A DNA stretch of 64,000 bases from a virus: the UHGV virus genome UHGV-1451962. One strand, written 5' to 3'. Positions 1 through 64,000 of the stretch are shown here, piece after piece; within the stretch, counting starts at the first letter, position 1; each line of letters opens with the position of its first letter. The notes under the pieces are model-generated. The model was not told where the DNA came from. It did no database searches and saw only the letters and a list, made by a program, of their open reading frames with translations. The translations under genes were made by a program, and so were the position numbers.

Positions 1-131
1 TTGATAAACCAAATTTAAGTTTAAATATTTTATTACCTAAAAATGAACAAACTTTATTTGCTTTTGATAGATATTCAGAATTTTTATTTGCTGGAAAATG
101 CTGGCAAGTACAAGCCCCAGATTCGATTTCA

Positions 132-482
132 ATGAAGAATATTATTGAAGTTAATGCCGAAGAATATTATATTAATAAGGAAACAGATGATAAAATAGAA
201 GAAATTAAAAATGGTTTAGTTATAGAGCCTGTTGATCCTTCTCCTGATACAACTATAAAGGGAGAAACTTTTATTAAGCCTAATATTGCTGAAATATATG
301 AAGCCCCAGATGTGGGAGGAAAATGGAAAGTTGTTGAAAATTATCCAGTTTGTTTAATTCCTATTGATGATTTGCGGGTTAAAGTGATTTGGCAAAAATC
401 GGTTAGTGGACAATTTACTTTAGAATGGTATAAAGACCATATTGTAGAAACAAAAACAATAGTGGTAGAATCATTATTCTAA
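132..482 (+). CDS. hypothetical protein (virion module)
   Basis: 116-aa ORF in track; co-oriented and tightly packed with downstream structural genes; no recognisable motif. Confidence 0.35.
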   Translation: MKNIIEVNAEEYYINKETDDKIEEIKNGLVIEPVDPSPDTTIKGETFIKPNIAEIYEAPDVGGKWKVVENYPVCLIPIDDLRVKVIWQKSVSGQFTLEWYKDHIVETKTIVVESLF

Positions 483-501
483 AGTTAAAGGAGAAAAAGG
501 A

Positions 502-1038
502 ATGAAAAAAAATTTATATGAATTTCCAAAGTCTAGTTTTTTGGGTATGGCCAAAGATACAGCTTTGATTATAAATAAAATTTTAACCAATAAAAATATT
601 TTAAAATTAATTTATTATACTTCTAAAGATTGGAAAGATAAACCTGATTTAAATAGTCAACAAATAAAAGAATTATTTGAAAATAAACAAATATCTAATA
701 TACCTAAGATTACTGTTTTTCCAGATAAAGCTACTTATCTGAGAATTAGTTATGATGATTTTGTTCCGAATGATACTAATCCTTATTATAGAAATCATAT
801 GATAGATATTAAAATTATTTGCCATTATGATTCATGGGATTTAGGAGATTTTGAGTTAAGACCTTATCGCATAGCTGGGGAGTTAGATTCTATTTTAGAT
901 GGACAACATTTAACTGGAATTGGAGAATTACAGTTTCTTAGTGCAGAACAAATTCTCATAGATAATGAATTTGCAGGAATTAATTTAAGATATTGGGCCG
1001 TTAGAGGTAATGAAGATAAGGTTAATCCTTTGAATTAA
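502..1038 (+). CDS. hypothetical protein (virion module)
   Basis: 178-aa ORF; RBS-like aaaggag 7-9 nt upstream of ATG; no recognisable motif. Confidence 0.4.
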   Translation: MKKNLYEFPKSSFLGMAKDTALIINKILTNKNILKLIYYTSKDWKDKPDLNSQQIKELFENKQISNIPKITVFPDKATYLRISYDDFVPNDTNPYYRNHMIDIKIICHYDSWDLGDFELRPYRIAGELDSILDGQHLTGIGELQFLSAEQILIDNEFAGINLRYWAVRGNEDKVNPLN

Positions 1039-1039
1039 T

Positions 1040-1774
1040 ATGGATATTAAATTAGCATTAATGGCAGGTGTAGATATTCCTATACCTGAGTTACAAGCAA
1101 TTATTCATCAACCGCAATTAAAAGAAATTGCGAGGATGGGTGAACAAAATTTTTTTATGGCAATTCATTATTTATGTTTAAATAAAGAAGCTTTGTTAGA
1201 GGACGAAAGTCTTTTACAGAGTTTAACAAATTTTCAAGTATTGATGAAAGTTATTGAACAATCAGAAGATGCTGAGAAGAAAATAGCTTTAATAACTTTA
1301 CTTTCTCTTTTGTTTCCAGGATTTAAACCAATAATTACTCCAAAGAGCATTATTCTTAATAATTTGCAAACAAAACAAAGCATTTTGATAGATGATAATA
1401 ATTATGTTTTTTTACAAGAAATATTAAAACAAATGTTTTGTATAAGTAGTATTTTTCAGGGAGATAATGTTGTTTATAATCCTGCGAATGAAGCTGCAAA
1501 AAAAATTGCCGATAAATTAATGAAAGGCAGAAAAAGAGTTGCAGAATTAAAGGGAAAAAATCAAGAAAGCGTGTTAAGCAGATATGTTTCTATTTTAACG
1601 ATAGGGATTTCCTCTATGTCTTTAGAAAATTGTCTGGCTTTAACAATATATCAACTATTTGATTTAGTTGAAAGATATAATCTGTTTATTGAATGGGATT
1701 TAAATTTGCGGGTTAAACTTGCAGGTGGAGACCCCAAGCAAGATGCGGAAAATTGGATGAAAAACATTCATTAA
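1040..1774 (+). CDS. hypothetical protein (virion module)
   Basis: 244-aa ORF starting 2 nt after the previous stop (translationally coupled layout). Confidence 0.4.
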   Translation: MDIKLALMAGVDIPIPELQAIIHQPQLKEIARMGEQNFFMAIHYLCLNKEALLEDESLLQSLTNFQVLMKVIEQSEDAEKKIALITLLSLLFPGFKPIITPKSIILNNLQTKQSILIDDNNYVFLQEILKQMFCISSIFQGDNVVYNPANEAAKKIADKLMKGRKRVAELKGKNQESVLSRYVSILTIGISSMSLENCLALTIYQLFDLVERYNLFIEWDLNLRVKLAGGDPKQDAENWMKNIH

Positions 1775-1795
1775 TTTATAAGGAGGAAATTAAAC

Positions 1796-2737
1796 ATGAG
1801 ATTTGGTGTACGCGAAATCTGTGATGTTGTGTTGCGTGCTAAAGCAAGACAAACTCTAGGTACTCGTACTTTTTATAAGAATGAGCCTGTTCTTTATTTT
1901 GATACTTTAAAGACTTCTAGCCTAGAAGGTCAAGCTACCACAGTTTATGCTCAAGGCGGACGTGGTAACTCTAGATTAATTGCCTGGGAAGGCGAGAAGA
2001 CTCTTACATTTACAATGGAAGATGCACTGCTTTCTCCTGAAAGTTTTGCAATTCTTTCCGGTGCTGGTTTGATGGATGCTTCTGCGGAAGCCCCTATTTA
2101 TGTTCATACTACTTCTCAAGTGCAGGTTGATGCTCAAGGCAAGTTTACTGTGGATGGTAAAATTTGTTGGAATGGCGGTCGTGCACAAGAAGGAAATAAA
2201 GAAGGAACAAATTATGACTACCATAAAGAAGCAGATGTTTTCTGCATGGCTCTTGATGATGCTGGAGAGGTTAAAGTCGAGCCTTGTGTTCCTGCTTCCA
2301 TGACTTATGATGATACTAAGAAGAAAACTACTATTGTTTGTTATGCTGATGCTGAAGGTGTTGAGAAATTAGCTGAAGGTTCTGTTGTTCTTGTTGATTA
2401 TTATGTTAAGAAGATCGGCAATGCTAAGATGATTGAGATTACTCCTGATGAATTTGCTGGTAGTTATTACCTAGAAGGTTCTACTTTATTCCGTAGAGAG
2501 TCCGATGGTGTTGACATGCCTGCTGAGTTCATCATTCCTAATGGTAAGATTCAGTCTAACTTTACTTTCTCTATGGCAAGTTCTGGCGATCCTTCTACCT
2601 TTACCTTTACTATGGATGCTTTCCCTGGATATACTAAGTTTGATCCTACTAAAAAGGTTCTTGCTGCTATTCAGGTAATTGAAGATAGCACTGGTGAAGA
2701 TACCGCTTACCGCGAGAATTGTAAGGCGACTTTTTAA
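1796..2737 (+). CDS. putative major virion structural protein (capsid or tail-tube class), highly expressed
   Basis: 313-aa ORF with strong RBS (aaggagg) and by-eye GC-richer, biased codon usage (cgt/ggt/ctg) relative to neighbours; position upstream of tail genes. Confidence 0.4.
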   Translation: MRFGVREICDVVLRAKARQTLGTRTFYKNEPVLYFDTLKTSSLEGQATTVYAQGGRGNSRLIAWEGEKTLTFTMEDALLSPESFAILSGAGLMDASAEAPIYVHTTSQVQVDAQGKFTVDGKICWNGGRAQEGNKEGTNYDYHKEADVFCMALDDAGEVKVEPCVPASMTYDDTKKKTTIVCYADAEGVEKLAEGSVVLVDYYVKKIGNAKMIEITPDEFAGSYYLEGSTLFRRESDGVDMPAEFIIPNGKIQSNFTFSMASSGDPSTFTFTMDAFPGYTKFDPTKKVLAAIQVIEDSTGEDTAYRENCKATF

Positions 2738-2877
2738 TTACCCCAAATAGTAACGTTAAAATTAGTCAGCTAGGGAATACCTATTCTTTAGTTGGCACTG
2801 TAGATAAAACTGATATTCCCGTAGAATATCAAGGGCTATTTGGGGATATAGCAACAGAAGATACTTTAAATAAGTAT

Positions 2878-3126
2878 GTGCTTGTTAGATTAAATAATAT
2901 TATTCCTAAAAATGGTGCTACTATTATTCAAAAGAATGAAGCTTTAAAATATTATTATAATAAAGGTGATGTTAATATCACTGAAGTTGGTGGCATTTAT
3001 ACCAAGACTAAGGAATATGATGGAACTGATTCTGATTATGCTTTGTTAATTAAGATTGGTTCTACTGCGGAAGTTACTATTAATGATACTAAATATATTA
3101 TTGATGGTTCTAAATTAACTAATTAA
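2878..3126 (+). CDS. hypothetical small protein
   Basis: 82-aa ORF followed directly by a rho-independent terminator. Confidence 0.3.
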   Translation: MLVRLNNIIPKNGATIIQKNEALKYYYNKGDVNITEVGGIYTKTKEYDGTDSDYALLIKIGSTAEVTINDTKYIIDGSKLTN

Positions 3127-3133
3127 TAAAAAT

Positions 3134-3168
3134 AGGGAAGAGTTTTACTCTTCCCTATTTTTTGTTTT
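3134..3168 (+). terminator. rho-independent terminator
   Basis: 10-bp stem agggaagagt / actcttccct with 3-nt loop followed by attttttgtttt. Confidence 0.6.
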
Positions 3169-3179
3169 AAGGAGAAAAT

Positions 3180-4586
3180 ATGAGTAGTGATTTTGTTTTT
3201 GAATATGATGGAACTAGTTATCCTAATATTCATAGTAAACCTGAACATTATATAGGAGGAACTTTAATTCCTTATGCTCAAACAACAAATAAAATGGCAG
3301 CTATCAAAACAAGATACTTAAATATGATGAAAGCGCAACTCGCCAGCCAACAAACAGATGCTAAAAAGAAAGCTTTTATAGAAGGTATGGAATTAGCAAA
3401 ATTTGAAAAAATGGAAAAACAAATAGAAAATAAAATTGTTGAAGAATATAATAAAGCTGCGAGCAAATTAGGAGGAAATATTGGTGGATATAATATGGGA
3501 GTTGATGGATATGTTGCAGCTTTAAAATCAGGAGATAAAGATGGAGCAATAAAATCATTAGCTCAAATAATAGCTGTTTTTCACCAAAATAAAGATGCTG
3601 TTGCTTTATATGAAATGTTAAAAGATAATCCTCAACAAATTTATTCTGATATTTCTATAAACGAATTAATTAATGTTCAAGCTTTTATGAAAGTTATTGA
3701 AGCTGCTATGAATGGAGAAAATTATCGGAATACTCTAAATTCAATTTTAACTAAACCTTCAGAAGCTTTAGCAGCTTTAATAGGAACATATGCTGAAGCA
3801 AAAAGTGATACAGAAGTAAAAGATTTATTACTTGGTACTCAATCACAAAATATTAGAGTAAGTTTTAGTGGAGAATTTAAAGAAATTCAATCTAAATCCG
3901 CGGATATTAGTTTAGGAAATTCATATTTTTCTTATAATATGGGTGGTTCACAAGGCAGTCAAGGTATTGAGCTTTATGACACTTTTGATGTAGAAACTTT
4001 TGCTACTGTAAAGACTTATAGAACCGCGGGAGGTTTGTCTTTAACAAGTTATTCTGGAAAAAATTCTTTCTTAATTCCAGCTTTACATCAATTGTATGGT
4101 GGTGGAAACTCAATTGATTATCAAATATATAATACTTTAGCTTTTAGTGCAGGGCAAGAATCAGGAGCATTGGATACTAACTTTAGAATTATTCGGCAGG
4201 ATTTAATTGCTAAATTTGCGGAAAACTTTTTAATTGGTTTTAATACGGCTGAAGCACAAAGAGTATTAGTATATAATTTTAGAGCATATCCAGTATTAAC
4301 TATATTAGCTGATATAGTTAATGATGCTAAAAATGCGGTTAGAGAAGGAAATTTATATGGTTCTTTAAGTAGTGGTGATTTATTTAGTATTTCTTTGACT
4401 AAAAGTGCTGTTGATAATAGTTGGGTTGGTCAAAAAGATATAACAAATAAAGCAAATAAAGCTGTTCGTGTAAAAAGAGCTTATAATCAAATTAATAGTA
4501 TTGCAATGCAAGGTCATATTAGTGGTAGATATGTTAGTTCTAATTTAAGAAAATATTTAACAGCGGCGAATGGAATACCTATTTAA
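3180..4586 (+). CDS. virion structural protein (possible major tail or sheath-class protein)
   Basis: 468-aa ORF with strong RBS (aaggag), located between the putative major structural gene and the chaperone-like and tape-measure genes. Confidence 0.4.
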   Translation: MSSDFVFEYDGTSYPNIHSKPEHYIGGTLIPYAQTTNKMAAIKTRYLNMMKAQLASQQTDAKKKAFIEGMELAKFEKMEKQIENKIVEEYNKAASKLGGNIGGYNMGVDGYVAALKSGDKDGAIKSLAQIIAVFHQNKDAVALYEMLKDNPQQIYSDISINELINVQAFMKVIEAAMNGENYRNTLNSILTKPSEALAALIGTYAEAKSDTEVKDLLLGTQSQNIRVSFSGEFKEIQSKSADISLGNSYFSYNMGGSQGSQGIELYDTFDVETFATVKTYRTAGGLSLTSYSGKNSFLIPALHQLYGGGNSIDYQIYNTLAFSAGQESGALDTNFRIIRQDLIAKFAENFLIGFNTAEAQRVLVYNFRAYPVLTILADIVNDAKNAVREGNLYGSLSSGDLFSISLTKSAVDNSWVGQKDITNKANKAVRVKRAYNQINSIAMQGHISGRYVSSNLRKYLTAANGIPI

Positions 4587-4650
4587 AATTTGCTTTTTTG
4601 TTAAATAAGTAGTATAATAAAAATAGAAATGATAAAAAGGAGATTTAAAA

Positions 4651-5199
4651 ATGTCTAAAGTTACTTTTAGTAAAATAAATATGAAAATGAAGATGAAAGA
4701 TGAATATGCGACTATTTATCTTAATCCAGAACTTGATGAGGAATTTAAAGTAGAAGTGCGTCAATATTTACCAATTGAGCAAAAGGCAGCTTTAATTACT
4801 TTTATTGCAGAAAACGCGATTGATGAAAAGACTGGTTGCTTTAGTGAAATTAGAATTGAGACTTATTTTGCTCTTGCTATTGCTAAGTATTATGCAGGAA
4901 TTGCTTTTACTGACAAGCAAATTGAAAATGCTGCTAAAATTTATGATGTATTAGAGAGTAATGGAGTTTTTACTAGAATTATGAGTGCTATTCCTGAATC
5001 TGAGTTTAACTTTTTAACTAATGCCGTTAGTAAAACTATTGCCGATATTGCAAGATTTAATAATTCTTTTGCCGGAATGTTGAATATGATCTCTGATAAT
5101 GCGGGCGGCATGGATGAACAGTTTACTGAAATTTTAGAGAAGATTAAGAATGGTGAAGGTTTAGAGACTCTTTCTGAAATTAAGAATATTGTTGGCTAA
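4651..5199 (+). CDS. putative tail assembly chaperone
   Basis: 182-aa acidic protein immediately upstream of the tape-measure-like gene; assignment is by synteny only. Confidence 0.3.
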   Translation: MSKVTFSKINMKMKMKDEYATIYLNPELDEEFKVEVRQYLPIEQKAALITFIAENAIDEKTGCFSEIRIETYFALAIAKYYAGIAFTDKQIENAAKIYDVLESNGVFTRIMSAIPESEFNFLTNAVSKTIADIARFNNSFAGMLNMISDNAGGMDEQFTEILEKIKNGEGLETLSEIKNIVG

Positions 5200-5250
5200 A
5201 TTAAGATAATATATTTCTAATAAATATTAAAATTTTATAGAGAATTTTTT

Positions 5251-5288
5251 AAAGCTCTGAGAAATTTCTCAGAGCTTTAATTTTTTAT
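5251..5288 (+). terminator. rho-independent terminator
   Basis: Perfect palindrome aaagctctgagaaa/tttctcagagcttt followed by aattttttt. Confidence 0.55.
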
Positions 5289-5316
5289 ATGCACAAAGAG
5301 TGAAAGGAGATTAATT

Positions 5317-8300
5317 ATGGCTAAAAGACTTAATTATGAAGTAGGCTTTACTGGCGATACTTCACAATTAAAAGCGTCTTTAAATGATGCTGTAAAAGCT
5401 TTACAAAAATTAGGTACTTCTTCAACTACTCAAATGACTCAGGGTATGCGGGAAGCATCTAAATCTGCATTAGAATTAGCTAATAATTTAAAAACTGCTA
5501 CTAATCAAGAAACAGGAAAATTAGATTTAGTAACTTTTAATAGAAATTTAGCTAATAGTAAGATGACCATTAGTGATTATGCTAAGCAATTATCTCAATT
5601 AGGCCCTACTGGTCAGCAAGCTTTTATGAAAGTTGCGCAAGCAGTTACTTCTGCGGAATTACCAATGAGACGTACTAATAAAGTATTGGATGAATTGTGG
5701 ACAACAATGAAAAATACTGCTCGTTGGCAATTAACCTCAAGTGCGTTGCATGGATTTATGGGAGCTTTAAATACTTGTGTTGGATATTCTAAAGCTTTAG
5801 ATAAATCTTTAAATTCTATCAGAATTGTTACTGAACAATCAGCTGAACAAATGGCTGATTTTGCAGTTCAAGCTAATAGTGCTGCAAAAAATTTAAGTAC
5901 AACAACAACAGATTATACGGATGCAGCATTGATATATTATCAACAAGGTTTAAATGACAAAGAAGTTCTTGATAGAACTGATATTACTATTAAAATGGCC
6001 AATGCCGCAAATGAAAGTGCTCAAGTAGTTTCTGACCAATTAACTGCGGTTTGGAATAACTTTTATGATGGTTCACAATCATTAGAGCATTATGCTGATG
6101 CGATGGTGGCGTTAGGTGCTGCTACTGCTTCTAGTTCAGATGAAATTGCTGGCGGCTTAGAGAAGTTTGCATCAATCGCAGACATGATTGGGTTAAGCTT
6201 TGATTATGCTGCTTCTGCTTTAGCAACAATTACTGCTACAACTCGTCAAAGCGAAGATGTTGTTGGTACTGCTTTGAAAACTATTTTTGCTCGTATTCAA
6301 GGTTTGAATTTAGGAGAGACCCTTGAAGATGGCACTGATTTAAATAAATATTCAGAAGCTTTGAGCAAAGTTGGTGTTTCAATTAAAGATTCTAATGGCG
6401 ATTTGCGTAATATGGATGCTATCTTAGATGATATAGGCGCAAAATGGGGTACTTTAACAAAAGACCAACAAGTAGCATTAGCGCAAACAGTAGCCGGCGT
6501 TCGTCAATACAACCAGTTAGTTTCTTTAATGGATAATTGGGATTTCTTTGAAGATAATTTAAAGATTGCCCAAAATTCTGAAGGTGAATTAAATAAGCAG
6601 GCTGATATTTATGCAGAATCTTGGGAGGCCGCGAGAAAAAGAGTTAAAGCTGCGGCAGAAGATATTTATGATAGCATTTTGAATCCTGAGAGCATTGTTG
6701 CTATTGATGATGTTTTAACTCCATTTTTAAGTGGAATAGCGCAAGTTGTTAATGCTTTAGGTGGATTAAAAGGTATTGCTTTAGTTGTTGGTTCTGTCCT
6801 TACTTCTGTTTATAGTGGTAAATTGGTAAATGGTTTACAAAATTTTGCTACTAATATTCAGATTATGACTGGACTTCAAGGAAAATTAACAAGAAGCTTA
6901 CAAGAACAAACCGTAACTGAAGCAGAAAATCTTGATATTATAATTGGTGGTAATCGTGCTTTAGAAACTGAAATTTCTTTGATGCGAGAAAAAGTTCAGT
7001 TACAAGGTATGATTAATAAATATACCAAGAATTATGACCAAAGTCAAATGTTACAAGTCAATCAGCGAGTAGGCGTTATTGATGCTTTGCGTCAACAAAT
7101 TATGGCTTCTGCTCAAAAACAAACTGCTTTGTTGGGTGAAGCTGAAGAATTTAAAACAACTATATTGTTAGATATAGAGCCAAAACCTGGTTGGGAAGAA
7201 AGATTTAGACAGAAAATTTTACAATTTAATACTAATATGGTTAATGGGCCATTAAAAAATCTTAATTCTGTCTTTTTATTTGATGAAAAAGATGATATAA
7301 CAAGAACTACTGAAAAAGTTACAGCAAGTATGCAAAAGTTAGCTTCTCAAGCTAGTTCTATAGAAGCAGTAAGACGAGCTTATAGCAATTTAAATATAGA
7401 TCAAAAAGAAAGTGCCGTTGTTTTACAAGAATTAATTCAAAAGACTGGTTTATGGAAAGCAGAAATGCAAAATTGGTCTACTCCTAAATTACAAGAATTT
7501 TTGAATAACTTAGGTACTCAATCAATAGAAGCTTCTAAAGGGATGCAACTTTTAAAACAAGCTTTAATGGAATTAAGTTATTCTCCTGAAGCTATTGATC
7601 AATTTATTAATTCGATAAGAAGATTAGCCGCTGAAGAACATAGTGCCGCAGAATATACAAGATTAATTAATGAAGAAATAAAAAAATTTACGAACAGTTT
7701 GCAAACTGGTAGTATTCAAAGTGAATCGGGTTGGGCAAAAACTGTTGTAAGCATGTCTAATCATCTTATGAATTTCGGAATGACTCTTTCCGCAGTTAGT
7801 AATATGGGTAAAGTTTTCAAAGAATCTATGGAAGGAAATATTACTGCGGGAGAAGCTTTCATTCAAATTATGACTAATTTGGGTATGATTTTGATGAGTG
7901 GCAGTAGCCTTTTCATGGCTTTGTCAAAATCAATGGGTGCTCTTGTTTCAGTTTATACTGGTGTAAATACTTCAGTAGCAGCTCTTACTTTTGTTACAAA
8001 ATTAAATACTGCGGCTGAAGAAGGAAATATAGCTGCAAAAATAGCTAATGTTGCAATTACAAAATTGCTTACTGTTTCAGAAGGTAGTTTAGCTGCTGCT
8101 ATGGGTATAACTATTGGCGTTTTAGCTCTTTTTGCGGCTGGAATTGTGTTTGCTGTAAAAATAATTGATGGTTTAATTGTAACTCAAAAAGAAGCCAGTC
8201 AAGCTATTGCGGATGCTACTCAAAATTATACTGATCAAAAGAGCAAATTAGATGAGTTAAATAGTTCTTTAGAGCAAACTAGACAAAAGATAGAAGAATT

Positions 8301-11300
8301 AGAATCTAAAGATTCTTTATCTCTTGTTGAACAAGATGAGCTAGCTAATTTAAAACAGCAAGAAGCTTCTTTAGAGAGACAAGCTGATCTAAGAGAGCGT
8401 ATAGTTAAAGCTAAACAAGCAGAAATGGCTTATGCTATTGCAGATAATTTTGACAAAAAATATGACAAGACTTATAAGGTAGAGCCAAAAGGTAGAACTG
8501 GTGCTGACACTTCTAATTTTAAAACACAAGAAGATTTAGATAAATGGTATAATAGTTTAAATTCTGACCAACAGGCAAAAGCATTAGACCAATATCAGAA
8601 TTGGACGCAACAGATAGCAGAAGCTACTGCTCAAATGACTTCTGAAGTAGGAGAAGATTTAGCTGAATTAGAACAAGACTATGCTAATTATTTAGGTGCT
8701 GTTGATTCTGGAGCAATTGTGGCCGATCCGTCTAAGATTGCAGATATGCAGGATAAATTAGCAGAATTAAGAAAATTAATATATCCTACTGATAATCAGT
8801 ATTATGAAATGGTTATCCGTCCGGTATTAGATGATGAATCTTTTGATGAAGTAAGAGATAAGATTTTTAGAGCTTTATCTTCTGGAGATATTAAAGGTGC
8901 TGGATTAGCCTTAACAGATGAAATGCGTTCTGCCATTGAAGCTGCTGGAATTTCTGTTGATGATTTATTTAATCAAATTGCAGAAAGAATGTCTCAGGCC
9001 AGAGAGACCATTAAATCTGAAATGGGCGGTACCGAAGAGCAATTAAATAAATTAACTGCCGAAGATTGGGATATTATTCTTACCTTGGATTTAGAAAACA
9101 TTGGTTCTTTTAGAGAATTAATGAAAGCTATTGAAAATGCTAAAAATACAGACCTTAAAGTTAAAGTAGATACTTCTGAGTTAGATGCAGCAAAAGATAA
9201 AATAGAAAGTTTAAATACTAATGAAGAGCCATTGGAAAAAGCCTTGATGTCTTATAAAGAACAAGGTTATCTTACTATGGATCAGACTTATGAATTAATT
9301 AAAGCTAACGAAGAATATGCTCAATATATTAAAAAAGTTGGAGATGAGTATGTTTTAACTACTCAATCTTTAACTGACTTTACTGAAATGGAAAAAGCTG
9401 AGAAATTGGCTTTAGACCAAGCTATTGAAGCTATGCAAAACAAAGGTAAAGTTGATAGAGATTATGCTCAGCAGTATGTTGATCTTTATAGTAGTTTAAT
9501 TGAAAGTAGTAAAAATTGGTCTGACCAAGAACGTGCAGATAGCGGAGAAAATTTTGATAAAAATACTGAAGCACTTAGAAGACAAGCTCAAGCGTTCCAA
9601 GAAGGAAAGATTAGCGCAAGTGAATATTTTGATGCAATAAATCAAAGAGTTAGTGAAACTGGGGATAATTTTGCAAAATTAAGTGATGGTATAGATGGTC
9701 TTAAAGAATCTGATTATGCAAAAACTATGATTTCCTCTACTACTGCTTTGGCTGATGGTTTTAAAGATTTAATCAGTGAAGTTGAAGCTGGCGGTACTAA
9801 TATGCAAGAGTATTATGCTGGTGCAGTTAAAGGTACTAAAGCTTTAATGAATATCACTGCTAAATCTAATAAATATATCACCAAAACAGCAGATGGTTAT
9901 AAAGTTGTTACTGATAATATTGATGATGCAACTAAAGCTACACAAGACTACAAAGATGCTCAGAAAAAAGTTCAAAATTTAAATACTTGGGAAAAACAAG
10001 TTGATCAAGCTGAAGGATTTAAAAAAGCAATAGATGATATTACTTCTTATTATGATTATTTAAAAAATTATTTAAATGATAATAATTGGCTTGAGTTACC
10101 TGATAATTTTGATACAACAACAACCAAATTTAAAAATATGTGCGATACTATGGCTGCTGATATTTGGTCTTTAAAAGATACAAATGCTGAAGCTTTTAGT
10201 GCGATTATGGCTCACATGGAAACTGAAAATGCTGGTTTTGATTCTAGTTTAATTACTTCTCAAAGTCAATTAGCTAGTGCTATGCAAGGAAATGCAACAA
10301 TAGCTTCTTCTGCTATTAATGGTCTAGCTGCTCAAAGTCAGATTAGTATTGGTACTTTATGTCAAATTGGTGGACAGTTATTACAATCTTTGGCAAGTGC
10401 TATTAGCAGTTTTAGTTATACTATTCAGGCGACTGGTGTTGTTGATAATCCTGGTGGTATTGGTTTAGGCGGAGGATTAGTCGATAAAATTGGTGCTTTA
10501 CTTACAACAGGAGGGAAAATTCCTTTTGAATGGGATATGCCTTCTGCCCATATTGATTTAACAGGTTCTGGTTCTGGTGGTTCACCTATGTTTAGCACTA
10601 CTGGTTCTGCAAGAGCGCAAAAAGTTAATGGCTCTGGTAAATCAAATTATATTCGTTCAAAAGACACTGGTGCTGCTAGCAAAGGTGAGTCATCAGGACT
10701 TTTAGAAAATATTTCTAAATTTGGTACTGCATTAGAAGAATATGGTAAACAATCTGTATTGTCTCAAGGTTTAAAAGCATTTGCCCCTTCAGGAGGAGGA
10801 ACTGGTGGTAGAACTCTTAACCCTAGTGGTATTTCTACTGATAACAATCGTCCTTCTGGTGGAGGAGGAGGAAAAGGCAAAGGTGGTAAAGGAAAAGGCG
10901 GAGGTGGTAAAGGAAAGGGAGGAAAAGGAAAAGGCGGAGGTGGTGGCTCCGGCTCAGATGATTCTCCTGAAATCGAAGATGAAGAAATTTTTGATGATAG
11001 ATACCACGATATTAATAATAGACTAGAAGAACAAAGTCAGCTACTAGATAAGATTGATACTGCTAAAGATAGAGCTTTTGGTGTTAAGAAATTAGAAAAA
11101 TATAAAGAAAAAATTGAAGCAATTAATAAAGAACAAGAATTATATAAAGAAAAATTAAAAAAGACTGAGGAATATTTAAAAGAAGATTTAACTGATTTAC
11201 AAAAGAACTTTTCTGGTGTTAAATTAAATATAGACTCTGATAGTAAAGCTTTATTAAATTATGAAGATTTAGAAAAATGGGCAATAGAAGAATATAATAA

Positions 11301-13932
11301 AGTAGTAAGAAAATATAATGCTTTAGGTTCTAAGACCGCGCAGGAATCTTTTAAAGATACTCTTGATGCTGCAAAGAAAACACTTGATTTAAGAAAAGAA
11401 ATTCTAGAGCAGTATGAAAATGATCAAAAGCAAAGAGTTGAACTTTTAGAAAATATTGCTGAAGAGGCTAGAAAGAAATTTAATGAAAAATTAAGTAGTA
11501 TTAATGCTGTTATAGAAGTTAAATTAAAGATTAAAGATTTTAAAGATACTAATAGAGAAATAGGTAAAAATGTTGTTGAAGCTTTTGGCGATGCTGTTAA
11601 TTGGGGCAAAAAACCTGGACAAATTGATTTCTTTGGTATGCAAGATAACTTAGCTAAAGCTAAAGACTTAGAAGAACATATGAATCAAATATTTAATCTT
11701 ATGTCTGAGTCTGAAGATAGTGCTGATTTTGAAAGTGTTATAGATTCTTTAGAAGATTTACATGGTAATATTGCTGATACTGTTTCTGATTTAAAAGATT
11801 GGTTAGAAAATCTTAGAGAGTATTTAACTGATGTTATTGATGCAGCAGCTGACAGATTTGCACAATTTACTGATCAATTAGACCATAATGGTACTGTATT
11901 AGATTCAGTAAAAGAATTATTAGATTTACAAGGAATAACTTATAAAACTGGTAAGAATTTTGAACTTTTACAGAAAACTATTCAAGGAAGATTGGAAACA
12001 GCTACTTCTACTGCCAAATTACAAAAGCAATGGATGGAAAAAGCTGCGGAACAATTAGCGGAAGCAGAAAAAGCTTTGGCAGGAGTTACTGAAGAAGATG
12101 CAGCTTATGATACTCTTAAAAATAATCGTGATGCTTTATTAAAACAATTTAATGAATCTCAAGAAGCTATGTTAGATGCAGCTAAAGAAGCTATGGAAAC
12201 GGCAAGAGAGTATTATACTAATGCTATTGAGAAAGCTGCTTATGATTTTGAGCAAGCTATTAGTGGCGGAATGGGTTTAGAATTATTGCAGCAAAAATAT
12301 GATAATTTAATTAGTAAAGAAGAAAGATATTTAGATAAAGTTAATGAAACATATGAAGTAAGTAAATGGAATAGACAACTTCAAAAAGCAATAGATGAAG
12401 AAACTAATGAAGCTTCTAAGAATAGATTAAAAACATTACAAAAAGAAATTGAAGTAAGACGTGAAGGTAATAAATTATCTAAATATGATTTGGATATTTT
12501 AGAAGCAAAATATCAAATGACTCTTGCTCAAAATGCTTTGGATGAAGCTCAAAATGCTAAAAATTCAGTGCGGTTAGTCCGCAATGAATCCGGCAACTGG
12601 GATTATCAATTTACAGCTGATCAGTCTAAAATTGATGAAGCTACACAAAAGTATGAAGATGCGGCAAATAACTATTACAATATAGCAAAAGACCAAGTTA
12701 AAAATATGATGGATGAAATTCTGCGATTAAAACAAGATACTTTAGACCAAATTAAAGATGTTTATGAAGATGAAAGTTTAACTGAGGAAGAACGTGGAGA
12801 AAAGATTGCAGAAATTCGTAGAAATGCAAATGATAAAATCCTTTATATTCAGCAAGAATATCAAGTATCTTTAGAAGATATGACAGATGCAGGTGGAGAG
12901 ATAATTACAGAATATGGAAATACTTATAATGATGTAATGAAAATTATGGAAATGGGTACTTCTGACTTTACTGCATATTTTGAAACTGCTCTTGATGAAA
13001 TGGAAAATGCTGCTGATAATTACAATAGCACTATGGAAGAAGTCACTGGGACTACTGGTTCAAATGTAGATGCTTTAAAACAAATTATTGATGATACTAC
13101 CAAATCTACTCAAGATTTAACTACTGCGGGTACTCAAGCCGCAGATGCTGTTTGGAAGAAAATTGAAGAAGTTCGCCAAGCTTCAGAGCAATGGTCTAAT
13201 TATGCAGCGTGTGTACGTCAAGCATTAGATACTTTGTATGAAATGTCTAACTTTGTAACTACTAGAACAGTTGCCGCTTCTGTTGGTGATATGAAAGGGT
13301 ATAATTCTAATATTGACTATTCTTCTGTTATGAATGATTATTTAAGCCAAGGTGGACAAGTTGGAGATGAAATATTTAAGAGTTTAGAATATCAAAGATA
13401 TTTGAAAATTCTTGGAGAAAATTTTGAACAAGGTAAACAGTATATTTATTCTAATGAAGATTATTATAATAAGCAAAATGATCCAGAGTTTCAGAAATGG
13501 CTAAAAGATAATGGCGGAACTGGCAAATATGAGGATTTTGTTAAGAGTCATACAATAGGTTACGCAACAGGAGGCTATACTGGTTCTTTTGATAATGAAG
13601 ATGGTAAATTAGCATTTTTACATGAGAAAGAATTAGTTTTAAATCAAGAGGATACTGAAAATATTCTTTCTGCGGTTTCCGCGGTTAGAACATTAGGGCC
13701 TAATTTGTTTAAACAAATAGAAAGAATTTTGGATAATAATATAATGGCAGGGCAAAATTTATTAAATGCTCGTATGGCTAGTTCTACTACTGTTTCTAGT
13801 GATGGGCAAATAGTTGAACAGATAGTGCATATTCAAGCTGATTTCCCTGGTGTATCCAGTGCAGCAGAAATCGAAGCAGCTCTTAATAATATTGTTAATG
13901 ATGCGGCTCAATATGCTAGTATTAGAAAATAA
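5317..13932 (+). CDS. tail tape measure protein (giant, 2871 aa)
   Basis: Very long ORF with strong RBS; long coiled-coil-like Ala/Gln/Lys/Glu-rich stretches, internal hydrophobic membrane-like segments, and a Gly-Lys low-complexity repeat; lies between the chaperone-like ORF and the large tail or baseplate genes. Confidence 0.55.
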   Translation: MAKRLNYEVGFTGDTSQLKASLNDAVKALQKLGTSSTTQMTQGMREASKSALELANNLKTATNQETGKLDLVTFNRNLANSKMTISDYAKQLSQLGPTGQQAFMKVAQAVTSAELPMRRTNKVLDELWTTMKNTARWQLTSSALHGFMGALNTCVGYSKALDKSLNSIRIVTEQSAEQMADFAVQANSAAKNLSTTTTDYTDAALIYYQQGLNDKEVLDRTDITIKMANAANESAQVVSDQLTAVWNNFYDGSQSLEHYADAMVALGAATASSSDEIAGGLEKFASIADMIGLSFDYAASALATITATTRQSEDVVGTALKTIFARIQGLNLGETLEDGTDLNKYSEALSKVGVSIKDSNGDLRNMDAILDDIGAKWGTLTKDQQVALAQTVAGVRQYNQLVSLMDNWDFFEDNLKIAQNSEGELNKQADIYAESWEAARKRVKAAAEDIYDSILNPESIVAIDDVLTPFLSGIAQVVNALGGLKGIALVVGSVLTSVYSGKLVNGLQNFATNIQIMTGLQGKLTRSLQEQTVTEAENLDIIIGGNRALETEISLMREKVQLQGMINKYTKNYDQSQMLQVNQRVGVIDALRQQIMASAQKQTALLGEAEEFKTTILLDIEPKPGWEERFRQKILQFNTNMVNGPLKNLNSVFLFDEKDDITRTTEKVTASMQKLASQASSIEAVRRAYSNLNIDQKESAVVLQELIQKTGLWKAEMQNWSTPKLQEFLNNLGTQSIEASKGMQLLKQALMELSYSPEAIDQFINSIRRLAAEEHSAAEYTRLINEEIKKFTNSLQTGSIQSESGWAKTVVSMSNHLMNFGMTLSAVSNMGKVFKESMEGNITAGEAFIQIMTNLGMILMSGSSLFMALSKSMGALVSVYTGVNTSVAALTFVTKLNTAAEEGNIAAKIANVAITKLLTVSEGSLAAAMGITIGVLALFAAGIVFAVKIIDGLIVTQKEASQAIADATQNYTDQKSKLDELNSSLEQTRQKIEELESKDSLSLVEQDELANLKQQEASLERQADLRERIVKAKQAEMAYAIADNFDKKYDKTYKVEPKGRTGADTSNFKTQEDLDKWYNSLNSDQQAKALDQYQNWTQQIAEATAQMTSEVGEDLAELEQDYANYLGAVDSGAIVADPSKIADMQDKLAELRKLIYPTDNQYYEMVIRPVLDDESFDEVRDKIFRALSSGDIKGAGLALTDEMRSAIEAAGISVDDLFNQIAERMSQARETIKSEMGGTEEQLNKLTAEDWDIILTLDLENIGSFRELMKAIENAKNTDLKVKVDTSELDAAKDKIESLNTNEEPLEKALMSYKEQGYLTMDQTYELIKANEEYAQYIKKVGDEYVLTTQSLTDFTEMEKAEKLALDQAIEAMQNKGKVDRDYAQQYVDLYSSLIESSKNWSDQERADSGENFDKNTEALRRQAQAFQEGKISASEYFDAINQRVSETGDNFAKLSDGIDGLKESDYAKTMISSTTALADGFKDLISEVEAGGTNMQEYYAGAVKGTKALMNITAKSNKYITKTADGYKVVTDNIDDATKATQDYKDAQKKVQNLNTWEKQVDQAEGFKKAIDDITSYYDYLKNYLNDNNWLELPDNFDTTTTKFKNMCDTMAADIWSLKDTNAEAFSAIMAHMETENAGFDSSLITSQSQLASAMQGNATIASSAINGLAAQSQISIGTLCQIGGQLLQSLASAISSFSYTIQATGVVDNPGGIGLGGGLVDKIGALLTTGGKIPFEWDMPSAHIDLTGSGSGGSPMFSTTGSARAQKVNGSGKSNYIRSKDTGAASKGESSGLLENISKFGTALEEYGKQSVLSQGLKAFAPSGGGTGGRTLNPSGISTDNNRPSGGGGGKGKGGKGKGGGGKGKGGKGKGGGGGSGSDDSPEIEDEEIFDDRYHDINNRLEEQSQLLDKIDTAKDRAFGVKKLEKYKEKIEAINKEQELYKEKLKKTEEYLKEDLTDLQKNFSGVKLNIDSDSKALLNYEDLEKWAIEEYNKVVRKYNALGSKTAQESFKDTLDAAKKTLDLRKEILEQYENDQKQRVELLENIAEEARKKFNEKLSSINAVIEVKLKIKDFKDTNREIGKNVVEAFGDAVNWGKKPGQIDFFGMQDNLAKAKDLEEHMNQIFNLMSESEDSADFESVIDSLEDLHGNIADTVSDLKDWLENLREYLTDVIDAAADRFAQFTDQLDHNGTVLDSVKELLDLQGITYKTGKNFELLQKTIQGRLETATSTAKLQKQWMEKAAEQLAEAEKALAGVTEEDAAYDTLKNNRDALLKQFNESQEAMLDAAKEAMETAREYYTNAIEKAAYDFEQAISGGMGLELLQQKYDNLISKEERYLDKVNETYEVSKWNRQLQKAIDEETNEASKNRLKTLQKEIEVRREGNKLSKYDLDILEAKYQMTLAQNALDEAQNAKNSVRLVRNESGNWDYQFTADQSKIDEATQKYEDAANNYYNIAKDQVKNMMDEILRLKQDTLDQIKDVYEDESLTEEERGEKIAEIRRNANDKILYIQQEYQVSLEDMTDAGGEIITEYGNTYNDVMKIMEMGTSDFTAYFETALDEMENAADNYNSTMEEVTGTTGSNVDALKQIIDDTTKSTQDLTTAGTQAADAVWKKIEEVRQASEQWSNYAACVRQALDTLYEMSNFVTTRTVAASVGDMKGYNSNIDYSSVMNDYLSQGGQVGDEIFKSLEYQRYLKILGENFEQGKQYIYSNEDYYNKQNDPEFQKWLKDNGGTGKYEDFVKSHTIGYATGGYTGSFDNEDGKLAFLHEKELVLNQEDTENILSAVSAVRTLGPNLFKQIERILDNNIMAGQNLLNARMASSTTVSSDGQIVEQIVHIQADFPGVSSAAEIEAALNNIVNDAAQYASIRK
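10858..10950 (+). repeat. Gly-Lys low-complexity coding repeat inside the tape-measure gene
   Basis: Encodes GGGGGKGKGGKGKGGGGKGKGGKGKGGGGGSGS; DNA shows near-tandem copies of aaaggaaaaggcggaggtggt. Confidence 0.7.
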
Positions 13933-13935
13933 TTT

Positions 13936-13968
13936 AAAGGGGAGAATTTTTCTCCCCTTTATTTTTTT
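13936..13968 (+). terminator. rho-independent terminator
   Basis: Stem aaaggggagaa / ttctccccttt followed by atttttttg, immediately after the tape-measure stop codon. Confidence 0.6.
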
Positions 13969-13986
13969 GAGAGAAAGGAGTTTATA

Positions 13987-16900
13987 ATGAATAATATATC
14001 AGAGCAAATTCTTCAAGCAGCTGATATTTTAGCGCAAAAAAGATTATCCGAATTAAAATATGATATAACAGTTCAAGGCACTGTTGAGTCTTTAGTTAAT
14101 TTAAATACTGGTGAATATAAAGTTAAATATAATGGTAATATATTTTCTGCTTTTAGTAATGATTTAAAAACTACTTATAGAATTGGAGATAATATTTATA
14201 TAAAAATTCCAGAAGGAGATTTTTCTAATAAAAAATTAATTGAAAATAAAGTTACTGATAAGTCTTTAACTGAAAATAATTTAAATGAGCTAGAAAATTC
14301 TGTTTCTCCTGTTGGGCCTACTTTTGATGTTTTTTATAATTATGACAAAATAAAAGAATATGGGGTAGTTGCAGGAGCACCCAAAGATGATAAATTGTCT
14401 ATTACAGAGATTTTCAACAGAGAAACTGTAAGTAATTTTTCCGATATTCCTTTTTTACAATATGCTAATAAATATGAATATATTAAAATTCAGGCCGATT
14501 TTTTAACACTCTTTAGTGATATTCATTCTGAGGGAAATTATGGCTTAGAATTGGCATTTTCATCTAATGGAGAAGATGTTTTTTATAGACTTGATGTTTC
14601 AAATTTTAATGGTAGTCCTTATTCTTTTAATACTTATAGCACGCAATCAGTTACTGTAAAAATACAAACAAAATTTTTAACTGGTTTAAAAAGTATTAAG
14701 TTATTTGAAGAAGGATTTCAATACGATAAATATTTATCTAATGGTGAATATATTTATTTAGATAAAGCAACAGGCAAAGAATTAATACATGATAATGAAA
14801 CCAATGAATATTATTATTTAAATGATAATAATGAAAAAATAATTGTAAATCAAGAGAATAGAATAGAAAAAATAAATGATAAATCACCGAATATTTTTGT
14901 TAAAAATATTCAAGTACAGTATGTAGAAGTAAAAAATTTAATAGACAATCTATATTATTTAAGAATTAAAACACCTAATGGTCAAATGTTTACAGACCAA
15001 ATAGATGAAATTACTTTACAAGGACAATTAATTTACAATGGCAATTCAGTTTTAACAGAAAAGAATAGTACCTGTTATTGGTATGAAAGAGATTATTCTG
15101 TGATGATAGGTGATGAGGCCTATGATAAAAATGTTGGTTTTGGATGGCGACCAATTTCCGCAAATTTTGATACTCTTGTTTTAAAAGATGAAGATGTGGT
15201 ATATAAAAAAGTATTAAAATTAATGGTAGTTTATTCTGATAATGTTGTAATGTCTGAAGAGATAGTTATTAGTAATTATAATACTGATTATAATTGTTGG
15301 CTAGAGCAATTAACTGTTGGAGATACTATTGATTTACATATTAAAAATAATAGAGATGAAGATGAATTAGTCGGTGATTGGTATTTATCTTTACCTGATG
15401 GAAGTTATCAAGAGGTACCTAATGGTAAACAAAAATCTGAAATAGAAGTTAAGCAATATCTTTTATATTCTGCTGTAACTTTTTATTGTAGTATTTATGA
15501 TAAAGATAGAAAAAATATTATTGCCACTGAAGAATATACAATCACTAATACTGAATCACAAGAAGATTTAAGTATAAAGTATATTGGAGAAGATTCTTTT
15601 AGATATGATTCTAATGGTGATATTACTATTGAGGATTCTGAAAAAGAACGTACTATTGAATGTCAATTTGCCTGGAAAGATGGAGTCGGCACTTCTTATG
15701 ATATGACATGGTATAGTCCAGATGGGAGTTTATTAACAACAGGTGAAAGAGTTAATCCTGTTGATTCAATGATAGAAAATCTCTGGGTTGACAAATATAA
15801 TATTTTGCATTATACTATTAAACAGAAGTATAAAATAAATTTTAACAATAATACTATTCAAATTAAAGTTACTACTTTAGACCAAAAGGAATATATTTTT
15901 AATAAAGAAATTCTTTTTGTTAAAGATGGTGATCAAGGTACTAATGGTACTACTTATATCGCAGCTATTCGTCCTTGTGATGATAATGGTATTAAATTAA
16001 GTGGTTTACAGCCTTTGGTTTTTAATCCTTTAACCAAAGAGCTTTTAGATGAACAAGAAAGGATTAGAAATGATAATACTCTTTCTAATGAAGAAAAAAT
16101 AAAACAAATTTTAGAAGTTAGAAAAAGAGGATGGAATACTTTAAAGTTAAGAGTGTATGTTTATAAAGATGGAGAATTAATCAATAATTTAAATGGTAAT
16201 AAATATACTATTAAATATGAATGGTCTGGGACAAATATAAAATTACCTGAAGCAGAAACTGATGATGAATATATTAGCATTTCCGGCAATAGTGATCCAG
16301 TTATAAACTTTTATTCTACTTCTGATAAATATGAATTTTATATAAAAATTAAAATAACTGTTAGAGAAAAAGCAGGAGATTCTACTGTTTATCTTTATTC
16401 TATTTATCCTATTGATGTTGCAGTTAATGGTTTTGAATATAATAGAGTTGACATAAATGAAATTCCTTCTTATATTAAATATAATTCTTCTGGTTTAAAT
16501 CCTTCTTTTTATAGTAATGCTTTAAAATATACTTTTGATGAAATAGATCAAACTAAATTAGTAGAATCATTAAATAAAGATATTTTAGTAATTGAAGATA
16601 AACAACAAAAGGAATCTGAAATTATAGATAGATATTTAGTACCTTCTTCTAATTTTATTTTTGAAAGAGATTCAGATAAAAATAATAGTAGTATTGGTAT
16701 TTTAAAATGCCCCGACCCGCAATATAATACTAGATATTTATTACACTCTATTGTTATGTATCTTGATACATATGGCAATGAAGCTATTAATGGCTGGGAT
16801 GGAACACAGTTAGATATAGATAACAAAGGCCAATATGTTTTTGCCCCGCAGGTTGGTGCAGGTACTAAAAATGAACAAAATCAATTTACCGGCGTTGTTA

Positions 16901-18306
16901 TGGGTAAAGATAGCGGGCAGAAAAAAATTGGTTTATATGGTTATCAAAATGGTATTACTACTTTTGGTTTAATGCAAGATGGTTCTGCATTTTTTGGTGC
17001 TTCTACTAGCGGAAGAATTAATATTGATGGAACAAAAGCAAATATTTATGGCGGTTTAACAGAAAATGGCGCAAATAGTATGAAATTAACTTTATCTGAT
17101 ATGCGGATGACTGGTAGTACAAAAGCTATTAATATTAATGATTCAAAAGGTGAATCTGCTTTTTATGTAACTTATAATGGTTATATGTATGCTAATAATG
17201 TTAAAATAAAAGGTAATGTTGAAGCAACCACTTTAACAGCAACTAAAAGCGGCAAGATAGCTGATTTTACTATTGATTCAACTGGATTAAGAGGAGGTTC
17301 AATTACTTGTAGAAATTTAGTTGCTAACACTGATGGAGAAATTGCTGGTTGGAAAATTACTGGGCAAAGTTTAAAAAGTCCTAACGCTTCAGTAAATCAG
17401 CCTTCTGAGGCGGGAGGAGTGCCAACTTGGACAGGCACTACTTTAAATAGTAGTGGACAAATTTATACTCAGAAATTATATGCAAGTGGTGGAGATATTG
17501 GTGGCTGGCAGATTAATTCTACTAATTTATACGGAAGTGCTGAAGGAAAATTTCAAAGTATTACTTATGATGATGAAGGTAATATGAGTGTATCTGAAAT
17601 AACAGGTATTAAATTTACTGAATTACAAAAAGGCGGCCAGATTAAAACCAATACAGTACAAATTTTTAGTGATCCACAAGCTGAAGGACAAATAGGGAAT
17701 TATATTGGATATATGGGTCTTGTCTACGGAAGCACTACCAGTAAAGATACTACATATAACATAGGTATATATAGTCTTACTGGTGCTCGTCTTGAAGCTA
17801 AAGGAGATATAGCAATAGCCGCAGGAAAAGGTAGTATTTGGATGCATGGTAATATAATGGCGAGAAAAGGTTTTTATTGTGGAAATAGTTCTAATATTGA
17901 TAATTTAGATAAAAAATTTCTTGTTGAAAATAGAATTATTAGACTGGGTGCAGAGACAGATGCTGACCAATTGTATATTAGAAGTTCTTGGTTAGTTTTA
18001 AAAGATGATGGAATGTCTATTAAAAAGCCTACAACAATTACAAAAGATGTAACAATTTCTGCTAATCAAAAATTAAGTTTGTCTGGAAATGGTTATATTT
18101 CAACTCCAACTATACAGACTGATAAAATTCAACCAGTGGGTAAAGAGACTGGTACAATAACAGTGAGTGGAACTATGAGCGGTAGTTTTAAGGGTAGTCT
18201 TTCTACATCAAGTGGTTATTATTATAATAGTAGTGGAGCTTACACAAAACTTTTAGCAGGTAGTATAATAGATGATAGTATTAAAGTTTTTGCTAAATTT
18301 TCGTGA
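13987..18306 (+). CDS. large tail or baseplate structural protein (1439 aa)
   Basis: Long ORF with RBS (aaaggag) directly downstream of the tape-measure gene; Gly/Thr/Ser-rich beta-like C-terminal region typical of tail tip or fibre proteins. Confidence 0.45.
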   Translation: MNNISEQILQAADILAQKRLSELKYDITVQGTVESLVNLNTGEYKVKYNGNIFSAFSNDLKTTYRIGDNIYIKIPEGDFSNKKLIENKVTDKSLTENNLNELENSVSPVGPTFDVFYNYDKIKEYGVVAGAPKDDKLSITEIFNRETVSNFSDIPFLQYANKYEYIKIQADFLTLFSDIHSEGNYGLELAFSSNGEDVFYRLDVSNFNGSPYSFNTYSTQSVTVKIQTKFLTGLKSIKLFEEGFQYDKYLSNGEYIYLDKATGKELIHDNETNEYYYLNDNNEKIIVNQENRIEKINDKSPNIFVKNIQVQYVEVKNLIDNLYYLRIKTPNGQMFTDQIDEITLQGQLIYNGNSVLTEKNSTCYWYERDYSVMIGDEAYDKNVGFGWRPISANFDTLVLKDEDVVYKKVLKLMVVYSDNVVMSEEIVISNYNTDYNCWLEQLTVGDTIDLHIKNNRDEDELVGDWYLSLPDGSYQEVPNGKQKSEIEVKQYLLYSAVTFYCSIYDKDRKNIIATEEYTITNTESQEDLSIKYIGEDSFRYDSNGDITIEDSEKERTIECQFAWKDGVGTSYDMTWYSPDGSLLTTGERVNPVDSMIENLWVDKYNILHYTIKQKYKINFNNNTIQIKVTTLDQKEYIFNKEILFVKDGDQGTNGTTYIAAIRPCDDNGIKLSGLQPLVFNPLTKELLDEQERIRNDNTLSNEEKIKQILEVRKRGWNTLKLRVYVYKDGELINNLNGNKYTIKYEWSGTNIKLPEAETDDEYISISGNSDPVINFYSTSDKYEFYIKIKITVREKAGDSTVYLYSIYPIDVAVNGFEYNRVDINEIPSYIKYNSSGLNPSFYSNALKYTFDEIDQTKLVESLNKDILVIEDKQQKESEIIDRYLVPSSNFIFERDSDKNNSSIGILKCPDPQYNTRYLLHSIVMYLDTYGNEAINGWDGTQLDIDNKGQYVFAPQVGAGTKNEQNQFTGVVMGKDSGQKKIGLYGYQNGITTFGLMQDGSAFFGASTSGRINIDGTKANIYGGLTENGANSMKLTLSDMRMTGSTKAININDSKGESAFYVTYNGYMYANNVKIKGNVEATTLTATKSGKIADFTIDSTGLRGGSITCRNLVANTDGEIAGWKITGQSLKSPNASVNQPSEAGGVPTWTGTTLNSSGQIYTQKLYASGGDIGGWQINSTNLYGSAEGKFQSITYDDEGNMSVSEITGIKFTELQKGGQIKTNTVQIFSDPQAEGQIGNYIGYMGLVYGSTTSKDTTYNIGIYSLTGARLEAKGDIAIAAGKGSIWMHGNIMARKGFYCGNSSNIDNLDKKFLVENRIIRLGAETDADQLYIRSSWLVLKDDGMSIKKPTTITKDVTISANQKLSLSGNGYISTPTIQTDKIQPVGKETGTITVSGTMSGSFKGSLSTSSGYYYNSSGAYTKLLAGSIIDDSIKVFAKFS

Positions 18307-18324
18307 GAAAAAGGAGATAATAAA

Positions 18325-18684
18325 ATGACATTATTAAATGATGAAATTTATGGTTTATATGAAGCATTATATGAATTAAAAGAAAAAAATGAAATTTCTT
18401 TACCAGTTACTTTAGCTTATCAATTAGTTAGAAATATGCAAAAGTTAGAACCTTTGTATATGGCTATTGAAGAAGCTAGAAGAAATTTATTTAAAGTTTA
18501 TGTAGATGAAAATGATATTATACCAACTAATAAAATGAATGAAGTAAATCAAAAGCTTAGAGAATTAGGAATGATAAAAGAAGAGCTTGATTTATATATG
18601 GTTAGATTAAAGGATATATCATATATTAATTTACCTATTGATATTGTAAGAAAATTAATGCCAATTATTAAAGAGGACGATTAA
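18325..18684 (+). CDS. hypothetical protein
   Basis: 119-aa ORF with RBS (aaaaggag); stop codon sits inside a terminator hairpin. Confidence 0.4.
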   Translation: MTLLNDEIYGLYEALYELKEKNEISLPVTLAYQLVRNMQKLEPLYMAIEEARRNLFKVYVDENDIIPTNKMNEVNQKLRELGMIKEELDLYMVRLKDISYINLPIDIVRKLMPIIKEDD

Positions 18685-18704
18685 TCGTCCTCTTTTTCTT
18701 TTTA
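18671..18704 (+). terminator. rho-independent terminator
   Basis: Perfect palindrome aagaggacgatt/aatcgtcctctt followed by tttctttttatt. Confidence 0.6.
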
Positions 18705-18779
18705 TTGGACAAGGATAGTTCATATTTTAAATTAAAAAATTAAAATAAATAGATAAATGAGATAAAGGAGTGTGATTTT

Positions 18780-21506
18780 TTGGCAACTGGTATTTTTCCT
18801 CCATTGATAAATAGTTCGCAGCCTGCTTTTACTTATGATGTTTCTGACTATATTATTTATTTTACATTACCTGATTTGATGTCTTTAAGTAGTATAAAAC
18901 ATATTCAAATTAGATTAGTAAAACAAACTAATAACAGAACAATAGTAAATACTTCTATTTATCCAGATGGAATTATTTATAAATCGAAAGATGAAATTGG
19001 TCAAAAAGGCTCACAATATACTATTTCTATAAATTTACAAGATTTAGAATCTGGGTGGAGTGCTGGAGAATTATATAAGGTACAATTACGTTTTGGAATA
19101 AATACACTTTATAATTCAATATCAGATTTTGCTAATTGGAAAAAACAGCAAATAGAAAAAAGTGCATTTTCTGAATGGTCAACAGTTATGGCAATAAAGG
19201 CTATTAATGAACCAGTAATTGAAATAAAAAATGCTACTTCTGTGAAAGAAAGCGTTCAATCAGCAAAAAATCTTGAAACTTCTTTAACGCCACTGATTAT
19301 AGGAGCTTGCAATTTTGTTACAAGTAATAGAGAATCAGTAGATAAATATAAATTTATTTTATATAATTCACATGGTAATAAAATTGAAGATAGTGGTTGG
19401 TTACAACATAATGCTTCCGCAGATAATACAGATTCACATCGTTTTTCTACTGTTTTAGAAAATGGACAAGATTATAGTGTTATTTATCAAATTGTTTCAA
19501 TAAATGGCTATGAAATTAGTTCTGCACGATATAATTTTCAGGTAAGAGAGACATATTTAAGTCAATTAGTTGGAGTAACCCTTAATGTTGATGATTCAGA
19601 TATTTCATGTATAGAAAATGCTTGTTTAAAGATATATATAAATTCTGATTCTCCTTTAAGTGGTAACTATGTATTAATTAGAACTTCTGAAAAAAGTAAT
19701 TATACAATATGGGAAGATTTAAGTTATTTCTTATATTCTAACCATACTTTTGTTAATGAATTAATTTATACTGATTATACTATTGAAAATGGCATTAAAT
19801 ATAAATATGCTTTTCAACAAGAAAATAGTGCAAGATTGCGGACTTCTCCTTTATTTGAAATTGATAAGCCTGCCAGAGGAATTAATTTTGAACATAGTTA
19901 TTTATATAAAGATGGAGTTCAATTAAAATTAGAATATAACTTTGAGTTATCTAGTTTTAAACATAGTGTCTTAGAGTCAAAGAGTGATACATTGGGTTCT
20001 AAATATCCTACTATTTTCCGCAATGGTCATGCTTATTATGCAGAATTTCCTGTTTCAGGATTAATTTCTTTTCACATGGATGATGATAATACTTTTTTTG
20101 AACTTAAAAGAGATGGGTATTATTATAAAAATAAGTTGATTATTCCTTTTGATAATATTGAAGATACAAAAATAGATACTAATCTAACACATAGTAATAT
20201 TTTTATTGAAAAAATTTTTAGAGATAAAGTAGAAGAATTTTTAAATGATGGAAGTAGTAAATTATATAAATCTGCGACAGAAGGAAATATTATTATAAAT
20301 TTAATGAATATTTCTTTAAGTCCTGAAAAAACATTAAGTAGAATGATTTACAAATTTTCTGCTACTGCTTATGAAGTTGCGGATTTTAATTTAAGTAATT
20401 TAAATAATTTAAATATTATTGATATAGGTAATTTTGAAGAATTTTCTGCTGAAGAAACTGTAGATTTATTTGGTCAATTAAGTGGAATGTATATTGGCAC
20501 TTTAAGTTTAAATAATAACTTAAATACTGATAGACCCACAAGTATTATAAATAACAATACTAAAGAAAATCTTTTAGAAAAAATAAAAGAACAAGTTGAA
20601 TATAATGTTGGCGGTGGTTATAGATATAAATTTAATAATTTAACTTCAATTTGGGTAGAACAATATCCTGTATTAACTTTTGAAGCTGAATTAAGAGAAT
20701 TAAATGCGGAACGCGCAGATTTGGCGCATCAAGGATTATCAACAAAAGAAGTTGATGAAAAAATCGCTGAATATAATAAGTTAATTAATTTTATAACTAC
20801 TGAACAAACTTATCCTTTAATTACATTAGTTATTAATGGTAAAGATTTTTCTTTAGGCAAGAATAAAGTTTTTGTTTTACAAGATGTTTTTGATAATTTA
20901 TCTAATATCTATTTAAAATACAGTGGCCCTATTATTATAAATTATACTTGTAAAGTTACACAAGTGGAAGATATTTCTAAAACAGTTCAAGCTATTGAAA
21001 CTTCTTTAGTATGGGGTCAATTAGCTGGAATTTTTACTTCTACTGATAAAACTTTATTGAGTTATAACTTTAGATATAATGATATAAAGCAATATCAAAT
21101 TCCTGATATAAATGGGGATTATGATAATATTAATTTTGATTTATTTAAATCTGAGAATATTTTTGATATTGTTAAAGAAAAAAGTAGATTCCAAATAGAA
21201 GAAATTTATGATATAGAAAATGGTTTTTCTAATTATGATAAAGATACTGATACTTGGGATAATGGAACTATTTTTTATAATTTTACTGATATATTATCTA
21301 TGGAAATTGAAGCAGACCAAGGTAGTGTATTATTACTTGATAATAATGATGGTTCAACTACTCAAATTACGATTGGTACAACTGAAAAATATGTTTTGAA
21401 CCCTTCTGATACTTTAATAAAAGGTATTCGCTTTGAAAAACCTACTTATGCAATTATAAATTATAAATGTGCTACAATGCAAACTACTAAAAATGTTGGT
21501 GGATAA
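18780..21506 (+). CDS. tail or baseplate structural protein (908 aa)
   Basis: Long ORF with TTG start 8 nt after aaaggag; lies in the tail morphogenesis block. Confidence 0.4.
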   Translation: MATGIFPPLINSSQPAFTYDVSDYIIYFTLPDLMSLSSIKHIQIRLVKQTNNRTIVNTSIYPDGIIYKSKDEIGQKGSQYTISINLQDLESGWSAGELYKVQLRFGINTLYNSISDFANWKKQQIEKSAFSEWSTVMAIKAINEPVIEIKNATSVKESVQSAKNLETSLTPLIIGACNFVTSNRESVDKYKFILYNSHGNKIEDSGWLQHNASADNTDSHRFSTVLENGQDYSVIYQIVSINGYEISSARYNFQVRETYLSQLVGVTLNVDDSDISCIENACLKIYINSDSPLSGNYVLIRTSEKSNYTIWEDLSYFLYSNHTFVNELIYTDYTIENGIKYKYAFQQENSARLRTSPLFEIDKPARGINFEHSYLYKDGVQLKLEYNFELSSFKHSVLESKSDTLGSKYPTIFRNGHAYYAEFPVSGLISFHMDDDNTFFELKRDGYYYKNKLIIPFDNIEDTKIDTNLTHSNIFIEKIFRDKVEEFLNDGSSKLYKSATEGNIIINLMNISLSPEKTLSRMIYKFSATAYEVADFNLSNLNNLNIIDIGNFEEFSAEETVDLFGQLSGMYIGTLSLNNNLNTDRPTSIINNNTKENLLEKIKEQVEYNVGGGYRYKFNNLTSIWVEQYPVLTFEAELRELNAERADLAHQGLSTKEVDEKIAEYNKLINFITTEQTYPLITLVINGKDFSLGKNKVFVLQDVFDNLSNIYLKYSGPIIINYTCKVTQVEDISKTVQAIETSLVWGQLAGIFTSTDKTLLSYNFRYNDIKQYQIPDINGDYDNINFDLFKSENIFDIVKEKSRFQIEEIYDIENGFSNYDKDTDTWDNGTIFYNFTDILSMEIEADQGSVLLLDNNDGSTTQITIGTTEKYVLNPSDTLIKGIRFEKPTYAIINYKCATMQTTKNVGG

Positions 21507-21520
21507 AGAGGAGGAAGAAT

Positions 21521-23416
21521 ATGTTTGAATATCTTAAAGACTATGATTTTTTAAACAAGTTAGATAAATTGCGAGTTCGCGTTCAATATGCGAAACTTAT
21601 TCTTCTTTCTTTTGATGAAAAACCTATTAAAGAAATTCAAGGTAATATTACTGCCGGTTCATTGTCAATTAATGGTTCTTCCGCAATTAGAAGAACTATT
21701 AGCTTAACTATGTTAGCTAATTTAAATAATAATGATTTAACAAATTTAGATAATGATATTTCTTTAAATAAAAAAATTAAAATTTTAATTGGATATAATA
21801 ATCCTTTAAGAGAATATCAAAAATATGGAGAAATTATTTGGTTTCCTTGCGGGGTTTTTTTGGTTTCTACTGCTAGTATTACTAGAGCAACTGGTGGTTG
21901 GACTATCAGTATTTCTGGTAAAGATAAAATGGTAATGTTAGATGGCAGTGTAGGTGGAATGCTACCTGCTTCTGTTACTTTCCATGAATCATATGTGTAT
22001 AATAAGGATAAAACAGAAGCAGTAGTTAATTATCCTACTATTTACCAAATTATTCAAGAAACAGTTAATCATTGGGGAGAAGAGCCAATAAATAATATTT
22101 TTATTACAGATTTAGAGGAAACCGCAAAACTTTTAGTAAAATATATTGGAGAGCAACCTATATATCTAAGTAATAATTATTCTAGTTTAAGTTATACTCC
22201 TGGAGATACTTATCCTTATATGTTTATAAATGGGCAAGATATTGGATATAAAGAAACAGATTTTACTTATCCTGGAGAATTGATTTTAAAAGCTGGCGAT
22301 AGTGTAGTTACTTTATTAAATAAGATTTGCGATACTTTAGGTAATTTTGAATTTTTTTATGATATAGATGGACGTTTTATTTTTCAAGAAAAGAAAAATT
22401 ATTTAAATACTGGAAGTCCGCTATTAGATTTAAATATTGAAGATTATGTACAGAATTATTCAAATACAAAATATGCTTATAGTTTAACTGATTTAGATAA
22501 TATTACTTCTCTTGCTATTGCTCCAAAATATGATGAAATTAAAAATGATTTTATTGTATGGGGAAAAAGAAAAACAACAGATGGTGCAGAAATAGATATT
22601 CGTTATCATTTAGCTATTGATGCTAAACCAATTCTTAATTATTGTTTACAATATATGTGGGCTATTTATGAAAATGAAGTTTTATTAAGATACGAATTTA
22701 CTTATATAAATAATCCTCCTGTTAATGGTAAATTAATAGCTAGTCCTTGTAAAGAATGGCGAGAAGAATTATATAGACAAGCTTTAATTGCTTCCTTAAA
22801 TAATTTAACAAATAGTAATTATGATATGGAACTATTAGCTGAATGGCGTAATTTATATGACCCTGAAAATGCAGATTGGAAAGTAACAGATAATTGGAAT
22901 CCAAAAGTTTATTCTGACCCTAGAAATTTAAATTATTGGCTAGATTTTATAGATACTGGTACAGCAATTGGTAAATACTCAGTCAATATGATTGGACGTC
23001 GCACAAAAGTTATTAATAGTTCTGAAGTAACTTGTATATATAATACAGAAGTTCCTGATGTTATTTTTATGACCCAAGAACAATGGGAAAATGTAGAAAA
23101 AAGAAAATATTATGATTCTATTGGTCAAAAATATTTTAGAATTACTGATAATTATAAATCTATTTTTGCTAGTAGTTCTACTGGTTCTAGTGCTTTTGAT
23201 CAAATTCGAGAATTATTATATCAAAATTTAAGTTATAATACTCAAGTCACTATACAAGGAGTACCCAAGTATTATTTAGAACCAAATAATATTATTTATA
23301 TAGAAGATATGGAAAGTAATATTATAGGAAATTATGCGATTTCTCAAATTACTTTACCTTTAACTTATTCAGGCACAATGTCAATTACAGCTACAGAAGT
23401 GCTAACTAGAGTATAA
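21521..23416 (+). CDS. tail or baseplate structural protein (631 aa)
   Basis: ORF with strong RBS (agaggagg); co-oriented within the tail block. Confidence 0.4.
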   Translation: MFEYLKDYDFLNKLDKLRVRVQYAKLILLSFDEKPIKEIQGNITAGSLSINGSSAIRRTISLTMLANLNNNDLTNLDNDISLNKKIKILIGYNNPLREYQKYGEIIWFPCGVFLVSTASITRATGGWTISISGKDKMVMLDGSVGGMLPASVTFHESYVYNKDKTEAVVNYPTIYQIIQETVNHWGEEPINNIFITDLEETAKLLVKYIGEQPIYLSNNYSSLSYTPGDTYPYMFINGQDIGYKETDFTYPGELILKAGDSVVTLLNKICDTLGNFEFFYDIDGRFIFQEKKNYLNTGSPLLDLNIEDYVQNYSNTKYAYSLTDLDNITSLAIAPKYDEIKNDFIVWGKRKTTDGAEIDIRYHLAIDAKPILNYCLQYMWAIYENEVLLRYEFTYINNPPVNGKLIASPCKEWREELYRQALIASLNNLTNSNYDMELLAEWRNLYDPENADWKVTDNWNPKVYSDPRNLNYWLDFIDTGTAIGKYSVNMIGRRTKVINSSEVTCIYNTEVPDVIFMTQEQWENVEKRKYYDSIGQKYFRITDNYKSIFASSSTGSSAFDQIRELLYQNLSYNTQVTIQGVPKYYLEPNNIIYIEDMESNIIGNYAISQITLPLTYSGTMSITATEVLTRV

Positions 23417-23431
23417 GGAGGAATAAATTAA

Positions 23432-24040
23432 ATGGCGAATGTTGGTCAGATAATTTATAATTTAGAAGATTATAATTCTAGTGGCGGATATATTTCTACA
23501 GCTAATGGCAATACTACTCAAACTATTACTTCTGCTACTGATCCAGATTATGAAACTAATAAAATAGATATTTTTACTCGTAATCTAGTAGAAATTTATG
23601 CAAGTAAACAATTTTCTAAAGTAGGAATACAGGCTCCTCCTGGTACTAAATTAGTAATGAATACTAATAAAAATATTATGATAGGCCGCACAGGAGTTTA
23701 TGAGTTGGATGAAGATATTGCTATTACTGGATTATATTTTCTTCGCCCTAAAAATTACATATTAGATACTGAAACAACAGAAAAAAATCTTTCAGATGGT
23801 AAGAAAAAATTAGAAGCTGCGGAAACAGCTCGAAAAGTTTCTATGGCAGAGCTTGAAAAAAAATATCCTGAACATAATAATGCTTATTGGGCTGAATATA
23901 ATCAGATTCAGGCTGTGTATGATGAAGCTTACCGAGTGGCATTAGCGCAATATAATACTGGTATTAATGGTGTGTATAAACTTGACGCAGAAAATCCATA
24001 TAAAGATTTATATAATGTAATTATAGATTTTATTTATTAA
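23432..24040 (+). CDS. hypothetical tail-associated protein
   Basis: 202-aa ORF with strong RBS (aaggagg). Confidence 0.4.
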   Translation: MANVGQIIYNLEDYNSSGGYISTANGNTTQTITSATDPDYETNKIDIFTRNLVEIYASKQFSKVGIQAPPGTKLVMNTNKNIMIGRTGVYELDEDIAITGLYFLRPKNYILDTETTEKNLSDGKKKLEAAETARKVSMAELEKKYPEHNNAYWAEYNQIQAVYDEAYRVALAQYNTGINGVYKLDAENPYKDLYNVIIDFIY

Positions 24041-24053
24041 GGAGGTGCTATAA

Positions 24054-26243
24054 TTGTTTAGTTTTTATGGTGGACAGCAAGGAAAAAACTTTGAGATAAA
24101 ACAAATATTTAAAAATAAAGTTGCTATGGTAGCCGATTTAGACAAAAGATGGCAATCTCCTATTGGAGTTGGAGAAATTGTAATGATTTCTTATGGCCTA
24201 CCTGGTGGAACTCCTGAACAACGAGCAATTTATGATGCTAATAAAAATGTAGATACCGCAAAATATAAAAGAGCTTATAACTCTACTCTTTGGCAAAAAA
24301 TTTTTACTGAAGAAGAACATGCGGGAGAAGAACCAATTAGAGGGATAGAAATTTTATATTTGTCAGACAAAAATTATGGTCTTGGTTATAAATTAATTAC
24401 TTCTTTAACTGGTGAAACTCCTAGAATTAAAATTATTTTGCCATCTACTGTTCTTAATGCAGACCAAGAACCAACAGTAGATGTAGATAATAACGATACA
24501 GATTTCCCTTCGGTTTTATTCAGTTTGCCACAAAGTCAAGTAATGGTTATGGCAGATTTAATTACCAAAAAACCTGGCGAAACTGTTATTCCTACATTAA
24601 ATTATAATGAAGATGATATTAATCATCCTATTATTACTTTTACTTTACCAGAGATGTGGGAATTTGAAATTGGAAATATTGAATATATTTCTGCGGATTC
24701 TGAGCCAAGGGCAACGATTACTTTGGACGAAGATAAACAAACAAAAAAATTGAATATGTGGTTGCCTAAAGGTTATGATTTTGCTCCTATTGATTTTAGC
24801 ACTTTAGAACCAGGTCAAACACCTGAATGTTCTTTGACCTATGATAATGACCACATAGTAACAATTCATTTAAAGATTCCACGCTCACAAAAATTCCGCA
24901 CTGATGTTATTACTAATCATTTAGCTCCTGCGGAATTACCAACAGTTGAAATCTCTGCTGATCCCGATAATCCGCAGTTTACTTTTAATTTGCCAGAATC
25001 AGCAGAATTTTTTTATGGAGATTTATTAGGACAATCAAAAGATATAACTTATTCTTTAGGTACTATTGTTCCTAACGCGAAGGTAGGAGATTATTATATA
25101 AATAAAGATACTGGTTTTATTTATTATATTAGTCAGATTACTGAAACTTCTACTACTTTTGTTTATTGTGCTTGTTTGGCTGGTAAAACTCCTGAAGTAC
25201 AAACTGATATAAAAGATCCGTTTACTGAATCAGGAGAAAGAGTAGACGTTAGTGTTGAGTCTAGTTATAAAGACCCTATTGAAAAAACTGGCCCTATTCA
25301 TAAATTTATTTTTCCAACAATTCCAAATATTACTTCTACTTATGAAGATGTTGGTTCCGCGGATCAAGGAACAGTAGAAAAAAGTATTGTTGGTACTGAT
25401 ACTATTAATTTTAAATTTATACTACCTAGCGGCGCACGTTGGTTTGTCGGCGATGAAGTGAATGATAATAAATTAAATACTGTTATTGAAGGCGCTCAAA
25501 ATGGAGACTATTACCTTTATTCTGTTGATGATATGACAGATGATTTTAGAGGTAATATATATTTATTTAATGGTACAGCTTGGACTAAAACCGATAAAAA
25601 CATAGAAGGCCCAGTTGGTAAAGCTCTTAATATTAAAAATTCATATACTTTCACTGAAGCAGATGGTGTTGATACACTTGAAAATATTGGAAATAAATTA
25701 AAAGCTTATTATCCTAATGGTATAAGTTCAGATGAAATTTTACAAGTGACTTATTCTTCTGTTGAAAATGGTGATACTGCATATTGGTATTATTATACAA
25801 ATAATACTTGGGGAAGAGCGCAATTAACTGGTGGTGTAGCCAGCTTATTACAAGATAAGTATGATATAGATAATAGCACTAATAAAACATATACAGCTAA
25901 TTATATTAATAATTTAATTGTTAATGAAATTTTAGCCGCGGATTTAGAGCGAAAAACCTATACCGCAAAAGCTATTAATGAGAAAAATGAAGCATTACAA
26001 ACAAAAATAAATGAAGTTGCAGCTTTAATCAGTGATGAACCTGCTGATAAAACAAAAGGTACTTACACTGCTAAAGTAATAGATAATTTAATTACTACTG
26101 TCGGCAATAGAATTAATTCCAATCCAGTAGATAAAGATAAAGAAACATATAATGCTAAAACTTTGGATACAAAAATAGAAGAAATTATTACCCAAATTAA
26201 TAGTATTAATACATGGGGTAGAATTTCAGATTTATTAAACTAA
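24054..26243 (+). CDS. tail fibre or tail spike-like protein (729 aa)
   Basis: TTG start after aaggagg; C-terminal region has repeated KTYTAKxI-type segments and a coiled-coil-like stretch; followed by a hairpin terminator. Confidence 0.4.
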   Translation: MFSFYGGQQGKNFEIKQIFKNKVAMVADLDKRWQSPIGVGEIVMISYGLPGGTPEQRAIYDANKNVDTAKYKRAYNSTLWQKIFTEEEHAGEEPIRGIEILYLSDKNYGLGYKLITSLTGETPRIKIILPSTVLNADQEPTVDVDNNDTDFPSVLFSLPQSQVMVMADLITKKPGETVIPTLNYNEDDINHPIITFTLPEMWEFEIGNIEYISADSEPRATITLDEDKQTKKLNMWLPKGYDFAPIDFSTLEPGQTPECSLTYDNDHIVTIHLKIPRSQKFRTDVITNHLAPAELPTVEISADPDNPQFTFNLPESAEFFYGDLLGQSKDITYSLGTIVPNAKVGDYYINKDTGFIYYISQITETSTTFVYCACLAGKTPEVQTDIKDPFTESGERVDVSVESSYKDPIEKTGPIHKFIFPTIPNITSTYEDVGSADQGTVEKSIVGTDTINFKFILPSGARWFVGDEVNDNKLNTVIEGAQNGDYYLYSVDDMTDDFRGNIYLFNGTAWTKTDKNIEGPVGKALNIKNSYTFTEADGVDTLENIGNKLKAYYPNGISSDEILQVTYSSVENGDTAYWYYYTNNTWGRAQLTGGVASLLQDKYDIDNSTNKTYTANYINNLIVNEILAADLERKTYTAKAINEKNEALQTKINEVAALISDEPADKTKGTYTAKVIDNLITTVGNRINSNPVDKDKETYNAKTLDTKIEEIITQINSINTWGRISDLLN

Positions 26244-26263
26244 AGAATAAGATATTCTTTTCT

Positions 26264-26297
26264 AAGGGGAAGATTTTATTCTTCCCCTTATGTTTTA
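26264..26297 (+). terminator. rho-independent terminator (weak T-run)
   Basis: Stem aaggggaaga / tcttcccctt with 6-nt loop followed by atgtttt. Confidence 0.4.
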
Positions 26298-26313
26298 TAT
26301 AAGGAGGAAAATT

Positions 26314-26916
26314 ATGGCTTTATTTAAAGTTTTTTATGGAACAGAAGCTGAGATGAATCAAGTCGCAGTAAAAGAGTCTTATGCTTATATCCTAGAAGAG
26401 AATGATTGTATGTATGTCGATTTTAATAATGCTAGACATAAATTAAATGCGGGATATGCAGAAAAACTTCGGAAATTTAATGCGGCTGGAGCAGTTGAAA
26501 TAGAAATTGATCCAGAAGAATTGGTTTTAAATTCTGATATTATTGATATAGAACATGGTGGCACTGGTGGCAAAACTGCGGCTGAAGCAAGAACTAATTT
26601 AGATGTTTATAGTAAAACAGAAGTAAGCGATAATATTAAAACTGCTACTGATAAGGTCACTTCTAAGGCTTATCCTGCTACATTGTCCGTAGGAGCTTGG
26701 ACATTAGATGGAGAAGTTTATAAAATGTCTTATTTAATTGAAACTTTGAAGTGTGGTGCTGATGGTACGGTTCCGCCAATTATTACTTACACCAACAATT
26801 TAGAAGAATATTCTAAAATTGAAAAGGCTACTGCTACTCCTGGTTTTGGAGTTACTTTCGAGATAAAAGAAAAACCTACTGATAGTATAGGTATTATTAT
26901 TGTAGATAATTGTTAA
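26314..26916 (+). CDS. tail fibre protein (N-terminal GGTG-type motif)
   Basis: Contains DIEHGGTGGKTAAEARTNLDVY, which matches the conserved N-terminal tail-fibre motif; start placed at the ATG 7 nt after aaggagg rather than the track start at 26290. Confidence 0.5.
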   Translation: MALFKVFYGTEAEMNQVAVKESYAYILEENDCMYVDFNNARHKLNAGYAEKLRKFNAAGAVEIEIDPEELVLNSDIIDIEHGGTGGKTAAEARTNLDVYSKTEVSDNIKTATDKVTSKAYPATLSVGAWTLDGEVYKMSYLIETLKCGADGTVPPIITYTNNLEEYSKIEKATATPGFGVTFEIKEKPTDSIGIIIVDNC

Positions 26917-26929
26917 TAAAAATAAAATG

Positions 26930-26962
26930 GGTAAGAGCTAAATGCTCTTACCCATTTTTTTG
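26930..26962. terminator. bidirectional rho-independent terminator at strand switch
   Basis: Stem gggtaagagc / gctcttaccc with 5-nt loop; T-run on plus strand and U-rich flank on the minus strand; lies between convergent genes. Confidence 0.6.
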
Positions 26963-26964
26963 TT

Positions 26965-27402
26965 TTATATAATATGATAATAAGGTTTTTCTTCATCAAA
27001 GATTTTCCATCTAAGAAAATCATCTAAAATAATTCCTATTAGACCTAGAATAAACCAAAGACAACTAAAAGATAAACATATTTGTCCTTTATAATTAAAA
27101 GGTAAATGTGAATAATCCCAAATATTAAGTTGTAATTGAATGTTTAAAATATATCCAAATAAAAATTCTAAACTTGTTATAATTGCGGTTCCAATTAATC
27201 CTTGAGCCAATAAAGACCAATTCCAAGGAATATTTTCATTTAAGCTACCTAAAATTAAAAAAGATAAACCGCCTAAGATAAACATTGACCAATGAGTATT
27301 TCCTGAATGTATATATGTTTTGTAAACAAATTCAATTAACCAGTAAATACTTCCGCCAATCAAAAATAATATAGAATTTCTAAAAAAAGAATTAATTTTC
27401 AT
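26965..27402 (-). CDS. integral membrane protein (function unknown)
   Basis: 145-aa ORF with several hydrophobic helix-length segments; overlaps the upstream minus-strand ORF by 11 nt. Confidence 0.4.
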   Translation of the reverse strand: MKINSFFRNSILFLIGGSIYWLIEFVYKTYIHSGNTHWSMFILGGLSFLILGSLNENIPWNWSLLAQGLIGTAIITSLEFLFGYILNIQLQLNIWDYSHLPFNYKGQICLSFSCLWFILGLIGIILDDFLRWKIFDEEKPYYHII

Positions 27403-28051
27403 ATTTTAATTCTATGGCTTTAATTTCCTTATAATTTTTAGCAGTATAAATTTGTGTTTTATATTGTTGCATTTTTTTATAATAAGGATAAACAAAATCA
27501 GAAATAGCTAAAGCTAAAGCAGTCAAATTTTCAACTGTCCAAGATGTACATTCTTCTTGGCGAGCATGCCATTCTAATCTAGGATTCTCTGCTCCAGCCT
27601 GAACTGCCATAGAATATTGATTCATATTTAGGCTAATTTCTGATTGATCTTCTTCTGTAACTCCATATTGCTTTCCATCAATCCAAGTCAAAGGATTATT
27701 AATGAGGAAATTAGCGAAAGCTTTTTTATTTTCTTCTTGTTTCATTTTTTGATATTCTTCTAAAGAATAGTAATATGTTAATTCATTTTTTTCATTATCA
27801 TATTTATAAAAATTAGGTTCATAATCTTCTGGAATATTACCATCAAAAGATAAGATTCTTACTGCATCAATAGAACCTGTCATATCTGAATTAGCCAAAA
27901 TGAAATGGCTATTGCAATCTGAGCCTATTACTCCTGTAGCTTCACCTTCCGAGCAAGCAATGACAATACTTGGGTTGGATTGTAATTTGATGTAGCGGAT
28001 TTCCGCAAGGATATCGACTACTATATTTTCTCTATTGATTAATAAATACAT
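27392..28051 (-). CDS. hypothetical protein, translationally coupled to the DGR reverse transcriptase
   Basis: 219-aa ORF whose start overlaps the RT stop by 1 nt; no recognisable motif. Confidence 0.4.
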   Translation of the reverse strand: MYLLINRENIVVDILAEIRYIKLQSNPSIVIACSEGEATGVIGSDCNSHFILANSDMTGSIDAVRILSFDGNIPEDYEPNFYKYDNEKNELTYYYSLEEYQKMKQEENKKAFANFLINNPLTWIDGKQYGVTEEDQSEISLNMNQYSMAVQAGAENPRLEWHARQEECTSWTVENLTALALAISDFVYPYYKKMQQYKTQIYTAKNYKEIKAIELKYEN

Positions 28052-29307
28052 TATAATATTTCAACTCCTTTAAATAATGAATGGAAATAATTATCAAGAT
28101 TTTGTATAATATAAAAAGTAGTACCTTTATTTATATGTTCTCTAAAACCTCGATATGATTCTTGAATTTCTATATCAGTTATTTTACCTTGTAGCCAAAG
28201 TTGGTGCATTTTTCTCATTTTTCTATATTGTCGCTTTATTTTCTTTTTAAATGGAGTTTGAATAATTTTATTCGTATTAGTTAAATAAAAATCCCATTTT
28301 AAATATTTAAATGGATTATGTTTATCCGAACGTCTTTTATGAGGATAATTATTTTTATCTAGTTTTATTGGACTAATTTTAATTATTTTAGTTTTTCTTT
28401 TGTTACATTTTAAATGTATTTTATTTAATTCATTTTCAATTTTATTAAGACATTCTTTTAAATAATCTTTGTCATTATGCAAAATATAAATATCGTCCAT
28501 ATAACGTCCATAATATTTTAAATGCAAATGCTCTTTTGCATAATGGTCAATTCCATTTAATGCCAATAAAGCTAATAATTGAGATGCTTGACTACCTAAA
28601 CCTAAACTTTTATGATTAAATTCATAATAAGTACAATTTTTATAAAATTGTTTAGGATAAATTATCTTATATTTTTGTTTTTTGATGATATAGTATTGTT
28701 TATTAGGAATAGGAACTGTATCTTTTGTGACTGAAAAACAAAAGGTATCAATAATATAATCAATTAATTTAAATACTCGTTTTTCTTTAATATAATGTTT
28801 TGCCATTTGCTTTAAAGAATTATGGTCTATTGAATCAAAAAATTTTTGAATATCAATTCTTAAACCATAAAAAGATTTTCCTAAACCATATGTTCTGTGC
28901 GCTGCTTGTAAATGTTTACGCACTTCTAGCAAAGCAAAATCAATTCCTTTTCCTTTTAATGTAGCACAATTATCATAAATAAATTTTGGAGTTAGTTCTG
29001 GAATAAGAACTTGCGAACATAATGTATTTTGTGCCAATCTGTCATAAATATGGCACGCTCTTATATCTCTGGGTTTGCCCCGCTCAATTATACTAAAACT
29101 GTTAAAAACTAATTGTTCATAACTGTCATTTTCTAATTGTTCTTTAAGCGTTAAGATGTTATTTAATCTATTTTCTTCAAAATTAACTGTACTATCTTTC
29201 CATCTTACGTTTCGGCAAATAGAATAAGAAGAATCATAAAAAGCGTCAAAATTACAAAAACGCTGGAAAAGATTTTCTTCTATAAAAAATTCTCCTTTTT
29301 TTATCAT
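28051..29307 (-). CDS. DGR-type reverse transcriptase
   Basis: 418 aa; RT motif 2 (GLRIDIQKFFDSIDH), DGR-type motif 4 (GLGSQASQ = GxxxSQ), catalytic YMDD (YGRYMDDIYIL); lies directly downstream of the TR in the canonical target-avd-TR-RT order. Confidence 0.85.
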   Translation of the reverse strand: MIKKGEFFIEENLFQRFCNFDAFYDSSYSICRNVRWKDSTVNFEENRLNNILTLKEQLENDSYEQLVFNSFSIIERGKPRDIRACHIYDRLAQNTLCSQVLIPELTPKFIYDNCATLKGKGIDFALLEVRKHLQAAHRTYGLGKSFYGLRIDIQKFFDSIDHNSLKQMAKHYIKEKRVFKLIDYIIDTFCFSVTKDTVPIPNKQYYIIKKQKYKIIYPKQFYKNCTYYEFNHKSLGLGSQASQLLALLALNGIDHYAKEHLHLKYYGRYMDDIYILHNDKDYLKECLNKIENELNKIHLKCNKRKTKIIKISPIKLDKNNYPHKRRSDKHNPFKYLKWDFYLTNTNKIIQTPFKKKIKRQYRKMRKMHQLWLQGKITDIEIQESYRGFREHINKGTTFYIIQNLDNYFHSLFKGVEIL

Positions 29308-29588
29308 GCGGTGCTAGATTGTGTGCTCTGACACGCACATCCGCAATCTTAATTAATTATCTGTATAGATAAAAGGTTAAATTCTCCTTAAATGAAAGCT
29401 ATCTATTATAATCTAAGTCTTTTATTTAATATTTCCTCTCCTTCTTGGTTTTAAAACCAATGCGTCCAGAAAATACCAAAATAGATGAGTTATAACATAG
29501 GTTATAATTTTCTGGGGTAACACTTAGTCGTCTCAGTCGATGTCGCCTGCGGCTCCATCACCAGAGACAGTTAGAGTTCTCATCTAAT

Positions 29589-29693
29589 CGGGCGCGAGGT
29601 AATTGTTGTTGTTGTAGTTGGTATTGTTCGCATTACCATCAGAGTTGACATTGCACACATTGTTCGTGTTGTTCGAGTTGTAGTAGCGAGACC
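29589..29693 (-). repeat. DGR template repeat (TR)
   Basis: About 105 nt, 84/105 identical to the VR; 20 of 21 differences lie at plus-strand T (adenine on the transcribed minus strand); non-coding, between the Avd-like ORF and the RT. Confidence 0.85.
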
Positions 29694-29726
29694 CGCGATA
29701 TTTTAGAATTTAACCAAATAAAAAAA

Positions 29727-30191
29727 TTATTTGTATCGCTGAGAATAAATTAGATTATCTCTATTTATTCTATCAAGAAGATTTTGTTTTAATTTGTAAG
29801 TAAGTTTAGCAACATATTTGAAAGATTTATTTTTCTTTTTATTATTTAACCCATATTCATAAATACATAAATCTAATTGCCTTAAAATTGAATCACAATA
29901 TCTTATTGATTTATTAAAGTAATCTGCTCTTTCAACTAAAGTTTTTTTATTTTTTAGATTGATTAAACTAGCAGAGAAAGCATATCCATGTGCGTTTTTG
30001 GCACATTTTAAAATATCTGCACCAAAAGCTGAATAATAGTATGGATTACCAAGAATACCTGGTTTAATATGAGAACCATCATCTAATTCTTGATATGGAC
30101 GAACTAAAATTAATACTTGATGGACTAACTTTCTTGCATCATTTAAATAATCATTTTTAGATTGATGCCTATCTTTTTTTCTTACTGACAA
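29727..30191 (-). CDS. avd: Avd-like accessory variability determinant (putative)
   Basis: 154-aa basic (Lys/Arg-rich) ORF with TTG start after aaaggagg, placed between VR and TR as Avd is in known DGRs; assignment by position and composition only. Confidence 0.5.
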   Translation of the reverse strand: MSVRKKDRHQSKNDYLNDARKLVHQVLILVRPYQELDDGSHIKPGILGNPYYYSAFGADILKCAKNAHGYAFSASLINLKNKKTLVERADYFNKSIRYCDSILRQLDLCIYEYGLNNKKKNKSFKYVAKLTYKLKQNLLDRINRDNLIYSQRYK

Positions 30192-30225
30192 ATTAAAAAC
30201 CTCCTTTAAATAACGTACAAGAAAT

Positions 30226-30254
30226 ATTATACCAGAAAATTTTTAAAAAGTCAA
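30226..30254 (-). promoter_or_regulatory. sigma70-like promoter for the avd-TR-RT transcript
   Basis: On minus strand: TTGACT, 17-nt spacer, TATAAT (exact consensus -10), preceded by an A/T-rich UP-like tract; about 35 nt upstream of the avd TTG start. Confidence 0.5.
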
Positions 30255-30315
30255 AGAAAAAAAATTTTTAGAAAAAATTTTTTTCCCAGAAAAGGTGAAA
30301 GCATTTTTATACTAT

Positions 30316-30341
30316 GGCATTGGCCCTTTTGGGCCAATGCC
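30316..30341 (-). promoter_or_regulatory. GC-rich hairpin 3' of the VR (candidate DGR target-recognition hairpin)
   Basis: Perfect 11-bp inverted repeat ggcattggccc / gggccaatgcc with 4-nt loop, about 30 nt downstream of the target-gene stop; no U-run on the minus strand, so it is not a canonical terminator. Confidence 0.5.
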
Positions 30342-30369
30342 AATATAACCTTACTGTATAACTTTACAG

Positions 30370-32154
30370 TTATCCAATAACGAAAGCGGGCGCGAGGTAA
30401 CGGTAGTTGGCGTAGTAGGTAAAGTCCGCACCACCATCAGAGTCGACACGGCACACATAGCCCGTGTAGTCCGAGTAGTAGTTGCGAGACCGCTCCCAAT
30501 ACCATTTGGAATCTCCTGAACTGTTACCATTAGCATCTTGAATGTTTTTTATACGGGAGCTGTCACTTGTGTAATAATCATAAGCAGCATTATATCCTTT
30601 AGTACATTCTGCATTGGAAACAGTAGAATTAGCAGTGCTGATTGGAGAATAACTATCTAATCCCATTTCTCTCTCAGAAGGAATCCAAACAGTTTCGTTA
30701 TTATAACTAACATTAGCACTTCTATTATCATCCCAATTATCGCAAGTACCTTTAGATACTGTTTTTATAGATGCTTTAGCAGCACAAGCATTATAAAAAT
30801 TTTGACAATAACTTCTAGCATTAGAACCAATCCATTGTGCGCTATTATCACCAAAAGTAGTCATATTCGGCAAGAGATAAACACTATGAAAAGCTAAAGT
30901 TTTATCTCCATCTTTGTCATAGCCAATACAACGCATTGTAACAGCATTTGCTCCTAAAACATTAGTAGATAAATTCATCTTTTTAGTTTTACCAACTAAA
31001 GCTTGACGTTCTGAAGCAGAAGAATTGTTAAGCCAAGACTTTAAGCCAGCCCACCAAGAAGCATCTCCCGCAGCACTCTCATTTCCCCAAGTCCAATATG
31101 TAGCAGTAGCAGTAATTTTTTTATTCGCGGGAGTTGTATAATTGGTACTGGCTGCTATTGATACAGTAATAGTAGCAGTTCCCGCGGTTGTACCATTGCC
31201 TTTAATGGTAATTGTTTTACCGCTTACTGTTGCTGAAGCCACATTAGAATTAGTAGAAGTTACAGAAATTGTACCAGTAGAATTAGTGGTCACAGTAACT
31301 TTTACACCAGTAGAATAATTAGATGCGTCAATAGAAACAGTAGAAGTGCTTAGACTTAATGTTCCTGTTGCTTTTTGAATAGACCAATCAACATTTTTCG
31401 CGGTTGTTGTCTTATCAGGCCATCTGTAATTATTTTTAGGAGTAAAAGTAGCTGTATATTTTCCTGCATTAATTCCCGATGTAGTTCCTCCAATAGTCAT
31501 GTAACTTGTATTATAATTTGACCAATTTGGACTTTGCGAATTGGCGTTATAAGTTAAAGTTCCAGTTTGAGAAGGAATAGGAACTGTTTTTCTTTCTACT
31601 GTTACAGAAAAAGTAGTAGTTTTAGTAATACTATTTTCTGTATAAGAAACAGTAATTGTTTGAGTACCAACTGTATTTAAAACAGAAGGTGAAGTTGTCC
31701 AACCAGAAACAGTAGCGGTTTTACCATCAGAATAAGTGGCAGTAACAGACATTCCGGCAGATTCAAATGTCTCGCCATATTCATAAATTGTCTTAGTTGG
31801 TTTTGTGCTTGTGATGCTGGTTAGTGCATGGATAACAGTAACTGCTTGCTCGGCGGTACAAGTAACTCCTCCTTCAGAGTAAGTAATAGTAACTTTAGTT
31901 ACTCCATCAGTTAAAGGAGAAGGTGTTACAGTATATCCAGTTACCGCAGTAGAAGAAACAACAATATTATCAATGGCATAATTGGCAGTTATAACCATTC
32001 CTGTTGTTTCAAATTCTTGTCCAGCAACGTAAGATGTACGGTTTGGTGGAGTAGTAACTTCAATAGAGTGGAGTGCTATTGAGCTTCCGCCACCTTTTCC
32101 GCCTTGTTCAGTTAAAATGCATTTAACAGGCAAGGTATAAGACCTCCTTATCAA
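30370..32154 (-). CDS. DGR target protein: Ig-like repeat protein with C-terminal lectin-fold-like variable domain
   Basis: 594-aa ORF; tandem Thr/Ser-rich Ig-like segments (e.g. GVTKVTITYSEGGVTCTAEQAVTVIH), then a C-terminal domain containing WIPSEREMGL and the VR; likely true start is the TTG at 32133 (9 nt after aaggagg) rather than 32154. Confidence 0.8.
   Translation of the reverse strand: MIRRSYTLPVKCILTEQGGKGGGSSIALHSIEVTTPPNRTSYVAGQEFETTGMVITANYAIDNIVVSSTAVTGYTVTPSPLTDGVTKVTITYSEGGVTCTAEQAVTVIHALTSITSTKPTKTIYEYGETFESAGMSVTATYSDGKTATVSGWTTSPSVLNTVGTQTITVSYTENSITKTTTFSVTVERKTVPIPSQTGTLTYNANSQSPNWSNYNTSYMTIGGTTSGINAGKYTATFTPKNNYRWPDKTTTAKNVDWSIQKATGTLSLSTSTVSIDASNYSTGVKVTVTTNSTGTISVTSTNSNVASATVSGKTITIKGNGTTAGTATITVSIAASTNYTTPANKKITATATYWTWGNESAAGDASWWAGLKSWLNNSSASERQALVGKTKKMNLSTNVLGANAVTMRCIGYDKDGDKTLAFHSVYLLPNMTTFGDNSAQWIGSNARSYCQNFYNACAAKASIKTVSKGTCDNWDDNRSANVSYNNETVWIPSEREMGLDSYSPISTANSTVSNAECTKGYNAAYDYYTSDSSRIKNIQDANGNSSGDSKWYWERSRNYYSDYTGYVCRVDSDGGADFTYYANYRYLAPAFVIG
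30387..30491 (-). repeat. DGR variable repeat (VR) at the 3' end of the target gene
   Basis: Matches the TR with substitutions almost exclusively at TR adenine positions; encodes the C-terminal ~35 residues (…YYSDYTGYVCRVDSDGGADFTYYANYRYLA…); shared GC-rich 3' boundary cgggcgcgagg. Confidence 0.85.
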
Positions 32155-32250
32155 GAATTATTATTAGAGTTTTAAAACTCCATCATTATTTATAGAATAA
32201 AGTACACCTTTTAGATTAATTGGGAACGTACTTTCCATAAAAAATGTAAA

Positions 32251-32286
32251 ATTGGGAAAAGGATATAAAAATATCCTTTTCCCAAT
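32251..32286. repeat. perfect 16-bp-arm palindrome in the divergent intergenic region
   Basis: attgggaaaaggatat-aaaa-atatccttttcccaat; flanked at 32199-32210 and 32383-32394 by a 12-bp inverted repeat (aaagtacacctt / aaggtgtacttt). Confidence 0.6.
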
Positions 32287-32424
32287 ATAAAAATATATTC
32301 TAAAAGTTTGGATATCTTATCCTTTTCATCTATACTTAAAGATTATTTTAATTAATTTTCCTTAGATTGACCAATGTTTCATAAGGTGTACTTTTTAAAC
32401 TTATATTTTGAAAGGAGTTTTTAA

Positions 32425-34170
32425 ATGGCTGTTCAATGTGTACTTGTCGGAAAAGGCAAGGATGATGTATTTACTGCTGTTTATGGCGAAACTACATTTG
32501 ATAAAGTGTTAAAAGCTTATAATGAAAATAAAGTAGTTCAAGTGATTTATCAAAATCGTATTTATTATTTAGATAATACTACTGTTGTAGATTCTCCTGA
32601 AGCATTTTCTTTTATTTCTGCTTTTAGTAATCAAAATGATGAAGCTGGTGAAATAAAGCATTATGTAATAAGTTTAATGACAGGAGATAGTTGGTCTGGG
32701 CCTTTCTTACAGAAATCTACTCCAGCAACTCACGCGAATACTCATAGTAAAAATGGTGATGATCCACTTACCCCCGCAGATATTGGAGCTATGGAATTAT
32801 CAGAAAATGTTCTTAAACAATCAAATGAAGATATTACTTCTCAAGTAGCGCAAGCTTTATTTGGGGATTTAGTTCCTTTTAGCGGTGGAACCATGACTGG
32901 TTTGTTAAATGTTCTTACTCCTGTTAGAGATAGTAATGCTACTACTAAAAAGTATGTAGATGATGCTTTGAGTGAGAAAATTGGAATGGATGGCATTGGC
33001 GATTTGCATGTATGGAAGAAGACTATAATAACAAAACAGGAGATTCCAGCAAGTTTTACTTTAGGTGATGTACACTCTGGTTCGTTTCGTTTTGTTAGTG
33101 GTGAAACTAATGTGTTGTTAGTAGGTACTCCTAAAGTTAATGAGAGTGGTGTCGTTACCTTAACAAACTCTGCGCAGTATAATTTTAATTATAATTCTTC
33201 ATCTCCTAGTATATCTGATCTGCGAGGACAGTATTGCATGTTTACCATGATAGCCGATCAATTTTCTAGTTTTACTGCCAATAAAGTTTTTTATATACCC
33301 ACTGATGCAAACTATATTTCTTTATCAAGTTCTAAAAATATTACTAAATATCAAGATGTTAATGGTACACCTAAAATTCCTGCCGAAGTAACTACTACCT
33401 ATCCCGCATCTACTAATCCCAATGCGTATCAAGAGGGGAGCGATGCAAAACCAGCAGGATATGTACTTGGTAATGTGATAACAGGTTCATTTTGTATTGG
33501 TAATACAACAGCACCTACGAGAGCTGCTTATTATGTCGCATCTGATATTTCTGTATCTGATAATGGTGTTTTATCTATTTCAACACAAACAAATATAACT
33601 ATTGGTGGTAATTTTTTTGTATCTAGCCGTGATTTAATTGCTGGTAAATTTATACAAATTTATAATAAAGGGTCTATGTCTTCTGTTTTATCTGAACCAT
33701 TCACAACAGTACCAGGCCCAATTATTTATATTCCGAATGATGTAAACTTAACGTCTGGCGGTGATGGAAATTTAAATTTATATATTGATCGCTACCAACC
33801 TATTACTGGCTACGCTGCTATCCCCGCAGGCACCACTATTGAATATCTGGGGAAGTTGGGAGATAAGACTAGGGTAATAATTGGCTCGTATATTGGGACA
33901 GGGGTCTGCGGGGCAGAGAATCCGACCAAAATAAAAACGAGTTTTTTACCGAAACTTGTAGCAATAAATGGAGTAGGAAATACCGGCAGTACGGGCATTA
34001 TTCTGTTTTTTCGAGATATGAACTATGCGTTCTCAGAAATCGGCTCAAGTACCAACTTTAACTTTACTAATATAACCTGGTTATCAGACGGAGTACATTG
34101 GTATTCTAGCAAAGTCCTTATGCAGGGGAATAAGCAGGGGGCAATTTATAAATACATTGTTATCGGTTAA
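32425..34170 (+). CDS. tail fibre protein
   Basis: 581-aa ORF with RBS (aaaggag); contains the tail-fibre motif FSGGTMTGLLNV and an HANTHSKNGDDPLTPADIGA segment; last ~110 codons are visibly GC-richer. Confidence 0.6.
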   Translation: MAVQCVLVGKGKDDVFTAVYGETTFDKVLKAYNENKVVQVIYQNRIYYLDNTTVVDSPEAFSFISAFSNQNDEAGEIKHYVISLMTGDSWSGPFLQKSTPATHANTHSKNGDDPLTPADIGAMELSENVLKQSNEDITSQVAQALFGDLVPFSGGTMTGLLNVLTPVRDSNATTKKYVDDALSEKIGMDGIGDLHVWKKTIITKQEIPASFTLGDVHSGSFRFVSGETNVLLVGTPKVNESGVVTLTNSAQYNFNYNSSSPSISDLRGQYCMFTMIADQFSSFTANKVFYIPTDANYISLSSSKNITKYQDVNGTPKIPAEVTTTYPASTNPNAYQEGSDAKPAGYVLGNVITGSFCIGNTTAPTRAAYYVASDISVSDNGVLSISTQTNITIGGNFFVSSRDLIAGKFIQIYNKGSMSSVLSEPFTTVPGPIIYIPNDVNLTSGGDGNLNLYIDRYQPITGYAAIPAGTTIEYLGKLGDKTRVIIGSYIGTGVCGAENPTKIKTSFLPKLVAINGVGNTGSTGIILFFRDMNYAFSEIGSSTNFNFTNITWLSDGVHWYSSKVLMQGNKQGAIYKYIVIG

Positions 34171-34222
34171 AAAAAGAATTTTAATGTACTACATCAACAA
34201 CCAAAAGGAGGAAATAAATTAA

Positions 34223-34534
34223 ATGTTTTATATTAATTCAATAAAACAAAATAATAATTATGGTAATCCTATGGGTCAATATTTTAAAGACTCAATACAA
34301 TTACCAGATGAATTATTAAACAATTATCTTGAAACAAAAGGATTTTGTAATTTTGAAATTCAAGATAATATTATTACAAAAATAATTGTAAATCAAAATG
34401 ATTTAGATGATTATAATAATAACCATCTAGAGGTTAAACCAGAACCATCAGCAGAGCAAGATATAAATGCAATGTTAGTAGACCAAGAATATAGAATAAC
34501 ATTACTAGAATTAGGTATGAAAGGAGATTCCTAA
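34223..34534 (+). CDS. hypothetical protein (XkdW-like position downstream of tail fibre)
   Basis: 103-aa ORF with strong RBS (aaaaggagg); positional inference only. Confidence 0.35.
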   Translation: MFYINSIKQNNNYGNPMGQYFKDSIQLPDELLNNYLETKGFCNFEIQDNIITKIIVNQNDLDDYNNNHLEVKPEPSAEQDINAMLVDQEYRITLLELGMKGDS

Positions 34535-34668
34535 TGTTATATAGAGTTTTAAAAAGAATGATTGAAGCAGGTCAAACAGAAGGCCTGCAAGAAAAAATAG
34601 ATATTTTCTTTGCGGCTGGCCGCATTACCGCAGACCAATACACTGAACTCACTAAATTATTATCATAA
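34534..34668 (+). CDS. small XkdX-like protein (44 aa), absent from the ORF track
   Basis: ATG overlapping the previous stop (taATG); encodes MLYRVLKRMIEAGQTEGLQEKIDIFFAAGRITADQYTELTKLLS, resembling the small XkdX-family proteins found after tail-fibre genes. Confidence 0.3.
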   Translation: MLYRVLKRMIEAGQTEGLQEKIDIFFAAGRITADQYTELTKLLS

Positions 34669-34689
34669 TTCCCAAAATTTTTGGGAATT
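34667..34689. repeat. near-perfect palindrome immediately upstream of the serine recombinase gene
   Basis: aattcccaaaa-t-ttttgggaatt, overlapping the stop of the 44-aa ORF and 42 nt upstream of the recombinase GTG start. Confidence 0.5.
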
Positions 34690-34730
34690 TTAGATTAATC
34701 GTCTACTAATAATTTTCTTATATAGTAGAG

Positions 34731-35357
34731 GTGAAAAAGGTGTTATATGGTTATGCAAGAGTTTCTTCCCGCGACCAAAATATAGATAGACAAATAATTG
34801 CATTAAAAGAGGTCGGCGTAGAAGAAGAAAATATCTTCATAGATAAACAATCAGGTAAAGATTTTAATAGACCTTCTTATCAAGAATTATTAGAAACAAT
34901 TAAAACAGGAGATATGGTAATTATAAAATCCATAGATAGATTAGGTCGAAATTATTCAGAAATTTTAGAACAGTGGAGAATTATTACTAAAGTTCTGAAT
35001 GTAGATATTAAAGTTATTGATATGCCGTTACTCGATACCTCCTACGGGGATGGTACATTAAATAACTTTATAGCTGATTTAGTTTTACAAATTCTCTCTT
35101 TTCAGGCAGAACAAGAGAGAATTTGTATTAAACAGCGACAAGCAGAAGGAATAGCTGCTGCAAAACAAAAAGGAGTTAAATTTGGCCGACCCCGCAAACA
35201 GCTTCCTTCTAATTTTGAAGATTTATATTATAGATATTTAAATAATGAACCAGTGGATAGATTATCAAAAGATTGTAAAGGATTATCTAAATCTACTTTG
35301 CGGTTGCGACTACAAGAACGTCATTCTAAAGATAAAGCATTGGGTGTAATTATTTAA
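34731..35357 (+). CDS. small serine recombinase (resolvase/invertase family)
   Basis: 208 aa, GTG start after agaggtg; N-terminal catalytic motif YGYARVSSRDQ, then DRLGRN; C-terminal HTH region with GRPRK. Confidence 0.8.
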   Translation: MKKVLYGYARVSSRDQNIDRQIIALKEVGVEEENIFIDKQSGKDFNRPSYQELLETIKTGDMVIIKSIDRLGRNYSEILEQWRIITKVLNVDIKVIDMPLLDTSYGDGTLNNFIADLVLQILSFQAEQERICIKQRQAEGIAAAKQKGVKFGRPRKQLPSNFEDLYYRYLNNEPVDRLSKDCKGLSKSTLRLRLQERHSKDKALGVII

Positions 35358-35414
35358 TCTTTCTATTGTTTATTTTAATTATAATGAAACTAATATAGAA
35401 AGTAGGTCTATAAT

Positions 35415-35819
35415 ATGAATTATTATGAATTATGGACACAAATTTGGCAGATTTGTTTAGTCCCCTTATTTGCGGCTTTAACTGCTTTTGTTGTTAAATA
35501 TTTAAATGCTAAAAGTCAAGAAGTTTCTAAAAATATAAATAATGCAACTGCTGAAAAATATATAGAAATGATTAATAATACTGTTACAAAATGTGTTATT
35601 GCTACAAATCAAACTTATGTTAATAGTCTTAAAGAGCAAGGTAAGTTTGATGTAGAAGCTCAAAAGAAAGCTTTTAAACAAACTTATGAAGCAGTTATAA
35701 GTATTTTAAGTGAAGATGCAAAACAATATATTAAAGAAACAACCAATGATTTAAATACGTATTTAACACAGTTAATAGAAGCAGAGGTAAATAAACGTAG
35801 ATTAGAACCAGAAAAATAA
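35415..35819 (+). CDS. membrane-anchored protein (function unknown)
   Basis: 134-aa ORF with N-terminal hydrophobic segment (ICLVPLFAALTAFVV) and charged helical remainder. Confidence 0.4.
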   Translation: MNYYELWTQIWQICLVPLFAALTAFVVKYLNAKSQEVSKNINNATAEKYIEMINNTVTKCVIATNQTYVNSLKEQGKFDVEAQKKAFKQTYEAVISILSEDAKQYIKETTNDLNTYLTQLIEAEVNKRRLEPEK

Positions 35820-35824
35820 TTAAA

Positions 35825-35862
35825 GGCTCCCTTAGTTTTTCGCTAAGGGAGCCTTTTTTTTT
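35825..35862 (+). terminator. rho-independent terminator
   Basis: Stem ggctcccttag / ctaagggagcc with 7-nt loop followed by ttttttttt. Confidence 0.65.
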
Positions 35863-35972
35863 GTCAAAATTTTTTCCAAATTTTTTGACAAAATTGGGAA
35901 ATCGTATGGGAATAAAATTTATATATGTATGGAAGGTAAAGGAAATAAAAAAATTTTTAGAAAGGAAAAATT

Positions 35973-36410
35973 ATGTATCCATACAATAACAATAATTATT
36001 ACCCACAGCAAACAATGCGTCAGCCGCAAACATATATCAATCCAACTCCGCAGATAATGGCGCCTCCGGGGTTGAAAGGACGTATGGTTTCTTCATTAGA
36101 AGAAGCAAGGGCAACAAGTATTGATTTTGATGGCTCTGTTTTTTATTTTCCAGATTTAGCGAATAAGAAAATTTATACAAAGCAAATTAATATGGATGGT
36201 ACTGCTACATTAAATATGTATGAGTTAAAAGAAGGCCCAACTTCTAATAATTCTACTTATGTAACAAGAGAAGAATTTAATAATGCTTTGAATAAAATTC
36301 AAATGAACTTTAATTTGTTAAATAATCAGCAAGAACCACCTGTGGCGCAAGTTCCTCCTCCTGAACCTGCTCCAGAAGAAACGCAAAATGCGCCTACATA
36401 TAAATTTTAA
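35973..36410 (+). CDS. hypothetical Pro/Gln-rich protein
   Basis: 145-aa ORF with proline-rich N- and C-termini. Confidence 0.4.
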   Translation: MYPYNNNNYYPQQTMRQPQTYINPTPQIMAPPGLKGRMVSSLEEARATSIDFDGSVFYFPDLANKKIYTKQINMDGTATLNMYELKEGPTSNNSTYVTREEFNNALNKIQMNFNLLNNQQEPPVAQVPPPEPAPEETQNAPTYKF

Positions 36411-36421
36411 GGAGGAAAATA

Positions 36422-36664
36422 ATGCAAGCAAATCCAATGCAAATTTTATCAATGATTAAAGGAGGTAAAAATCCTCAACAATTAGTGATGAATATTTTAG
36501 AGCAGCAAGCACAAAATAATCCTATGGGTGCTAACTTATTACAGCTAGTTAAAGATAATAAGACTGCGGATATTGAACAAATTGTTAGAAATTATGCCAA
36601 AGGTCAAGGCATAGATTTCGACAAAGAATTTAATGCTTTTAAACAAATGTTAGGCATTAAATAA
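36422..36664 (+). CDS. hypothetical small protein
   Basis: 80-aa ORF with strong RBS (aaggagg). Confidence 0.4.
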   Translation: MQANPMQILSMIKGGKNPQQLVMNILEQQAQNNPMGANLLQLVKDNKTADIEQIVRNYAKGQGIDFDKEFNAFKQMLGIK

Positions 36665-36692
36665 TTTTATAAAACAAAAGGAGAATAAAAAA

Positions 36693-37529
36693 ATGTTTAA
36701 TACTGCAAATTCTAGCTATTCTTTAGCTGATATCGCCGCAGCTACCGGCGGTAATCGTTGTAATGATGATGGTTTTGGTGGAGGCAATGGCTGGTGGGTC
36801 ATCCTTCTGTTCTTATTCATGATGAATGGATGGGGCTGGGGTGAAAACGGCTATGGTCGTAGCGTGTCACCAATGGGAGGTACAACTACCCGTGAAGAAA
36901 TTGCATATGGCTTTGATATGAATGGCTTGGAGAACTCTGTTCGTGGTATTCAAAATGGCCTATGTGATGGTTTTTATGCTCTTAACAATAGTCTTTTAAC
37001 CGGTTTTGGCAATCAAGCTTTGAATACTCAGCAAGGTTTTGCTAGTACCGATAATGCTATTTGTACTCTTGGTTATCAGACTGCTCAGTTGGCTAATGGT
37101 ATCACTTCTGATATGAACCAGAATACTAATACTATTACTCTTGGTATGAATAATGGTTTTAATGGTGTTACTGCTGGTTTAACTGCTTTGGGTACACAGT
37201 TACAGTCTTGTTGCTGTGAAACCGGGCGTGCTATTGAGCGTGGTTTTAGTGACTTAAACTATAACTTAGCTACTCAGTCTTGCGACACTCGTAGAGCTGT
37301 TCAAGATAGCACTCGTGAAATCTTAGATTTCTTAACTCAGGATAAGATTGCTTCCTTACAGTCCGAGAATCAGACTTTGAAATTTGCGGCTTCTCAGCAA
37401 GCCCAAAATGCTTATCTGGTTAGCGAACTTGGTCAGAAAGCTCCTATCCCCGCTTATGTAGTGGCTAATCCTTATTGCAACTGCGGTTCCGCAAATTCTT
37501 GCAATAGCTGCTGCTCTAGCATTTATTAA
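36693..37529 (+). CDS. hypothetical Gly/Trp-rich, Cys-rich protein with atypical codon usage
   Basis: 278 aa; N-terminal GNGWWVILLFLFMMNGWGWG hydrophobic segment, C-terminal Cys cluster (CNCGSANSCNSCCSS); by-eye GC-richer codons than neighbours. Confidence 0.4.
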   Translation: MFNTANSSYSLADIAAATGGNRCNDDGFGGGNGWWVILLFLFMMNGWGWGENGYGRSVSPMGGTTTREEIAYGFDMNGLENSVRGIQNGLCDGFYALNNSLLTGFGNQALNTQQGFASTDNAICTLGYQTAQLANGITSDMNQNTNTITLGMNNGFNGVTAGLTALGTQLQSCCCETGRAIERGFSDLNYNLATQSCDTRRAVQDSTREILDFLTQDKIASLQSENQTLKFAASQQAQNAYLVSELGQKAPIPAYVVANPYCNCGSANSCNSCCSSIY

Positions 37530-37553
37530 TTAAATTTGGAGGATAACTAATTT

Positions 37554-37976
37554 ATGGAAATTACAGCCAATGCTGCTCAATCAGTTGCAGCCAATCAAAA
37601 TGTTCTTATGACTGATACAGTAGTTGGTGGAAGTTGTTCAATGGTTCATCGTAATGGTAGTGGATTAGTTACTTTGCGCGGCCTGGCTAGCACCCAGTGC
37701 CGCGCTCGTTTTAGAGTAACTTTTGGCGCTAATATAGCTGTTCCTACTGGTGGAACCGCAGGTGCTATTTCTTTAGCTATTGCTATTAACGGCGAACCTG
37801 TTGCTACAACAACCATGACAACTACTCCAGCCGCAGTCGATCAGTACAATAACGTGTTTAGTAGTATCTTTTTAGATGTTCCTAAAGGTTGTTGTTCTCA
37901 GATTAGTATAAAAAATATTAGCACTCAAACAGTTAGCGTTCAAAATGCTAATCTAATTGTTGAACGTGTTGCTTAA
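37554..37976 (+). CDS. hypothetical Thr/Ala/Gly-rich beta-type protein
   Basis: 140-aa ORF with RBS (ggagga); GC-richer codon usage like the preceding gene. Confidence 0.4.
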   Translation: MEITANAAQSVAANQNVLMTDTVVGGSCSMVHRNGSGLVTLRGLASTQCRARFRVTFGANIAVPTGGTAGAISLAIAINGEPVATTTMTTTPAAVDQYNNVFSSIFLDVPKGCCSQISIKNISTQTVSVQNANLIVERVA

Positions 37977-37990
37977 TTTGGAGGTACAGT

Positions 37991-38545
37991 ATGGAAAGAC
38001 TAAAAAATATGAGAAATTGTTTAATGGCTTGTGTTGAAGGGGAATTGGCCCATCTTGATACTGTTGATGCTCATGAATTAGGTGAAGCAGTAGATATGAT
38101 AAAAGATTGTGAAGAAGCGATGTATTATCATACTATTAGAAAAGCTATGGAAGAGTCTGATTATAATATTAATAATAGAGATATGGATAAACATCATGGT
38201 AGAATGTATTATCCTACTCCTAGAATGTATTATACGATTGATCCTAAAATGAAGAAACATATAAAAGATGAGGATGATTATGTATATTATGATGATATGT
38301 ACATGATGCCTTATAAGCCTTTAGAAAAAATGCGGGATAAGCGTGAAGGTCGTAGTCCTATAAGCCGCAAAACTTATATGGAATCAAAAGAAATGCACAA
38401 AGATAAGCCCACTCAGCTAAAAGAGTTAGAACACTATATGCAGGAATTAGCTAGTGATATAGTGGAAATGATAGAAGGTGCATCTCCCGAAGAAAAACAA
38501 ATGATACAACAACGCATTAATTCTATTTCCGCTAAAATACAATAA
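37991..38545 (+). CDS. hypothetical protein
   Basis: 184-aa ORF with RBS (ggaggt); Met/Tyr/Asp-rich charged protein. Confidence 0.4.
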   Translation: MERLKNMRNCLMACVEGELAHLDTVDAHELGEAVDMIKDCEEAMYYHTIRKAMEESDYNINNRDMDKHHGRMYYPTPRMYYTIDPKMKKHIKDEDDYVYYDDMYMMPYKPLEKMRDKREGRSPISRKTYMESKEMHKDKPTQLKELEHYMQELASDIVEMIEGASPEEKQMIQQRINSISAKIQ

Positions 38546-38877
38546 TGTATACAGTAAATGTAAATGGTGAAACATGGACAATAGAATTTGTTTCTTCTTC
38601 TAATTATAATTTAATGAGAAGTGATGGAACTTATACTATTGGAGTTTGTGATGATGAAACTAAAACCATTTATATAGATAAAAATTTAAATAATAGTTAT
38701 TTGCAAAAAGTTTTGTGCCATGAGATAACCCATGCTGCAATGTTTAGCTATGATATAAATTTATCCCTTGAACAAGAAGAATTATTAGCTGATTTATTAG
38801 CAACATATGGAGAAGAAGTAGTACAAAAAGCAAATATATTATTTAAACGTATAAAAGAAAATAGGGGAAGCTATTAA
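38545..38877 (+). CDS. small HExxH-motif protein (putative zinc metallopeptidase-like)
   Basis: 110-aa ORF; contains VLCHEITHAAMF (HExxH); start overlaps the upstream stop. Confidence 0.4.
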   Translation: MYTVNVNGETWTIEFVSSSNYNLMRSDGTYTIGVCDDETKTIYIDKNLNNSYLQKVLCHEITHAAMFSYDINLSLEQEELLADLLATYGEEVVQKANILFKRIKENRGSY

Positions 38878-38897
38878 ATTAGCTTCCCCTATTTTTT
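38861..38897. terminator. bidirectional rho-independent terminator at strand switch
   Basis: Stem ataggggaagct / agcttcccctat with 8-nt loop, T-runs on both flanks; lies between convergent genes. Confidence 0.6.
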
Positions 38898-39395
38898 ACT
38901 TTCTATATCACGAATCGGCAATTCACAAACTCGTTCATAAAAATCCTGTCCTCGACCATTGCCTTTTAATCCTTCATGGTAAGTTTTCCACATAGCAGTA
39001 AGTGCAGAAAATTCATCAGACGTCAAATAACCTCTTTCTAAGTATTCTCGACAAAGATTTATTAGTCTTTCACTATAATCTTCTTTTAACGCTTCAAATT
39101 TCTTATTCTCTATATCAATCTGTTCTTGAAGAGGATTCAATTTTTCTTCTATTGTTTCATCTAATTTATTTTCATTTAATTTTTCAAATGCTTCTTTATA
39201 CTGCTGAAATTTTTTATCTAAATTTCTAAAATAAGCTAATAAACCAGCAGAAATCAAACCAAAAATAATTTCAAACCAATGTTCGACAAAGAAGGCGCCT
39301 GTTATCATAAGATTTTTCAACCTCCTTAAATTGTTCATTACATTTAAAAATAGTTTGAAATTAATTAATATATTTTGTCCTTTAAGACCAATCAA
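38889..39395 (-). CDS. hypothetical protein with N-terminal membrane segment
   Basis: 168-aa ORF; hydrophobic segment AFFVEHWFEIIFGLISAGLLAYF followed by coiled-coil-like region. Confidence 0.35.
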   Translation of the reverse strand: MIGLKGQNILINFKLFLNVMNNLRRLKNLMITGAFFVEHWFEIIFGLISAGLLAYFRNLDKKFQQYKEAFEKLNENKLDETIEEKLNPLQEQIDIENKKFEALKEDYSERLINLCREYLERGYLTSDEFSALTAMWKTYHEGLKGNGRGQDFYERVCELPIRDIESKK

Positions 39396-39891
39396 ATCCT
39401 CTATTTAAAGCATGATAACCAATACAAATTGCATCAGCTTCATCTTGCGTAGGTTTTATTTTGTATTTATTAATTACAAAAGCCTGCGCGTTTTTTTTCT
39501 GCTCATTTCTAATTTTCCCAGTTACACCGCAAGTTTTTTTCCAAGCAGAAGAAGAAACAACATCATATTTAATGTTTTCTTTTTCCAATAAACTTAATAA
39601 TGCTCCTTGTACATGGGCAAGTTTTTTATAAGTAACTACTCCAAAATCTTTCGCTTTTATCTTTTTGCCATTTGGTTCATATTCTTGTAGTTGTATATCT
39701 TCAATAATAACTTCTACATCCCCATTTAGAGTATCAATTATATTCTCTAACCAATCTCTTAATTTAGAAATTCTTAGCATATATTCTCCTTCTGGATGAA
39801 TATGACCATAAGTAATTAACTCTTGGCCTTTAAATACAGCATATCCAGTAATGGCTGTACTTTGATCTAAGGCCAAGAGAAATTTAGACAT
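39382..39891 (-). CDS. RuvC-like Holliday junction resolvase
   Basis: 169 aa; N-terminal LALDQSTAITGYAVF resembles the RuvC start, and C-terminal DEADAICIGYHAL resembles the RuvC catalytic acidic motif. Confidence 0.65.
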   Translation of the reverse strand: MSKFLLALDQSTAITGYAVFKGQELITYGHIHPEGEYMLRISKLRDWLENIIDTLNGDVEVIIEDIQLQEYEPNGKKIKAKDFGVVTYKKLAHVQGALLSLLEKENIKYDVVSSSAWKKTCGVTGKIRNEQKKNAQAFVINKYKIKPTQDEADAICIGYHALNRGFDWS

Positions 39892-40433
39892 TATCTACCA
39901 GTTGAACCGTATCCACCAATGCGTTCATTTTCACTTTTATCATCATCTGTTACAGAATAATTATGAATTACACCTTGGCCAATACGATCACCTTTTTTTA
40001 ATTCAATAGCAAAAGGACTTAAATTAATCATTTGAAAGAAAATTTCTCCATCATTTTCAGGATTACCTGCGTAGTCAGCATCTACAATACCCGGCGCATT
40101 GCCTTGAATCAACCAGTATTTAAGAGGAGTTGAGCTACGAACCGCCAACTGCAAATACTGATTAGGTTCCATATAACATTTTACACCAGTAGAAACAAGA
40201 GTAGGTTTAGCTTTCGTGGCTTTTGTAATCTTTTCCATCTGTTCTAAAGTAATAATATTATCATCAGAAACTTGAACAGAATTCTTCAAAAGATTCATTG
40301 TATGAGTTTCAAGTGGTGGAATTATAATATTTTCCGCAACATACATATCATAACCTGCGGAATACTTGGTACCTCTCTTCGGCATTTGAATATCTACATT
40401 TTCAAAACGCTTTACTTTTTCAAACTTAATCAA
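39891..40433 (-). CDS. dut: dUTPase / dCTP deaminase family protein
   Basis: 180 aa; contains GIVDADYAGNPENDGE (dUTPase GxxDxDYRG-type motif). Confidence 0.6.
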   Translation of the reverse strand: MIKFEKVKRFENVDIQMPKRGTKYSAGYDMYVAENIIIPPLETHTMNLLKNSVQVSDDNIITLEQMEKITKATKAKPTLVSTGVKCYMEPNQYLQLAVRSSTPLKYWLIQGNAPGIVDADYAGNPENDGEIFFQMINLSPFAIELKKGDRIGQGVIHNYSVTDDDKSENERIGGYGSTGR

Positions 40434-40683
40434 TATCTACATCCTCCTTATAGCCATAAAAAGCATCAACATTACTTTCAGGATTCTTTTCATCATTAAA
40501 ACTTATTGTAGCTTTAACAACTTGATATTCTTCATCTGTTGCTTTAACGTATTTAGTAGTATAGCTAAAGCTAGTTAATTCACCATAATTATTTTTAGAA
40601 AGCTCCTCACGCAAAGCAAGAGCATCATAAACAGTAGGAACTCTATAAACATTAGTGACTTTAATTAAATTTTTATTAATCAT
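40426..40683 (-). CDS. hypothetical protein
   Basis: 85-aa ORF in tightly packed minus-strand block. Confidence 0.35.
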   Translation of the reverse strand: MINKNLIKVTNVYRVPTVYDALALREELSKNNYGELTSFSYTTKYVKATDEEYQVVKATISFNDEKNPESNVDAFYGYKEDVDID

Positions 40684-40685
40684 TT

Positions 40686-40946
40686 TTAAACATCCTCAAT
40701 CACAATATTTTTATTCATATATTCATTATTTGAATTAATATAATTTTTTACCTCTGAAGCAATAGCGTAAGGAGCATGAATTTTAACATTATAAATCTGC
40801 TCTGCTTCAACAATGCTCATAATTTGATCTGCCATATCTTTAGGGTTAGAACTCACTCTAAATTTTTTGCTAGTATTAGTAATAAAAACTTCAGAATTAA
40901 TTACGCCAGGATCATAAACAACAAAAATATCTTTTTTAATACTCAA
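40686..40946 (-). CDS. hypothetical protein
   Basis: 86-aa ORF in tightly packed minus-strand block. Confidence 0.35.
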   Translation of the reverse strand: MSIKKDIFVVYDPGVINSEVFITNTSKKFRVSSNPKDMADQIMSIVEAEQIYNVKIHAPYAIASEVKNYINSNNEYMNKNIVIEDV

Positions 40947-41293
40947 ATTTCAACTACTCCTTTCGCATAATCAAAGAAATAAAAAACTTTAATACCATTA
41001 TAATCAATCCAAAATTCTAGTGCATTTCCATCTTCTGCTGTTTCAATAGATTTAACTGGGCCTAAAGCCTTTACAATATCAATAATTTCATCTGTCATTG
41101 TCTTAAACAAATAACTATCTGTAAAAGTATACAAAGTATAGTATCGAGATTCATTATTTAACATCATATAATAAGAAGAAGGATGGGTTTTTAAAAAATT
41201 ACAAATAAACTTTTTAGAGTTTTCAAGCTCTTCATCTGTCATATTAGGAAGAGAGTTATATCCCATTTTTTCAAAATCATATTTATCAATCAT
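40943..41293 (-). CDS. hypothetical protein
   Basis: 116-aa ORF, 4-nt overlap with downstream gene. Confidence 0.35.
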   Translation of the reverse strand: MIDKYDFEKMGYNSLPNMTDEELENSKKFICNFLKTHPSSYYMMLNNESRYYTLYTFTDSYLFKTMTDEIIDIVKALGPVKSIETAEDGNALEFWIDYNGIKVFYFFDYAKGVVEI

Positions 41294-41341
41294 TTAAGAA
41301 CTCCTTAATTTATTTCTTTAAATAATTATAACATATATTAT

Positions 41342-41815
41342 TTATTTTTTCAAGTAAATAATATTTTGATTGCGGGAACCTCGCCATTTTAAAGTAATAT
41401 CTCTTTGCGAATTAATGTAAGGCCCATCCACCAATATATCTAAATAAGGAAAAATTTCTTCTTTTATTTCCTTATTTTTAACTAATTCATCATAATAATA
41501 ACCAGACCATAAATAAATTTTAGTTTCTGGATATTTTTCTTTTACTTGTTGAATAATATATTTAGTAATAGGAATATTTTCTGGACAGAGCGGTTCTCCG
41601 CCCAGAATACTTAAATTTCTATTTATTCCATTTGCTTTTAATGCTTTAAAAAGATTATTTAATGTATCTTTTGTAAATTCTTTACCGCCAGTAAATGACC
41701 AAGTTTCAGGATTTTGACAATCTTTACAATGATTTTTACAACCTTGTACCCAAAAAGAAACATTTACTCCTGGGCCATTTGCAATGTCATTTTCTTTTAT
41801 AGCTGCATATCTCAT
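41342..41815 (-). CDS. nrdG: anaerobic ribonucleotide reductase activating protein (radical SAM)
   Basis: Contains GPGVNVSFWVQGCKNHCKDC (CxxxCxxC radical-SAM cluster in NrdG-like context); start placed at the internal ATG (MRYAAIK), giving a 4-nt overlap with the upstream ORF. Confidence 0.7.
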   Translation of the reverse strand: MRYAAIKENDIANGPGVNVSFWVQGCKNHCKDCQNPETWSFTGGKEFTKDTLNNLFKALKANGINRNLSILGGEPLCPENIPITKYIIQQVKEKYPETKIYLWSGYYYDELVKNKEIKEEIFPYLDILVDGPYINSQRDITLKWRGSRNQNIIYLKK

Positions 41816-42159
41816 TTCATTATCTCCCAAGAACAACAATAATTAGCACAGCAAGGAAGTATTATTATTTTTAAAACTTCATAATTGTTATAGTTTTTAG
41901 ATATTTTAACTTTATAAAATCTATAACCTCTAAAACCTTCTGACATTGGATGCCATATCCAATGTTCATTATTTTCTTGCCATTCTATAAAATTTTTTTG
42001 CATTTTAGCAATAGAAAGATTATTTTTATTTAAATAATTAATTACTTCTTGCTTATCTTCTGTAATATATACACATGTAACAATTTGGTTACTAACTGGA
42101 TATCTTCGGCCTTCTTGTTTATTAAAATAACAAGCATATTTTTTTAATAAATTGTTCAT
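41812..42159 (-). CDS. hypothetical protein
   Basis: 115-aa ORF with C-terminal CCANYCC cluster. Confidence 0.35.
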   Translation of the reverse strand: MNNLLKKYACYFNKQEGRRYPVSNQIVTCVYITEDKQEVINYLNKNNLSIAKMQKNFIEWQENNEHWIWHPMSEGFRGYRFYKVKISKNYNNYEVLKIIILPCCANYCCSWEIMK

Positions 42160-42172
42160 ACTCTTCTAACCT

Positions 42173-42553
42173 TTATACTGTGATTGTATGCTCATTGAAC
42201 TCAAGTATAATATTTTTAGAAAAATAGTCTTGTAAATGTTCCATCTCATTTTCTTTCACAATGATACAATCAGCATTATCAGATGCATGTCCCCAAATAT
42301 AGTTACAATTTTTTCCATGTATAGTATAGTAAGCAGAACTAATATTATCTAATTTAACTAAGTAATTGAAAGCATCACTACTTTCTTTATTAGAATCACT
42401 GCCTTCTTTAGTAAGAGCGTAGCCACCCCTTGCTCTTACTTTACCAACAACAGTACCGCATGCCCTATCTACAACATATGTATTTGAAATGCGAACTCTG
42501 TCTCCATAATAAAACTTAGACATATATTTTCTCCTTTTGCTACTGATTATCAA
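42173..42553 (-). CDS. hypothetical protein
   Basis: 126-aa ORF. Confidence 0.35.
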   Translation of the reverse strand: MIISSKRRKYMSKFYYGDRVRISNTYVVDRACGTVVGKVRARGGYALTKEGSDSNKESSDAFNYLVKLDNISSAYYTIHGKNCNYIWGHASDNADCIIVKENEMEHLQDYFSKNIILEFNEHTITV

Positions 42554-42717
42554 ATATTTTTGTCTTATTTGCCATTTTAGAAATCTATTCTTCTCCAGTA
42601 CAAACTTTTGCCTCAGCAGTTAAGCGCTTTGTGCTCGCATCAACTAAAATTTGCTTAAATCTTTTAATCAAAAAAACATACCACACATTTTCCACATAAA
42701 TGTTTGCCTTATATAGT

Positions 42718-44973
42718 TTATAAATGTTTTACTCTCATAGAGACTTCTTGCTGTTTACCTAGATTAAATGCAGTTTTATAATCTCCTGTTAAATAACCGG
42801 TTACTCTTCTTAATTGTTGAATATGACTACTGCCACATTCAGGACAATTATCATTAAATTCATCACAATATCCGCACTCTAAACAAGTATCATTAGGTAC
42901 ATTAATTGCAAAATAAGGGATATCTTTATCCATAGCATAATTTACTATAATTTCTAATGCTTCTAAATTATTTTTTACTGTTGAATCTAATTCAATATAT
43001 GTAATACAACCAGCACTTGAATATCCTGTTAATTGAGATTCTATATCAATTTTTTCAAAAGGAGACATTTCCTTCCAAACAGGAACATGTATGCTATTTG
43101 TAAAGAAATCTTTATCTGAAACATTAGGAATAATACCATATTTTTCTTTAAATTTTTCCATTGCTGTATAAGCTAAATTTTCTGCGGGAGTGTAGTAAAC
43201 ACCAAAATTTAACTTATAATATTCTTTAAATTCTGCACAACGCTTTTTAAATAAAGATTCAATTTTTTTTGCTAATTCCATTCCTTCTGGAGTGGTGTGA
43301 TCCTGCCCAATTAGAATTTGAAGAGTTTCAGCAAGACCAATTTGACCCAAAGCTAAAGTCCCATGCTTCAGAGCACTACGGATACCTTCTTCTGGAATAT
43401 ATCCTGCCATAACATTATTTTCATACATGAATTTAGCTGACTCAGGAGATTGAGAACAAATCCATTCAAAGCGTTCAATTAACATATCTTTTGCTTCATT
43501 AATTTTTTGATCTAATTTATAAATAAATCTATCAATTAAAATTTGATTGCTATCGAAAGAATGATGATTTCTTACATCTTCCTCAAAATTAATTTTACAT
43601 TCCATCGCCAAAGTAGGCATAATAATAGTTACAGGACAAATATTTCCACGTCCATCTTTACGTTGTCCTAGGCCATTAATGTCCCATCCATTAGCCGTTC
43701 TACACCCCATCGTCGAGAAATATGTACACGGATCGTCTGGATTATAACCTTCATTTCCACTCCAATCAACATTTGCGTAATTAGGATATAATCTTTGAGC
43801 GGTTGATTTCAATGCTAATTGATATAAATCATAATTTGGATCTCCAGGTTTACGATTTATATTTTTCATCATTTGGAAAATTCCGCAAGGGAAAATACTT
43901 GTTTTATGTAATTTTCCAATTCCTTTTATTGAAACATCAAGAAGAGCTTTAGTTACTAAACGTCCTTCTGGCAGTACACAAGTGCCATAGTTAATTGATG
44001 TAAAAGGTAATTGATTCCCAGAGCGTGATTGTAGTGTATTAAGATTGTGGTACATTCCTTCAACAGCTTGATAGATTTCTTTTATTGTCATATCCATAGC
44101 ATATTTATATGGTCTATTTCCAATTCCTATCTGTGTTAAAAATTCAATATTATTTATAGAACAATTTTCTTTTAAAAGATTTATTTTCATTTCTGCGCAG
44201 CTACTATCAGACCAATCGCAAAAATATTTTAATCCATCACAATAATGTTTATAAAAACTTTTTCTTACATAAGGTACCATTGTCCAATCTAAGTGAGTTG
44301 CGCTCACGCCGCCAAACTGCTGCAAAGATTGTAGCTGAAAAATAACTGCGACAAGTTGAAAGGCGGTATTAACACTTTGAGCTGGTCTTACATCTGTTTG
44401 GCGTGTATTAAAACCATTAGCAAGCAAATCGTCAAAAGGAATAGATAAACAATTATGACTACCTACATAATAACTACCCAAATCATGAATATAAATTTCA
44501 TTATTTAAATGATTTTTTCTTGCCATAGGCGAAACAATATAATCCAAAGCTAATTGTTTTGTAACTATATCACTTGCTTCTCCAGTTCTTCCACCAAAAG
44601 AAGATTCATCAACATTTGCATTTTGATTTTGAATATTGGAAGCATCAAGTTTTTCTCTAATAGCATTAATAAAATCATTTTTCTTTTCTCTTGCTACTTC
44701 TTTTTTATATCTAAAACGAATATAAGCTCTAGCTACATCTCTTCGATAAGATTGCATTAAAAAATCTTCAACCCAATCTTGAATATCTTCAACGCCAATA
44801 CTACCATCAGGATAATGCTGCATTTTTTTTTCAATTTCATTTGCTATATCTTTTGCGGTATCATCCTCATATAATTGTCCATCTACTTCAATGAAAGCTT
44901 TATTAATTGCATTAATAATTTTATTTTTATTAAAAACCGCGATTGAACCATCGCGTTTAATTAAGTCAAACAT
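42718..44973 (-). CDS. nrdD: anaerobic ribonucleoside-triphosphate reductase (class III)
   Basis: 751 aa; C-terminal Zn-ribbon CLECGYC…CPECGS and glycyl-radical motif RRVTGYLTG. Confidence 0.8.
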   Translation of the reverse strand: MFDLIKRDGSIAVFNKNKIINAINKAFIEVDGQLYEDDTAKDIANEIEKKMQHYPDGSIGVEDIQDWVEDFLMQSYRRDVARAYIRFRYKKEVAREKKNDFINAIREKLDASNIQNQNANVDESSFGGRTGEASDIVTKQLALDYIVSPMARKNHLNNEIYIHDLGSYYVGSHNCLSIPFDDLLANGFNTRQTDVRPAQSVNTAFQLVAVIFQLQSLQQFGGVSATHLDWTMVPYVRKSFYKHYCDGLKYFCDWSDSSCAEMKINLLKENCSINNIEFLTQIGIGNRPYKYAMDMTIKEIYQAVEGMYHNLNTLQSRSGNQLPFTSINYGTCVLPEGRLVTKALLDVSIKGIGKLHKTSIFPCGIFQMMKNINRKPGDPNYDLYQLALKSTAQRLYPNYANVDWSGNEGYNPDDPCTYFSTMGCRTANGWDINGLGQRKDGRGNICPVTIIMPTLAMECKINFEEDVRNHHSFDSNQILIDRFIYKLDQKINEAKDMLIERFEWICSQSPESAKFMYENNVMAGYIPEEGIRSALKHGTLALGQIGLAETLQILIGQDHTTPEGMELAKKIESLFKKRCAEFKEYYKLNFGVYYTPAENLAYTAMEKFKEKYGIIPNVSDKDFFTNSIHVPVWKEMSPFEKIDIESQLTGYSSAGCITYIELDSTVKNNLEALEIIVNYAMDKDIPYFAINVPNDTCLECGYCDEFNDNCPECGSSHIQQLRRVTGYLTGDYKTAFNLGKQQEVSMRVKHL

Positions 44974-45035
44974 TATTACACCTCTATATATATTTTATTG
45001 ATACATATTATATATACAAATTGTAGTATTTTTAT

Positions 45036-45596
45036 TTAAAAGATTTGTCCAGCAATACGTTGCACGCTAGTTGTAAAATCTTTTCTAGTTAAATTTTTTA
45101 AAACTTCACAATTAAATTCTGAAACAAAACTTCTAAAATCTTTTTCATCTGTCTCATATCTACGGATAATTTCTTCAATATTAGGTTCTTTTTCTCTATT
45201 GAGTTGTCTTATCAATCTCTCCTTATTTGATACATCTATATAAAAAATCTTTAAAATAATATTTGGATTATCTTTCAAAATTTCTAAACCTTCTGGATTA
45301 AAAACCCCAATATTAATTTTATCTGTATCAAGAGTAGAATAAGAAGTTCCATAACACCACCCGTTAAATGAAGTAGCTTCTAGCATGTCTCCATTTAAAA
45401 GTTTAACCGCAAATTCTTCATTGGTAAGATAATGATAATCTTTTCCTTCTGTTTCATTATCTCTTTTAGGTCTAGTAGTACAAGAAATAATTGGATTTAA
45501 TTGCGGATTAAGCTTAATGGCGGAGGAAAGAATAGAATCTTTCCCCGCACCACTTTTTCCTGCAATTGCAATAATTTTAATCTTCTTCATCTTCAA
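45036..45596 (-). CDS. gmk: guanylate kinase
   Basis: 186 aa; P-loop GKSGAGKDS and signature SCTTRPKRDNETEGKDYHYLT. Confidence 0.7.
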   Translation of the reverse strand: MKMKKIKIIAIAGKSGAGKDSILSSAIKLNPQLNPIISCTTRPKRDNETEGKDYHYLTNEEFAVKLLNGDMLEATSFNGWCYGTSYSTLDTDKINIGVFNPEGLEILKDNPNIILKIFYIDVSNKERLIRQLNREKEPNIEEIIRRYETDEKDFRSFVSEFNCEVLKNLTRKDFTTSVQRIAGQIF

Positions 45597-48500
45597 TATC
45601 TCCCTGAAGTCTTGTATGTCTTAAAATTAAATCTCCATGTTCATCAATATTATCAATATGATATAATCGATGAGAAATACTAGAAGCATATTTTTTACTA
45701 ACAAATTCGTCCCCCCGACGAATACCCTGAATTAAAATCATATTACCTCTATTAAACCAACTCTTTTCAATCACTTTCTTAGTTCCATCTGATTGACGTT
45801 CAGAAATTTGTTTATCAAAAACAGCGAAATGTTCCTTTCTTAACTTTACTGGTACTACTCCAGTAGTAGTTAAAAGATAAACAATTCCTTTTGGTTTATT
45901 TTTTGCAATACAAGTTCCGCAAATTTTATGCAGTTTATAAATAGGAATTTGAATAGCACCTTTTTTGAAAAACTTTTCTACTTCTGGTTCAGCAGGTAAT
46001 TGCTCAAAATCAACAATACCATATTTGTTCTTATTAACATTAATCAATTCATGCGGATGATAATAAAAACATAAAGCTTCCATTTCCCAAGAAGATAAAT
46101 TACCAGAAGCATATTTTTCCCAATCTTTCATAAAAATACTTGTATTTAACTTATTTAAAATATTTTGTTTATCTTGATTAATCCAATTTCTAAAAACATC
46201 CATCCAAGTTTGATAAATGTTTTTATCCCAAATTTTCTTATTTAAGAAATAATTATTTTCAATCCAATGTCCATAATCCATTTCATAAATAAAATTTAAA
46301 GCTCTTTCATCAAGTTTATAATATTCATTGTCATATTTACATTCATTTTTTAAATATCTGTTAAATTCATAAATTTTTCTTGCGGTTATTTGTTCTTCTG
46401 TTTCTTCTGGCAAAATTTTATGTCTAATTAATCCTGGAAGATTCTGTAAAGTTAATCTTGATTTTTTATCACAAGTAAGCCACAAATAAGTAATCATTGT
46501 GTCATATCTAGGAGACAAATTATCAAAAGCACCGCCTTTAATCAAAGTAATCATTGCTTGTTTATTAGGTCTAACTCGATTGTAAAAATCTATCATAGAA
46601 TTATAAGGACGTTTAGCAATAATATCTTTAATTAAATCATCTCCGACATTAAGCAAACTTTTTAAACCCATCCAAATTAAATTCTGTTTTTCATCAGGAA
46701 CAAAATTATATTGTGAATTATTAATATCTACAAGAGAAATTTTAATATTTGCTTTTTGCATTTTTCCTAAAGCAGTAGCAATTTTGTTATAATCAGTGCT
46801 TCCATCTTCTCCACCTGCATCATTAATAAGACAAGCGCAATTCCAATAAACAATAGGAAATTTAAAAGCTAAATTCATTTCTTGAACAGCAATGATAGAA
46901 TAGGCAAGCGTATGAGATAGATTAAATCCATATCCTCGACTAGTTGCAATTAACACATTCCAAACATAATTACAAAGATTTTGACTTAAACTTTTTTCTT
47001 TTACTTCTGTAAAATACTTTTTAGTAAGTTCATCATATGCAGCAGGATTTTTCTTTGCAATAGCTTTTCGCAAACTATCAGCAAAAGTCAAATCAAAACC
47101 ACCGCACTCTGGAATTTGAACTAATTGCATAAATCCTTCCTGACTCTCACATATACCATAACTACCAGAAAGATATGGTTTAAGTAATTCTTGCTCTTGT
47201 TGAGTTAATCCATAGTTTTCCATTTCTTGATACCACAAATTAATATTTGCTTTAAAGCGAGCATATTTATTTAAAGGTTGTTCTCCACCTTTTTCCTGAG
47301 CCATTAATCGAATAATTGAATTTAAGTGGGCTAAATCTTCAACTGATTTAGGGTGAGTTAATGCAATGCCTTGTATTCCACTTTGTTTTTCCATTTGGAA
47401 TAAAGATTGAATTTCATGGTTATTAACCATTTTCCACATTTCAGAATCATTGCGTTCAATATTATATACACCTAAAATTTCTTCATAAGTTTCTCTTAAA
47501 GAACCTTTATCTTGAATTTTATTTGCTGCAAGTAAAAGATCGAGACAATTATGCATTTTATCCATAGCTTCAACGGATAATAGATCATACTTGATAAGAC
47601 TTACATCTTCAGCCCGATGTAGATCATAACCTGTTACTATTGTTCCATCAGGAGCACGCATTAAAGAAGCGGACTCAGTAAAAGGTTCATCCACAAAAAT
47701 AACTCCGCCTGCATGAATACCAGAACGACAAATCAAACCTTCAATTTTATGAGCTACATCCCACAATTCAGGATATTCTTTCATTTTATCAACAAAAGGT
47801 CTAATGATAGGATAACCATTTTCTTTATCACCATAATAACATTGAGATAAAGTGCGAATTAATCCTCTATCTGCGGGAATAAGAGACGCAATATATTGAG
47901 CTTCATCTACATCAATACCTAAACCTCTACAAGCTGTTAAAATAGCACTTTTAGAAGTTTCTTTACCAAAAGTGATAACATTTGCAACTCTATCTTCACC
48001 ATAAACTTCTCTTAGGTGAGAAAGAACTTGCGCTCTTTTAGATCCTTCAATATCTACATCTACATCCAAAACAGAAACTCGACTAGGGTTAAGAAATCTC
48101 CAACTAAAAGTTTGAACAGTTTCTCGCAAAGGATTAATTTGCGTTATATCTAAAAGATATAACAAAATAAAACCAACACCTGAACCACGACCTGGGCCAA
48201 CTAAACTGCCAGCCTCCCAACAGCAATCAATAATTTTTTGAAGATTTAAATAATAAGCACTCCAATGAGTTTTATTTACTATTGATGATTCCCAAGTTTT
48301 ATCCAAACAATCATTAATTGCTTCATAAGTCTTTTGATTTCTTAAAGTTTCATCTTTTTCTAATCGTTCAATAATAGCTTTAGCCAATTCTACATCACCA
48401 ATATAATCAGATTCAATAAATTCCTTCAAAAGAGGAATATCATTTACCCAATCATATAAATTACTTTTTGGATTAAAAATTTTCCAAGGCAATTGTGGAA

Positions 48501-49416
48501 TTTTTAGAGATTTCCGCAAATCATAATCTTCACATTGCGAAGCAATATAATTAATATTTTTATATGCTTCATCAAGAGAAAAATCAAAATGAGATTCAAG
48601 TTCTTCAGTAGTCATCATATAAGTTGTAGCATAAAAAGCATCAACTTCTCTCTCACCATCTTGAGAATTAAGATATGCTTTATGAATTGGTCGATCTTCT
48701 AATCGAGCATAATGTGAATCTGTAGTTACAATCCAAGGAATATTTAATTCTTTTGCAATTTTTAATAGCTGTTGATTAGCTAAGTATTGTTCATTATCTT
48801 TTTTCTCAGGTGGCTGCAATTCAATATAAAAATTACCTTCTCCAAATAATTTTACCATTGATTTACACCATTTAATAAGATGATTTTTTCTTTCTTCATC
48901 TGGATTTTCAACTAACTTTAAACATTCTGAGGACAAAAAACCACCCAAACAAGCGCTTGATGCAATAAGATGACCTTTATTATTATCAATAATATCAATT
49001 AAATCTTGATAATAAGTGGGGACTCTTCGCATTTTACCTGTTTTATAACTTCTTAACCATGCGCGAGTAGAAATTTCTCTAAGTTGTTTATGACCTTCTT
49101 TATCTTTTGCTAATAAGATAAAATGATAATAACTATCTTCTCCTGAAATAAAATTATCTTGATTTAATCCATTTCGACAAAGATAAATCTCATTACCTAA
49201 AATTAGTTTAAAATCAGGATTATCTTTTTTAATCTTTTCATAATAAGATAAGGCAGATAAATGTCCTGATAAACAATCATGGTCAGTAATAGCTAATACT
49301 TTATGCCCCAAAGAAACAGCTGTATCAATTAAATTTTCTACTTTTATGATACAATCGCGTAGACGAATATTACTGAACTCCGAGTGATTATGTACACTAC
49401 CTGGAAATTTCAACAA
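45577..49416 (-). CDS. DNA polymerase III alpha-type (DnaE-like) replicative polymerase
   Basis: 1279 aa; N-terminal PHP-domain signature (VHNHSEFS…ITDHD), size and layout typical of the DnaE family. Confidence 0.75.
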   Translation of the reverse strand: MLKFPGSVHNHSEFSNIRLRDCIIKVENLIDTAVSLGHKVLAITDHDCLSGHLSALSYYEKIKKDNPDFKLILGNEIYLCRNGLNQDNFISGEDSYYHFILLAKDKEGHKQLREISTRAWLRSYKTGKMRRVPTYYQDLIDIIDNNKGHLIASSACLGGFLSSECLKLVENPDEERKNHLIKWCKSMVKLFGEGNFYIELQPPEKKDNEQYLANQQLLKIAKELNIPWIVTTDSHYARLEDRPIHKAYLNSQDGEREVDAFYATTYMMTTEELESHFDFSLDEAYKNINYIASQCEDYDLRKSLKIPQLPWKIFNPKSNLYDWVNDIPLLKEFIESDYIGDVELAKAIIERLEKDETLRNQKTYEAINDCLDKTWESSIVNKTHWSAYYLNLQKIIDCCWEAGSLVGPGRGSGVGFILLYLLDITQINPLRETVQTFSWRFLNPSRVSVLDVDVDIEGSKRAQVLSHLREVYGEDRVANVITFGKETSKSAILTACRGLGIDVDEAQYIASLIPADRGLIRTLSQCYYGDKENGYPIIRPFVDKMKEYPELWDVAHKIEGLICRSGIHAGGVIFVDEPFTESASLMRAPDGTIVTGYDLHRAEDVSLIKYDLLSVEAMDKMHNCLDLLLAANKIQDKGSLRETYEEILGVYNIERNDSEMWKMVNNHEIQSLFQMEKQSGIQGIALTHPKSVEDLAHLNSIIRLMAQEKGGEQPLNKYARFKANINLWYQEMENYGLTQQEQELLKPYLSGSYGICESQEGFMQLVQIPECGGFDLTFADSLRKAIAKKNPAAYDELTKKYFTEVKEKSLSQNLCNYVWNVLIATSRGYGFNLSHTLAYSIIAVQEMNLAFKFPIVYWNCACLINDAGGEDGSTDYNKIATALGKMQKANIKISLVDINNSQYNFVPDEKQNLIWMGLKSLLNVGDDLIKDIIAKRPYNSMIDFYNRVRPNKQAMITLIKGGAFDNLSPRYDTMITYLWLTCDKKSRLTLQNLPGLIRHKILPEETEEQITARKIYEFNRYLKNECKYDNEYYKLDERALNFIYEMDYGHWIENNYFLNKKIWDKNIYQTWMDVFRNWINQDKQNILNKLNTSIFMKDWEKYASGNLSSWEMEALCFYYHPHELINVNKNKYGIVDFEQLPAEPEVEKFFKKGAIQIPIYKLHKICGTCIAKNKPKGIVYLLTTTGVVPVKLRKEHFAVFDKQISERQSDGTKKVIEKSWFNRGNMILIQGIRRGDEFVSKKYASSISHRLYHIDNIDEHGDLILRHTRLQGDIEDEED

Positions 49417-49454
49417 ATTATCACACCTTTCTTATTATATTATATCATATTTTT

Positions 49455-50624
49455 TTAATTTTTTAAAACAAGAGTAAGTTTTTCAGATGCACGAGTCACT
49501 AAAGTATATAAATATCTTTTATGTTCTTCTTGTTTAAAAGGAAAGTTTTCTTCAATACCTAATACCTTTTGATATTCGCTGCCTTGTGCTTTCCAACAAG
49601 TAATTGCATAACCATAGTCAAAACTTTGAAGTTTGTAATTTTTAGGTAAAAGATAATAATTATCTTGAGTAACACTTGGCGTATGATTTACTAATTGATT
49701 ATAATCTACATTATTCATAGAAAATAATCCTAAAAGATTTTCATCATCGTATTCTTCTGGCATAAAATCTAATTTAAGAATATTATCTTTTAAATTTTTA
49801 TCATATAAAACCTTATAATTTTTGATAGTTCCAATTGCACCATTAATAAGTGGGTCTTCCAAAGAATTTAATTTTTTCCAATCATTATGCAGACAAATAA
49901 TTTTATCTCCAACAACAGGAAGAGCACCTGAATCAACGCCCCAGAATAATTTGCGGCAAACATCATTTAAGTAATATCTAGTATCATTTTTAGCACAGAT
50001 AATCTGATCTGCCCAAGCTAGCATACCTTGATTTAAATCAGAAGCACAAACTACATTTACCTCTTTTCCTTTAAAAGGTTTAATAAGTTTGCCATTTCTA
50101 ATATCCATGCTTAACCTAATAATTTCACTTTCTTGCGCTTGTCGCATAATTTCATCAAGAAAAACATGTGGATTATTTAGAATATCTGTTCCTTCTGTTA
50201 AAGCAGGTAACTGACCAGGGTCACCAGTTGCTAGAACAGGAATGTGATGGGAGAGAAGAAGTTCCCACATTTTTTTAGGTAACATGGAAATTTCATCTAC
50301 CACAATAAGTTTATAATCATCAATAGTCAATTTAGGATAAAATCTATATGTTCCATTAGGATTTTTTACAGCTTTATAAAGTAACTTATGAGCAGTCATT
50401 GCATTTTTATTACCTTTTGATTTTAAAACTTTAGCGGCTTTACCTGTATAAGCAATAAAAGCTACATCATTTTCTTTATCTAAATTTAAAGCATCAATAA
50501 TAAAACCTACTAATGTGCTTTTGCCAGCTCCAGCGTATCCCGAAATTACAGTATATGGTTCTTTAGATCTATATCTTTGTACTGCAATCTGCAATCCTTG
50601 GTATTGTTTATCAGTTAGAGTCAT
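49455..50624 (-). CDS. SF1 DNA helicase (RecD/Dda/Pif1-like)
   Basis: Walker A GYAGAGKST, Walker B VVDEISML, C-terminal motif CWKAQGSE; start placed at the internal ATG with upstream ggagga. Confidence 0.65.
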   Translation of the reverse strand: MTLTDKQYQGLQIAVQRYRSKEPYTVISGYAGAGKSTLVGFIIDALNLDKENDVAFIAYTGKAAKVLKSKGNKNAMTAHKLLYKAVKNPNGTYRFYPKLTIDDYKLIVVDEISMLPKKMWELLLSHHIPVLATGDPGQLPALTEGTDILNNPHVFLDEIMRQAQESEIIRLSMDIRNGKLIKPFKGKEVNVVCASDLNQGMLAWADQIICAKNDTRYYLNDVCRKLFWGVDSGALPVVGDKIICLHNDWKKLNSLEDPLINGAIGTIKNYKVLYDKNLKDNILKLDFMPEEYDDENLLGLFSMNNVDYNQLVNHTPSVTQDNYYLLPKNYKLQSFDYGYAITCWKAQGSEYQKVLGIEENFPFKQEEHKRYLYTLVTRASEKLTLVLKN

Positions 50625-50847
50625 TTTTATCCTCCAAAAGGTTTTCTCTAAGAATATCAAAGAAACGTAAACAATCTCTTCTCGCTAAATTCATTCGTGT
50701 TTCAAATTCTTGGCCATTTTTAACTTCATAAATAGCTAACATCATTCTTGCGTATTTATATCTTAAACACAAACTGTCAAAAACATATTCTTTAATTTTC
50801 ATATCTTTTTCTTCAAAAACTTCTTGCAACTTATAAATATCATCCAT
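50611..50847 (-). CDS. hypothetical protein
   Basis: 78-aa ORF overlapping the helicase start region. Confidence 0.3.
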   Translation of the reverse strand: MDDIYKLQEVFEEKDMKIKEYVFDSLCLRYKYARMMLAIYEVKNGQEFETRMNLARRDCLRFFDILRENLLEDKNDSN

Positions 50848-50941
50848 TTTAATTTTTCTCCTATTTACTTTAAAAATTACTAAACTCCATTTTAATTCAT
50901 CGTCTCCGCGCCGATGAGCTTCCAGCTAAAACTTTCAAAAA

Positions 50942-52678
50942 TCAAAAGAAATAATCTTGATGAGATACAATTTCATAATCTTGAATAATTAATTGCGGAT
51001 TAATGTTCCCGCAATATTCATTTATCTCACACTTACAAAGAATATCTATAATTACACAACCTTGTTCAGTATATAAGTTATTATATTCTTCTTCTCCTGA
51101 TTTAAACTTAATTGCTTTTATATTATCTTTTAAATCAATTTTTAATGTAGGATTTCTATCTTTTGCCATAAGGTGAAGATTATTTGCAGTTACTCGAATT
51201 CCTTTTATAACTATCAAAGCTTCTTCTACGTCTTTTCCCCAAAGATGTTTTAAATTACCAATATCTAAAATGTTTTTAGCCAAAATATCAGAATATTGCC
51301 ATATAAAATCTACTCTATAATCAGGAGTAAATTCCACATTTTTTAATTCTTGATTGCAATAATCTATAAATTTCGATAAATTTTCATCTGAAATAGATAA
51401 ACCATGAGCATTAGCATGTCCTTGCGCCCAATTAATTAAATTAGATTTTTGTTCAAAGGTTTGTAAATCTTTTAATTGAGATTTTTCATACCCTCTTGCT
51501 GAACCTTCCCAAATTATTTTATTGTCTATATTATATTCATTTAAAATAATAACAGGACGCTGGTACTCTGAAACCAGTCGATTTGCAATTAATCCAGAAA
51601 TAGATCTATTAATTGGCTCTTCTGGAGTTGATTGAATTATTAAAATTTTATTTTTTAATAAATCTTTTTCTTCAATTTGATTACTAATAATCTCAATGTT
51701 TTCATCTCTAATTTTATTTTGATGATTTTTAATATTATTACTCATTCTAACCGCTTGAGTAACAATTGCTTCCATTTGTCCTTTGCATCCTCGTTTAGTA
51801 GAAGGAATTTGATTTAAAGCTTTCCAATTAAGCATTGCTTCAAATAATATTTTCTTTTCTTCTTTTGTCCCCAATCTAGCAACTGCATTAATATAAGGTA
51901 CAATATAAAAAGCAACTCCTATGGATGTAATATTGGTACCTAATTGATAACTATTTTTTTCTACCATTTCTCGCATAAAAGGATTTTGAATATTTTCTAA
52001 TCCTTTTCTAGTTAAATAAGATGTTTCTAAATCTCTTAAACTCATAACGTCTCCTGTTAAACCAAGAGACACTAAATCAAGAAAATTATCTGCGTAATCG
52101 AAGTTAAGTAAATTATCAATATACTTACAAAATTTATATACCATACCTGCACCGGATAATGATTTAGTTGGATAATCACAGAGTTGATTGTTTATCACAC
52201 AGGCGAAAGGACTAACTTTATCTGCTTTATGATGGTCAATTACTAAAACATCAATTCCTTTATTGGATAATTGTTCATGTATATCATACTCATTACTACT
52301 AGAGTCTAAAGCTATAACCAATTTAGTTTCTTGCGGAATTTGGTCTAACCAAATACCATGAGCTTTATGCGGGTGAAAATCATAAATAATATTTGCTTCT
52401 ACTATTGATGGAACAATTTTATATAAATAATTTAAAAAAATAGCAGCAGAAGTAAATCCATCATCATCATCATCTACAATTAAATAAATTAAATCTTTTC
52501 CTAAGTGACGAAAAAGCATTTCTACTCCTTGCTGCATATTATTTATTAAATTTGGATTATAAATAACAGAATCATTTGGATTCAAATAAGTTTGTATATC
52601 TTGAATCCCTCTGTTATTTAAAATTTGTTCCACTATTGATTTATTTGAATCAATAGGATTAATTAATTTATAGTTCAT
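50942..52678 (-). CDS. DHH-family phosphoesterase (RecJ-like nuclease)
   Basis: 578 aa; IVDDDDDGF (motif I) and VIDHHKAD (DHH motif). Confidence 0.55.
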   Translation of the reverse strand: MNYKLINPIDSNKSIVEQILNNRGIQDIQTYLNPNDSVIYNPNLINNMQQGVEMLFRHLGKDLIYLIVDDDDDGFTSAAIFLNYLYKIVPSIVEANIIYDFHPHKAHGIWLDQIPQETKLVIALDSSSNEYDIHEQLSNKGIDVLVIDHHKADKVSPFACVINNQLCDYPTKSLSGAGMVYKFCKYIDNLLNFDYADNFLDLVSLGLTGDVMSLRDLETSYLTRKGLENIQNPFMREMVEKNSYQLGTNITSIGVAFYIVPYINAVARLGTKEEKKILFEAMLNWKALNQIPSTKRGCKGQMEAIVTQAVRMSNNIKNHQNKIRDENIEIISNQIEEKDLLKNKILIIQSTPEEPINRSISGLIANRLVSEYQRPVIILNEYNIDNKIIWEGSARGYEKSQLKDLQTFEQKSNLINWAQGHANAHGLSISDENLSKFIDYCNQELKNVEFTPDYRVDFIWQYSDILAKNILDIGNLKHLWGKDVEEALIVIKGIRVTANNLHLMAKDRNPTLKIDLKDNIKAIKFKSGEEEYNNLYTEQGCVIIDILCKCEINEYCGNINPQLIIQDYEIVSHQDYFF

Positions 52679-52715
52679 AGTGTTAATCTCCTTTCATGCG
52701 GAGATCACCACTACT

Positions 52716-53813
52716 TTATTTTGGAATAATTCTTTCAGATAATAATTTTTCAAATATGTCCCTCCCCATATCACTTGGACTAGATTTATAAGGAGTAATC
52801 ATATTTTTATCAAAAATTGCTGTTATCTGAATTAAATTTCCATATTTTCTATTTAAATTAATTAATTTATTCTTTAATCTTTGAAATTCATTATCACCTA
52901 TTTCTTTAAACTGCCTATCAAAAGCAATGATAATTTCCTTTACCCCTAATTTTTCTAATAAATATATTTGGTAGCTTGAAATATTACTACCACAACACGC
53001 TACTGAAATATTATTTTCAAAGCCATAAAAAGTTTGTAATTGAAGAGTGCTTTTTTCAGATTCAAAAATAATTGCGGTCTTACTAGCTTTAATATTTTCT
53101 TTACTATTGTTTAAATTATATAAATTCATACTTAAAGGATGACTATATATAATATTATTAATTTGCAGAGGTCTGTATTTGCCAAATCTCTCTGCATTTT
53201 CTTGAATTAAAGCTCTACCTCTAATTCCAATTAATCTATTGTTTATATCGAAATGCGGAATTGTTATTTGTTCTCCTGCTGGAAAATAACCAATTAAATT
53301 TTTTAAATTAATTTGATGTGAAATTCCTTCTTGCTCCCAATCAAAAATTCTTGGATAAGAAAAATTCTCTAAAATTTTTGGATTATATTCTTTTAAAATT
53401 GGATTTTGTTTTAAAGAAGGTAATGAAAAATCATGTCTCTTAAAAACTACCCATTGTTCAGAATTGTTATTTTGGTTTGGGCGTTCCGCTTCTCCCAAAC
53501 CAAAATAACTAGCAATATAAACCATTGCATCATATAATTCCCATTCATAACCTTTTTGAATTTTCATAGCTTTAATTACTAATTCAAAAACATCAAAAGT
53601 AGAATCACAATCTGTGAAACATTTAAACAAATGAGAATTTTGATAATAGTATAATTTTCTGGAACCTTCACCTGGATAATTATGACAAATAGTCTGCGAA
53701 ATAAGTCCAGTCTCTACATATTCTGGTTCTCCTCCTAGTTCTGCGACTAAATCATAAATATTTTCTAAATCTAGCTGTTCTTTTAGAGAATCTTTATTGT
53801 AATAACCGGCCAT
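52716..53813 (-). CDS. DNA primase (DnaG-like zinc finger)
   Basis: 365 aa; CHC2-type zinc-binding pattern CHNYPGEG…HLFKCFTDC near the N-terminus. Confidence 0.55.
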   Translation of the reverse strand: MAGYYNKDSLKEQLDLENIYDLVAELGGEPEYVETGLISQTICHNYPGEGSRKLYYYQNSHLFKCFTDCDSTFDVFELVIKAMKIQKGYEWELYDAMVYIASYFGLGEAERPNQNNNSEQWVVFKRHDFSLPSLKQNPILKEYNPKILENFSYPRIFDWEQEGISHQINLKNLIGYFPAGEQITIPHFDINNRLIGIRGRALIQENAERFGKYRPLQINNIIYSHPLSMNLYNLNNSKENIKASKTAIIFESEKSTLQLQTFYGFENNISVACCGSNISSYQIYLLEKLGVKEIIIAFDRQFKEIGDNEFQRLKNKLINLNRKYGNLIQITAIFDKNMITPYKSSPSDMGRDIFEKLLSERIIPK

Positions 53814-53815
53814 AA

Positions 53816-54022
53816 TTAATATGTAATTACATTAACAACTTTACCTCTCAGACCAAATTCATTATTAACAATTTTAGTAACATATTCATAAGGATTCATT
53901 CGCTTCTCTTCCTTATTGCGAGTCTTCAATAAACCCTCAAACATAGAGATAGGCATCTTATAATCAATTTTCTTTTCATTCTTCACCGCGGGCATATGAG
54001 AGTTAGCATAATAAATAGTCAT
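53816..54022 (-). CDS. hypothetical protein
   Basis: 68-aa ORF between primase and helicase. Confidence 0.3.
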   Translation of the reverse strand: MTIYYANSHMPAVKNEKKIDYKMPISMFEGLLKTRNKEEKRMNPYEYVTKIVNNEFGLRGKVVNVITY

Positions 54023-54036
54023 TAATATTCTCCTTT

Positions 54037-55566
54037 TTAAAATGCGGAAGGTTCATCTTCCATAATAATTTTTATATCTTCAATAGGAACTAAATCGTAG
54101 TTCCATTTTGTAACAAATTGTGGTTGAATTCTACAAATACCTAAATCAGAAGCACACCATAAATAAACCCCTTTATAAGAACCTCTTCTGTTTTTATAAA
54201 CTGAAATCTTTTTATCAGGAATTTGAAAATTATTTGTAGACAAAATTGGCTTTAATGTTTCTAAATCCTCTTCTGTTACATCCAAAATAATTTCACCTAT
54301 ATCCACCTTATCTGCTAAGCTTTTTGCACCTCTTAGCAAACTTTGGTCAGGAGTATCAGTATTGCGGAAATCACCTGAAAGCTGTGTTGCAGTAATAAGA
54401 AAAATGCCATACTCATTACAAATATCTTTAAGTCTAACGCTTAACATAAAAAGAATATTGTCTTCTCTTAATCTTACTCCACCACTTCGTCTTGTAACTT
54501 CCTCAAGAATCTTCATTGTACTTTGAATGTAGTCGAAACAAACATAAGCTATATCATGTTCTCTGATATTTCTTTTAACAGTATTCTCTACATCCATTAA
54601 AGAATAATCAGGCAATAATTCTACCCAAATAGGTGATTCAGATAAAATCTTTCCTGCTTCAATAACTCGTTCTTCTTCTCCTGCTTTGTATTCACCTCTA
54701 AGAATATGGTCTTCATTTACCGCAGAAAGAAAAGCCAGCATCATAGTTTGAATTTCTTCTTTATCTTGTTCAGTACCAATAAATAAAGTTGGTAAAGAAG
54801 CTCCATTTTTAATCCACATACCAAAATTAGTATCATAAATTTTATTACAAGCAAAATTACAAGCATCTGCAATTAAAGCTCTAGTTTTACCTGCACCAGT
54901 AGCAGCGGATCTAAGATATAATTTTCTAAGTCTTGCACCTCTAGTAACGGTATTAACCAGTCTCCCATAAAGTGGAGCACCAACTTCAGGATTCTTTTTA
55001 AAATTTTCAATTAATTCTAAAATTCCTTCTCCTGCTTGATATCCTCCAATAACATTATTATCAATATATTTGACTTTAATATCATCAATTCGTTTGTCAA
55101 TAATATCAGCTATTTCAATAAGAGAAGTAGAATCCAGCCAGTCTTCTTGCTTTTGTTTCTTTTTTAAATCTAAAATATTATTAGTATCATATAGAAAAGA
55201 AACATCTACTCCAAATTTATCATAAGCTCTTAATAAAGTAAATTTTTTTAATCGACTATAATAATATTTAAAAGTATCTCTAGTGGCTAATTCTGCGGCT
55301 TTAGTTACATACTCTAAACCACCATTTGCTTTAAACACAGCTTCATATTTGGGTCTAACTGCCAAATAATCAACAATAGTATCTAAAGTAATTGCTGATT
55401 TTGCTTCATGTATATTGTACATAGACCCAAAAATAATTTTGTGAACTTCTTCTGTAAAATCTTCTTCAAAAATAGGAAATTCATCAGGTGCATCTAAAAT
55501 TGAATTATCATTAAAAACACAACCAATAACTTGGGCTACTGCCGTTAAATCTATATATTTACTCAT
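54037..55566 (-). CDS. DnaB-like replicative helicase
   Basis: 509 aa; Walker A AATGAGKT and DnaB-like CFDYIQS motif. Confidence 0.6.
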   Translation of the reverse strand: MSKYIDLTAVAQVIGCVFNDNSILDAPDEFPIFEEDFTEEVHKIIFGSMYNIHEAKSAITLDTIVDYLAVRPKYEAVFKANGGLEYVTKAAELATRDTFKYYYSRLKKFTLLRAYDKFGVDVSFLYDTNNILDLKKKQKQEDWLDSTSLIEIADIIDKRIDDIKVKYIDNNVIGGYQAGEGILELIENFKKNPEVGAPLYGRLVNTVTRGARLRKLYLRSAATGAGKTRALIADACNFACNKIYDTNFGMWIKNGASLPTLFIGTEQDKEEIQTMMLAFLSAVNEDHILRGEYKAGEEERVIEAGKILSESPIWVELLPDYSLMDVENTVKRNIREHDIAYVCFDYIQSTMKILEEVTRRSGGVRLREDNILFMLSVRLKDICNEYGIFLITATQLSGDFRNTDTPDQSLLRGAKSLADKVDIGEIILDVTEEDLETLKPILSTNNFQIPDKKISVYKNRRGSYKGVYLWCASDLGICRIQPQFVTKWNYDLVPIEDIKIIMEDEPSAF

Positions 55567-56140
55567 TCATATCTTCCTCCAAAAAAGTAAAAAATCTTTT
55601 CCTTTTTCTCATTGGCTCTCTTGTTTTAGGGGGAGTGATATGAATTTCTTCTGTAGGCAGAATAAAATTTTCTATTTCTTTATTTTCATTTCTTTGCTGA
55701 TTTTCCCAAATTGTATAATAATAATTTCTAGCATTTTCATACTGATAAGGGACAATTCCAATTCTGCCTTGAGCCTTTCCTAAATCTCCACCTTTTACTT
55801 CAAAATGATATTTTAAAGTTTTTAAAATACCAGAATAAGTATAATGATTTTCATTTACATAGTCTTTAATTTGTTTATAAACTACTTTAGGAATTATATC
55901 ATAATTAAAAAGTTGTTTAATATATTCTTCTAAAGCAATCCGGTTTTTTTCTTCTTCTGCAATATTTTGACTATATCTTTCATAACATAACTTATGTGCA
56001 TATCTTCTTTTATTAGGAATTGGTATACATTCTTCTTTGTCTCGGTCAAATGTACTTCCGCACACAAAACATTTTACTTTATGTGCAATTTTTATCACTT
56101 CCTTTTTTAATATTATAACATATATTTGAACAAAAGTCAA
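55559..56140 (-). CDS. hypothetical zinc-finger-like protein
   Basis: 193 aa; CFVCGS…HKLC cysteine pattern; track start overlaps a terminator hairpin, so the true start may be internal. Confidence 0.3.
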   Translation of the reverse strand: MTFVQIYVIILKKEVIKIAHKVKCFVCGSTFDRDKEECIPIPNKRRYAHKLCYERYSQNIAEEEKNRIALEEYIKQLFNYDIIPKVVYKQIKDYVNENHYTYSGILKTLKYHFEVKGGDLGKAQGRIGIVPYQYENARNYYYTIWENQQRNENKEIENFILPTEEIHITPPKTREPMRKRKRFFTFLEEDMNE

Positions 56141-56162
56141 GAGGATTATCCTCTTGACTTTT
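56132..56162. terminator. hairpin terminator (bidirectional)
   Basis: Perfect 14-bp stem aaaagtcaagagga / tcctcttgactttt with 3-nt loop, downstream of the ATPase gene. Confidence 0.5.
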
Positions 56163-56178
56163 GTTATTATTGCTATAA

Positions 56179-57150
56179 TTAATTCATTAAATCTTTCAAA
56201 TCATGTACAATCAAATCCAACTGTTCAGACTGATCAGGAGTACATTCACCGACTTTCTTACCCTTACCCAAATACTTATCAGTAATTGCGGTAATCTTAA
56301 CTGCATTTGTTTGATTGCTAGACATCAACTGTCCAACCAAATCCTGAAACTCATTCATCAAACCATCAAAATCATATTCAGTATCCTTAGAAACAACCTG
56401 TGTAGGTTTATCTGTAATATATTGACCATTTGTTTGCTGAGACTGCTTATCAATAGCTTCAGCAATAGCATTTACTAGATTATCATAACTGAAATTAATA
56501 TAATCAGGAATATAAGCAAATCGACTACCTGCAACAAATCTAGGAGTACCTCTCATATACAAACGAGTTTTAACTCCATCTTCTGTATTCACAGCAGTAG
56601 AATAACCAATAATATCACAAGTTCTTTCACAAATCAAGCGGCCTCTCTTATCAAGAGTAGGAACAATCTGATTAAATTCTGCTCCCGATTCATCCTTAAA
56701 GACTTTATCTGTGGCATGAGAAATAAGGACAAGACCATAATTTAGCTGTAAAATCTTTCTAATAGACTCATCAAATTCATTGCCAACCATTGCATATCCC
56801 TTGCCGTATGCAAGATCAGCAATTGTATCTACACCTTCACGACTACAGATATAACGCTCACAATAACTATAAGCAATATCCGCTGTATCAATTACAATAG
56901 TTGAAAACTTTTCCTGCACTTCAGAATTTTTTAATTCCTGCAAAGTTTTCTTAAACTCACCCCAAGAATTAATGGGCTGGGCGTAAACACCAGGCAATGC
57001 ATTATAACCTTTCTCGAAAGCTAACAAAAGTGAACCTGGGAATCTAGAAGCGACAGTCGTTTTACCACTCTTAGGTGCTCCGTAGAAAAGAACTGAATAT
57101 CCCCGCAGATCTCTCGAAACTTCATGCGGCTTAATATCAAGCAAACCCAT
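56179..57150 (-). CDS. P-loop NTPase (RecA-like / AAA-type)
   Basis: 323 aa; Walker A YGAPKSGKTT and Walker B-like IVIDTAD. Confidence 0.45.
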   Translation of the reverse strand: MGLLDIKPHEVSRDLRGYSVLFYGAPKSGKTTVASRFPGSLLLAFEKGYNALPGVYAQPINSWGEFKKTLQELKNSEVQEKFSTIVIDTADIAYSYCERYICSREGVDTIADLAYGKGYAMVGNEFDESIRKILQLNYGLVLISHATDKVFKDESGAEFNQIVPTLDKRGRLICERTCDIIGYSTAVNTEDGVKTRLYMRGTPRFVAGSRFAYIPDYINFSYDNLVNAIAEAIDKQSQQTNGQYITDKPTQVVSKDTEYDFDGLMNEFQDLVGQLMSSNQTNAVKITAITDKYLGKGKKVGECTPDQSEQLDLIVHDLKDLMN

Positions 57151-57190
57151 AAAACAATCTCCTTTTTAAATAAAATAATTTTAAAGAAAA

Positions 57191-57222
57191 ATATGAATGA
57201 GCTTTTTAAAGCTCATTCATAT
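57191..57222 (-). terminator. hairpin terminator
   Basis: Inverted repeat atatgaatgagcttt / aaagctcattcatat downstream of the 318-aa gene; U-rich flank on the minus strand. Confidence 0.45.
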
Positions 57223-57232
57223 AAAATTTTAA

Positions 57233-58189
57233 TTAAAAATCATAATCATTCTTACTAGAATTAACTGTAACTCCAGTTCCGCCACTAATAGCATTATTAT
57301 TTGCTTTATTCTGATAATCAAGCTGATTCTTCTTAATAGTTGCAAGAGCAATCTCTCGTGCTGCAACATAATCCTGAAGCTCAGAAGCAAGAATAGTATC
57401 TTCACTATCCCATTCATAAGGAGTTTGCTGCGCCCAATTAACTACATAATCCTTATAAGACTGAGGGGTTTCTCTTACAATTGCTTCGCCAAAAGCAGAC
57501 TCTTCCTCAATCTTCTTTACCACAGTCTGAGAAATAATCTTACCCTGAATACGAGTAAAAACTGGATTCTTAGGACTTGCTTCCAGTCCCTCAAAATAAT
57601 CCATCGCCGCAGGATTTACAGCAGTAAATTCAACAGGAAGCAATGCCTTACGGAAATCAAAAACTGCGCCCTTAATAACAACACGCTCAGGCTTACCTCT
57701 CTCATCATCTGCCTCATAATGCACACAATTATTAATCACAATATCTTCATTGAAGGTTGCACTCTTAGATTCATCAATTCCCTCTTCGGGACAAACCTCA
57801 AGATGAATAAAACCACCTTCAAGACGTCGATTACTTACCAGCTTTTCCATATCATTCTTATCATAAAATTCATTCAAAGCAATAGCAGTATCAATTCTTA
57901 CATACGCTGCATTGTCCTTGCCATTATCCATGACATTACCCAGATCATTATTCAAAATTCGCTCAAGAATATTATAAGTATCATTAGTACCACGAGCAGT
58001 AACCGCAGTCACATATCTAAAATGAACAGTAACAACATTCAAACACTTATTATCTGTTGCAATATTAACGTCACCGCGAATATACTCAGTACCAGGATTC
58101 TTAGAAGCACTGCCAGAAACCTTCTTTTCAAGCTTGTGACTATGAACAAAACCATTCAAATGTACTGCATTAATAAACTTCTTACTCAT
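57233..58189 (-). CDS. putative single-stranded DNA-binding protein
   Basis: 318 aa; acidic aromatic C-terminal tail (…NDYDF) reminiscent of SSB tails; GC-richer codons; weak assignment. Confidence 0.3.
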   Translation of the reverse strand: MSKKFINAVHLNGFVHSHKLEKKVSGSASKNPGTEYIRGDVNIATDNKCLNVVTVHFRYVTAVTARGTNDTYNILERILNNDLGNVMDNGKDNAAYVRIDTAIALNEFYDKNDMEKLVSNRRLEGGFIHLEVCPEEGIDESKSATFNEDIVINNCVHYEADDERGKPERVVIKGAVFDFRKALLPVEFTAVNPAAMDYFEGLEASPKNPVFTRIQGKIISQTVVKKIEEESAFGEAIVRETPQSYKDYVVNWAQQTPYEWDSEDTILASELQDYVAAREIALATIKKNQLDYQNKANNNAISGGTGVTVNSSKNDYDF

Positions 58190-58281
58190 TATTTTCTCCT
58201 TTTGATTTAATTATTTTTTATTGCCACTTCTGAAAAGAGGCTTTTCTTTTTATTTTCTATAAATATTGTATAATATTTTTT

Positions 58282-58941
58282 TTAATTTTTCAATTTACCG
58301 CAAGAATGCTTCTCGGTACATTTGCCGAAATATTGACATTTAGGAATAAATAAGTGATCTACCAAATATTTCCATTCTTCTGAGTAAATAGCAAGTGCTT
58401 TTTTTATATCCTGCATAACATTTTGATATTCCCAATAAGCACGTTTACACATTCTTTGATGGGACATATCAACTAAATTCCGCAAATTAGTTCTTACTAC
58501 TACTTTTGTTTCCATACCAAGAGGAAGTAAAAGACTAGCATCTTCAATTGGCATCCCCATATCAACTAATACTTTATAATTCTGAGCAATCGACTGCATA
58601 CTTTCTTCATATTTTTGTTTCATTTCTTTAGAAGTAAAAGAAGGAGAAACAAAAGAAAAAGAATCATAGTTGATATAGCGAGTTGATGCCTGTAGTCGTG
58701 TGGGGCCACCTGAAATATGAGTATAAAATTCTCTTAAAGTTTTTGCGCTATATCCTTCAAGGATCATATAAACTTGTGGAAATTCCATAACTCTTCCATG
58801 CCCAGATTCAATACATTCTTTAGCTCTTTTGATATTATTATATTTATTTGTGATTTTTGCGTTCCAACATACTCCAGCTTCAACGCCGATAAGATGAAGA
58901 GGATTCTTAGTAGTTGCAGATTGGATAATAACTTTGCCCAA
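58282..58941 (-). CDS. ThyX-like (flavin-dependent thymidylate synthase family) protein, tentative
   Basis: 219 aa; segment EFYTHISGGPTRLQASTRY partially resembles the ThyX RHR…S.RY signature. Confidence 0.35.
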   Translation of the reverse strand: MGKVIIQSATTKNPLHLIGVEAGVCWNAKITNKYNNIKRAKECIESGHGRVMEFPQVYMILEGYSAKTLREFYTHISGGPTRLQASTRYINYDSFSFVSPSFTSKEMKQKYEESMQSIAQNYKVLVDMGMPIEDASLLLPLGMETKVVVRTNLRNLVDMSHQRMCKRAYWEYQNVMQDIKKALAIYSEEWKYLVDHLFIPKCQYFGKCTEKHSCGKLKN

Positions 58942-59003
58942 TTTTATTACACCTCTTTAAGAGAAATAAAAGGAGGACAAAAGCCCTCCTTTTACATTAA
59001 TTA

Positions 59004-59270
59004 TCAATCATCAATATCGTCAGGGGTAAAGTTCATACCTTCCTCGGTCAACTGAAGCAGTTTAATAGCCTTATGAGTACCATCAGGTAGCTCAACCTCA
59101 GCGGGAACACGAATGCCATAACCCTTACGCTGAATAGCGGAAGTAAAAATACCATCGACCTGACGCTTCTCCAAACCTAGTGCGCCAGCCACATCAGCAC
59201 TTGTCATATCAGTACCAGCGTTATTCTTCAAATACTCAAAAACCTTCTTAGAATTGTCGGACATTGCCAT
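59004..59270 (-). CDS. hypothetical small protein
   Basis: 88-aa ORF with GC-richer codons. Confidence 0.35.
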   Translation of the reverse strand: MAMSDNSKKVFEYLKNNAGTDMTSADVAGALGLEKRQVDGIFTSAIQRKGYGIRVPAEVELPDGTHKAIKLLQLTEEGMNFTPDDIDD

Positions 59271-59384
59271 AATTAATTATCTCCTTTTATTTAAATATTT
59301 TTTTTAATTTATATAATAATCTATGAGTATTATTTCTTTCATAGTTATTAACTTAATTTATGTATATATTATATCAAAAAAATT

Positions 59385-59594
59385 TTAATTTTTCAAATTC
59401 TTTTGAATAATTTCATCAATTTCTGCCATAACTTCAAAGCCTTGACCATGCGGCAACCGCATAATCATTTCTGTTAATTGCATAATACGCTTTTCAGCCT
59501 TAGCAATTTGATCTTGACTACTGTCTCCATCATTATGGATTTTTTCTAATGCAGTCATTTCAGATGCAATTTTTTTAATTTGTTTTTTTGTCAT
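59385..59594 (-). CDS. hypothetical small protein
   Basis: 69-aa ORF. Confidence 0.3.
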   Translation of the reverse strand: MTKKQIKKIASEMTALEKIHNDGDSSQDQIAKAEKRIMQLTEMIMRLPHGQGFEVMAEIDEIIQKNLKN

Positions 59595-59649
59595 TATTTT
59601 TTCCTTAACCTTTATTGTATTTATATTATATTATATTTTTTTAAAAAAA

Positions 59650-60747
59650 TCAAGAAAAAATTTCTTCTATTAAACAATCTTTTGCTGGTTTATCTTCTCT
59701 GATTTTAATAAAATGAGGATGCCGCAGAGTGTGTTCATTTTTATCAATTTGCATACAATCAATACTGACAACATGATTTAAAAATTCTTCTGGATTTTTA
59801 AGAATTAGATTTTTATCTTCATCTGTTAAGCCAGAAGAAACTGTTCCAATTTTAACTAATTTTCCTGTATTGTCATAGGCTCCTACCTCTAGTGCAGTTT
59901 TCCAACCAAAAAAATAAGGTTTAGTAATAGGAGTATAGTTGTCTTTATCTTTAATCCAGTTTATATAATAACGTCCTTCTTGCAAACCATCAGGAGTTTC
60001 CCAATACTCCCATGTCTCTAAATCTTTTCCTGTATATTTTTTGGTAGCAGGACAAAAACCAATACAGACTAAATCCACACTATCTGTACGTTTAATTTTA
60101 ATAGTAGACCAAGCAGGACGTTTATCAGGATAATACGGCAAATTTTTCTTTTTTAAAACAAGTCCTTCTCCGCCCACTTTTAAAATAATATCAAGACGTT
60201 CTTGAATTTTTGTATCAAAAGCAAAAGCCAATTTAAGAAAATTAAACTGACCTAAATAATGTTTATCCCAAATTGCTTTTAAAATTTTATACCTATCCCA
60301 AGCAGGACAATTAACTAAATTACATCCATCATATTGAATAATATCATGGATATAATAATGAATAAGGTTATTCTTTTGTCTTTTGATTGCGGTAGCTGGT
60401 AAACACCCCATAATAGTTGTTACTTCTTTTGAAGTTTTTCCTGGATAAAAAATTTCTCCAATTAAAGTAGTGTTAGGAGGAAGACAACTATCTAAAGCCT
60501 TCATAATATGAGGTACATTTTCACCCTTTTCAGAATAATATCCAGTTGTTTTAGAAATATTTCTACTAAAAAGATAGGAATAATGTTCTGTTTTTTCATA
60601 CTGATACCAATAACCATCAATTTTTTCTTCAGCAAAATACTCTTTAGAATTTAAAATTTCTGGAAGTTTATATGCTTCCATATCAGAAGGAATTTTCCAG
60701 ATTTTCATTGGCGGAATCATTTTAGCTTCTGGATACAATAATATCAC
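59650..60747 (-). CDS. ATP-dependent DNA (or RNA) ligase-like nucleotidyltransferase
   Basis: 365 aa; motif I KIDG (AEEKIDGYWY), motif IV-like EGLVLKKK; 4-nt overlap with the upstream topoisomerase gene. Confidence 0.5.
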   Translation of the reverse strand: MILLYPEAKMIPPMKIWKIPSDMEAYKLPEILNSKEYFAEEKIDGYWYQYEKTEHYSYLFSRNISKTTGYYSEKGENVPHIMKALDSCLPPNTTLIGEIFYPGKTSKEVTTIMGCLPATAIKRQKNNLIHYYIHDIIQYDGCNLVNCPAWDRYKILKAIWDKHYLGQFNFLKLAFAFDTKIQERLDIILKVGGEGLVLKKKNLPYYPDKRPAWSTIKIKRTDSVDLVCIGFCPATKKYTGKDLETWEYWETPDGLQEGRYYINWIKDKDNYTPITKPYFFGWKTALEVGAYDNTGKLVKIGTVSSGLTDEDKNLILKNPEEFLNHVVSIDCMQIDKNEHTLRHPHFIKIREDKPAKDCLIEEIFS

Positions 60748-63119
60748 TCCTCAATTTTAGATACCGAATTTATTTTATTATTATTCTTAATAATTTTTAC
60801 CCCTTGTGCAACTTTACTTCCTAATGTCAATTCTTTTGCTGAAATTTTAATAGTAGATTTATCTCCCACAATCAATAAATTATTACTATTATTAATTAAA
60901 CAACAGCCCGCAATAATTCCTCGATAGCCATAAGTACCTCTTCCACCTCTTTTTTGCAATACAAATTCTTTTAATAAAACTTGTTTGCCATTGCCATCTT
61001 CGCTAATAAAAGCTAGATTATTTTTATTATTTGTAACTGGTAAACAGGTAAATACACTATCTCCTTCGCGCAAATTAATTCCTTTTACTCCTTGCGCAAT
61101 CCGAGAAGAAATTGGCATATCTTTTGAATCAAAATGTAAAACAGTACCATTCTTGGTAATTAATAGCATTGTCTCTTCTTCAATAAAAGTTACAGCTCTA
61201 AGTGCATCATTTTCTTTTAAAGAGATTGCTACAACGCCCGTATTTCTTTTAGTATTATTAAATTCCTCTAAAGCAACCTTTTTAATAATACCATTCTTAG
61301 TTACAAAAAAAACATACTTTGCATTTGTTCCTTGATGTAAAGAAGCAAAAGCCATAGGAAATTCATTTTTATCAAACTTAATTAAAGTATTTAAATTACT
61401 TCCTTTGGAAGAGTTAGTCCCTTCTGGGATATTGTTCACCAGCAAACGATACATTTTCCCCTTAGAAGAAAAAACCATTAAAGTATCAATAGTATTAGTA
61501 TCACAAATATAAGAAATAATATCATCATTATTTTTAATACCTACACCATTGCGCTTTTGTGTTTTATAATTTTTGTTAGGAATGCGTTTAATATTACCAG
61601 ATTTAGTAATAGATACAACGCAATTTTCAGGAACAATATCAGGAACTATTGCTTCAATATTATTATCTTCTAAATTTAATAGTTTAGTTCTTCTCTTATC
61701 TCCATATTTATCTTTTAATTCAGTAATAATATTAATTAAAGTATTATCGCGAATTTCTTTATTGGTTAAAATACCAATACAATATTCAATAAACTTCTTT
61801 TTATCTTCCAATTCTTGAATTAATTCATTTTTGTTAATTTTACTTAATTTGCCGAGTTTCATGTCTAAAACTGCATTTGCCTGAACTTCATCAATAGAAA
61901 GAAAAGCCATCAAACTTTCTTTTGCCATTTGATTATTTTCAGATTGCTTAATAATTTTAATTACTTCATCAATTTTATCTACCGCGGTAATAAGACCTTC
62001 CAAAATATGAACTCTAGCTTCTGCTTTCTCTTTGTCAAAAGTAGTAGAATTAATTAACATGTTTTCTTGATGTAAAACATAATTCTTAATTAAATCTAAC
62101 ATAGAACAAAGTTTAGGAGTACCATTAACAATAAAGTTCATATTATAAGAAAGGGTAGTCTGCAAATCAGTTAATTTAAATAATCTATTTAAAGCAATTT
62201 GTGGATTTACATTTTTCTTAACGTAAAAGATTAACTTATTTTGTCCAACATTGGATTCATCATCAAAATCCTCAATTACTTCTGCCAAAACATCTACATT
62301 TTTTTCAATCTGTTCTTTAATTTTATTTCGATAGGTTCTATAAGGAATGGTCGTAAAGATAATTTTATTATCTTTAATCTCATAATCTCCTTGAATCTTT
62401 AAAGAAACAGAGGAATGACCAGTATTAAAAGCAGTATAAATATCTTTGATATTAATAATAGTACCGCCTAATGGAAAATCTGGCCCAGGTAAATATTTAA
62501 GCAGATCGTTAGTATTGGAAATTTTTTTCTGAATAAACGCGATTACAGTTTCACATACTTCTGTTAGATTATGTGGGCTACTATTATGGCTCATAGATAC
62601 ACCAATAGCCTGTCTACCATTGCAAATTGCGTTAGGAAAAAGTGAAGGAAGAATAACTGGTTCCATAAATTCACCATTATATGTCTCTTTTGTTGGGACA
62701 ATATTCTTTTTAAAATCCTTCATCATCAAATCTGCATAAATACTAGGTTTAGCTTCTGTATATCTAGCAGAAGCCACCATATCATTATTCTCTTGCGTAC
62801 CCAATGAACCCTGTCCCGCAATTAGAGGATACCGCATAAGATAATCCTGAGACATTTTACATAAAACTCCATAGCAACTAACATCACCATGAAAATAGCT
62901 AGTTGCTAATGTACTTCCCACAATAGCGTTACACTTTTTTGTTTTACTTTTGTTATTCATTTTAAGATAATCTTCCATAGTCCAAAGAATTTTTCTTTGT
63001 GCGGAAAGAAGACCATCTTCAATTGAAGGAATAGCTCTATCTGTCAAAACTTCCGAACTGTAAGTTAAAAAGTTTTCTTTGGCTTCATCAAGAATATCAA
63101 CTTCTGTAATTAAACTCAT
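60744..63119 (-). CDS. type IIA DNA topoisomerase, A subunit (GyrA/ParC-like)
   Basis: 791 aa; N-terminal DGLLSAQRKILW (GyrA DGLKPVHRR-like) and ARYTEAK motif with active-site Tyr region. Confidence 0.75.
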   Translation of the reverse strand: MSLITEVDILDEAKENFLTYSSEVLTDRAIPSIEDGLLSAQRKILWTMEDYLKMNNKSKTKKCNAIVGSTLATSYFHGDVSCYGVLCKMSQDYLMRYPLIAGQGSLGTQENNDMVASARYTEAKPSIYADLMMKDFKKNIVPTKETYNGEFMEPVILPSLFPNAICNGRQAIGVSMSHNSSPHNLTEVCETVIAFIQKKISNTNDLLKYLPGPDFPLGGTIINIKDIYTAFNTGHSSVSLKIQGDYEIKDNKIIFTTIPYRTYRNKIKEQIEKNVDVLAEVIEDFDDESNVGQNKLIFYVKKNVNPQIALNRLFKLTDLQTTLSYNMNFIVNGTPKLCSMLDLIKNYVLHQENMLINSTTFDKEKAEARVHILEGLITAVDKIDEVIKIIKQSENNQMAKESLMAFLSIDEVQANAVLDMKLGKLSKINKNELIQELEDKKKFIEYCIGILTNKEIRDNTLINIITELKDKYGDKRRTKLLNLEDNNIEAIVPDIVPENCVVSITKSGNIKRIPNKNYKTQKRNGVGIKNNDDIISYICDTNTIDTLMVFSSKGKMYRLLVNNIPEGTNSSKGSNLNTLIKFDKNEFPMAFASLHQGTNAKYVFFVTKNGIIKKVALEEFNNTKRNTGVVAISLKENDALRAVTFIEEETMLLITKNGTVLHFDSKDMPISSRIAQGVKGINLREGDSVFTCLPVTNNKNNLAFISEDGNGKQVLLKEFVLQKRGGRGTYGYRGIIAGCCLINNSNNLLIVGDKSTIKISAKELTLGSKVAQGVKIIKNNNKINSVSKIEE

Positions 63120-63131
63120 TCTTTTCCTCCT

Positions 63132-64000
63132 TTAATCAAAAGTAAAACCAAGCTCGGTAGCATTTTCATAAATATATTGTTTGCGGGGTTCTACTTTAAC
63201 TCCCATTAAAATTTCAAGTAATTCATCTGCTTTTTCTGCATCACTAATAGTAATTCTTTTATAGCGTTCTTGCTCAAAACAAACTTTCTGAAGATCACGT
63301 GCGTTTAACTCGCCCAAACCTTTCGCTCTCACTAGCTCATAAGTGCCTTGATGCTGAGTTTTCCACTCTTCAAGTTCTTCATCAGTATAAGCATAGTATT
63401 CATTATTCTTCTGACGAATAATGTACAAAGGAGTAACTGCTCTATAAAGTTTTCCTGCTTCGACTAAAGGCCGCATATAAGTAAAAAAGAATGTAGTTAA
63501 AAGTAATTCAATACTAGCTCCATCAGAATCTGCATCCGAAGTAATTACGATTTTATCAAATTGCATTTTATCTACATCAAAAGTTTTATCAAAACCTCCA
63601 CCAATTACTTTAATAATATCAGAAATTTCTTGATTAGCAAGAATTTTTTCAACAGATTGTTTTCTAGGGCTAATAGTTTTACCTTTTAACATATAAATAC
63701 AATCTGTTTTGGGATTCCGTGCTTCAACGGCAGATGATCCTGCGCTTAAACCCTCGACTAGCAGTAGATTACGCTGGCTTGGATTCTTATTTGTGCAATC
63801 AATAAATTTATTACTTAGGGCGATTTTGGCTTTAAGACCAGTTTCTTTTTTACCCTTATCCCTAACAGCTTCTCTAGCTTTTCGAGCTGCTTCTCTAGCT
63901 TTTCGAGCATTGATCGCCTTATCTGCGATTTTCTTTATTTCTTTTTCATTTGCTTCAAACCAATATTGTAATTCTTGTGCAATGATTCCTGCAAAAGGGT
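63132..64000 (-). CDS. type IIA DNA topoisomerase, B subunit (GyrB-like), 5'-truncated by window end
   Basis: C-terminal GyrB-like region: TSDADSDGASIELLLTTFF (Toprim DxD region) and KGLGELN motif; reading frame appears to continue upstream of the track start at 63692 to the window edge. Confidence 0.7.
   Translation of the reverse strand, partial: PFAGIIAQELQYWFEANEKEIKKIADKAINARKAREAARKAREAVRDKGKKETGLKAKIALSNKFIDCTNKNPSQRNLLLVEGLSAGSSAVEARNPKTDCIYMLKGKTISPRKQSVEKILANQEISDIIKVIGGGFDKTFDVDKMQFDKIVITSDADSDGASIELLLTTFFFTYMRPLVEAGKLYRAVTPLYIIRQKNNEYYAYTDEELEEWKTQHQGTYELVRAKGLGELNARDLQKVCFEQERYKRITISDAEKADELLEILMGVKVEPRKQYIYENATELGFTFD

Follow-up and report, generated by a model that had tools for sequence, protein, structure and literature searches.

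Very long-tailed phages form a known group that includes SPbeta, Tsamsa and lactococcal phage 949, with tails of 320 nm for SPbeta (PMC8270828), 440 nm for Tsamsa, whose tape measure protein (TMP) has 3123 aa (PMC3903500), and 480 and 500 nm for phiL47 and 949, respectively (PMC3888941). Several TMPs from such phages carry further domains: YomI of the SPbeta-like phage Goe12 (2298 aa) contains SLT (aa 1425-1533) and peptidase M23 (aa 1579-1674) domains; the 3213-aa TMP of LW81, which belongs with 949 and phiL47 to the 949 group, has an SLT transglycosylase (aa 2383-2469) between two Gly-rich stretches (aa 2314-2377 and 2495-2557) and a C-terminal LysM; and the 3055-aa TMP of the Tsamsa-like phage Kirov has SH3_3 near its C-terminus. 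Two further systems are the Enterococcus phages VRE9_2, EF1 and H1, a VRE9 type for which we found no published morphology, and the phAss-1 group of uncultured human-gut phages (~136 kb; TMPs of 3149-3209 aa), in which the long TMP was taken to be characteristic of siphovirus morphology (PMC10607447).

The window analyzed here, a stretch of 64,000 nucleotides from virus genome UHGV-1451962, contains a 2871-aa open reading frame at 5317..13932 on the plus strand, with an ATG at 5317, a stop codon ending at 13932 and no internal stops. An earlier note on this DNA had described the product as TMP-like, and the family models agree: the protein scores 97.2 bits against PF10145 (curated cut-off 33.2, E=1.5e-27) and 110 bits against TIGR01760 (curated cut-off 28.8, E=1.2e-31), ten PHROG families annotated as TMP match it, and cultured phages have annotated TMPs that it matches in its N- and C-terminal regions. 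Together with an SPbeta-type gene order, these matches lead us to conclude, with a probability of roughly 90%, that the gene encodes the tail TMP of a large (~137 kb) low-GC gut siphovirus with a tail module of the SPbeta/Tsamsa/lactococcal-949/Enterococcus VRE9 type. The gene and its parts are as follows.

5303..5309, plus strand: ribosome-binding site AAAGGAG, read from the sequence, 7 nt before the TMP ATG
5317..13932, plus strand: TMP gene, 2871 aa, 317 kDa, pI 4.7
5758..6669, plus strand: TP901-type tape-measure core, aa 148-451, with PF10145 at aa 188-394
6694..6828, plus strand: hydrophobic segment 1, aa 460-504, ~70 aa past the PF10145 core
7867..8187, plus strand: hydrophobic segments 2 and 3, aa 851-869 and aa 920-957
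8194..10416, plus strand: helical rod 1, ~aa 960-1700, charged and proline-poor
10414..10986, plus strand: Gly-rich block, predicted disordered, ~aa 1700-1890
10858..10947, plus strand: Gly-Lys tract, aa 1848-1877, a 36-nt purine-rich tandem repeat in 2.2 copies
10984..13236, plus strand: helical rod 2, ~aa 1890-2640, beginning at a conserved DRYH motif
13561..13929, plus strand: conserved C-terminal end, aa 2749-2871, motif YATGGYTG...KLAFLHEKELVLN

The gene is not an assembly or fusion artefact, because full-length orthologues are found on many independent contigs: seven full-length orthologues and a shorter one (2624 aa) are 88-97% identical to it, full-length homologues at 39% identity number more than 100, and the independent contigs that carry them reach 149 kb. 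Internal duplication was rejected as the origin of its length; self-BLAST returned nothing, and block-versus-block HHalign probabilities did not exceed 1.3%. The gene has no in-frame TAG, and under the standard code coding sequence makes up 94% of the 64-kb window; in the sister-clade TMP gene on contig L004, TAG occurs in frame 33 times and is translated as Q. A megablast of 25 kb found no DNA-level relatives among deposited phages. Among bacterial genomes the sole match, to a 1.4-kb contig placed in the bin of an uncultured Oscillospiraceae MAG, is too weak for a host assignment.

We evaluated the layout of the protein from its amphipathic-helix periodicity (3.4-3.75 residues, in 56-aa windows with shuffled controls) and its Kyte-Doolittle hydropathy (19-aa window). 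Over the whole TMP, 42% of windows exceed the shuffled 95th percentile and only 27 of the 2871 residues (0.9%) are proline; in this sense of helical periodicity and scarce proline, the coiled-coil-like character described in the earlier note is confirmed. The fraction rises to 49% in rod 1 (aa 960-1640) and to 72% in rod 2 (aa 1890-2640), which has a single proline in its 750 aa and is a module common to 1087 protein clusters (E≤1e-30), while the final 230 residues show no helical periodicity. AlphaFold2 models of aa 1550-1950 and aa 2600-2871, built from 11-sequence alignments (mean pLDDT 44 and 42, respectively, too low to support fold searches), are chiefly helical outside the Gly-rich block at this low confidence, with helices at aa 1551-1697 reaching a pLDDT of 82. 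The hydrophobic segments that the note had placed at the center do exist, with the strongest window at aa 929-947 (mean 2.45), but they are located in the first third of the protein. Their relative positions are conserved in most relatives, and a counterpart of segment 1 occurs at the equivalent relative position in Goe12 YomI, LW81, Kirov and the sister-clade TMPs. The TP901-type core is the most conserved part of the TMP across clades and aligns to the TMPs of SPbeta-like, 949-group, Kirov and Enterococcus phages. The C-terminal end, largely invariant across clades, is 43% identical over 89 aa to Goe12 YomI (shared motif ATGGYTG...LAFLH.KEL.LN) and also matches VRE9_2 and Kirov.

The closest cultured architecture is that of the VRE9_2/EF1/H1 TMP (2673 aa), which likewise has its PF10145 core near the N-terminus (aa 200-411) and no other Pfam domain. 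VRE9_2 also has a tube protein 41% identical to that of the window, a same-position counterpart (32% identical) of the 182-aa gene upstream of the TMP, and matching N- and C-terminal TMP regions; the differences are that the Enterococcus TMP is ~200 aa shorter and that no hydrophobic or Gly-rich segment in it passes the thresholds used. Tsamsa and Kirov are large-genome Firmicutes siphoviruses that share a homologous tube (~30% identity), the PF10145 core, C-terminal similarity and a TMP of ~3000 aa with a very long tail; in Kirov, however, the core begins at about aa 680, against ~aa 190 here, and is only ~25% identical, the Gly-rich block is absent, and SH3_3 is added. The 949 group shares a homologous tube (~29% identity), the PF10145 core and a very long TMP with Gly-rich stretches in its distal third, whereas the window TMP has neither the SLT nor the LysM of LW81. 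The SPbeta likeness extends to the module as a whole, where SPbeta-named Pfam families (YomU tube, YomW, YomV, YomX, YomO, YonB and YonD) are found; the core of YomI is 22% identical, but YomI is ~570 aa shorter and has the SLT and M23 domains that the window TMP lacks. The phAss-1 TMPs are homologous at the core, distal rod and C-terminus, but their identity is patchy (~25-32%) and their genes, including that of the TMP, are recoded from TAG to Gln.

The earlier note had also suggested that the protein may carry extra domains; none was detected. Pfam on the whole TMP returned PF10145 only, and on seven overlapping segments (E≤1) nothing above cut-off, the remainder being coiled-coil and low-complexity noise; NCBIfam returned the TMP core only, and the PDB sequence search low-complexity noise only. 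Within the reach of these searches and of the low-confidence AlphaFold2 segments, the TMP contains no SLT, M23, LysM, SH3 or other hydrolase or binding insert, while the same domain search recovered SLT and M23 in YomI, SLT and LysM in LW81 and SH3_3 in Kirov. At the level of folds, the absence of small domains is tentative, given the low confidence of the AlphaFold2 segments. By its domains the TMP thus appears not to be of the muralytic type, yet it shares the YomI-type C-terminal motif.

The relative region in which SPbeta-like and 949-group TMPs hold their cell-wall hydrolase domains appears to be occupied here by the Gly-rich block, in which no domain is detectable. Glycine makes up 20-32% of this block, none of its windows has helical periodicity, its AlphaFold2 pLDDT is below 40, and it has no family matches even at E≤1. 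The low-complexity Gly-Lys stretch pointed out in the earlier note is indeed part of it. PolyG tracts are common in TMPs (PMC13585406). Most indels between clades fall in the block, and the Gly-Lys tract itself is polymorphic, ranging from 16 to 32 aa within the close clade and from 5 to 29 aa within the sister clade; that of the window is the longest among the copies compared. It is conceivable, although unlikely, that block and tract mark a conserved "cassette site" or hinge of giant TMPs, where relatives inserted a hydrolase that was lost or never gained here, and where the TMP may be cleaved (~200 + 113 kDa). In that case the tract, with its positive charge, might make contact with DNA or with the lumen of the tube, and slippage of the 36-nt repeat might fine-tune the tail.

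A related idea is that the TMP is a two-part protein, processed or hinged at the Gly-rich block, so that the virion contains a ~201-kDa N-terminal and a ~113-kDa C-terminal piece with distinct roles, for example a ruler with membrane segments and a tip-proximal rod. The Gly-Lys tract divides the window TMP into just these masses (201 + 113 kDa), the block is predicted disordered, and the C-terminal 990 aa behave like a separately conserved module, which in hundreds of homologues starts immediately beyond the tract. The Tsamsa TMP, too, runs as two bands (280 and 100 kDa), but its authors ascribe these to instability or modification, and the bands are unmapped (PMC3903500). Moreover, no protease or cleavage motif was identified, and the Tsamsa-like phage Kirov has no comparable Gly-rich block. 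We therefore consider a two-part protein improbable, and cleavage would in any case leave the ruler function unchanged.

Further evidence for the TMP reading comes from the genes around it:

1796..2737, plus strand: tail tube protein, 313 aa, matching phrog_2729
4651..5199, plus strand: probable tail assembly chaperone, 182 aa, immediately 5' of the TMP gene, matching phrog_30570
5249..5280, plus strand: terminator-like hairpin and T-run, 14-pair stem, between the chaperone-like gene and the TMP gene
13935..13961, plus strand: terminator-like hairpin and T-run, 12-pair stem, directly 3' of the TMP stop codon
13987..18306, plus strand: large tail-tip protein, 1439 aa, next after the TMP gene

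The order tube, chaperone-like gene, TMP, tip genes is the same in the orthologous contigs, VRE9_2, LW81 and Kirov. On the orthologous contigs, neighboring genes have precomputed matches to YonD_N, YonB, YomX_C, YomW, YomV_2nd, YomU_Tube and YomO, and it is from these that the YomU_Tube and related SPbeta-named assignments derive: PF27173 (YomU_Tube) is matched by the tube counterpart on L004 (64% identical) and by its presumed counterpart on contig L003, a gene of the same length and in the same slot as the tube gene. Izhevsk, Kirov and KoopaTroopa have homologues of the tube protein that bear the annotation tail tube or major tail protein, and the window protein is homologous to the tubes of phages that were imaged as long-tailed siphoviruses, or of their close relatives; sequence relatives in the PDB were not found. 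The 1439-aa protein has no Pfam, PHROG or PDB matches, but the sister clade has a syntenic counterpart with 42% identity, the post-TMP gene of phAss-1 encodes a homologue, and the "tail protein" encoded after the TMP in VRE9_2 matches its N-terminus. Programmed frameshifting commonly, although not universally, yields a G/GT chaperone pair upstream of the TMP. For the 182-aa gene no G/GT-type extension was found among overlapping ORFs of at least 20 aa in other frames, and the gap up to the TMP gene is taken up by the terminator-like hairpin; its assignment as the tail assembly chaperone therefore relies on position and on weak matches (a gene in the same slot on L003 weakly matches YomO), and is probable.

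PF10145 TMPs occur in myoviruses too, and between the tube and chaperone genes lies a 468-aa ORF (3180..4586) without a family assignment, so that the TMP could in principle belong to a contractile-tailed phage, with the same length rule but a sheath on the virion. We regard this as very improbable. No ORF in 1..27000 has a sheath-family match (PHROGs, Pfam, NCBIfam), nor do the precomputed Pfam matches on the orthologous contigs include one; a sheath gene normally lies 5' of the tube gene, where the genes here encode 178 and 244 aa; and even the sister clade lacks a conserved counterpart of the 468-aa ORF. The YomU-type tube, in addition, is common to SPbeta, Tsamsa-like and 949-group phages, whose tails microscopy shows to be non-contractile. 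Finally, the earlier note's alternative of a giant internal or ejected virion protein with no part in tail-length control, which would fit the size, the low-complexity content shared with some ejection proteins, and the absence of curated family matches over 80% of the length, can be dismissed almost entirely, as the protein exceeds the curated thresholds of TMP family models, matches annotated TMPs at both ends and is encoded in the TMP slot of a conserved tail module that contains no second TMP candidate.

The TMP is thus a further member of the known very-long-tailed phage group, and its size should be viewed in that context. Exceptional length, as claimed in the note, holds relative to phages in general, but not within the family: the C-terminal 990 residues recur in more than 1000 protein clusters, full-length matches have a median of 2852 aa, and the TMPs of cultured relatives are longer (3055-3213 aa). 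TMP length stays at 2832-2892 aa (within ~1%) despite only 39% identity, and indels between clades offset one another, with ~80 residues lost in aa 1715-1870 and 55 gained at aa 2527. This conservation, together with the proportionality seen in relatives, suggests by analogy that TMP length sets tail length. At the 0.14-0.15 nm per residue of imaged relatives (SPbeta; Tsamsa; phiL47/949, taken as 480-500 nm for ~3213 aa), the predicted tail is ~400-430 nm, in agreement with the ~400 nm put forward in the note, although the factor may not hold uniformly because disorder is predicted for ~190 residues and helical periodicity is absent from the last 230. Thermus phage P74-26, of an unrelated lineage and host, applies the same ruler principle at greater length: its tail is nearly 1 μm (PMC10034513), so 400 nm is far from a record.

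These features suggest how the tail would be built and used. A few TMP copies, probably a trimer, would be kept extended and mostly α-helical by the upstream chaperone-like protein, with the conserved C-terminal end anchored in the tail-tip complex that the genes downstream encode. The 313-aa tube protein would then polymerize around the TMP up to its N-terminal end, and stopping there would give the predicted tail, with roughly 100 tube rings. Upon infection the TMP would leave first, its hydrophobic segments (aa 460-504, 851-957) likely inserting into the membrane and opening a path for DNA; the Gly-rich block with its Gly-Lys tract would act as a flexible, slippage-prone linker.

Beyond annotation, the significance of the gene is small. 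It assigns the tail module of an abundant uncultured ~137 kb gut phage lineage to the SPbeta/Tsamsa/949 supergroup of very long-tailed siphoviruses, and where relatives have muralytic inserts it has a Gly-rich block without a detectable enzyme. For studies of how tail length is kept constant, the family provides natural material, with more than 1000 clusters in which length is kept at low identity through offsetting indels, and the predicted 400-430 nm tail would aid recognition of the virion by microscopy.

The open reading frame lies where the earlier note had placed it, and its start is preceded by a ribosome-binding site.

5317-13932, +, tape measure protein (TMP) gene; ATG at 5317, stop ending at 13932; 2871 aa, zero internal stops
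7 nt before the start, +, ribosome-binding site AAAGGAG, read from the sequence

The window is AT-rich (GC ~30%), with a coding density of 94% under the standard code; among its ORFs TAA (46) and TGA (7) are the usual stops, and TAG is nearly avoided (1 of 54; 38889-39395, -). Seven full-length close orthologues (2854-2865 aa, 88-97% identity), one shorter orthologue (2624 aa) and >100 homologues at 39% identity and 100% coverage (2832-2892 aa; here the sister clade) sit on independent contigs, the longest being 149 kb. Because full-length relatives occur on many independent contigs, we reject an assembly artefact as the source of the 2871-aa protein.

The N-terminal region matches PF10145 (PhageMin_Tail; E=1.5e-27, 97 bits, cut-off 33) and TIGR01760 (tape_meas_TP901, NCBIfam; E=1.2e-31, 110 bits, cut-off 29). 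The protein also matches 10 PHROG families whose annotation reads "tail length tape measure protein"; three of these profiles have 2249-2675 positions, so very long TMPs had been catalogued previously. The C-terminus (YATGGYTG...KLAFLHEKELVLN) shares 43% identity with the corresponding portion of YomI from the SPbeta-like phage Goe12, and also matches the TMPs of Enterococcus phage VRE9_2 and Bacillus phage Kirov. Two upstream genes belong to the context:

1796-2737, +, tail tube gene, 313 aa; orthologue on relatives' contigs with a precomputed YomU_Tube match
4651-5199, +, chaperone-like gene directly upstream of TMP; weak precomputed YomO match on an orthologous contig

On orthologous contigs, genes upstream of TMP bear precomputed Pfam matches to YonD_N, YonB, YomX_C, YomW, YomV_2nd and YomU_Tube; these names, like YomO, derive from SPbeta structural genes. 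Independently of these matches, the 313-aa protein is homologous to annotated tail tube or major tail proteins of Bacillus phages Izhevsk, Kirov and KoopaTroopa; further matches are structural proteins from the lactococcal 949 group, Enterococcus VRE9/H1, Brevibacillus Sundance and Clostridium D-1873. The gene order YomW-like, YomV-like, tube, chaperone-like, TMP, tail protein is kept in VRE9_2, Kirov and the 949-group phage LW81. Family matches, gene order, shared C-terminus and homologous tube thus make the tape-measure reading, the earlier note's first choice, well supported; nothing favors its alternative, a giant internal virion protein, given the TMP family matches and the position in a tail module. 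Searches of PHROGs, Pfam, NCBIfam and the precomputed Pfam matches on orthologous contigs found no sheath-family gene, and no G/GT frameshift product was evident for the gene upstream of TMP, whose product has a putative chaperone role.

Between the tube and chaperone-like genes lies a 468-aa ORF (3180-4586, +) with zero significant matches in PHROG, Pfam and NCBIfam. Its slot is occupied in the sister clade by an unrelated 502-aa gene; the module, conserved elsewhere, thus has a variable position here, for cargo or decoration. Strong hairpins resembling terminators (stems of 11-16 bp, then a T-run) were observed at 3128-3162, 5249-5280, 13935-13961 and 18670-18695 (+), all between tail genes, the second and third bracketing the TMP gene; the region holds 14 terminator-like sites versus 6.2 ± 2.4 in shuffles. 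These putative terminators may act as attenuators setting tube-to-TMP stoichiometry. The tail-tip genes after TMP (13987-26243, +; 1439, 119, 908, 631, 202 and 729 aa) are almost unannotated, matching only phrog_30026, phrog_32343 and phrog_1887, with no cell-wall hydrolase domain detectable in PHROG, Pfam and PDB sequence searches.

Most siphovirus tails are 50-200 nm long, and the record is ~1 µm (phage P74-26) (PMC10034513). The relatives of the window TMP are long:

TMP and tail lengths of relatives
LW81 (949 group): 3213 aa; tail 480-500 nm for phiL47 and 949, same group (PMC3888941)
Tsamsa: 3123 aa; tail 440 nm (PMC3903500)
Kirov: 3055 aa; cultured/described relative
VRE9_2: 2673 aa; no published tail length found
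SPbeta-like Goe12 YomI: 2298 aa; tail 320 nm, measured for SPbeta (PMC8270828)
phAss-1 group: 3149-3209 aa; uncultured (PMC10607447)

With the C-terminal 992 residues alone as query, an exhaustive profile-free search showed that 1087 clusters (50% identity) share this portion at E<=1e-30. Among the 138 full-length proteins of the best 150 matches, the median length is 2852 aa (5th-95th percentile 2479-3215 aa, maximum 4255 aa), placing the window TMP at the family median. The description "exceptionally long" thus holds against phages in general, but not within the protein's own lineage. Published tails of relatives correspond to 0.140-0.149 nm per residue (for phiL47, with the LW81 TMP length as stand-in for the 949 group), and a tail of 400-430 nm is therefore predicted by extrapolation.

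The architecture of the window TMP is as follows:

before the core: short N-terminal helical region
aa 148-451: conserved TP901-type core
aa 460-504: hydrophobic segment 1, about 70 aa after the PF10145 match (aa 188-394)
aa 851-869 and 920-957: hydrophobic segments 2 and 3
about aa 960-1700: helical rod 1
about aa 1700-1890: Gly-rich block, ~190 aa, predicted disordered (AlphaFold2 pLDDT <40)
aa 1848-1877 (nt 10858-10947): Gly-Lys tract within the Gly-rich block
about aa 1890-2640: helical rod 2, beginning at a conserved DRYH motif
after rod 2: conserved C-terminal end

The hydrophobic segments and embedded Gly-Lys block of the earlier note are thus confirmed, and its coiled-coil-like regions hold in the sense of helical periodicity: with windows of 56 aa, 42% show an amphipathic-helix signal above the 95th percentile of shuffled controls, rising to 72% at aa 1890-2640, and none do so in the Gly-rich block or over the final 230 residues. 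Only 27 of the 2871 residues are proline, and the long charged stretches are very proline-poor. The position of the post-core hydrophobic segment is conserved in YomI, in LW81 and Kirov, and in the sister clade. The protein shows no detectable internal duplication, so its length does not come from recent repeats. Total length in the sister clade agrees within about 1%, through offsetting indels (~80 residues lost at aa 1715-1870 and 55 gained at aa 2527), a pattern that, on sequence comparison, fits selection on overall TMP length.

The extra domains suggested earlier did not materialize: whole-protein and segment Pfam searches found PF10145 only, with no lysozyme, peptidase or other insert (SLT, M23, LysM or SH3_3), while the same method detected the inserts of YomI, LW81 and Kirov as positive controls. 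AlphaFold2 models of two segments had low confidence (pLDDT 42 and 44), and a small degenerate domain could still be present. The protein resembles the VRE9_2 TMP (PF10145 only) and differs from YomI (SLT and peptidase M23), LW81 (SLT and LysM) and Kirov (SH3_3). The LW81 SLT (aa 2383-2469) lies between Gly-rich stretches (aa 2314-2377 and 2495-2557), and the YomI SLT and M23 lie at 62-73% of protein length; the Gly-rich block here occupies 59-66%, with nothing recognizable inside. By analogy, this block would be the linker region where relatives' TMPs bear an insert. Its Gly-Lys tract, whose coding sequence is a 36-nt tandem repeat rich in purines (2.2 copies), occurs at the same site in every TMP compared from the close and sister clades, with lengths of 16-32 aa (window copy longest) and 5-29 aa, respectively. 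Tract length is unconstrained, and its variation fits replication slippage in the repeat and agrees with a report that polyG tracts abound in TMPs (PMC13585406). More speculatively, the block could be a processing hinge: the Tsamsa TMP migrates as two bands, 280 and 100 kDa (PMC3903500). A cut at the Gly-Lys tract would split the window TMP into 201 and 113 kDa.

Lambda gpH, T5 pb2 and the TP901-1 TMP are the established systems on which we model the mechanism. By analogy, a small TMP oligomer would have its C-terminus anchored in the tip complex, and the tube would polymerize along it as far as its N-terminus; a ring height of about 4 nm would give ~100 hexameric rings and ~600 tube subunits. 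Upon infection, the TMP would be expelled, and its hydrophobic segments may help build a trans-envelope channel; both oligomeric state and membrane insertion would follow those systems.

Elsewhere in the window, 28051-32154 (-) looks like a diversity-generating retroelement:

28051-29307, -, reverse transcriptase ORF (phrog_1423, E=3e-75)
29586-29693, -, template repeat, non-coding copy
30384-30491, -, variable repeat at the 3' end of the 594-aa ORF
30370-32154, -, ORF, 594 aa (phrog_37900)

The repeat pair (108 nt, 80% identity) adjoins the reverse transcriptase, and almost every mismatch is at an adenine of the non-coding copy. As to the host, the single match in 185,579 species-representative genomes is a 1388-bp contig (CAYUWC010000095.1) that is binned with an uncultured Oscillospiraceae MAG and codes for a TMP N-terminus sharing 65% identity with that of the window; this is weak evidence, and the contig could be misbinned.

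The sister-clade TMP gene on contig L004 (10001-18679) contains 33 in-frame TAG codons, database-translated as Gln, so TAG is recoded (code 15), as it is in phAss-1; in contrast, the window TMP and that of its 90% relative, on contig L003, have zero. Standard-code and TAG-recoded phages thus share this tail module. The window TMP is of the SPbeta/Tsamsa/949-type long-tailed siphovirus kind, a family already known, and its length is typical.

Follow-up and report, generated by a model that had tools for sequence, protein, structure and literature searches.

The two genes that follow, in translational coupling, a DGR reverse transcriptase (RT) gene in this phage genome are probably the conserved distal pair of a receptor-binding (tail-fibre) module and not a part of the DGR machinery. 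The first gene encodes a 219-aa protein of the DUF4376 family (ORF219) and the second a 145-aa membrane protein of the PF06541 family (ORF145), and the same pair is found in many gut Clostridia phages and prophages, with or without an RT. Both protein families were already known; the finding is modestly new, and what it adds is a widespread module of fibre, chaperone and membrane protein in which DGRs nest.

Organization of the DGR locus

The window, that is, the whole stretch of 64,000 nucleotides that was analysed, belongs to a phage with a GC content of 30%, in which baseplate and tail genes are found upstream of the locus and an invertase gene, a holin gene and further genes downstream. 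The features of the locus are:

26924..26958, bidirectional intrinsic-terminator-like hairpin, 15-bp stem with 6 GC pairs, T-runs on both strands
26965..27402, minus strand, ORF145 (145 aa), taken from the ORF list, PF06541 family and phrog_20274
27392..28051, minus strand, ORF219 (219 aa), taken from the ORF list, DUF4376-family protein
28051..29307, minus strand, DGR RT (RVT_1, E 7e-15; phrog_1423, E 3e-75)
29586..29693, minus strand, TR, a 108-nt repeat 80% identical to VR
29727..30191, minus strand, Avd-like accessory gene (154 aa), identified from its position and from its homologues in relatives
30226..30254, minus strand, sigma-70-like promoter match, TTGACT-17-TATAAT with an upstream TG, 11/12, a consensus match only
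30313..30343, minus strand, GC-rich hairpin TTGGCATTGGCCC-AAAA-GGGCCAATGCCA, 12-13-bp stem, read from the sequence
30370..32154, minus strand, DGR target (594 aa), Big_3-containing (E 3e-11), fibre/RBP-like

The DGR that adjoins ORF219 and ORF145 is genuine, with adenine-specific mismatches between its repeats: VR (30384-30491) is located at the C-terminus of the 594-aa target and differs from TR at 22 positions, 21 of which are TR adenines. The homologues of the target in relatives also match DUF6273. No Pfam match of its own was obtained for the Avd-like gene, which lies between the target and TR and has homologues in the same place in relatives, 47-52% identical to it.

The RT stop and the ORF219 start have one base in common (TAATG) and 11 nt (27392-27402) belong to both ORF219 and ORF145, exactly as the preliminary description of this DNA had reported. 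The bidirectional terminator proposed there was likewise recovered, as the hairpin at 26924-26958, located between ORF145 and a convergent 208-aa tail gene (26290..26916, plus strand); the sole terminator-like site that the scan detected is thus the one after ORF145. The promoter-like site at 30226..30254, upstream of avd, is strong and the best such match in the region, and the hairpin at 30313-30343, just downstream of VR and of the target stop, is devoid of a T-run. Because a promoter-like site precedes avd, a terminator follows ORF145 and the hairpin at the target stop has no T-run, the likely transcription unit, as read from the sequence, is (target)-avd-TR-RT-ORF219-ORF145. The gene overlaps are also kept in relatives at about 59% identity, in agreement with the earlier proposal that the two genes are tightly coupled to, and likely co-expressed with, the RT.

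The hairpin at 30313-30343 is similar to the hairpin or cruciform that adjoins DGR variable repeats. The gene order of the locus, in which a target whose C-terminus contains VR precedes an avd-like gene, TR and RT, is that of the mtd-avd-TR-brt cassette of Bordetella phage BPP-1 and of gut-phage DGRs that have DUF6273 targets (PMC10743442, PMC11792537), and the locus shares adenine-specific mismatches and a GC-rich hairpin after VR with canonical DGRs; unlike these, it continues beyond the RT gene with two further genes in translational coupling. The DGR literature that was searched does not mention DUF4376, a chaperone gene or a membrane-protein gene in the neighbourhood of a DGR.

On the other side of the target gene, a perfect palindrome with a 16-bp stem (ATTGGGAAAAGGATAT-TTTT-ATATCCTTTTCCCAAT, 32251-32286) occupies the divergent intergenic region that separates the target gene from a 581-aa gene, and could be an operator or a terminator. 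The 581-aa gene (32425-34170) is fibre-like and is found, together with a 103-aa ORF (34223-34534), beside a DNA invertase gene (34731-35357, plus strand; Resolvase domain, phrog_125). Relatives of the phage have a second DUF4376 gene after a second, variable fibre-like gene, and in these relatives the same invertase is located beside the second DUF4376 gene and a protein of variable length (367-462 aa). The arrangement of the window is similar to that of the Mu S-U and P2 H-G fibre and Tfa modules with their Gin/Cin-type invertases, in which a fibre gene is also followed by a small chaperone gene, and to which the invertase gene (34731..35357) beside a second fibre-like gene adds a further likeness; unlike in Mu and P2, a search of the window revealed neither an invertible segment nor convincing recombination sites, and diversification is by the DGR. 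A 19-nt inverted repeat (30499-30517 and 34522-34540), one copy of which is situated just 5' of VR and the other where the 103-aa ORF by the invertase ends, was considered as the sign of a shufflon and rejected as unsupported: the ORFs have no homology to the target, similar repeats are abundant by chance and the relatives are devoid of comparable ones. Two giant ORFs (2871 aa, 5317-13932, and 1439 aa, 13987-18306, both on the plus strand) were also observed in the window, upstream of the baseplate and tail genes.

Families of the two RT-coupled proteins

Remote homology searches and structure prediction, both suggested in the preliminary description, placed ORF219 in the DUF4376 family and ORF145 in the PF06541 family. 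Both are real genes, as indicated by their database relatives (393 for ORF219 and 624 for ORF145 at E<=1e-3) and by the conservation of ORF145. No similarity of either protein to Avd, HRDC or nucleic-acid-binding families was detected in searches of Pfam, NCBIfam, PHROGs and PDB sequences, and PDB sequences searched with the profiles of the two families gave nothing meaningful.

ORF219 is a member of the DUF4376 family by sequence and by predicted fold. Its match to the Pfam model PF14301 is marginal (E 2.1e-5, 25.4 bits for a cutoff of 25, residues 103-212), a point in which it differs from canonical DUF4376 proteins, and the same precomputed match is attached to the database protein identical to ORF219 (P0001), which is encoded on a contig of 137,671 bases. 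The AF2 model (pLDDT 80.6) consists of a beta-rich N-terminal domain (approximately residues 1-95) and a helical C-terminal DUF4376 domain (approximately 97-212), and a Foldseek search against BFVD gave 25 matches at E<=1e-3 (best 2.4e-12), most of them named 'DUF4376 domain-containing protein'; these matches are DUF4376 proteins of myo-, sipho- and podoviruses. A profile search of 1.84 billion representatives retrieved 649 clusters, and among the best 150 of the 649 representatives, proteins of 107-539 aa, most match only positions 95-218 or so, consistent with the pattern of the family, in which the C-terminal domain is conserved and the N-terminal part is variable.

Conservation of the C-terminal domain and variability at the N-terminus are also characteristic of tail-fibre assembly (Tfa) chaperones (PMC7882524). 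DUF4376 proteins encoded downstream of the fibre gene are experimentally implicated as tail-fibre chaperones in the Alteromonas phages V22 (gp27, PMC7289586) and A5 (gp9, PMC10579305), the H-fibre of Campylobacter CJIE1 needs a DUF4376 partner, encoded by the downstream gene, for its function (PMC7882524), and a C. difficile prophage has, immediately after its RBP gene, a gene whose product acts as a chaperone (PMC9615553). ORF219 is similar to these DUF4376 chaperones in its C-terminal DUF4376 domain, in its size (they are approximately 200-240 aa), in its variable N-terminal part and in the location of its gene downstream of a fibre/RBP gene. It is unlike the V22, A5 and CJIE1 proteins in that avd-TR-RT separates its gene from the fibre gene, in its coupling to the RT, in that the distal domain of its fibre is hypermutated by the DGR and in that a PF06541 gene always comes next, a partner of which there is no mention in the Alteromonas and Campylobacter papers. 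The best reading of ORF219 is that of a fibre chaperone or cap, which we consider rather probable and which would act on the 594-aa fibre.

ORF145 is a member of PF06541 (ABC_trans_CmpB/TMEM229), which it matches with 54 bits for a gathering score of 25.9, and it also matches phrog_20274, a family that carries no assigned function. It has a multi-pass topology, in line with what had been described: the AF2 model (mean pLDDT 90.8) contains four helices of 20-26 residues (5-30, 38-57, 64-89 and 110-135). Across relatives that are 47-97% identical, 31 mostly polar residues are invariant, including E24, H37, N55, Q67, E79, N87, W95-D96-Y97-S98, D127, D128 and R131, and the fold is Insig-like, of a lipid-binding type. 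Homologues of PF06541 occur in bacteria and animals (TMEM229), and the family is present in RT-less phage loci and beside the cellular genes gyrB and EamA. ORF145 has in common with the family at large its conserved polar residues and four transmembrane helices, and differs from it in being part of phrog_20274, a subfamily carried by phages and closely tied to DUF4376 genes. PF06541 has been listed as a candidate transporter (PMC11130926), and among NCBIfam models the only match of ORF145, to an oligosaccharide repeat-unit polymerase, is below threshold (20.8 bits for a cutoff of 40) and gives a weak lead. Taken together, the conservation, the homologues near cellular genes and the Insig-like fold suggest a membrane protein that binds a ligand or is catalytic.

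The DUF4376-PF06541 pair and the position of the DGR

Related loci were surveyed from both sides, about 280 in all. The PF06541-side set consisted of 203 loci from viral contigs, bacterial genomes and public assemblies, the six-frame translations of which were scanned with HMMs for RT, DUF4376 and PF06541; PF06541 proteins were clustered at 80% identity and the 82 clusters (lineages) that had at least 3 kb of upstream sequence were counted. A DUF4376-like gene is located immediately upstream, on the same strand, in 51 of the 82 lineages and, independently, Pfam assigned PF14301 to 47 of 77 upstream neighbours of PF06541. In 21 of the 51 paired lineages (about 40%) the 2.6 kb upstream contain an RT in the same orientation, which in most cases abuts the DUF4376 gene, and in 29 there is no RT anywhere in the locus. 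The genes upstream of DUF4376 belong to RVT_1 (16), DUF6273 (8), Mu_Gp48 (6), Phage_tail_fib (3) and Baseplate_J (2), and those downstream of PF06541 to endolysin and canonical holin families.

The DUF4376-side set, fetched with an alignment of the ORF219 family (A2), comprised 77 loci, 43 of which are outside the window's own family. PF06541 is downstream on the same strand in all 43 of these distant loci, with a gap of -7 to +113 nt in 39, and 39 of the 43 are also devoid of an RT in their 6-kb flanks. Baseplate and fibre genes precede the pair, holin and endolysin genes usually follow it, and its two genes frequently overlap; among 150 DUF4376 representatives no fusion to PF06541 or to RT was found. 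A DUF4376 gene with PF06541 next to it is therefore a tight and conserved pair that is independent of the RT. Its strictness is not accounted for by a simple chaperone model, and the DUF4376 chaperones known from phages of Gram-negative hosts (Alteromonas, Campylobacter) have been described with no partner of this kind. A literature search found no paper on the pair, nor any that ties DUF4376 or PF06541 to DGRs, and a search for a link between DGRs and tail-fibre chaperones was equally negative.

A family of gut phages (longest contigs approximately 135-148 kb) has the block target-avd-RT-ORF219-ORF145 in synteny with that of the window, with about 53-64% amino-acid identity (47-52% for Avd) and with the same tail genes, invertase and holin as flanks. 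Against 50,697 phage records, no match was obtained by megablast of the locus or by tblastn of ORF219, and tblastn of ORF145 retrieved only five unannotated gut-phage fragments. In-frame TAG codons where homologues have glutamine indicate TAG-to-Q recoding in some relatives (L001:8001-8666, L001:1803-2495, L045:5379-6035); in the window one of 49 long ORFs has a TAG stop, and the 64 kb yielded no tRNA gene.

In unrelated lineages the DGR occupies several positions relative to the pair. Locus L025 is arranged as tail fibre (VR)-TR-RT-DUF4376-PF06541-65 aa-M15 endolysin, and L047 as a 2528-aa DUF6273 protein (VR), a 265-aa gene, TR, RT, DUF4376, PF06541 and a lysozyme/CHAP endolysin, whereas in L028 the order is TR-RT-DUF6273 target (VR)-DUF4376-PF06541-65 aa-endolysin, so that DUF4376 follows the target and not the RT. 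All three are confirmed DGRs, given that TR/VR mismatches are at adenines in 15 of 16 cases in L025, 20 of 21 in L047 and 15 of 17 in L028. L046, a relative of L047, has no RT, and 47 nt after its gene for a giant DUF6273 protein come DUF4376 and PF06541; the DUF4376 proteins of L046 and of L047, which has the RT, are 58% identical. In the window avd-TR-RT lies between the fibre gene and ORF219, and in L046 and L028 DUF4376 is directly 3' of the fibre gene. In several lineages with the order RT, DUF4376, PF06541 the RTs are only 21-28% identical to that of the window, and in L145 a second RT is located between DUF4376 and PF06541. Two RT genes that flank or interrupt the DUF4376-PF06541 module were observed in the prophages L145 (1-4400) and L180 (5000-9100), and also in L134, L081 and L153. 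A separate observation concerns an RT-less lineage of about 125 kb (L005:3610-8450; also L006-L008, L065 and L070), in which a radical-SAM/SPASM, cupin and NeuB cluster is located between the ORF219-like gene and PF06541, the PF06541 gene overlapping the end of NeuB.

Locus L045 records the loss of a DGR. Its target homologue (49% identical, the C-terminal part included) is separated by a 219-nt spacer from intact homologues of ORF219 (53%) and ORF145 (54%), so that the DUF4376 gene stands 3' of the target with a deletion scar in between. The spacer (L045:5160-5378) carries a 45-codon ORF that fuses the N-terminus of Avd to the C-terminal tail of the RT: it starts with MSVRKKDRHQ, identical in 10 of 10 positions to the first residues of the window's Avd, and ends with a recognisable RT tail (..EKGTTFYIIQ..FKGVDIV*), the stop of which still overlaps the ATG of the next gene as TAATG. 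Because this ORF joins the start of Avd to the end of the RT, the sequence indicates that the L045 lineage once had avd-TR-RT and lost it by deletion, keeping both downstream genes and their coupling.

These data bear directly on the earlier suggestion that ORF219 and ORF145 may be unrecognised DGR accessory factors, dedicated like Avd to TR-RNA handling, cDNA synthesis or retrohoming. The translational coupling of both genes to the RT, the recurrence of the order RT, DUF4376, PF06541 in lineages with very divergent RTs, the RT in about 40% of the paired lineages and the location of PF06541 directly after an RT in L145 all favour such a role, but the pair does not co-occur obligately with a DGR RT: its homologues are widespread in loci with no DGR, an outcome that the preliminary description had itself named as contrary evidence, and 29 of the 51 paired lineages and 39 of the 43 distant loci have no RT in their flanks. 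The retention of the pair in L045 after deletion of the cassette, the placement of DUF4376 after the target in L028, the nature of ORF145 as an integral membrane protein and the documented role of DUF4376 as a fibre chaperone in phages described without a DGR also argue against it, making an accessory function very improbable.

Roles of the pair and significance of the module

The other proposal of the preliminary description, that the membrane protein is holin-like, can be extended to a holin, an antiholin or another lysis-timing membrane protein whose gene happens to lie beside the last tail gene, with ORF219 still as the fibre chaperone. The four transmembrane helices, the length of about 145 aa and the charged C-terminus of ORF145 would suit a holin, and PF06541 directly precedes endolysin or holin genes in many relatives (for instance in L047, and in L025 and L028 by way of the 65-aa gene); ORF145, however, matches no holin family in Pfam or PHROGs. 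Holins are generally poorly conserved, whereas ORF145 has 31 invariant, mostly polar residues and homologues beside cellular genes, and recognised holins are encoded downstream in many of the same loci. In the window the ORF145 gene is not adjacent to an endolysin gene, and the holin (35415..35819; phrog_13712, E 3e-32) is 8 kb away in another operon, and in the L005 lineage another six genes lie between PF06541 and the closest gene for a lysis enzyme. We consequently regard a lysis protein as unlikely.

It is unlikely, too, that the two proteins form a two-component module directed at the envelope, for superinfection exclusion or for masking or modification of the receptor, instead of or besides chaperoning. 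The strict pairing (43 of 43) with frequent gene overlap, the coupling of PF06541 to NeuB/cupin/rSAM sugar genes in the L005 lineage and the lipid-binding type of fold of ORF145 are in accordance with such a module. In other phages exclusion or membrane-protein genes are also located beside receptor-binding genes, as is the case for llp of T5, cor of phi80 and N15 and lom of lambda. Against it, no fusion proteins were found among the 150 DUF4376 representatives, no PADLOC defence system was matched, DUF4376 proteins with no such partner already have a chaperone role, and a lipid or glycan activity of ORF145 is a weak lead. As to the role of ORF145 itself, our favoured guess places modification of the envelope or receptor, or exclusion, before an accessory function in lysis.

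The explanation that we prefer, the conserved distal pair of a receptor-binding module, partly preserves the remaining earlier suggestion, that of unrelated cargo, in so far as the genes are unrelated to retrohoming; they are nevertheless not a random acquisition, but make up the distal, conserved end of the module of the receptor-binding protein, in which the DGR cassette is nested. ORF219 would act as an intermolecular chaperone or transient cap for the folding and trimerisation of the DGR-diversified 594-aa fibre protein, and ORF145 would bind or act on a lipid or another small ligand in the membrane of the infected cell. The ancestral gene order was probably fibre, DUF4376, PF06541 and lysis genes, and in the present lineage avd-TR-RT sits between the fibre gene and the putative chaperone gene, with the result that ORF219 and ORF145 share translational coupling, and probably a transcript, with the RT. 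What stays constant is the unit of fibre/RBP, DUF4376 and PF06541, while DGR cassettes and, in other lineages, other cargo occupy variable junctions inside it. The simplest explanation for the RT in many paired lineages is that DGRs target exactly these fibres, although the RT near the pair in 21 of 51 paired lineages looks high and could hide a functional link.

A more speculative version, which we hold to be unlikely, is that DUF4376 and PF06541 are a two-protein system dedicated to the C-type-lectin-type RBPs of Clostridia phages, made up of a soluble cap or chaperone and a lipid-binding membrane partner. Such a system might mature hypervariable fibres at the membrane or control their quality there, or mask the receptor in the infected cell and, if real, it would render the fibres tolerant of DGR hypermutation and explain why DGR cassettes often nest in the module.

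For the annotation of DGRs, the conserved receptor-binding module implies that genes coupled to an RT are not automatically accessory factors, given that here they are the target's own partners, and that the DGR cassette has been inserted within an operon of fibre and chaperone genes. It also raises the question of how a chaperone that presumably engages the distal domain of the fibre copes with a hypermutated tip. DUF4376-PF06541 is a very common, and unstudied, gene pair between the fibre and lysis genes of gut Clostridia phages and prophages, and RBPs or tailocins engineered from such phages may need the downstream pair to be co-expressed.

Follow-up and report, generated by a model that had tools for sequence, protein, structure and literature searches.

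A canonical diversity-generating retroelement with a naturally varying lectin-fold target in a large uncultured gut phage

The cassette described here is, very probably, a functional and canonical diversity-generating retroelement (DGR) of a ~137-kb uncultured gut phage. It lies in a 64,000-nt stretch of the virus genome UHGV-1451962 (the window) and its anatomy can be read directly from the minus strand, on which a target gene with its variable repeat (VR) is followed by a hairpin, a promoter, an accessory ORF, a template repeat (TR), a spacer and a reverse transcriptase (RT). The cassette ORFs called in the window are intact, and ORFs and repeats were found where an initial annotation, made from the letters alone, had placed all the parts of a DGR in canonical order. 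Because six independent relatives carry an identical TR but a different VR each, the element has diversified in nature and, on this comparison of sequences, is evidently active. DGRs are a known system, of which this is a clean example, and DGRs with DUF6273 targets have already been described in gut phages.

The features discussed below are as follows.

26924–26958, no strand assigned: bidirectional terminator-like hairpin, closing the minus-strand unit
26965–27402, minus: small membrane protein (145 aa, PF06541-like), co-oriented, last gene of the minus-strand unit
27392–28051, minus: co-oriented gene (219 aa, DUF4376), overlapping the RT stop and adjoining the RT in close relatives too
28051–29307, minus: DGR RT, 418 aa from the conserved ATG (RVT_1, E = 7e-15; phrog_1423, E = 3e-75)
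29308–29588, minus: spacer between TR and RT (281 nt), structured part of the DGR RNA
29482–29489, minus: spacer segment CTCATCTA, partner of the TR 3' flank and proposed primer strand
29579–29586, minus: TR 3' flank TTAGATGAG, pairing with 29482–29489; proposed template strand of the template:primer duplex
29589–29693, minus: TR, non-coding, with 37 adenines and 15 AAY codons in the target frame
29727–30191, minus: accessory protein with an Avd-like fold (154 aa, pI 9.8), ORF between VR and TR
30226–30254, minus: putative sigma-70-type promoter (TTGACT-17-TATAAT, TG-extended) that precedes the accessory ORF
30316–30341, minus: perfect 11-bp inverted repeat with 4-nt loop, candidate DGR target hairpin/cruciform
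30370–32154, minus: DGR target gene (ORF, 594 aa), with Big_3, phrog_37900 and DUF6273 relatives
30373–31074, minus: C-terminal ligand-binding domain of the target (residues 361–594; DUF6273, C-type lectin fold)
30387–30491, minus: VR (105 nt), the final 35 target-gene codons
30387–30397, minus: G+C-rich, IMH-like VR 3' end CCTCGCGCCCG, shared with the TR, homology stopping right after it

The repeat pair and its turnover among natural relatives

The largest direct repeat within 27–34 kb pairs 29586–29693 with 30384–30491 (108 nt, 80% identity, spacing 798). An ungapped tally of this repeat gave 22 mismatches, 21 of them at TR adenines and the remaining one a T-to-A change (hypergeometric P = 4e-11). 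All TR/VR mismatches fall at codon position 1 or 2 of the target frame, in which AAC or AAT make up 15 of the 35 TR codons. The mismatch between TR A 29588 and VR C 30386 is a fixed A/C difference in every relative and therefore marks the end of homology, so that the limits first assigned to the TR (29589–29693) and VR (30387–30491), with the VR as the terminal ~35 codons of the target, are correct. Alignment within these limits places 20 of 21 differences at TR adenines, in agreement with the claim that nearly all lie there, and the TR is indeed non-coding, lying between genes at a distance of 281 nt upstream of the RT. The window contains no second VR.

Turnover of the VR beside a constant TR is directly visible among natural relatives. 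The TR is identical in the window and seven close relatives; six independent close metagenomic relatives (94–97.5% nucleotide identity) combine the TR of the window with a VR that differs in each. Across the seven VRs that share this one TR (window plus six), 130 of 259 adenine sites were changed, versus 2 of 476 non-adenine sites, and the TR adenines in TAC, ACG and ACC codons never changed. Among close relatives, diversity along the locus is highest in the VR (pi = 0.22; background 0.01–0.06, TR 0.02). A sister clade of 24 IMG/VR loci (L001–L024), with RTs ~61% identical, is alike in architecture and pattern, including ~14 loci that have one common TR and a different VR each. Comparison of the VR across related contigs, which the initial annotation had proposed, thus revealed a variable VR beside an invariant TR, with substitutions concentrated at TR adenines.

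Activity in the lineage could nonetheless have been lost recently in this copy, leaving a relic that no longer homes in this genome. One non-adenine VR substitution is limited to the window and one relative (L025), the hairpin loop is off the functional consensus, and the RT start region varies in relatives. We consider this reading quite improbable: every ORF is intact, the window RT carries YMDD and reads in frame from the conserved ATG, and six relatives with clearly turned-over VRs share the very TR found here; a single non-adenine change in 105 nt fits a rare RT error or one recent mutation.

Immediately past CCTCGCGCCCG, the VR reads CTTTCGT and the TR reads ATTAGATG; the G+C-rich end and the break point are the same in all relatives. 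By analogy with Bordetella BPP-1, this end may act as the IMH. A hairpin, GGCATTGGCCC-AAAA-GGGCCAATGCC, lies 45 nt after the VR. Published target hairpins/cruciforms have a 7–10 bp G+C-rich stem, a 4-nt GRNA loop and a position 4–34 bp after the VR (PMC3240598). The hairpin suggested 3' of the VR is present, with a perfect 11-bp stem, but its AAAA/TTTT loop and 45-nt distance lie outside the published pattern. As for a terminator, no T-run follows the hairpin and terminator prediction does not call it. The loop flips between lineages, being AAAA in six close lineages and TTTT in four, and a different hairpin, rich in A+T, is found in the sister clade. The putative promoter is the best match of the region (11/12), its hexamers and spacing are kept in 10/10 close relatives, and it probably works as a promoter.

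Identity of the reverse transcriptase

By its motifs and best matches, the RT appears to belong to the DGR clade. The predicted GxxxSQ and YMDD motifs are present (LGSQASQ at residue 237 and YMDD at 269), its best PDB match is the Bordetella DGR RT (8ub7_A, E = 4e-13, versus 2e-4 for the group II RT 6ar1), and its best annotated relatives are RTs from DGR-bearing gut phages. Its true start may be an ATA at 29281–29283.

A different origin, with an RT from a group II intron, retron, DRT or Abi system and a repeat that is an ordinary duplicated gene fragment, is almost certainly wrong. A group II intron RT is the top NCBIfam model (85.7 bits) and PADLOC returned generic RT and DRT matches, but all group II, retron and DRT cut-offs were missed, in line with the earlier assignment away from these classes. 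TIGR04416 scored 85.7 bits against a cut-off of 300, retron St85 28.7 against 235 and Drt3a 54.1 against 200, while the PADLOC scores were all at the level of a generic RT (≤96 bits). Rfam searches found no retron RNA, and no group II intron RNA either locally at E ≤ 1 or at the gathering score in the whole window. Duplication or gene conversion, for its part, gives neither adenine-only mismatches (P = 4e-11) nor an invariant TR beside a variable VR. A group II, retron, DRT or Abi identity was rejected on the missed cut-offs, the absent Rfam RNAs, the adenine bias and the best PDB relative. NCBIfam and PADLOC apparently lack a DGR RT model, since neither produced one here although the Bordetella DGR RT is the best solved relative of this protein.

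Just past the conserved RT ATG, natural isolates carry a poly-A tract of 5, 7, 8 or 9 A, which is in frame only at 7. It is an unlikely but conceivable reading that this tract is a phase-variable switch for the RT and hypermutation, combined with an accessory protein that founds a sequence family of Avd analogues invisible to current HMMs; if so, slipped-strand or transcriptional slippage would toggle RT production, and hence hypermutation, within phage populations.

In the sister clade, the RT genes contain in-frame TAG codons that align to Gln. Zeta/Epsilon crAss-like phage DGRs have amber-recoded RT genes (PMC12386605), and the crAss-like and sister-clade DGRs share TAG recoding of the RT, the GxxxSQ motif and a lectin-type target. 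The phage of the window, in contrast, is not crAss-like (it has a DnaE/YorL-type polymerase) and its cassette is in the standard code. Most Zeta crAss DGRs were reported without an Avd gene (PMC12386605), whereas an accessory gene is present here.

Spacer RNA, accessory protein and proposed mechanism

Blocks of the spacer are conserved between clades whose RTs are only ~61% identical, and covariation is seen in this RNA. The 32 proposed pairs are 95.8% paired, compared with 32–48% when slid, and changes on both sides occur in 12 of the 32, representing ~3 independent lineages and thus modest statistical support. The helix between the TR 3' flank and the spacer has 8 bp, with two compensatory pairs between clades (again ~3 independent lineages), and is analogous to the TR117-129:Sp47-56 template:primer duplex of the Bordetella DGR RNP (preprint 10.1101/2023.10.23.563531).

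The accessory protein was modelled as a four-helix bundle whose nearest fold is Avd/23S-IVS, and as modelled it is Avd-like by fold only. No match was found in Pfam, NCBIfam, PADLOC or PDB, whether the query was the sequence alone or a profile of 19 sequences. The proposal of an Avd-like basic ORF accordingly stands for its charge (pI 9.8) and its modelled fold, but not for any sequence match to the Avd (PF05635-type) family.

Together with the mechanism known from Bordetella BPP-1, from which cis-priming, the role of the accessory protein and the mode of integration are carried over, these features suggest how the element may work. A single RNA from the promoter upstream of the accessory gene would span the accessory ORF, TR, spacer and RT, and its structured spacer would be bound by the RT and the basic four-helix-bundle accessory protein. 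Pairing of the TR 3' flank with the spacer segment ~100 nt downstream would set the first template base in place for cDNA synthesis primed by the RNA itself. Copying of the TR by the RT would then be faithful at all bases but adenines, at which any base may be inserted. The G+C-rich end common to TR and VR, and probably the downstream hairpin too, would direct the cDNA to the target gene's 3' end, where it would take the place of the VR. As an outcome, ~15 AAY codons would vary on the C-type-lectin-fold domain's ligand-binding face while scaffold residues stay fixed.

Target protein and relation to known systems

The N-terminal part of the target consists of Ig-like repeats (Pfam Big_3, E = 3e-11), and the protein matches phrog_37900 (E = 1e-45). 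The VR is placed at the C-terminus of its DUF6273 C-type-lectin-fold domain, DUF6273 being a reported DGR target scaffold in Faecalibacterium and other gut phages (PMC11792537, PMC10743442). The target may be a tail-fibre or receptor-binding protein and, by extension from Bordetella BPP-1, may mediate host or surface attachment. The cassette was originally described as sitting between tail-fibre genes. Its position at the distal end of the structural/tail module (phrog tail matches at 21521–23416 and 26290–26916) agrees with this, but the tail/virion PHROG matches of its neighbours are marginal (E ~1e-3).

A tentative alternative is that the DGR is genuine but diversifies, rather than a tail fibre or host-receptor-binding protein, an adhesin that is secreted or displayed on the virion surface (an Ig and lectin protein of the Hoc-like or 'tentaclin'-like sort) and might bind mucus, glycans or other environmental ligands. 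The target has a short N-terminus, several Ig-like repeats and a lectin domain, without a recognisable tail-attachment domain; the genes flanking the cassette have marginal tail/virion matches, and the cassette is a minus-strand island within a plus-strand structural block. This alternative has also been raised in the literature for DGR targets with Ig and DUF6273 domains (PMC11792537, PMC10743442). The location at the distal end of the tail module speaks against it, as does the fact that receptor-binding proteins are the archetypal phage DGR targets.

Among known systems, the Bordetella BPP-1 DGR (mtd-avd-TR-brt) has the same gene order as here (target/VR, hairpin, accessory gene, TR, spacer, RT). 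It likewise shows adenine-specific substitutions, an RT with [LIV]GxxxSQ and YMDD (bRT being the best solved relative), a basic four-helix-bundle accessory protein, a C-type lectin fold with a C-terminal VR, and, in its bRT-Avd RNP, a spacer that pairs with the TR 3' flank. Compared with bAvd, the accessory protein here is extended at the N-terminus, contains an inserted beta-hairpin and is not similar in sequence. The RT is longer (418 versus 328 aa): its C-terminus is extended and ~60 aa are inserted between motifs 3 and 4. The BPP-1 spacer is ~140 nt (281 nt here). The BPP-1 hairpin has 8 bp and a GAAA loop 4 nt away, whereas the one here has 11 bp and an AAAA/TTTT loop 45 nt from the VR; the BPP-1 target is the Mtd trimer, in place of an Ig-repeat and DUF6273 protein.

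The closest annotated relatives, in both RT (27–30% identity) and target, are found in the Faecalibacterium phages/prophages Roos, Pioen, Lelie, Toutatis and Taranis and the Roseburia phage Shimadzu. These are gut Firmicutes-type phages whose DGR targets are ~31% identical to the one here (as for the DUF6273 proteins of Taranis, Pioen and Roos), with DUF6273 and a VR at the C-terminus. They are, however, 45–55 kb temperate siphoviruses, whereas the phage here is ~137 kb and has an SPbeta YorL-like (DnaE/YorL-type) DNA polymerase; given the low identities, its DGR is a separate lineage. The RT of phage nd12 is also among the best matches (30% identity, E = 8e-41), and the nd4/nd12 'tentaclin' targets, like the target here, contain both Ig-like domains and DUF6273 (C-type lectin fold) (PMC10743442). 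In tentaclins an N-terminal lectin domain with the VR precedes the Ig domains, the reverse of the Ig repeats, lectin domain and C-terminal VR seen here, and the nd4/nd12 DGRs have two targets each, where the window has one target with a single VR.

The RT and accessory protein of this phage are labelled 'hypothetical protein' in public records, a hint that cassettes of this sort escape both annotation and Avd HMMs. The locus leaves the known picture of how DGRs work unchanged and gives an example of an active DGR carried by a large gut phage of the SPbeta-polymerase type. In phages from different people, one identical template has given rise to seven different ligand-binding tips, and the locus thereby separates the lectin-fold positions open to change (all 15 AAY codons) from those that are not.

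Repeat pair and cassette layout

The genes between 26.9 and 32.2 kb run on the minus strand in the order target, accessory ORF, intergenic region, reverse transcriptase (RT), DUF4376 gene and membrane-protein gene.

Cassette genes in the window
32154–30370, minus strand: target ORF, 594 aa
30191–29727, minus strand: accessory ORF, 154 aa
29307–28051, minus strand: RT ORF, 418 aa, with a Pfam RVT_1 domain
minus strand, co-oriented, after the RT: DUF4376 gene, 219 aa
minus strand, co-oriented, after the RT: small membrane protein gene, 145 aa

The region's largest direct repeat (29586–29693 versus 30384–30491; 108 nt, 80% identity) pairs the template repeat (TR) with the variable repeat (VR). 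Aligned without gaps, the two differ at 22 sites, 21 of them template adenines and one a T-to-A change (hypergeometric P = 4e-11). All mismatches fall at codon position 1 or 2 of the target frame, in which AAC or AAT make up 15 of the 35 template codons. Every relative shows this A/C pair at the last mismatch (A at 29588, C at 30386), which therefore marks the end of homology rather than a mutagenic event; the limits proposed in the initial annotation (TR 29589–29693, VR 30387–30491) are right, with 20 of 21 differences at adenines once this constant pair is set aside.

With adenines treated as wildcards, no further VR or TR copies were found within the window, and megablast of the cassette against GenBank phages gave no match. 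The target gene and the RT region also have exact 15-nt matches to each other (28705/31573 in the window; 4302/7533 in the sister-clade locus L007). These code for short peptides present in both, TVPIP and YLASH, and were judged to be chance or compositional.

Natural variation of the VR

At least 67 contigs, up to 140 kb long, carry the accessory protein without any change. We found the window clade by exact-protein look-up and fetched ten places carrying this protein (L025–L034), from ten source samples that include SAMEA3664861 (ERZ28662716 scaffold_29); an IMG/VR pattern search for the clade's RT start returned 0 matches. L025 is essentially the window itself, and the other nine loci are 94–97.5% identical over 6.7–7.8 kb. 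Six of these nine share the window's TR, yet each has a different VR, with 14–24 changes. The initial annotation had proposed VR variability in related contigs as a test, and the seven VRs served by this one TR bear it out: substitutions affect 130 of 259 adenine sites (G 66, T 42, C 22) versus 2 of 476 non-adenine sites. Pairwise, the encoded repeats differ at 11–17 of 34 residues, and none of the seven VRs contains a stop codon. All AAY codons vary, and the six adenines of TAC, ACG and ACC codons are invariant, which points to selection on scaffold residues; 31 TR-adenine positions of the VR are thus variable. Nucleotide diversity peaks at 0.22 in the VR, compared with 0.02 in the TR and 0.01–0.06 elsewhere.

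The sister clade, represented by 24 IMG/VR loci (L001–L024) with RTs about 61% identical to that of the window, shows the same layout and nearly all of its mismatches at adenines; about 14 of these loci share one common TR, and their VRs are all different. Substitutions concentrated at adenines beside a constant TR are the population signature of mutagenic retrohoming, and from this lineage we infer activity for the window's own copy. The window VR's one non-adenine change, T to A at 30483, is absent from the relatives. The sister clade has AAC at the site of the TAC/AAC mismatch at TR 29685, and a mutated TR was considered there; this reading was rejected because TAC stands in the TR as well as the VR of the close relatives, which places the change in the window's VR.

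Two further observations concern variation beyond substitution at adenines. A second, lower diversity peak (pi 0.10–0.14) covers 30560–30770, a part of the lectin domain that lies upstream of the VR and outside the TR homology; recombination, or selection on nearby surface loops, may account for it. In the sister-clade loci L013 and L024 (VR about 4848–4980, TR about 5576–5690), TR and VR are unequal in length, by a few codons, so natural DGRs of this family do acquire indels between template and target.

Expression, spacer RNA and the post-VR hairpin

Non-coding elements of the cassette
30254–30226, minus strand: near-consensus promoter TTGACT-17-TATAAT upstream of the accessory ORF, the region's best match
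30316–30341: post-VR hairpin, a perfect palindrome of 11 bp around a 4-nt loop, lacking a T-tract

The promoter hexamers and their spacing are kept in all close relatives, and the two clades have conserved blocks in common within the 281-nt TR–RT spacer. Among 32 spacer pairs in six predicted helices, 95.8% are paired, compared with 32–48% when the partners are slid, and 12 pairs have changed on both sides. We read this covariation as real but thin, because only about three independent lineages contribute. In helix 1, the TR 3' flank (29579–29586) pairs with 29482–29489, and two of the pairs are compensatory (window clade AG/CT, sister clade GA/TC). The helix sits immediately 3' of the last templated G, a location that resembles that of the TR117–129:Sp47–56 template:primer duplex in the Bordetella RT–Avd–RNA complex (10.1101/2023.10.23.563531). 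Directly after helix 1 comes a stem-loop (GTCTC...GAGAC in the window, GTTGC...GCAAC in the sister clade), and most DGRs have been described with an Avd-binding stem-loop at the corresponding position (10.1101/2023.10.23.563531).

An RNAalifold helix between the TR flank and TTTCATYTAAGG, about 230 alignment columns downstream, showed one-sided changes only and was dropped as the primary model; it is possible as an alternative conformation. An invariant spacer block, TTTCAT(T/C)TAAGGAGAA (29257–29270, minus strand; columns 257–270 of alignment A3), is likewise able to pair with the TR 3' flank. This is the RNAalifold long-range helix, with one-sided changes only, and it points to a DGR RNA with two conformations that exclude each other. 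The block resembles a Shine-Dalgarno sequence, with no conserved start codon after it. No Rfam family matched the spacer or any other part of the window.

A poly-A tract directly after the conserved ATG of the RT (29281–29307, minus strand; about 4880–4900 in L025–L034) varies in length among relatives.

Poly-A tract length at the RT start
A7: window, L025 and L029; RT in frame, 418 aa
A5: L026, L032 and L034
A8: L027, L028, L031 and L033
A9: L030

Nine of the ten relatives keep an open 414-codon RT body, L030 being the one left unconfirmed, and gene-caller RT lengths in a 66-member cluster are 328, 371 or 418 aa. The tract could act as an on/off expression switch for diversification, by slippage or phase variation, an idea that we consider improbable. 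Since loci with A5 still show clean adenine-only VRs, a true, near-cognate RT start downstream is more likely; candidates are AAGGAG followed after 8 nt by an in-frame ATA in the window clade, and after 7 nt by TTG in the sister clade.

The post-VR hairpin lies 45 nt from the VR. Six lineages have an AAAA loop and four a TTTT loop, on identical stems (about 3850–3875 in L026–L034), so the palindrome inverts in nature. The published DGR pattern is a GRNA loop at a distance of 4–34 bp (PMC3240598), from which this hairpin departs in both respects. Homing of BPP-1 was abolished by a comparable change of the loop (PMC3240598), whereas here both loop states accompany diversified VRs. The sister-clade hairpin is unrelated and A+T-rich. 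Because of these departures, a role for the hairpin as DGR target element is no more than plausible.

Cassette proteins, phage context and known DGRs

The RT carries the motifs LGSQASQ (the [LIV]GxxxSQ signature) and YMDD. It reached none of the curated models for group II intron RTs, retron RTs or DRTs, and PADLOC reported generic RT similarity only. Its best full-length relatives in GenBank phages, at 27–32% identity, are in phage nd12, Roseburia phage Shimadzu and Faecalibacterium phages; DGRs have been described in nd12 and the Faecalibacterium phages (PMC11792537, PMC10743442). A Firmicutes host is hinted at by the relatives only. NCBI labels this phage's RT and accessory proteins 'hypothetical protein' (DAQ93853.1, DAQ93893.1), and the cassette is thus unannotated there.

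The accessory protein is basic (pI 9.8), and searches of PDB, Pfam, NCBIfam and PADLOC with the sequence and a 19-sequence profile gave nothing meaningful and no named match. It was placed by fold comparison only: its confident AlphaFold model (pLDDT 91.8) shows a four-helix bundle into which a short beta-hairpin is inserted. Avd is a member of the 23S-IVS family. The model supports an Avd-type protein but falls short of proof, because four-helix bundles are promiscuous in fold searches. The target's C-terminal 234 residues pass the Pfam cut-off for DUF6273 (domain model pLDDT 96.6), and DUF6273 with a C-terminal VR has already been described as a gut-phage DGR target (PMC11792537, PMC10743442).

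The cassette, two co-oriented genes and a bidirectional terminator (26924–26958) make up a minus-strand island where a plus-strand structural block ends. The initial annotation had set this island between tail-fibre genes and taken the target for a receptor-binding-type protein. Neighbouring ORFs have marginal tail/virion matches only, and the two flanking large ORFs had no matches in a sequence search of PDB. The tail-fibre context and a receptor-binding role are thus inferred; the target could well be a different kind of surface adhesin with Ig and lectin parts, an alternative that the literature raises for related targets (PMC11792537, PMC10743442). Two giant plus-strand ORFs lie upstream of the tail-like genes (5317–13932, 2871 aa; 13987–18306, 1439 aa), the latter with no PHROG match at E <= 1e-5. 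Downstream of the structural block, a 208-aa ORF (34731–35357; translation MKKVLYGYARVSSRDQ...) reads like a small serine recombinase/resolvase.

The phage is about 137 kb long, and the window codes for a DnaE-type polymerase (38.8% identical to SPbeta YorL), NrdD, a type II topoisomerase and RecJ; it is therefore not crAss-like. Read in the standard code, the window's cassette and its very long ORFs are uninterrupted, and no tRNA genes lie in the window. Sister-clade RTs (about 6001–7188 in L001–L024) contain 9–11 in-frame TAG codons aligned with Gln of the window RT. Translation under table 11 also breaks off within the accessory ORF and some of the target genes of this clade; these phages read TAG as Gln. 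Amber-recoded DGR RT genes have been published for crAss-like phages (PMC12386605).

All defining DGR features that can be examined in silico are present with two exceptions: the accessory protein resembles Avd by fold and not by sequence, and the fit of the hairpin to the consensus is ambiguous. The evidence for the cassette is excellent and the surprise small: DGRs are common in gut phages, and both DUF6273 targets and, in crAss-like phages, amber-recoded DGR RTs have already been published.

Follow-up and report, generated by a model that had tools for sequence, protein, structure and literature searches.

A conserved RNA fold in the spacer that separates template repeat and reverse transcriptase gene in a phage DGR, probably a self-priming part of the template RNA

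The non-coding spacer between the template repeat (TR) and the reverse transcriptase (RT) gene of a DGR in UHGV virus genome UHGV-1451962 folds into a conserved RNA structure, and it very probably acts in cis as the “Sp” of the DGR template RNA. In the window, i.e., the whole 64,000-nt stretch of DNA that was analyzed, this segment immediately follows the 3′ end of the TR, shares its strand and precedes the RT gene. The initial annotation had put forward the RNA 3′ of the TR as a candidate for the structure that primes cDNA synthesis, and the fold, the covariation among relatives and the match of its parts with the Bordetella RNA all argue for that proposal. It is well supported that the element is a new example of a known self-priming RNA device and not a new kind of element.

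A complete DGR is found on the minus strand of the window, comprising a target gene with its variable repeat (VR), an Avd-like gene, the TR, the spacer and the RT gene (Table 1). The TR and the VR, which occurs as a single copy within the window, differ at 22 positions, 21 of which are TR adenines, and adenine-biased differences are also seen in nearly all of 47 distinct TR/VR pairs from relatives. The invariant RT residues G238, S239, Q240, S242 and Q243 form the GxxxSQ motif, and in an alignment with Bordetella bRT (23% identity, E 2e-17) GSQASQ aligns with GSLTSQ. The locus thus combines an adenine-directed TR/VR pair with an RVT_1-type RT bearing GxxxSQ, as a DGR does. A hairpin downstream of the VR was considered as a conserved DGR target signal; among relatives, neither its sequence nor its position is conserved.

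Table 1. Features of the DGR and of the proposed template RNA, in minus-strand order (positions in the window)
Feature	Position	Strand	Remark
Target gene, 594 aa, Big_3 domain	32154..30370	-	VR at 3′ end
Variable repeat (VR)	30491..30387	-	3′ end of target gene
Promoter-like site: TTGACT, 17 nt, TG-TATAAT	30254..30226	-	Upstream of Avd-like gene
Avd-like accessory gene, 154-aa ORF	30191..29727	-	Predicted four-helix bundle
U strand, GGUUAAAUUCU	29715..29705	-	Pairs with S; just 5′ of TR
Template repeat (TR), 105 nt	29693..29589	-	Between U:S and F:P helices
Unpaired A29588, then F strand, UUAGAUGAG	29588..29579	-	Pairs with P
H1, GC-rich three-tier hairpin, GNA triloop	29568..29530	-	Helices 3-5
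Variable inserted domain, 133 nt	29529..29397	-	Between H1 and P
CCAGAA/UUCUGG pairing in inserted domain	29510-29515 with 29466-29471	-	
M strand, CUCAUCUA	29489..29482	-	Second complement of F
Inserted-domain hairpin	29460..29445	-	
Purine tract in inserted domain	29444..29432	-	
F-like strand (F′), AUAGAUAG	29406..29399	-	
P strand, UUCAUUUAA	29396..29388	-	Pairs with F; ends in A29388
GG linker between P and S	29387..29386	-	Conserved columns
S strand, AGAAUUUAACC	29385..29375	-	Pairs with U
SL2 hairpin, UUAUCU-AUAC-AGAUAA	29372..29357	-	Directly after S, then A-rich stretch
A-rich single-stranded linker, UUAAUUAAGAU	29356..29346	-	Conserved A and G positions
Three-tier 3′ hairpin, 5+4+3 bp, two internal loops, pentaloop	29345..29307	-	
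DGR reverse transcriptase gene	29307..28051	-	Pfam RVT_1, E 7e-15
Shine-Dalgarno AAGGAG of RT gene	29297..29292	-	Marks 3′ limit of RNA element

The accessory gene between the target gene and the TR encodes a protein that has no match in Pfam, in PHROGs, in a PDB sequence search or in a profile comparison with Bbp7. Its predicted fold (pLDDT 91.9) gives the S23-family entries 2rld and 2gsc as best PDB matches in Foldseek, with weak E-values of 0.013–0.7, and it superposes on Avd chain 4dwl_D with a TM of 0.80 and an rmsd of 2.7, again with weak E-values. The protein is therefore described as Avd-like from its fold and position alone. Upstream of it, the region's best promoter-like site has 11 of 12 consensus matches plus a TG extension; as a consensus match alone, it is a candidate for the start of an avd-TR-spacer-RT transcript.

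At the other end of the spacer, the ATG from which the RT gene had been assumed to start is not upheld, as the RT ribosome binding site (29292–29297) is located 3′ of it. No canonical in-frame start codon follows this site in the window. In the relative L025, an ATG occurs 7 nt past the same AAGGAG motif and the product begins with MSEINQ, like P0002. A small ORF after the internal AAGGAG has no start codon at a usable distance.

The composition of the spacer agrees with what had been noted from the letters. Positions 29308–29588 hold just chance ORFs of 20–33 aa, in keeping with the earlier statement that no credible ORF is present, and spacer indels among relatives are not multiples of three. 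Both stretches previously singled out as GC-rich are indeed so: 29520–29588 has 49.3% GC (98.8th percentile of equal-length windows) and 29308–29345 has 57.9% (99.6th percentile), compared to 30.3% for the whole window and 25.9% for the stretch between the two islands. These islands are the hairpin adjoining the TR and the hairpin adjoining the RT gene. The limits originally given hold for the spacer itself, but the functional RNA also takes in 11 nt beyond the TR (29705–29715).

Two long-range helices, U:S and F:P, bracket the TR, which is thereby looped out. Homology between TR and VR ends at G29589, so that the spacer begins at A29588; the same boundary, a G one base before F, is found in 47 of 47 distinct TR/VR pairs. 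A29588 is invariant and unpaired, and the F strand proper (29587–29579) pairs with the P strand about 190 nt downstream. This helix is paired in 98.2% of cells, and 6 of its 9 pairs are compensatory. The F and P sequences diverge by lineage yet stay complementary, as in UUAGAUGG:CAUCUAA, AAAACAAAU:AUUUGUUUU and UUAGAAAAA:UUUUUCUAA. The U strand is found 11 nt downstream of the Avd-like stop codon, in the intergenic gap, and forms an 11-bp helix with S, in which 93.8% of cells are paired and 8 of 11 pairs have changed on both sides. S itself varies (AGAAUUUAACC, AGAACUUGAC, AAGGUUUAUCC and AGGGAUCAUCC), and each lineage has its own U complement. Between P and S, the first G of the linker is invariant and the second is conserved in at least 90% of sequences, while 23 of 25 sequences have at position 29388 an A that pairs with U. 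The idea that the A after the TR is itself a mutagenized first base was rejected: the VR base at this point opens CTTTCGT..., which is conserved across relatives, and homology therefore simply stops at the G.

A blind search for the pattern U...F...P-GG-S succeeds in 51 of 54 distinct sequences, where it picks out the expected strands; 50 of these score 16.5–18.5 out of 19 and one 14.5, compared to a mean of 12.7 and a maximum of 16 in shuffled sequences; the remaining three were corrected by hand.

The evolutionary evidence comes from about 45 distinct relatives on large gut-phage contigs, whose RTs are 52–66% identical and every one of which has a homologous spacer. There are 1926 RT homologues at E ≤1e-20, most of them outside this close clade, and none of the close relatives is among deposited phage genomes, where the best RT match is 31.6% identical. 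In the resulting alignment, 9 helices with 51 pairs are paired in 93.4% of cells, compared to 38–48% when the partners are slid, and compensatory changes on both sides are seen in 37 of the 51 pairs. The covariation score is 0.459 versus 0.09–0.11, and none of 500 shuffles reaches the observed values. The alignment is a concatenated MAFFT alignment that leans toward structure, in that its modules were located partly by complementarity; its columns were placed without structural input. G-U pairs identify which strand is the RNA. In the minus-strand transcript, for example, 14 sequences have GU at pair 60/164 and 14 have UG at pair 188/212, and such pairs would turn into C-A mismatches on the opposite strand.

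Structure prediction, suggested at the outset as a check along with covariation, leads to the same layout. The unconstrained MFE fold of the 443-nt RNA has the proposed architecture with both long-range helices, at -99.9 kcal/mol, and folding recovers both helices in 11 of 18 relatives. The folding energy of the spacer alone does not discriminate, with z of -3.0 and -3.2 on the two strands. A covariance model of the 3′ domain gives exactly one match per close locus, always just upstream of the RT gene. Among about 150 distant DGR loci (RT ≤35% identical), its matches are marginal; those in L087 (E 0.16) and L202 (E 0.95) are rightly placed just upstream of the RT gene. A further match, in L148, was discarded as spurious because it falls inside the RT gene. 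At gathering thresholds, Rfam has no match anywhere in the window; with E relaxed to 1, the region 29200–30400 gives chance-level matches of 16–22 bits, compared to gathering thresholds of 62–100.

Several local elements complete the fold. H1 starts 10 nt past F and has 10 of 13 pairs compensatory and a GC content of 61.5% (99.9th percentile). By position, it appears to be the counterpart of the Avd-binding stem-loop, and binding of the Avd-like protein is predicted. SL2 has 4 of 6 pairs compensatory, and the 3′ hairpin has 9 of 12; both are also predicted independently by RNAalifold. The linker that separates them may correspond in position to the A-minor adenosines and “thumb ring”, and the 3′ hairpin to the RT-binding stem-loop, in which case the hairpin would bind RT.

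These parts suggest how the RNA may work. U, the TR and the spacer would all be part of a single minus-strand transcript, whose start is probably upstream of the Avd-like gene. F:P and U:S would then lie end to end, with the whole 105-nt TR bulging between them. The 3′ hairpin and the single-stranded A-rich linker would hold RT, and H1 would hold the Avd-like pentamer. F is predicted to be the template side of the template:primer duplex and A29388, at the 3′ end of P, to be the priming nucleotide, the counterpart of Sp A56. Since A29388 is opposite U29587, the next template bases would be A29588 and then G29589. Synthesis of cDNA would begin from the 2′-OH of A29388, RT would copy the TR with errors at adenines, and synthesis would halt at the U:S duplex, the apparent counterpart of the Bordetella “cPRT stop” duplex, with U matching the avd strand. 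A second complement of F, termed M, also exists, and judged by sequence alone it too could be the priming strand.

M is part of the inserted domain, which is a lineage-specific insertion in place of the 13-nt linker of Bordetella. Among relatives, the domain is shortest in L027, at about 48 nt, and longest in L252, at about 173 nt. In the sub-clade containing the window, M complements F over 8–11 bp at a conserved offset. Ten lineages carry M, and M:F is significant against shuffles in 7 of them (p 0.000–0.030); it is not significant in the window (p 0.117) or in L090 (p 0.067). On the alignment, M:F has two compensatory pairs, and M co-varies with F in at least 3 lineages; in L251, for example, M carries CCAUCUUG to match the F variant CAAGAUGG. 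The complementarity of M with F′ is conserved without any covariation, and M:F′ and F′:P show little or none. In the MFE fold, F pairs with M when U is left out, and F:P and U:S form when U is present.

It is conceivable, though rather unlikely, that in the window's sub-clade the inserted domain, with its near-copies of the primer strand (M) and of the template strand (F′), is a built-in two-state switch and not a passive insertion. In one state, F:M and F′:P would sequester both the primer and the start site; in the other, F:P and U:S would make up the priming-competent form. The choice of fold may depend on U being free, and because U begins 11 nt past the Avd-like stop codon, a terminating ribosome could cover it. 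More speculatively, a single RNA molecule might in this way choose between the roles of mRNA and template. The dependence of the MFE fold on U and the covariation of M with F favor the switch; the complete lack of M in other lineages and the scant covariation of M:F′ and F′:P count against it.

Among explanations other than the Sp reading, the least improbable, although still quite unlikely, is that the folded spacer serves mainly as a 5′ untranslated leader for the control of RT translation and has no priming role; RT might, for example, bind the 3′ hairpin as an operator, or the hairpin might mask the start region. Such a leader would fit the place of the 3′ hairpin, which stops 10 nt short of the RT Shine-Dalgarno motif and whose final base coincides with the A of the annotated ATG, and the lack of a canonical start past the motif in the window. 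It nevertheless leaves unexplained the two long-range helices that bracket the TR exactly, the near-invariant A-GG junction and the hairpin adjacent to the TR, and the roles of leader and primer are not mutually exclusive. Slightly less probable again is that M, and not P, is the primer or that the two alternate. The extent and significance of its complementarity to F, the matched changes and the fold of the spacer without U speak for M. However, M is missing from six of 17 lineages tested, L027/L028, L248, L249/L253, L252 and L255 have no M and keep P-GG-S, M is not followed by GG and a strand that pairs upstream of the TR, and forcing F:M in the full RNA costs 22 kcal/mol.

The complementarity could also act in DNA, as a cruciform or as a recombination or homing signal, given the known importance in Bordetella of a DNA hairpin that follows the VR (PMC3240598) and the similar folding energy of the two strands. 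This is highly improbable: many of the minus-strand G-U pairs become C-A mismatches on the other strand, and a cruciform is hard to reconcile with strands that are separated by about 190 to 330 nt. Finally, there is next to no likelihood that the GC-rich patches and hairpins are chance features of an intergenic region. Such a view could point to folding-energy z values that are modest, at about -3, and equal on both strands, but it is at odds with conservation across RTs merely 52–66% identical, with the number of compensatory pairs and the shuffles that never reach the observed values, and with the single covariance-model match at the same position in each locus.

To our knowledge, self-priming of DGR RNA has been worked out in one system alone, that of Bordetella phage, and its generality has so far rested on single-sequence fold predictions. 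The compensatory changes described here are independent evolutionary evidence that the layout has been selected in a DGR with an RT that shares just 23% identity with bRT. In this layout, the TR is looped out between primer and stop duplexes, with hairpins for the accessory protein and for RT at the ends. The Sp reading also makes specific predictions, namely A29388 as the priming base and a cDNA start at 29588/29589. Moreover, the linker between the Avd hairpin and the primer tolerates about 48 to about 173 extra nucleotides. A search that goes no further than 100 nt past the TR would overlook the primer and stop strands found here. The covariance model could be of use in annotating this clade, which consists of large uncultured gut phages.

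In retrons, the flanking inverted repeats of the msr-msd RNA join the priming nucleotide, with its 2′-OH, to the template start. Retrons prime from a conserved G, and they have no TR/VR pair, adenine mutagenesis or Avd. The element described here resembles them in being an RT-associated non-coding RNA whose template is enclosed by a long-range helix. Identity as a retron msr-msd was rejected in view of the TR/VR pair, the GxxxSQ motif of DGRs in the RT and the A at the junction. Comparative analysis has also revealed structured RNAs beside bacterial RT genes, the RT-1 to RT-19 motifs, and the authors suggest that some of these may be parts of DGRs or of retrons (Weinberg et al. 2017, PMC5737381). 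The region has no match to an Rfam family, and this extends to any family that might stem from such motifs.

The closest comparison is with the Sp of Bordetella BPP-1, for which cryo-EM structures of bRT-Avd:RNA are available (Handa et al., bioRxiv 10.1101/2023.10.23.563531; see also PMC6182149 and PMC5703328). That Sp is found in the same place, the gap between TR and RT, and on the same strand. The order of parts is common to both RNAs: a hairpin just past the template site (the Avd stem-loop in Bordetella), a primer strand, a 2-nt linker, a stop duplex, a small hairpin followed by As, a single-stranded stretch and a long hairpin (the RT stem-loop in Bordetella). In both, the primer strand ends in an A that is paired beside the first template base, the stop strand pairs upstream of the TR over 11 bp, the single-stranded stretch is about 11–13 nt long, and the last hairpin before RT has two internal loops. 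From the primer strand to the end of the last hairpin there are 90 nt here and 93 nt (Sp47–139) in Bordetella, where compensatory mutations failed to rescue the stop duplex. In L027/L028, the S strand has an extra U and two cells unpaired in the alignment, a possible bulge that recalls the unpaired U63 of Bordetella.

The two RNAs also differ. The spacer is about 280 nt long compared to 140 nt in Bordetella, with a 133-nt domain in place of a 13-nt linker. The upstream stop strand follows the Avd-like stop codon here, while in Bordetella it is inside the avd coding sequence, and the template strand of the primer duplex is outside the TR/VR homology here but inside the TR in Bordetella. The first template base is A instead of G, the linker between P and S is GG instead of GC, and the loops are a GNA triloop and a pentaloop instead of UNCG and a heptaloop. 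Positions 1–6000 of BPP-1 contain no match to the covariance model of the 3′ domain, even with filters off and E up to 10. With no detectable sequence similarity to the BPP-1 spacer and no Rfam family, the resemblance is architectural and need not reflect common descent. As a positive control, the blind U/F/P/S search was also run on BPP-1, where the known helices are not top-ranked and nulls score as high. The BPP-1 helices are set in GC-rich sequence and include a bulge as well as wobble and non-standard pairs; the blind search thus suits only clades whose helices are near-perfect.

Avd-binding stem-loops and “cPRT stop” duplexes have been predicted in 207 of 278 DGRs from distant taxa, including Bacillota, by single-sequence MXfold2 folding of 40 nt upstream and 100 nt downstream of the TR (bioRxiv 10.1101/2023.10.23.563531). 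Compared to that survey, the primer and stop strands described here are about 190 nt downstream of the TR, beyond its 100-nt range, and these strands are backed by compensatory changes across lineages.

The spacer between the template repeat (TR) and the reverse transcriptase (RT) gene is enclosed by a complete diversity-generating retroelement (DGR) on the minus strand of the window. The TR and the variable repeat (VR) differ at 22 positions, 21 of which are TR adenines, and no second VR was found in the window. The RT contains GxxxSQ, a DGR hallmark that is invariant across relatives, and is 23% identical to bRT, the RT of Bordetella phage BPP-1. Relative to bRT, a clade-conserved insertion of ~45 residues (residues about 189-233; 28609-28743) sits immediately before this motif. 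Sequence comparison links the 154-aa protein to no named protein. It is predicted with high confidence to form a four-helix bundle (pLDDT 91.9) with S23-family 2rld and 2gsc as best structural matches, and its model compares with the Bordetella accessory protein Avd (4dwl_D) at TM 0.80 and rmsd 2.7 Å. On predicted fold and position it may be termed Avd-like; an identical protein is on record as 'Caudoviricetes sp.'.

Features of the DGR and its spacer RNA in the window
Feature	Position	Strand	Remark
Target gene, 594 aa	32154..30370	minus	Big_3 domain
VR	30491..30387	minus	within target gene
Avd-like ORF, 154 aa	30191..29727	minus	
Strand U, GGUUAAAUUCU	29715..29705	minus	between Avd-like stop codon (29729..29727) and TR
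TR	29693..29589	minus	
Unpaired A	29588	minus	directly after G29589
Strand F, UUAGAUGAG	29587..29579	minus	complementary to P
H1, GC-rich three-tier hairpin	29568..29530	minus	ten bases past F
AT-rich domain, 133 nt	between H1 and P	minus	
Strand P, UUCAUUUAA	29396..29388	minus	complementary to F
GG linker	29387..29386	minus	
Strand S, AGAAUUUAACC	29385..29375	minus	perfect complement of U
SL2, small hairpin	29372..29357	minus	
A-rich stretch	29356..29346	minus	
3′ hairpin	29345..29307	minus	5+4+3 bp, two internal loops
Shine-Dalgarno AAGGAG	29297..29292	minus	ten bases beyond 3′ hairpin
RT ORF, 418 aa	29307..28051	minus	RVT_1

Upstream of the Avd-like gene is a promoter-like site (30254..30226, minus strand; TTGACT, 17 nt, TG-TATAAT). 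This near-consensus sigma-70-type site with an extended -10 (11/12 matches) is the best in 29200-32400. Terminator-like sites were absent downstream of it, and so between TR and RT as well. As consensus matches only, these observations are consistent with a single transcript. The site falls between the Avd-like gene and a perfect 12-bp hairpin at 30315-30342 (UGGCAUUGGCCC-AAAA-GGGCCAAUGCCA, minus strand), which has no T-run and lies ~45 nt downstream of the VR, past the target stop codon. This hairpin may be a terminator-like or target-recognition element; because the hairpins of relatives differ and lie at varying distances, it does not qualify as a conserved signal.

Within 29281-29307 of the window (minus strand), the position of the RT start is ambiguous. 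The annotated ATG (29307..29305) lacks a Shine-Dalgarno sequence, and its A is the final paired base of the 3′ hairpin; this position reads ACG, ACA or CTG in L088, L184, L090 and L029, loci of relatives with homologous RTs. After the conserved AAGGAG, the only start candidate that the window offers in frame is ATA (29283..29281), and in relatives an ATG, TTG or GTG follows this motif at a distance of 6-11 nt.

The initial annotation described the spacer as free of credible ORFs and marked by GC-rich patches, and both descriptions hold. Only chance ORFs of 20-33 aa occur, and against a window background of 30.3% GC, 29520-29588 reaches 49.3% (98.8th percentile) and 29308-29345 reaches 57.9% (99.6th percentile), with 25.9% in the 174 nt between them. 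It also proposed a structure that primes cDNA synthesis 3′ of the TR, a reading that structure prediction and covariation now support, as does a match, part by part, with the solved Bordetella system. The folding energy of the spacer alone is moderately unusual and alike on both strands (z -3.0 and -3.2), and decides nothing.

Without constraints, the predicted minimum-energy structure of the 443-nt window RNA is precisely U:S plus F:P (-99.9 kcal/mol), and single-sequence folding recovers both long-range helices, whole or minus one bp, in 11 of 18 lineages, with the paired strands about 190 to 330 nt apart. In a blind search, the 640 nt upstream of each RT were scanned for U...F...P-GG-S. The expected strands were found in 51 of 54 distinct sequences, 50 scoring 16.5-18.5 of 19 and L003 14.5, compared to a mean of 12.7 and a maximum of 16 for shuffled sequences. 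L027, L028 and L251 were mis-registered and corrected by hand, and on the positive control, Bordetella, the search did not work as a detector.

Helix sequences vary by lineage while complementarity is kept. F:P variants include UUAGAUGG:CAUCUAA, CAAGAUGG:UAUCUUG, UAAACAAAA:UUUUGUUUA, AAAACAAAU:AUUUGUUUU and UUAGAAAAA:UUUUUCUAA, and S:U has at least six versions. In the main MAFFT alignment (25 distinct sequences, three modules joined end to end), 93.4% of cells are paired in a nine-helix structure, compared to 38-48% with partners slid 1-3 columns. Both sides have changed in 37 of 51 pairs (U:S 8/11, F:P 6/9), and the covariation score is 0.459 versus 0.09-0.11 when slid and 0.21 when shuffled, with none of 500 shuffles as high. 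The modules were located partly by complementarity, which favors the structure; the columns were placed without structural input, and misplacements (L248 by one column; the window within H1) count against it. Many sequences are closely related, so cell counts overstate independent events, and distinct pair types per position are the safer measure. Run on the 3′ domain, RNAalifold independently recovers SL2 and the three-tier hairpin; 13 of the 17 pairs it predicts are compensatory. G-U pairs are frequent (e.g., 14 sequences at each of two positions), which places the constraint on the minus-strand transcript.

The geometry of the fold is conserved as well. G29589 is the final base of TR/VR homology, and in all 47 distinct TR/VR pairs homology stops at the G preceding "A + F", which places the F:P duplex exactly at the required cDNA start. 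P has A as its 3′-terminal base in 23 of 25 sequences; of the two Gs that follow, the first never varies and the second hardly ever does.

F has a second complement, M (CUCAUCUA, 29489..29482), within the inserted domain of a sub-clade that includes the window. Its offset from F is conserved (82-98 nt), and omitting U makes F:M the predicted fold. Against shuffled sequences, p is 0.000-0.030 in seven lineages, 0.117 in the window and 0.067 in L090. Compensatory changes for M are few (window, L254, L251). An F-like sequence also occurs just upstream of P (29406..29399). In the full RNA, F:M is less favorable than F:P plus U:S by 22 kcal/mol, and M is absent in 6 of 17 lineages tested, which retain P-GG-S. 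We accordingly regard P as the primer and M as an addition confined to particular lineages; on thin evidence, M may be a folding intermediate or switch. In the same, otherwise variable domain, a conserved purine tract (29432-29444, minus strand) with no obvious pairing partner reads GAAGGAGAGGAAA in the window and AAGAAGGAGAAGGAA in relatives, with a matching block in L001, L006-L024 and L174-L183.

The RT clade is a tight set at 52-66% identity, followed by a sharp fall to ≤35%. Its contigs are viral or metagenomic, up to ~150 kb, some binned with Oscillospiraceae, Eubacterium or Clostridia MAGs. Metagenome contig L168 has an RT identical to that of the window and is probably the same phage. 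No close deposited phage genome was found (best RT match 31.6% identical). The spacer is homologous in all close relatives; conserved blocks alternate with variable stretches, in which indel lengths are not multiples of three.

In L006-L023, L177-L183 and L210, TR and spacer are nearly identical and the VRs (~740 nt upstream of the TR end) differ at 4-12 of the last 41 nt, with nearly every difference at a TR adenine. The retroelement thus appears active in natural populations. In L024 the VR departs from the TR at bases other than adenine (3 at C, 5 at G), and the TR loop is shorter, at 94 nt; L013 shows three such departures. Decay, recombination or assembly error could account for these cases. 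Under the standard code, in-frame TAG interrupts RT and target genes in many relatives (L006 3001-4188 and most close loci, L001-L024 and L248-L254; cf. window 28051-29307). In L006, ...TTG AGT TAG TAG TAG ACA... aligns with MMRREKLNQQKTSF of the relative RT protein P0018. Translation does not reproduce the recorded proteins of TAG-bearing relatives, which suggests that these phages decode TAG as an amino acid. In the window itself, standard-code ORFs of ≥150 aa cover 56.9 of 64 kb.

The simplest reading is that the spacer is a cis-acting DGR priming RNA on the Bordetella plan. The data establish the conserved fold and its geometry; transcription, protein binding and 2′-OH priming we infer by analogy. 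U:S and F:P would lie end to end with the TR looped out between them, positioning A29388 to prime on template A29588/G29589. H1 would be a handle for the Avd-like protein and the 3′ hairpin one for RT, with cDNA synthesis ending at U:S.

The 140-nt Bordetella phage spacer (Sp) begins with an Avd-binding stem-loop, Sp3-33 (bioRxiv 10.1101/2023.10.23.563531; PMC6182149; PMC5703328). Primer strand Sp47-56 pairs with TR118-129, the A56 2′-OH priming opposite G117, and after two linker bases Sp59-70 pairs with the avd 3′ end upstream of the TR as the "cPRT stop" (bioRxiv 10.1101/2023.10.23.563531). Next come a short hairpin, adenosines with A-minor contacts, a single-stranded "thumb ring", and a long RT-binding hairpin with two internal loops, Sp95-139 (bioRxiv 10.1101/2023.10.23.563531).

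No Rfam family matches the spacer region. A 3′-domain covariance model matches each close locus once, always at the corresponding position (29297-29399 in the window, 80.6 bits), and yields no match in BPP-1, where no sequence similarity is detectable. Among ~150 distant DGR loci it matches only L087 and L202 (RTs 32-34% identical), marginally and correctly placed; these may be remote relatives of the window RNA. Both matches are full-length and directly upstream of RT (L087 2884-2995, E 0.16; L202 2221-2319, E 0.95). The segment running from P through the final hairpin measures 90 nt in the window, compared to 93 nt for Sp47-139. The window spacer is twice as long owing to its 133-nt domain in place of a 13-nt linker from Avd hairpin to primer; among relatives, the H1-to-P part spans about 48 to about 173 nt. 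Other contrasts with Bordetella are that U occupies an intergenic position instead of part of avd, F falls beyond the TR/VR homology, the first base copied would be an A, and the loops are of other types. The spacer is a well-supported further example of a known priming-RNA element, with a lineage-specific inserted domain.
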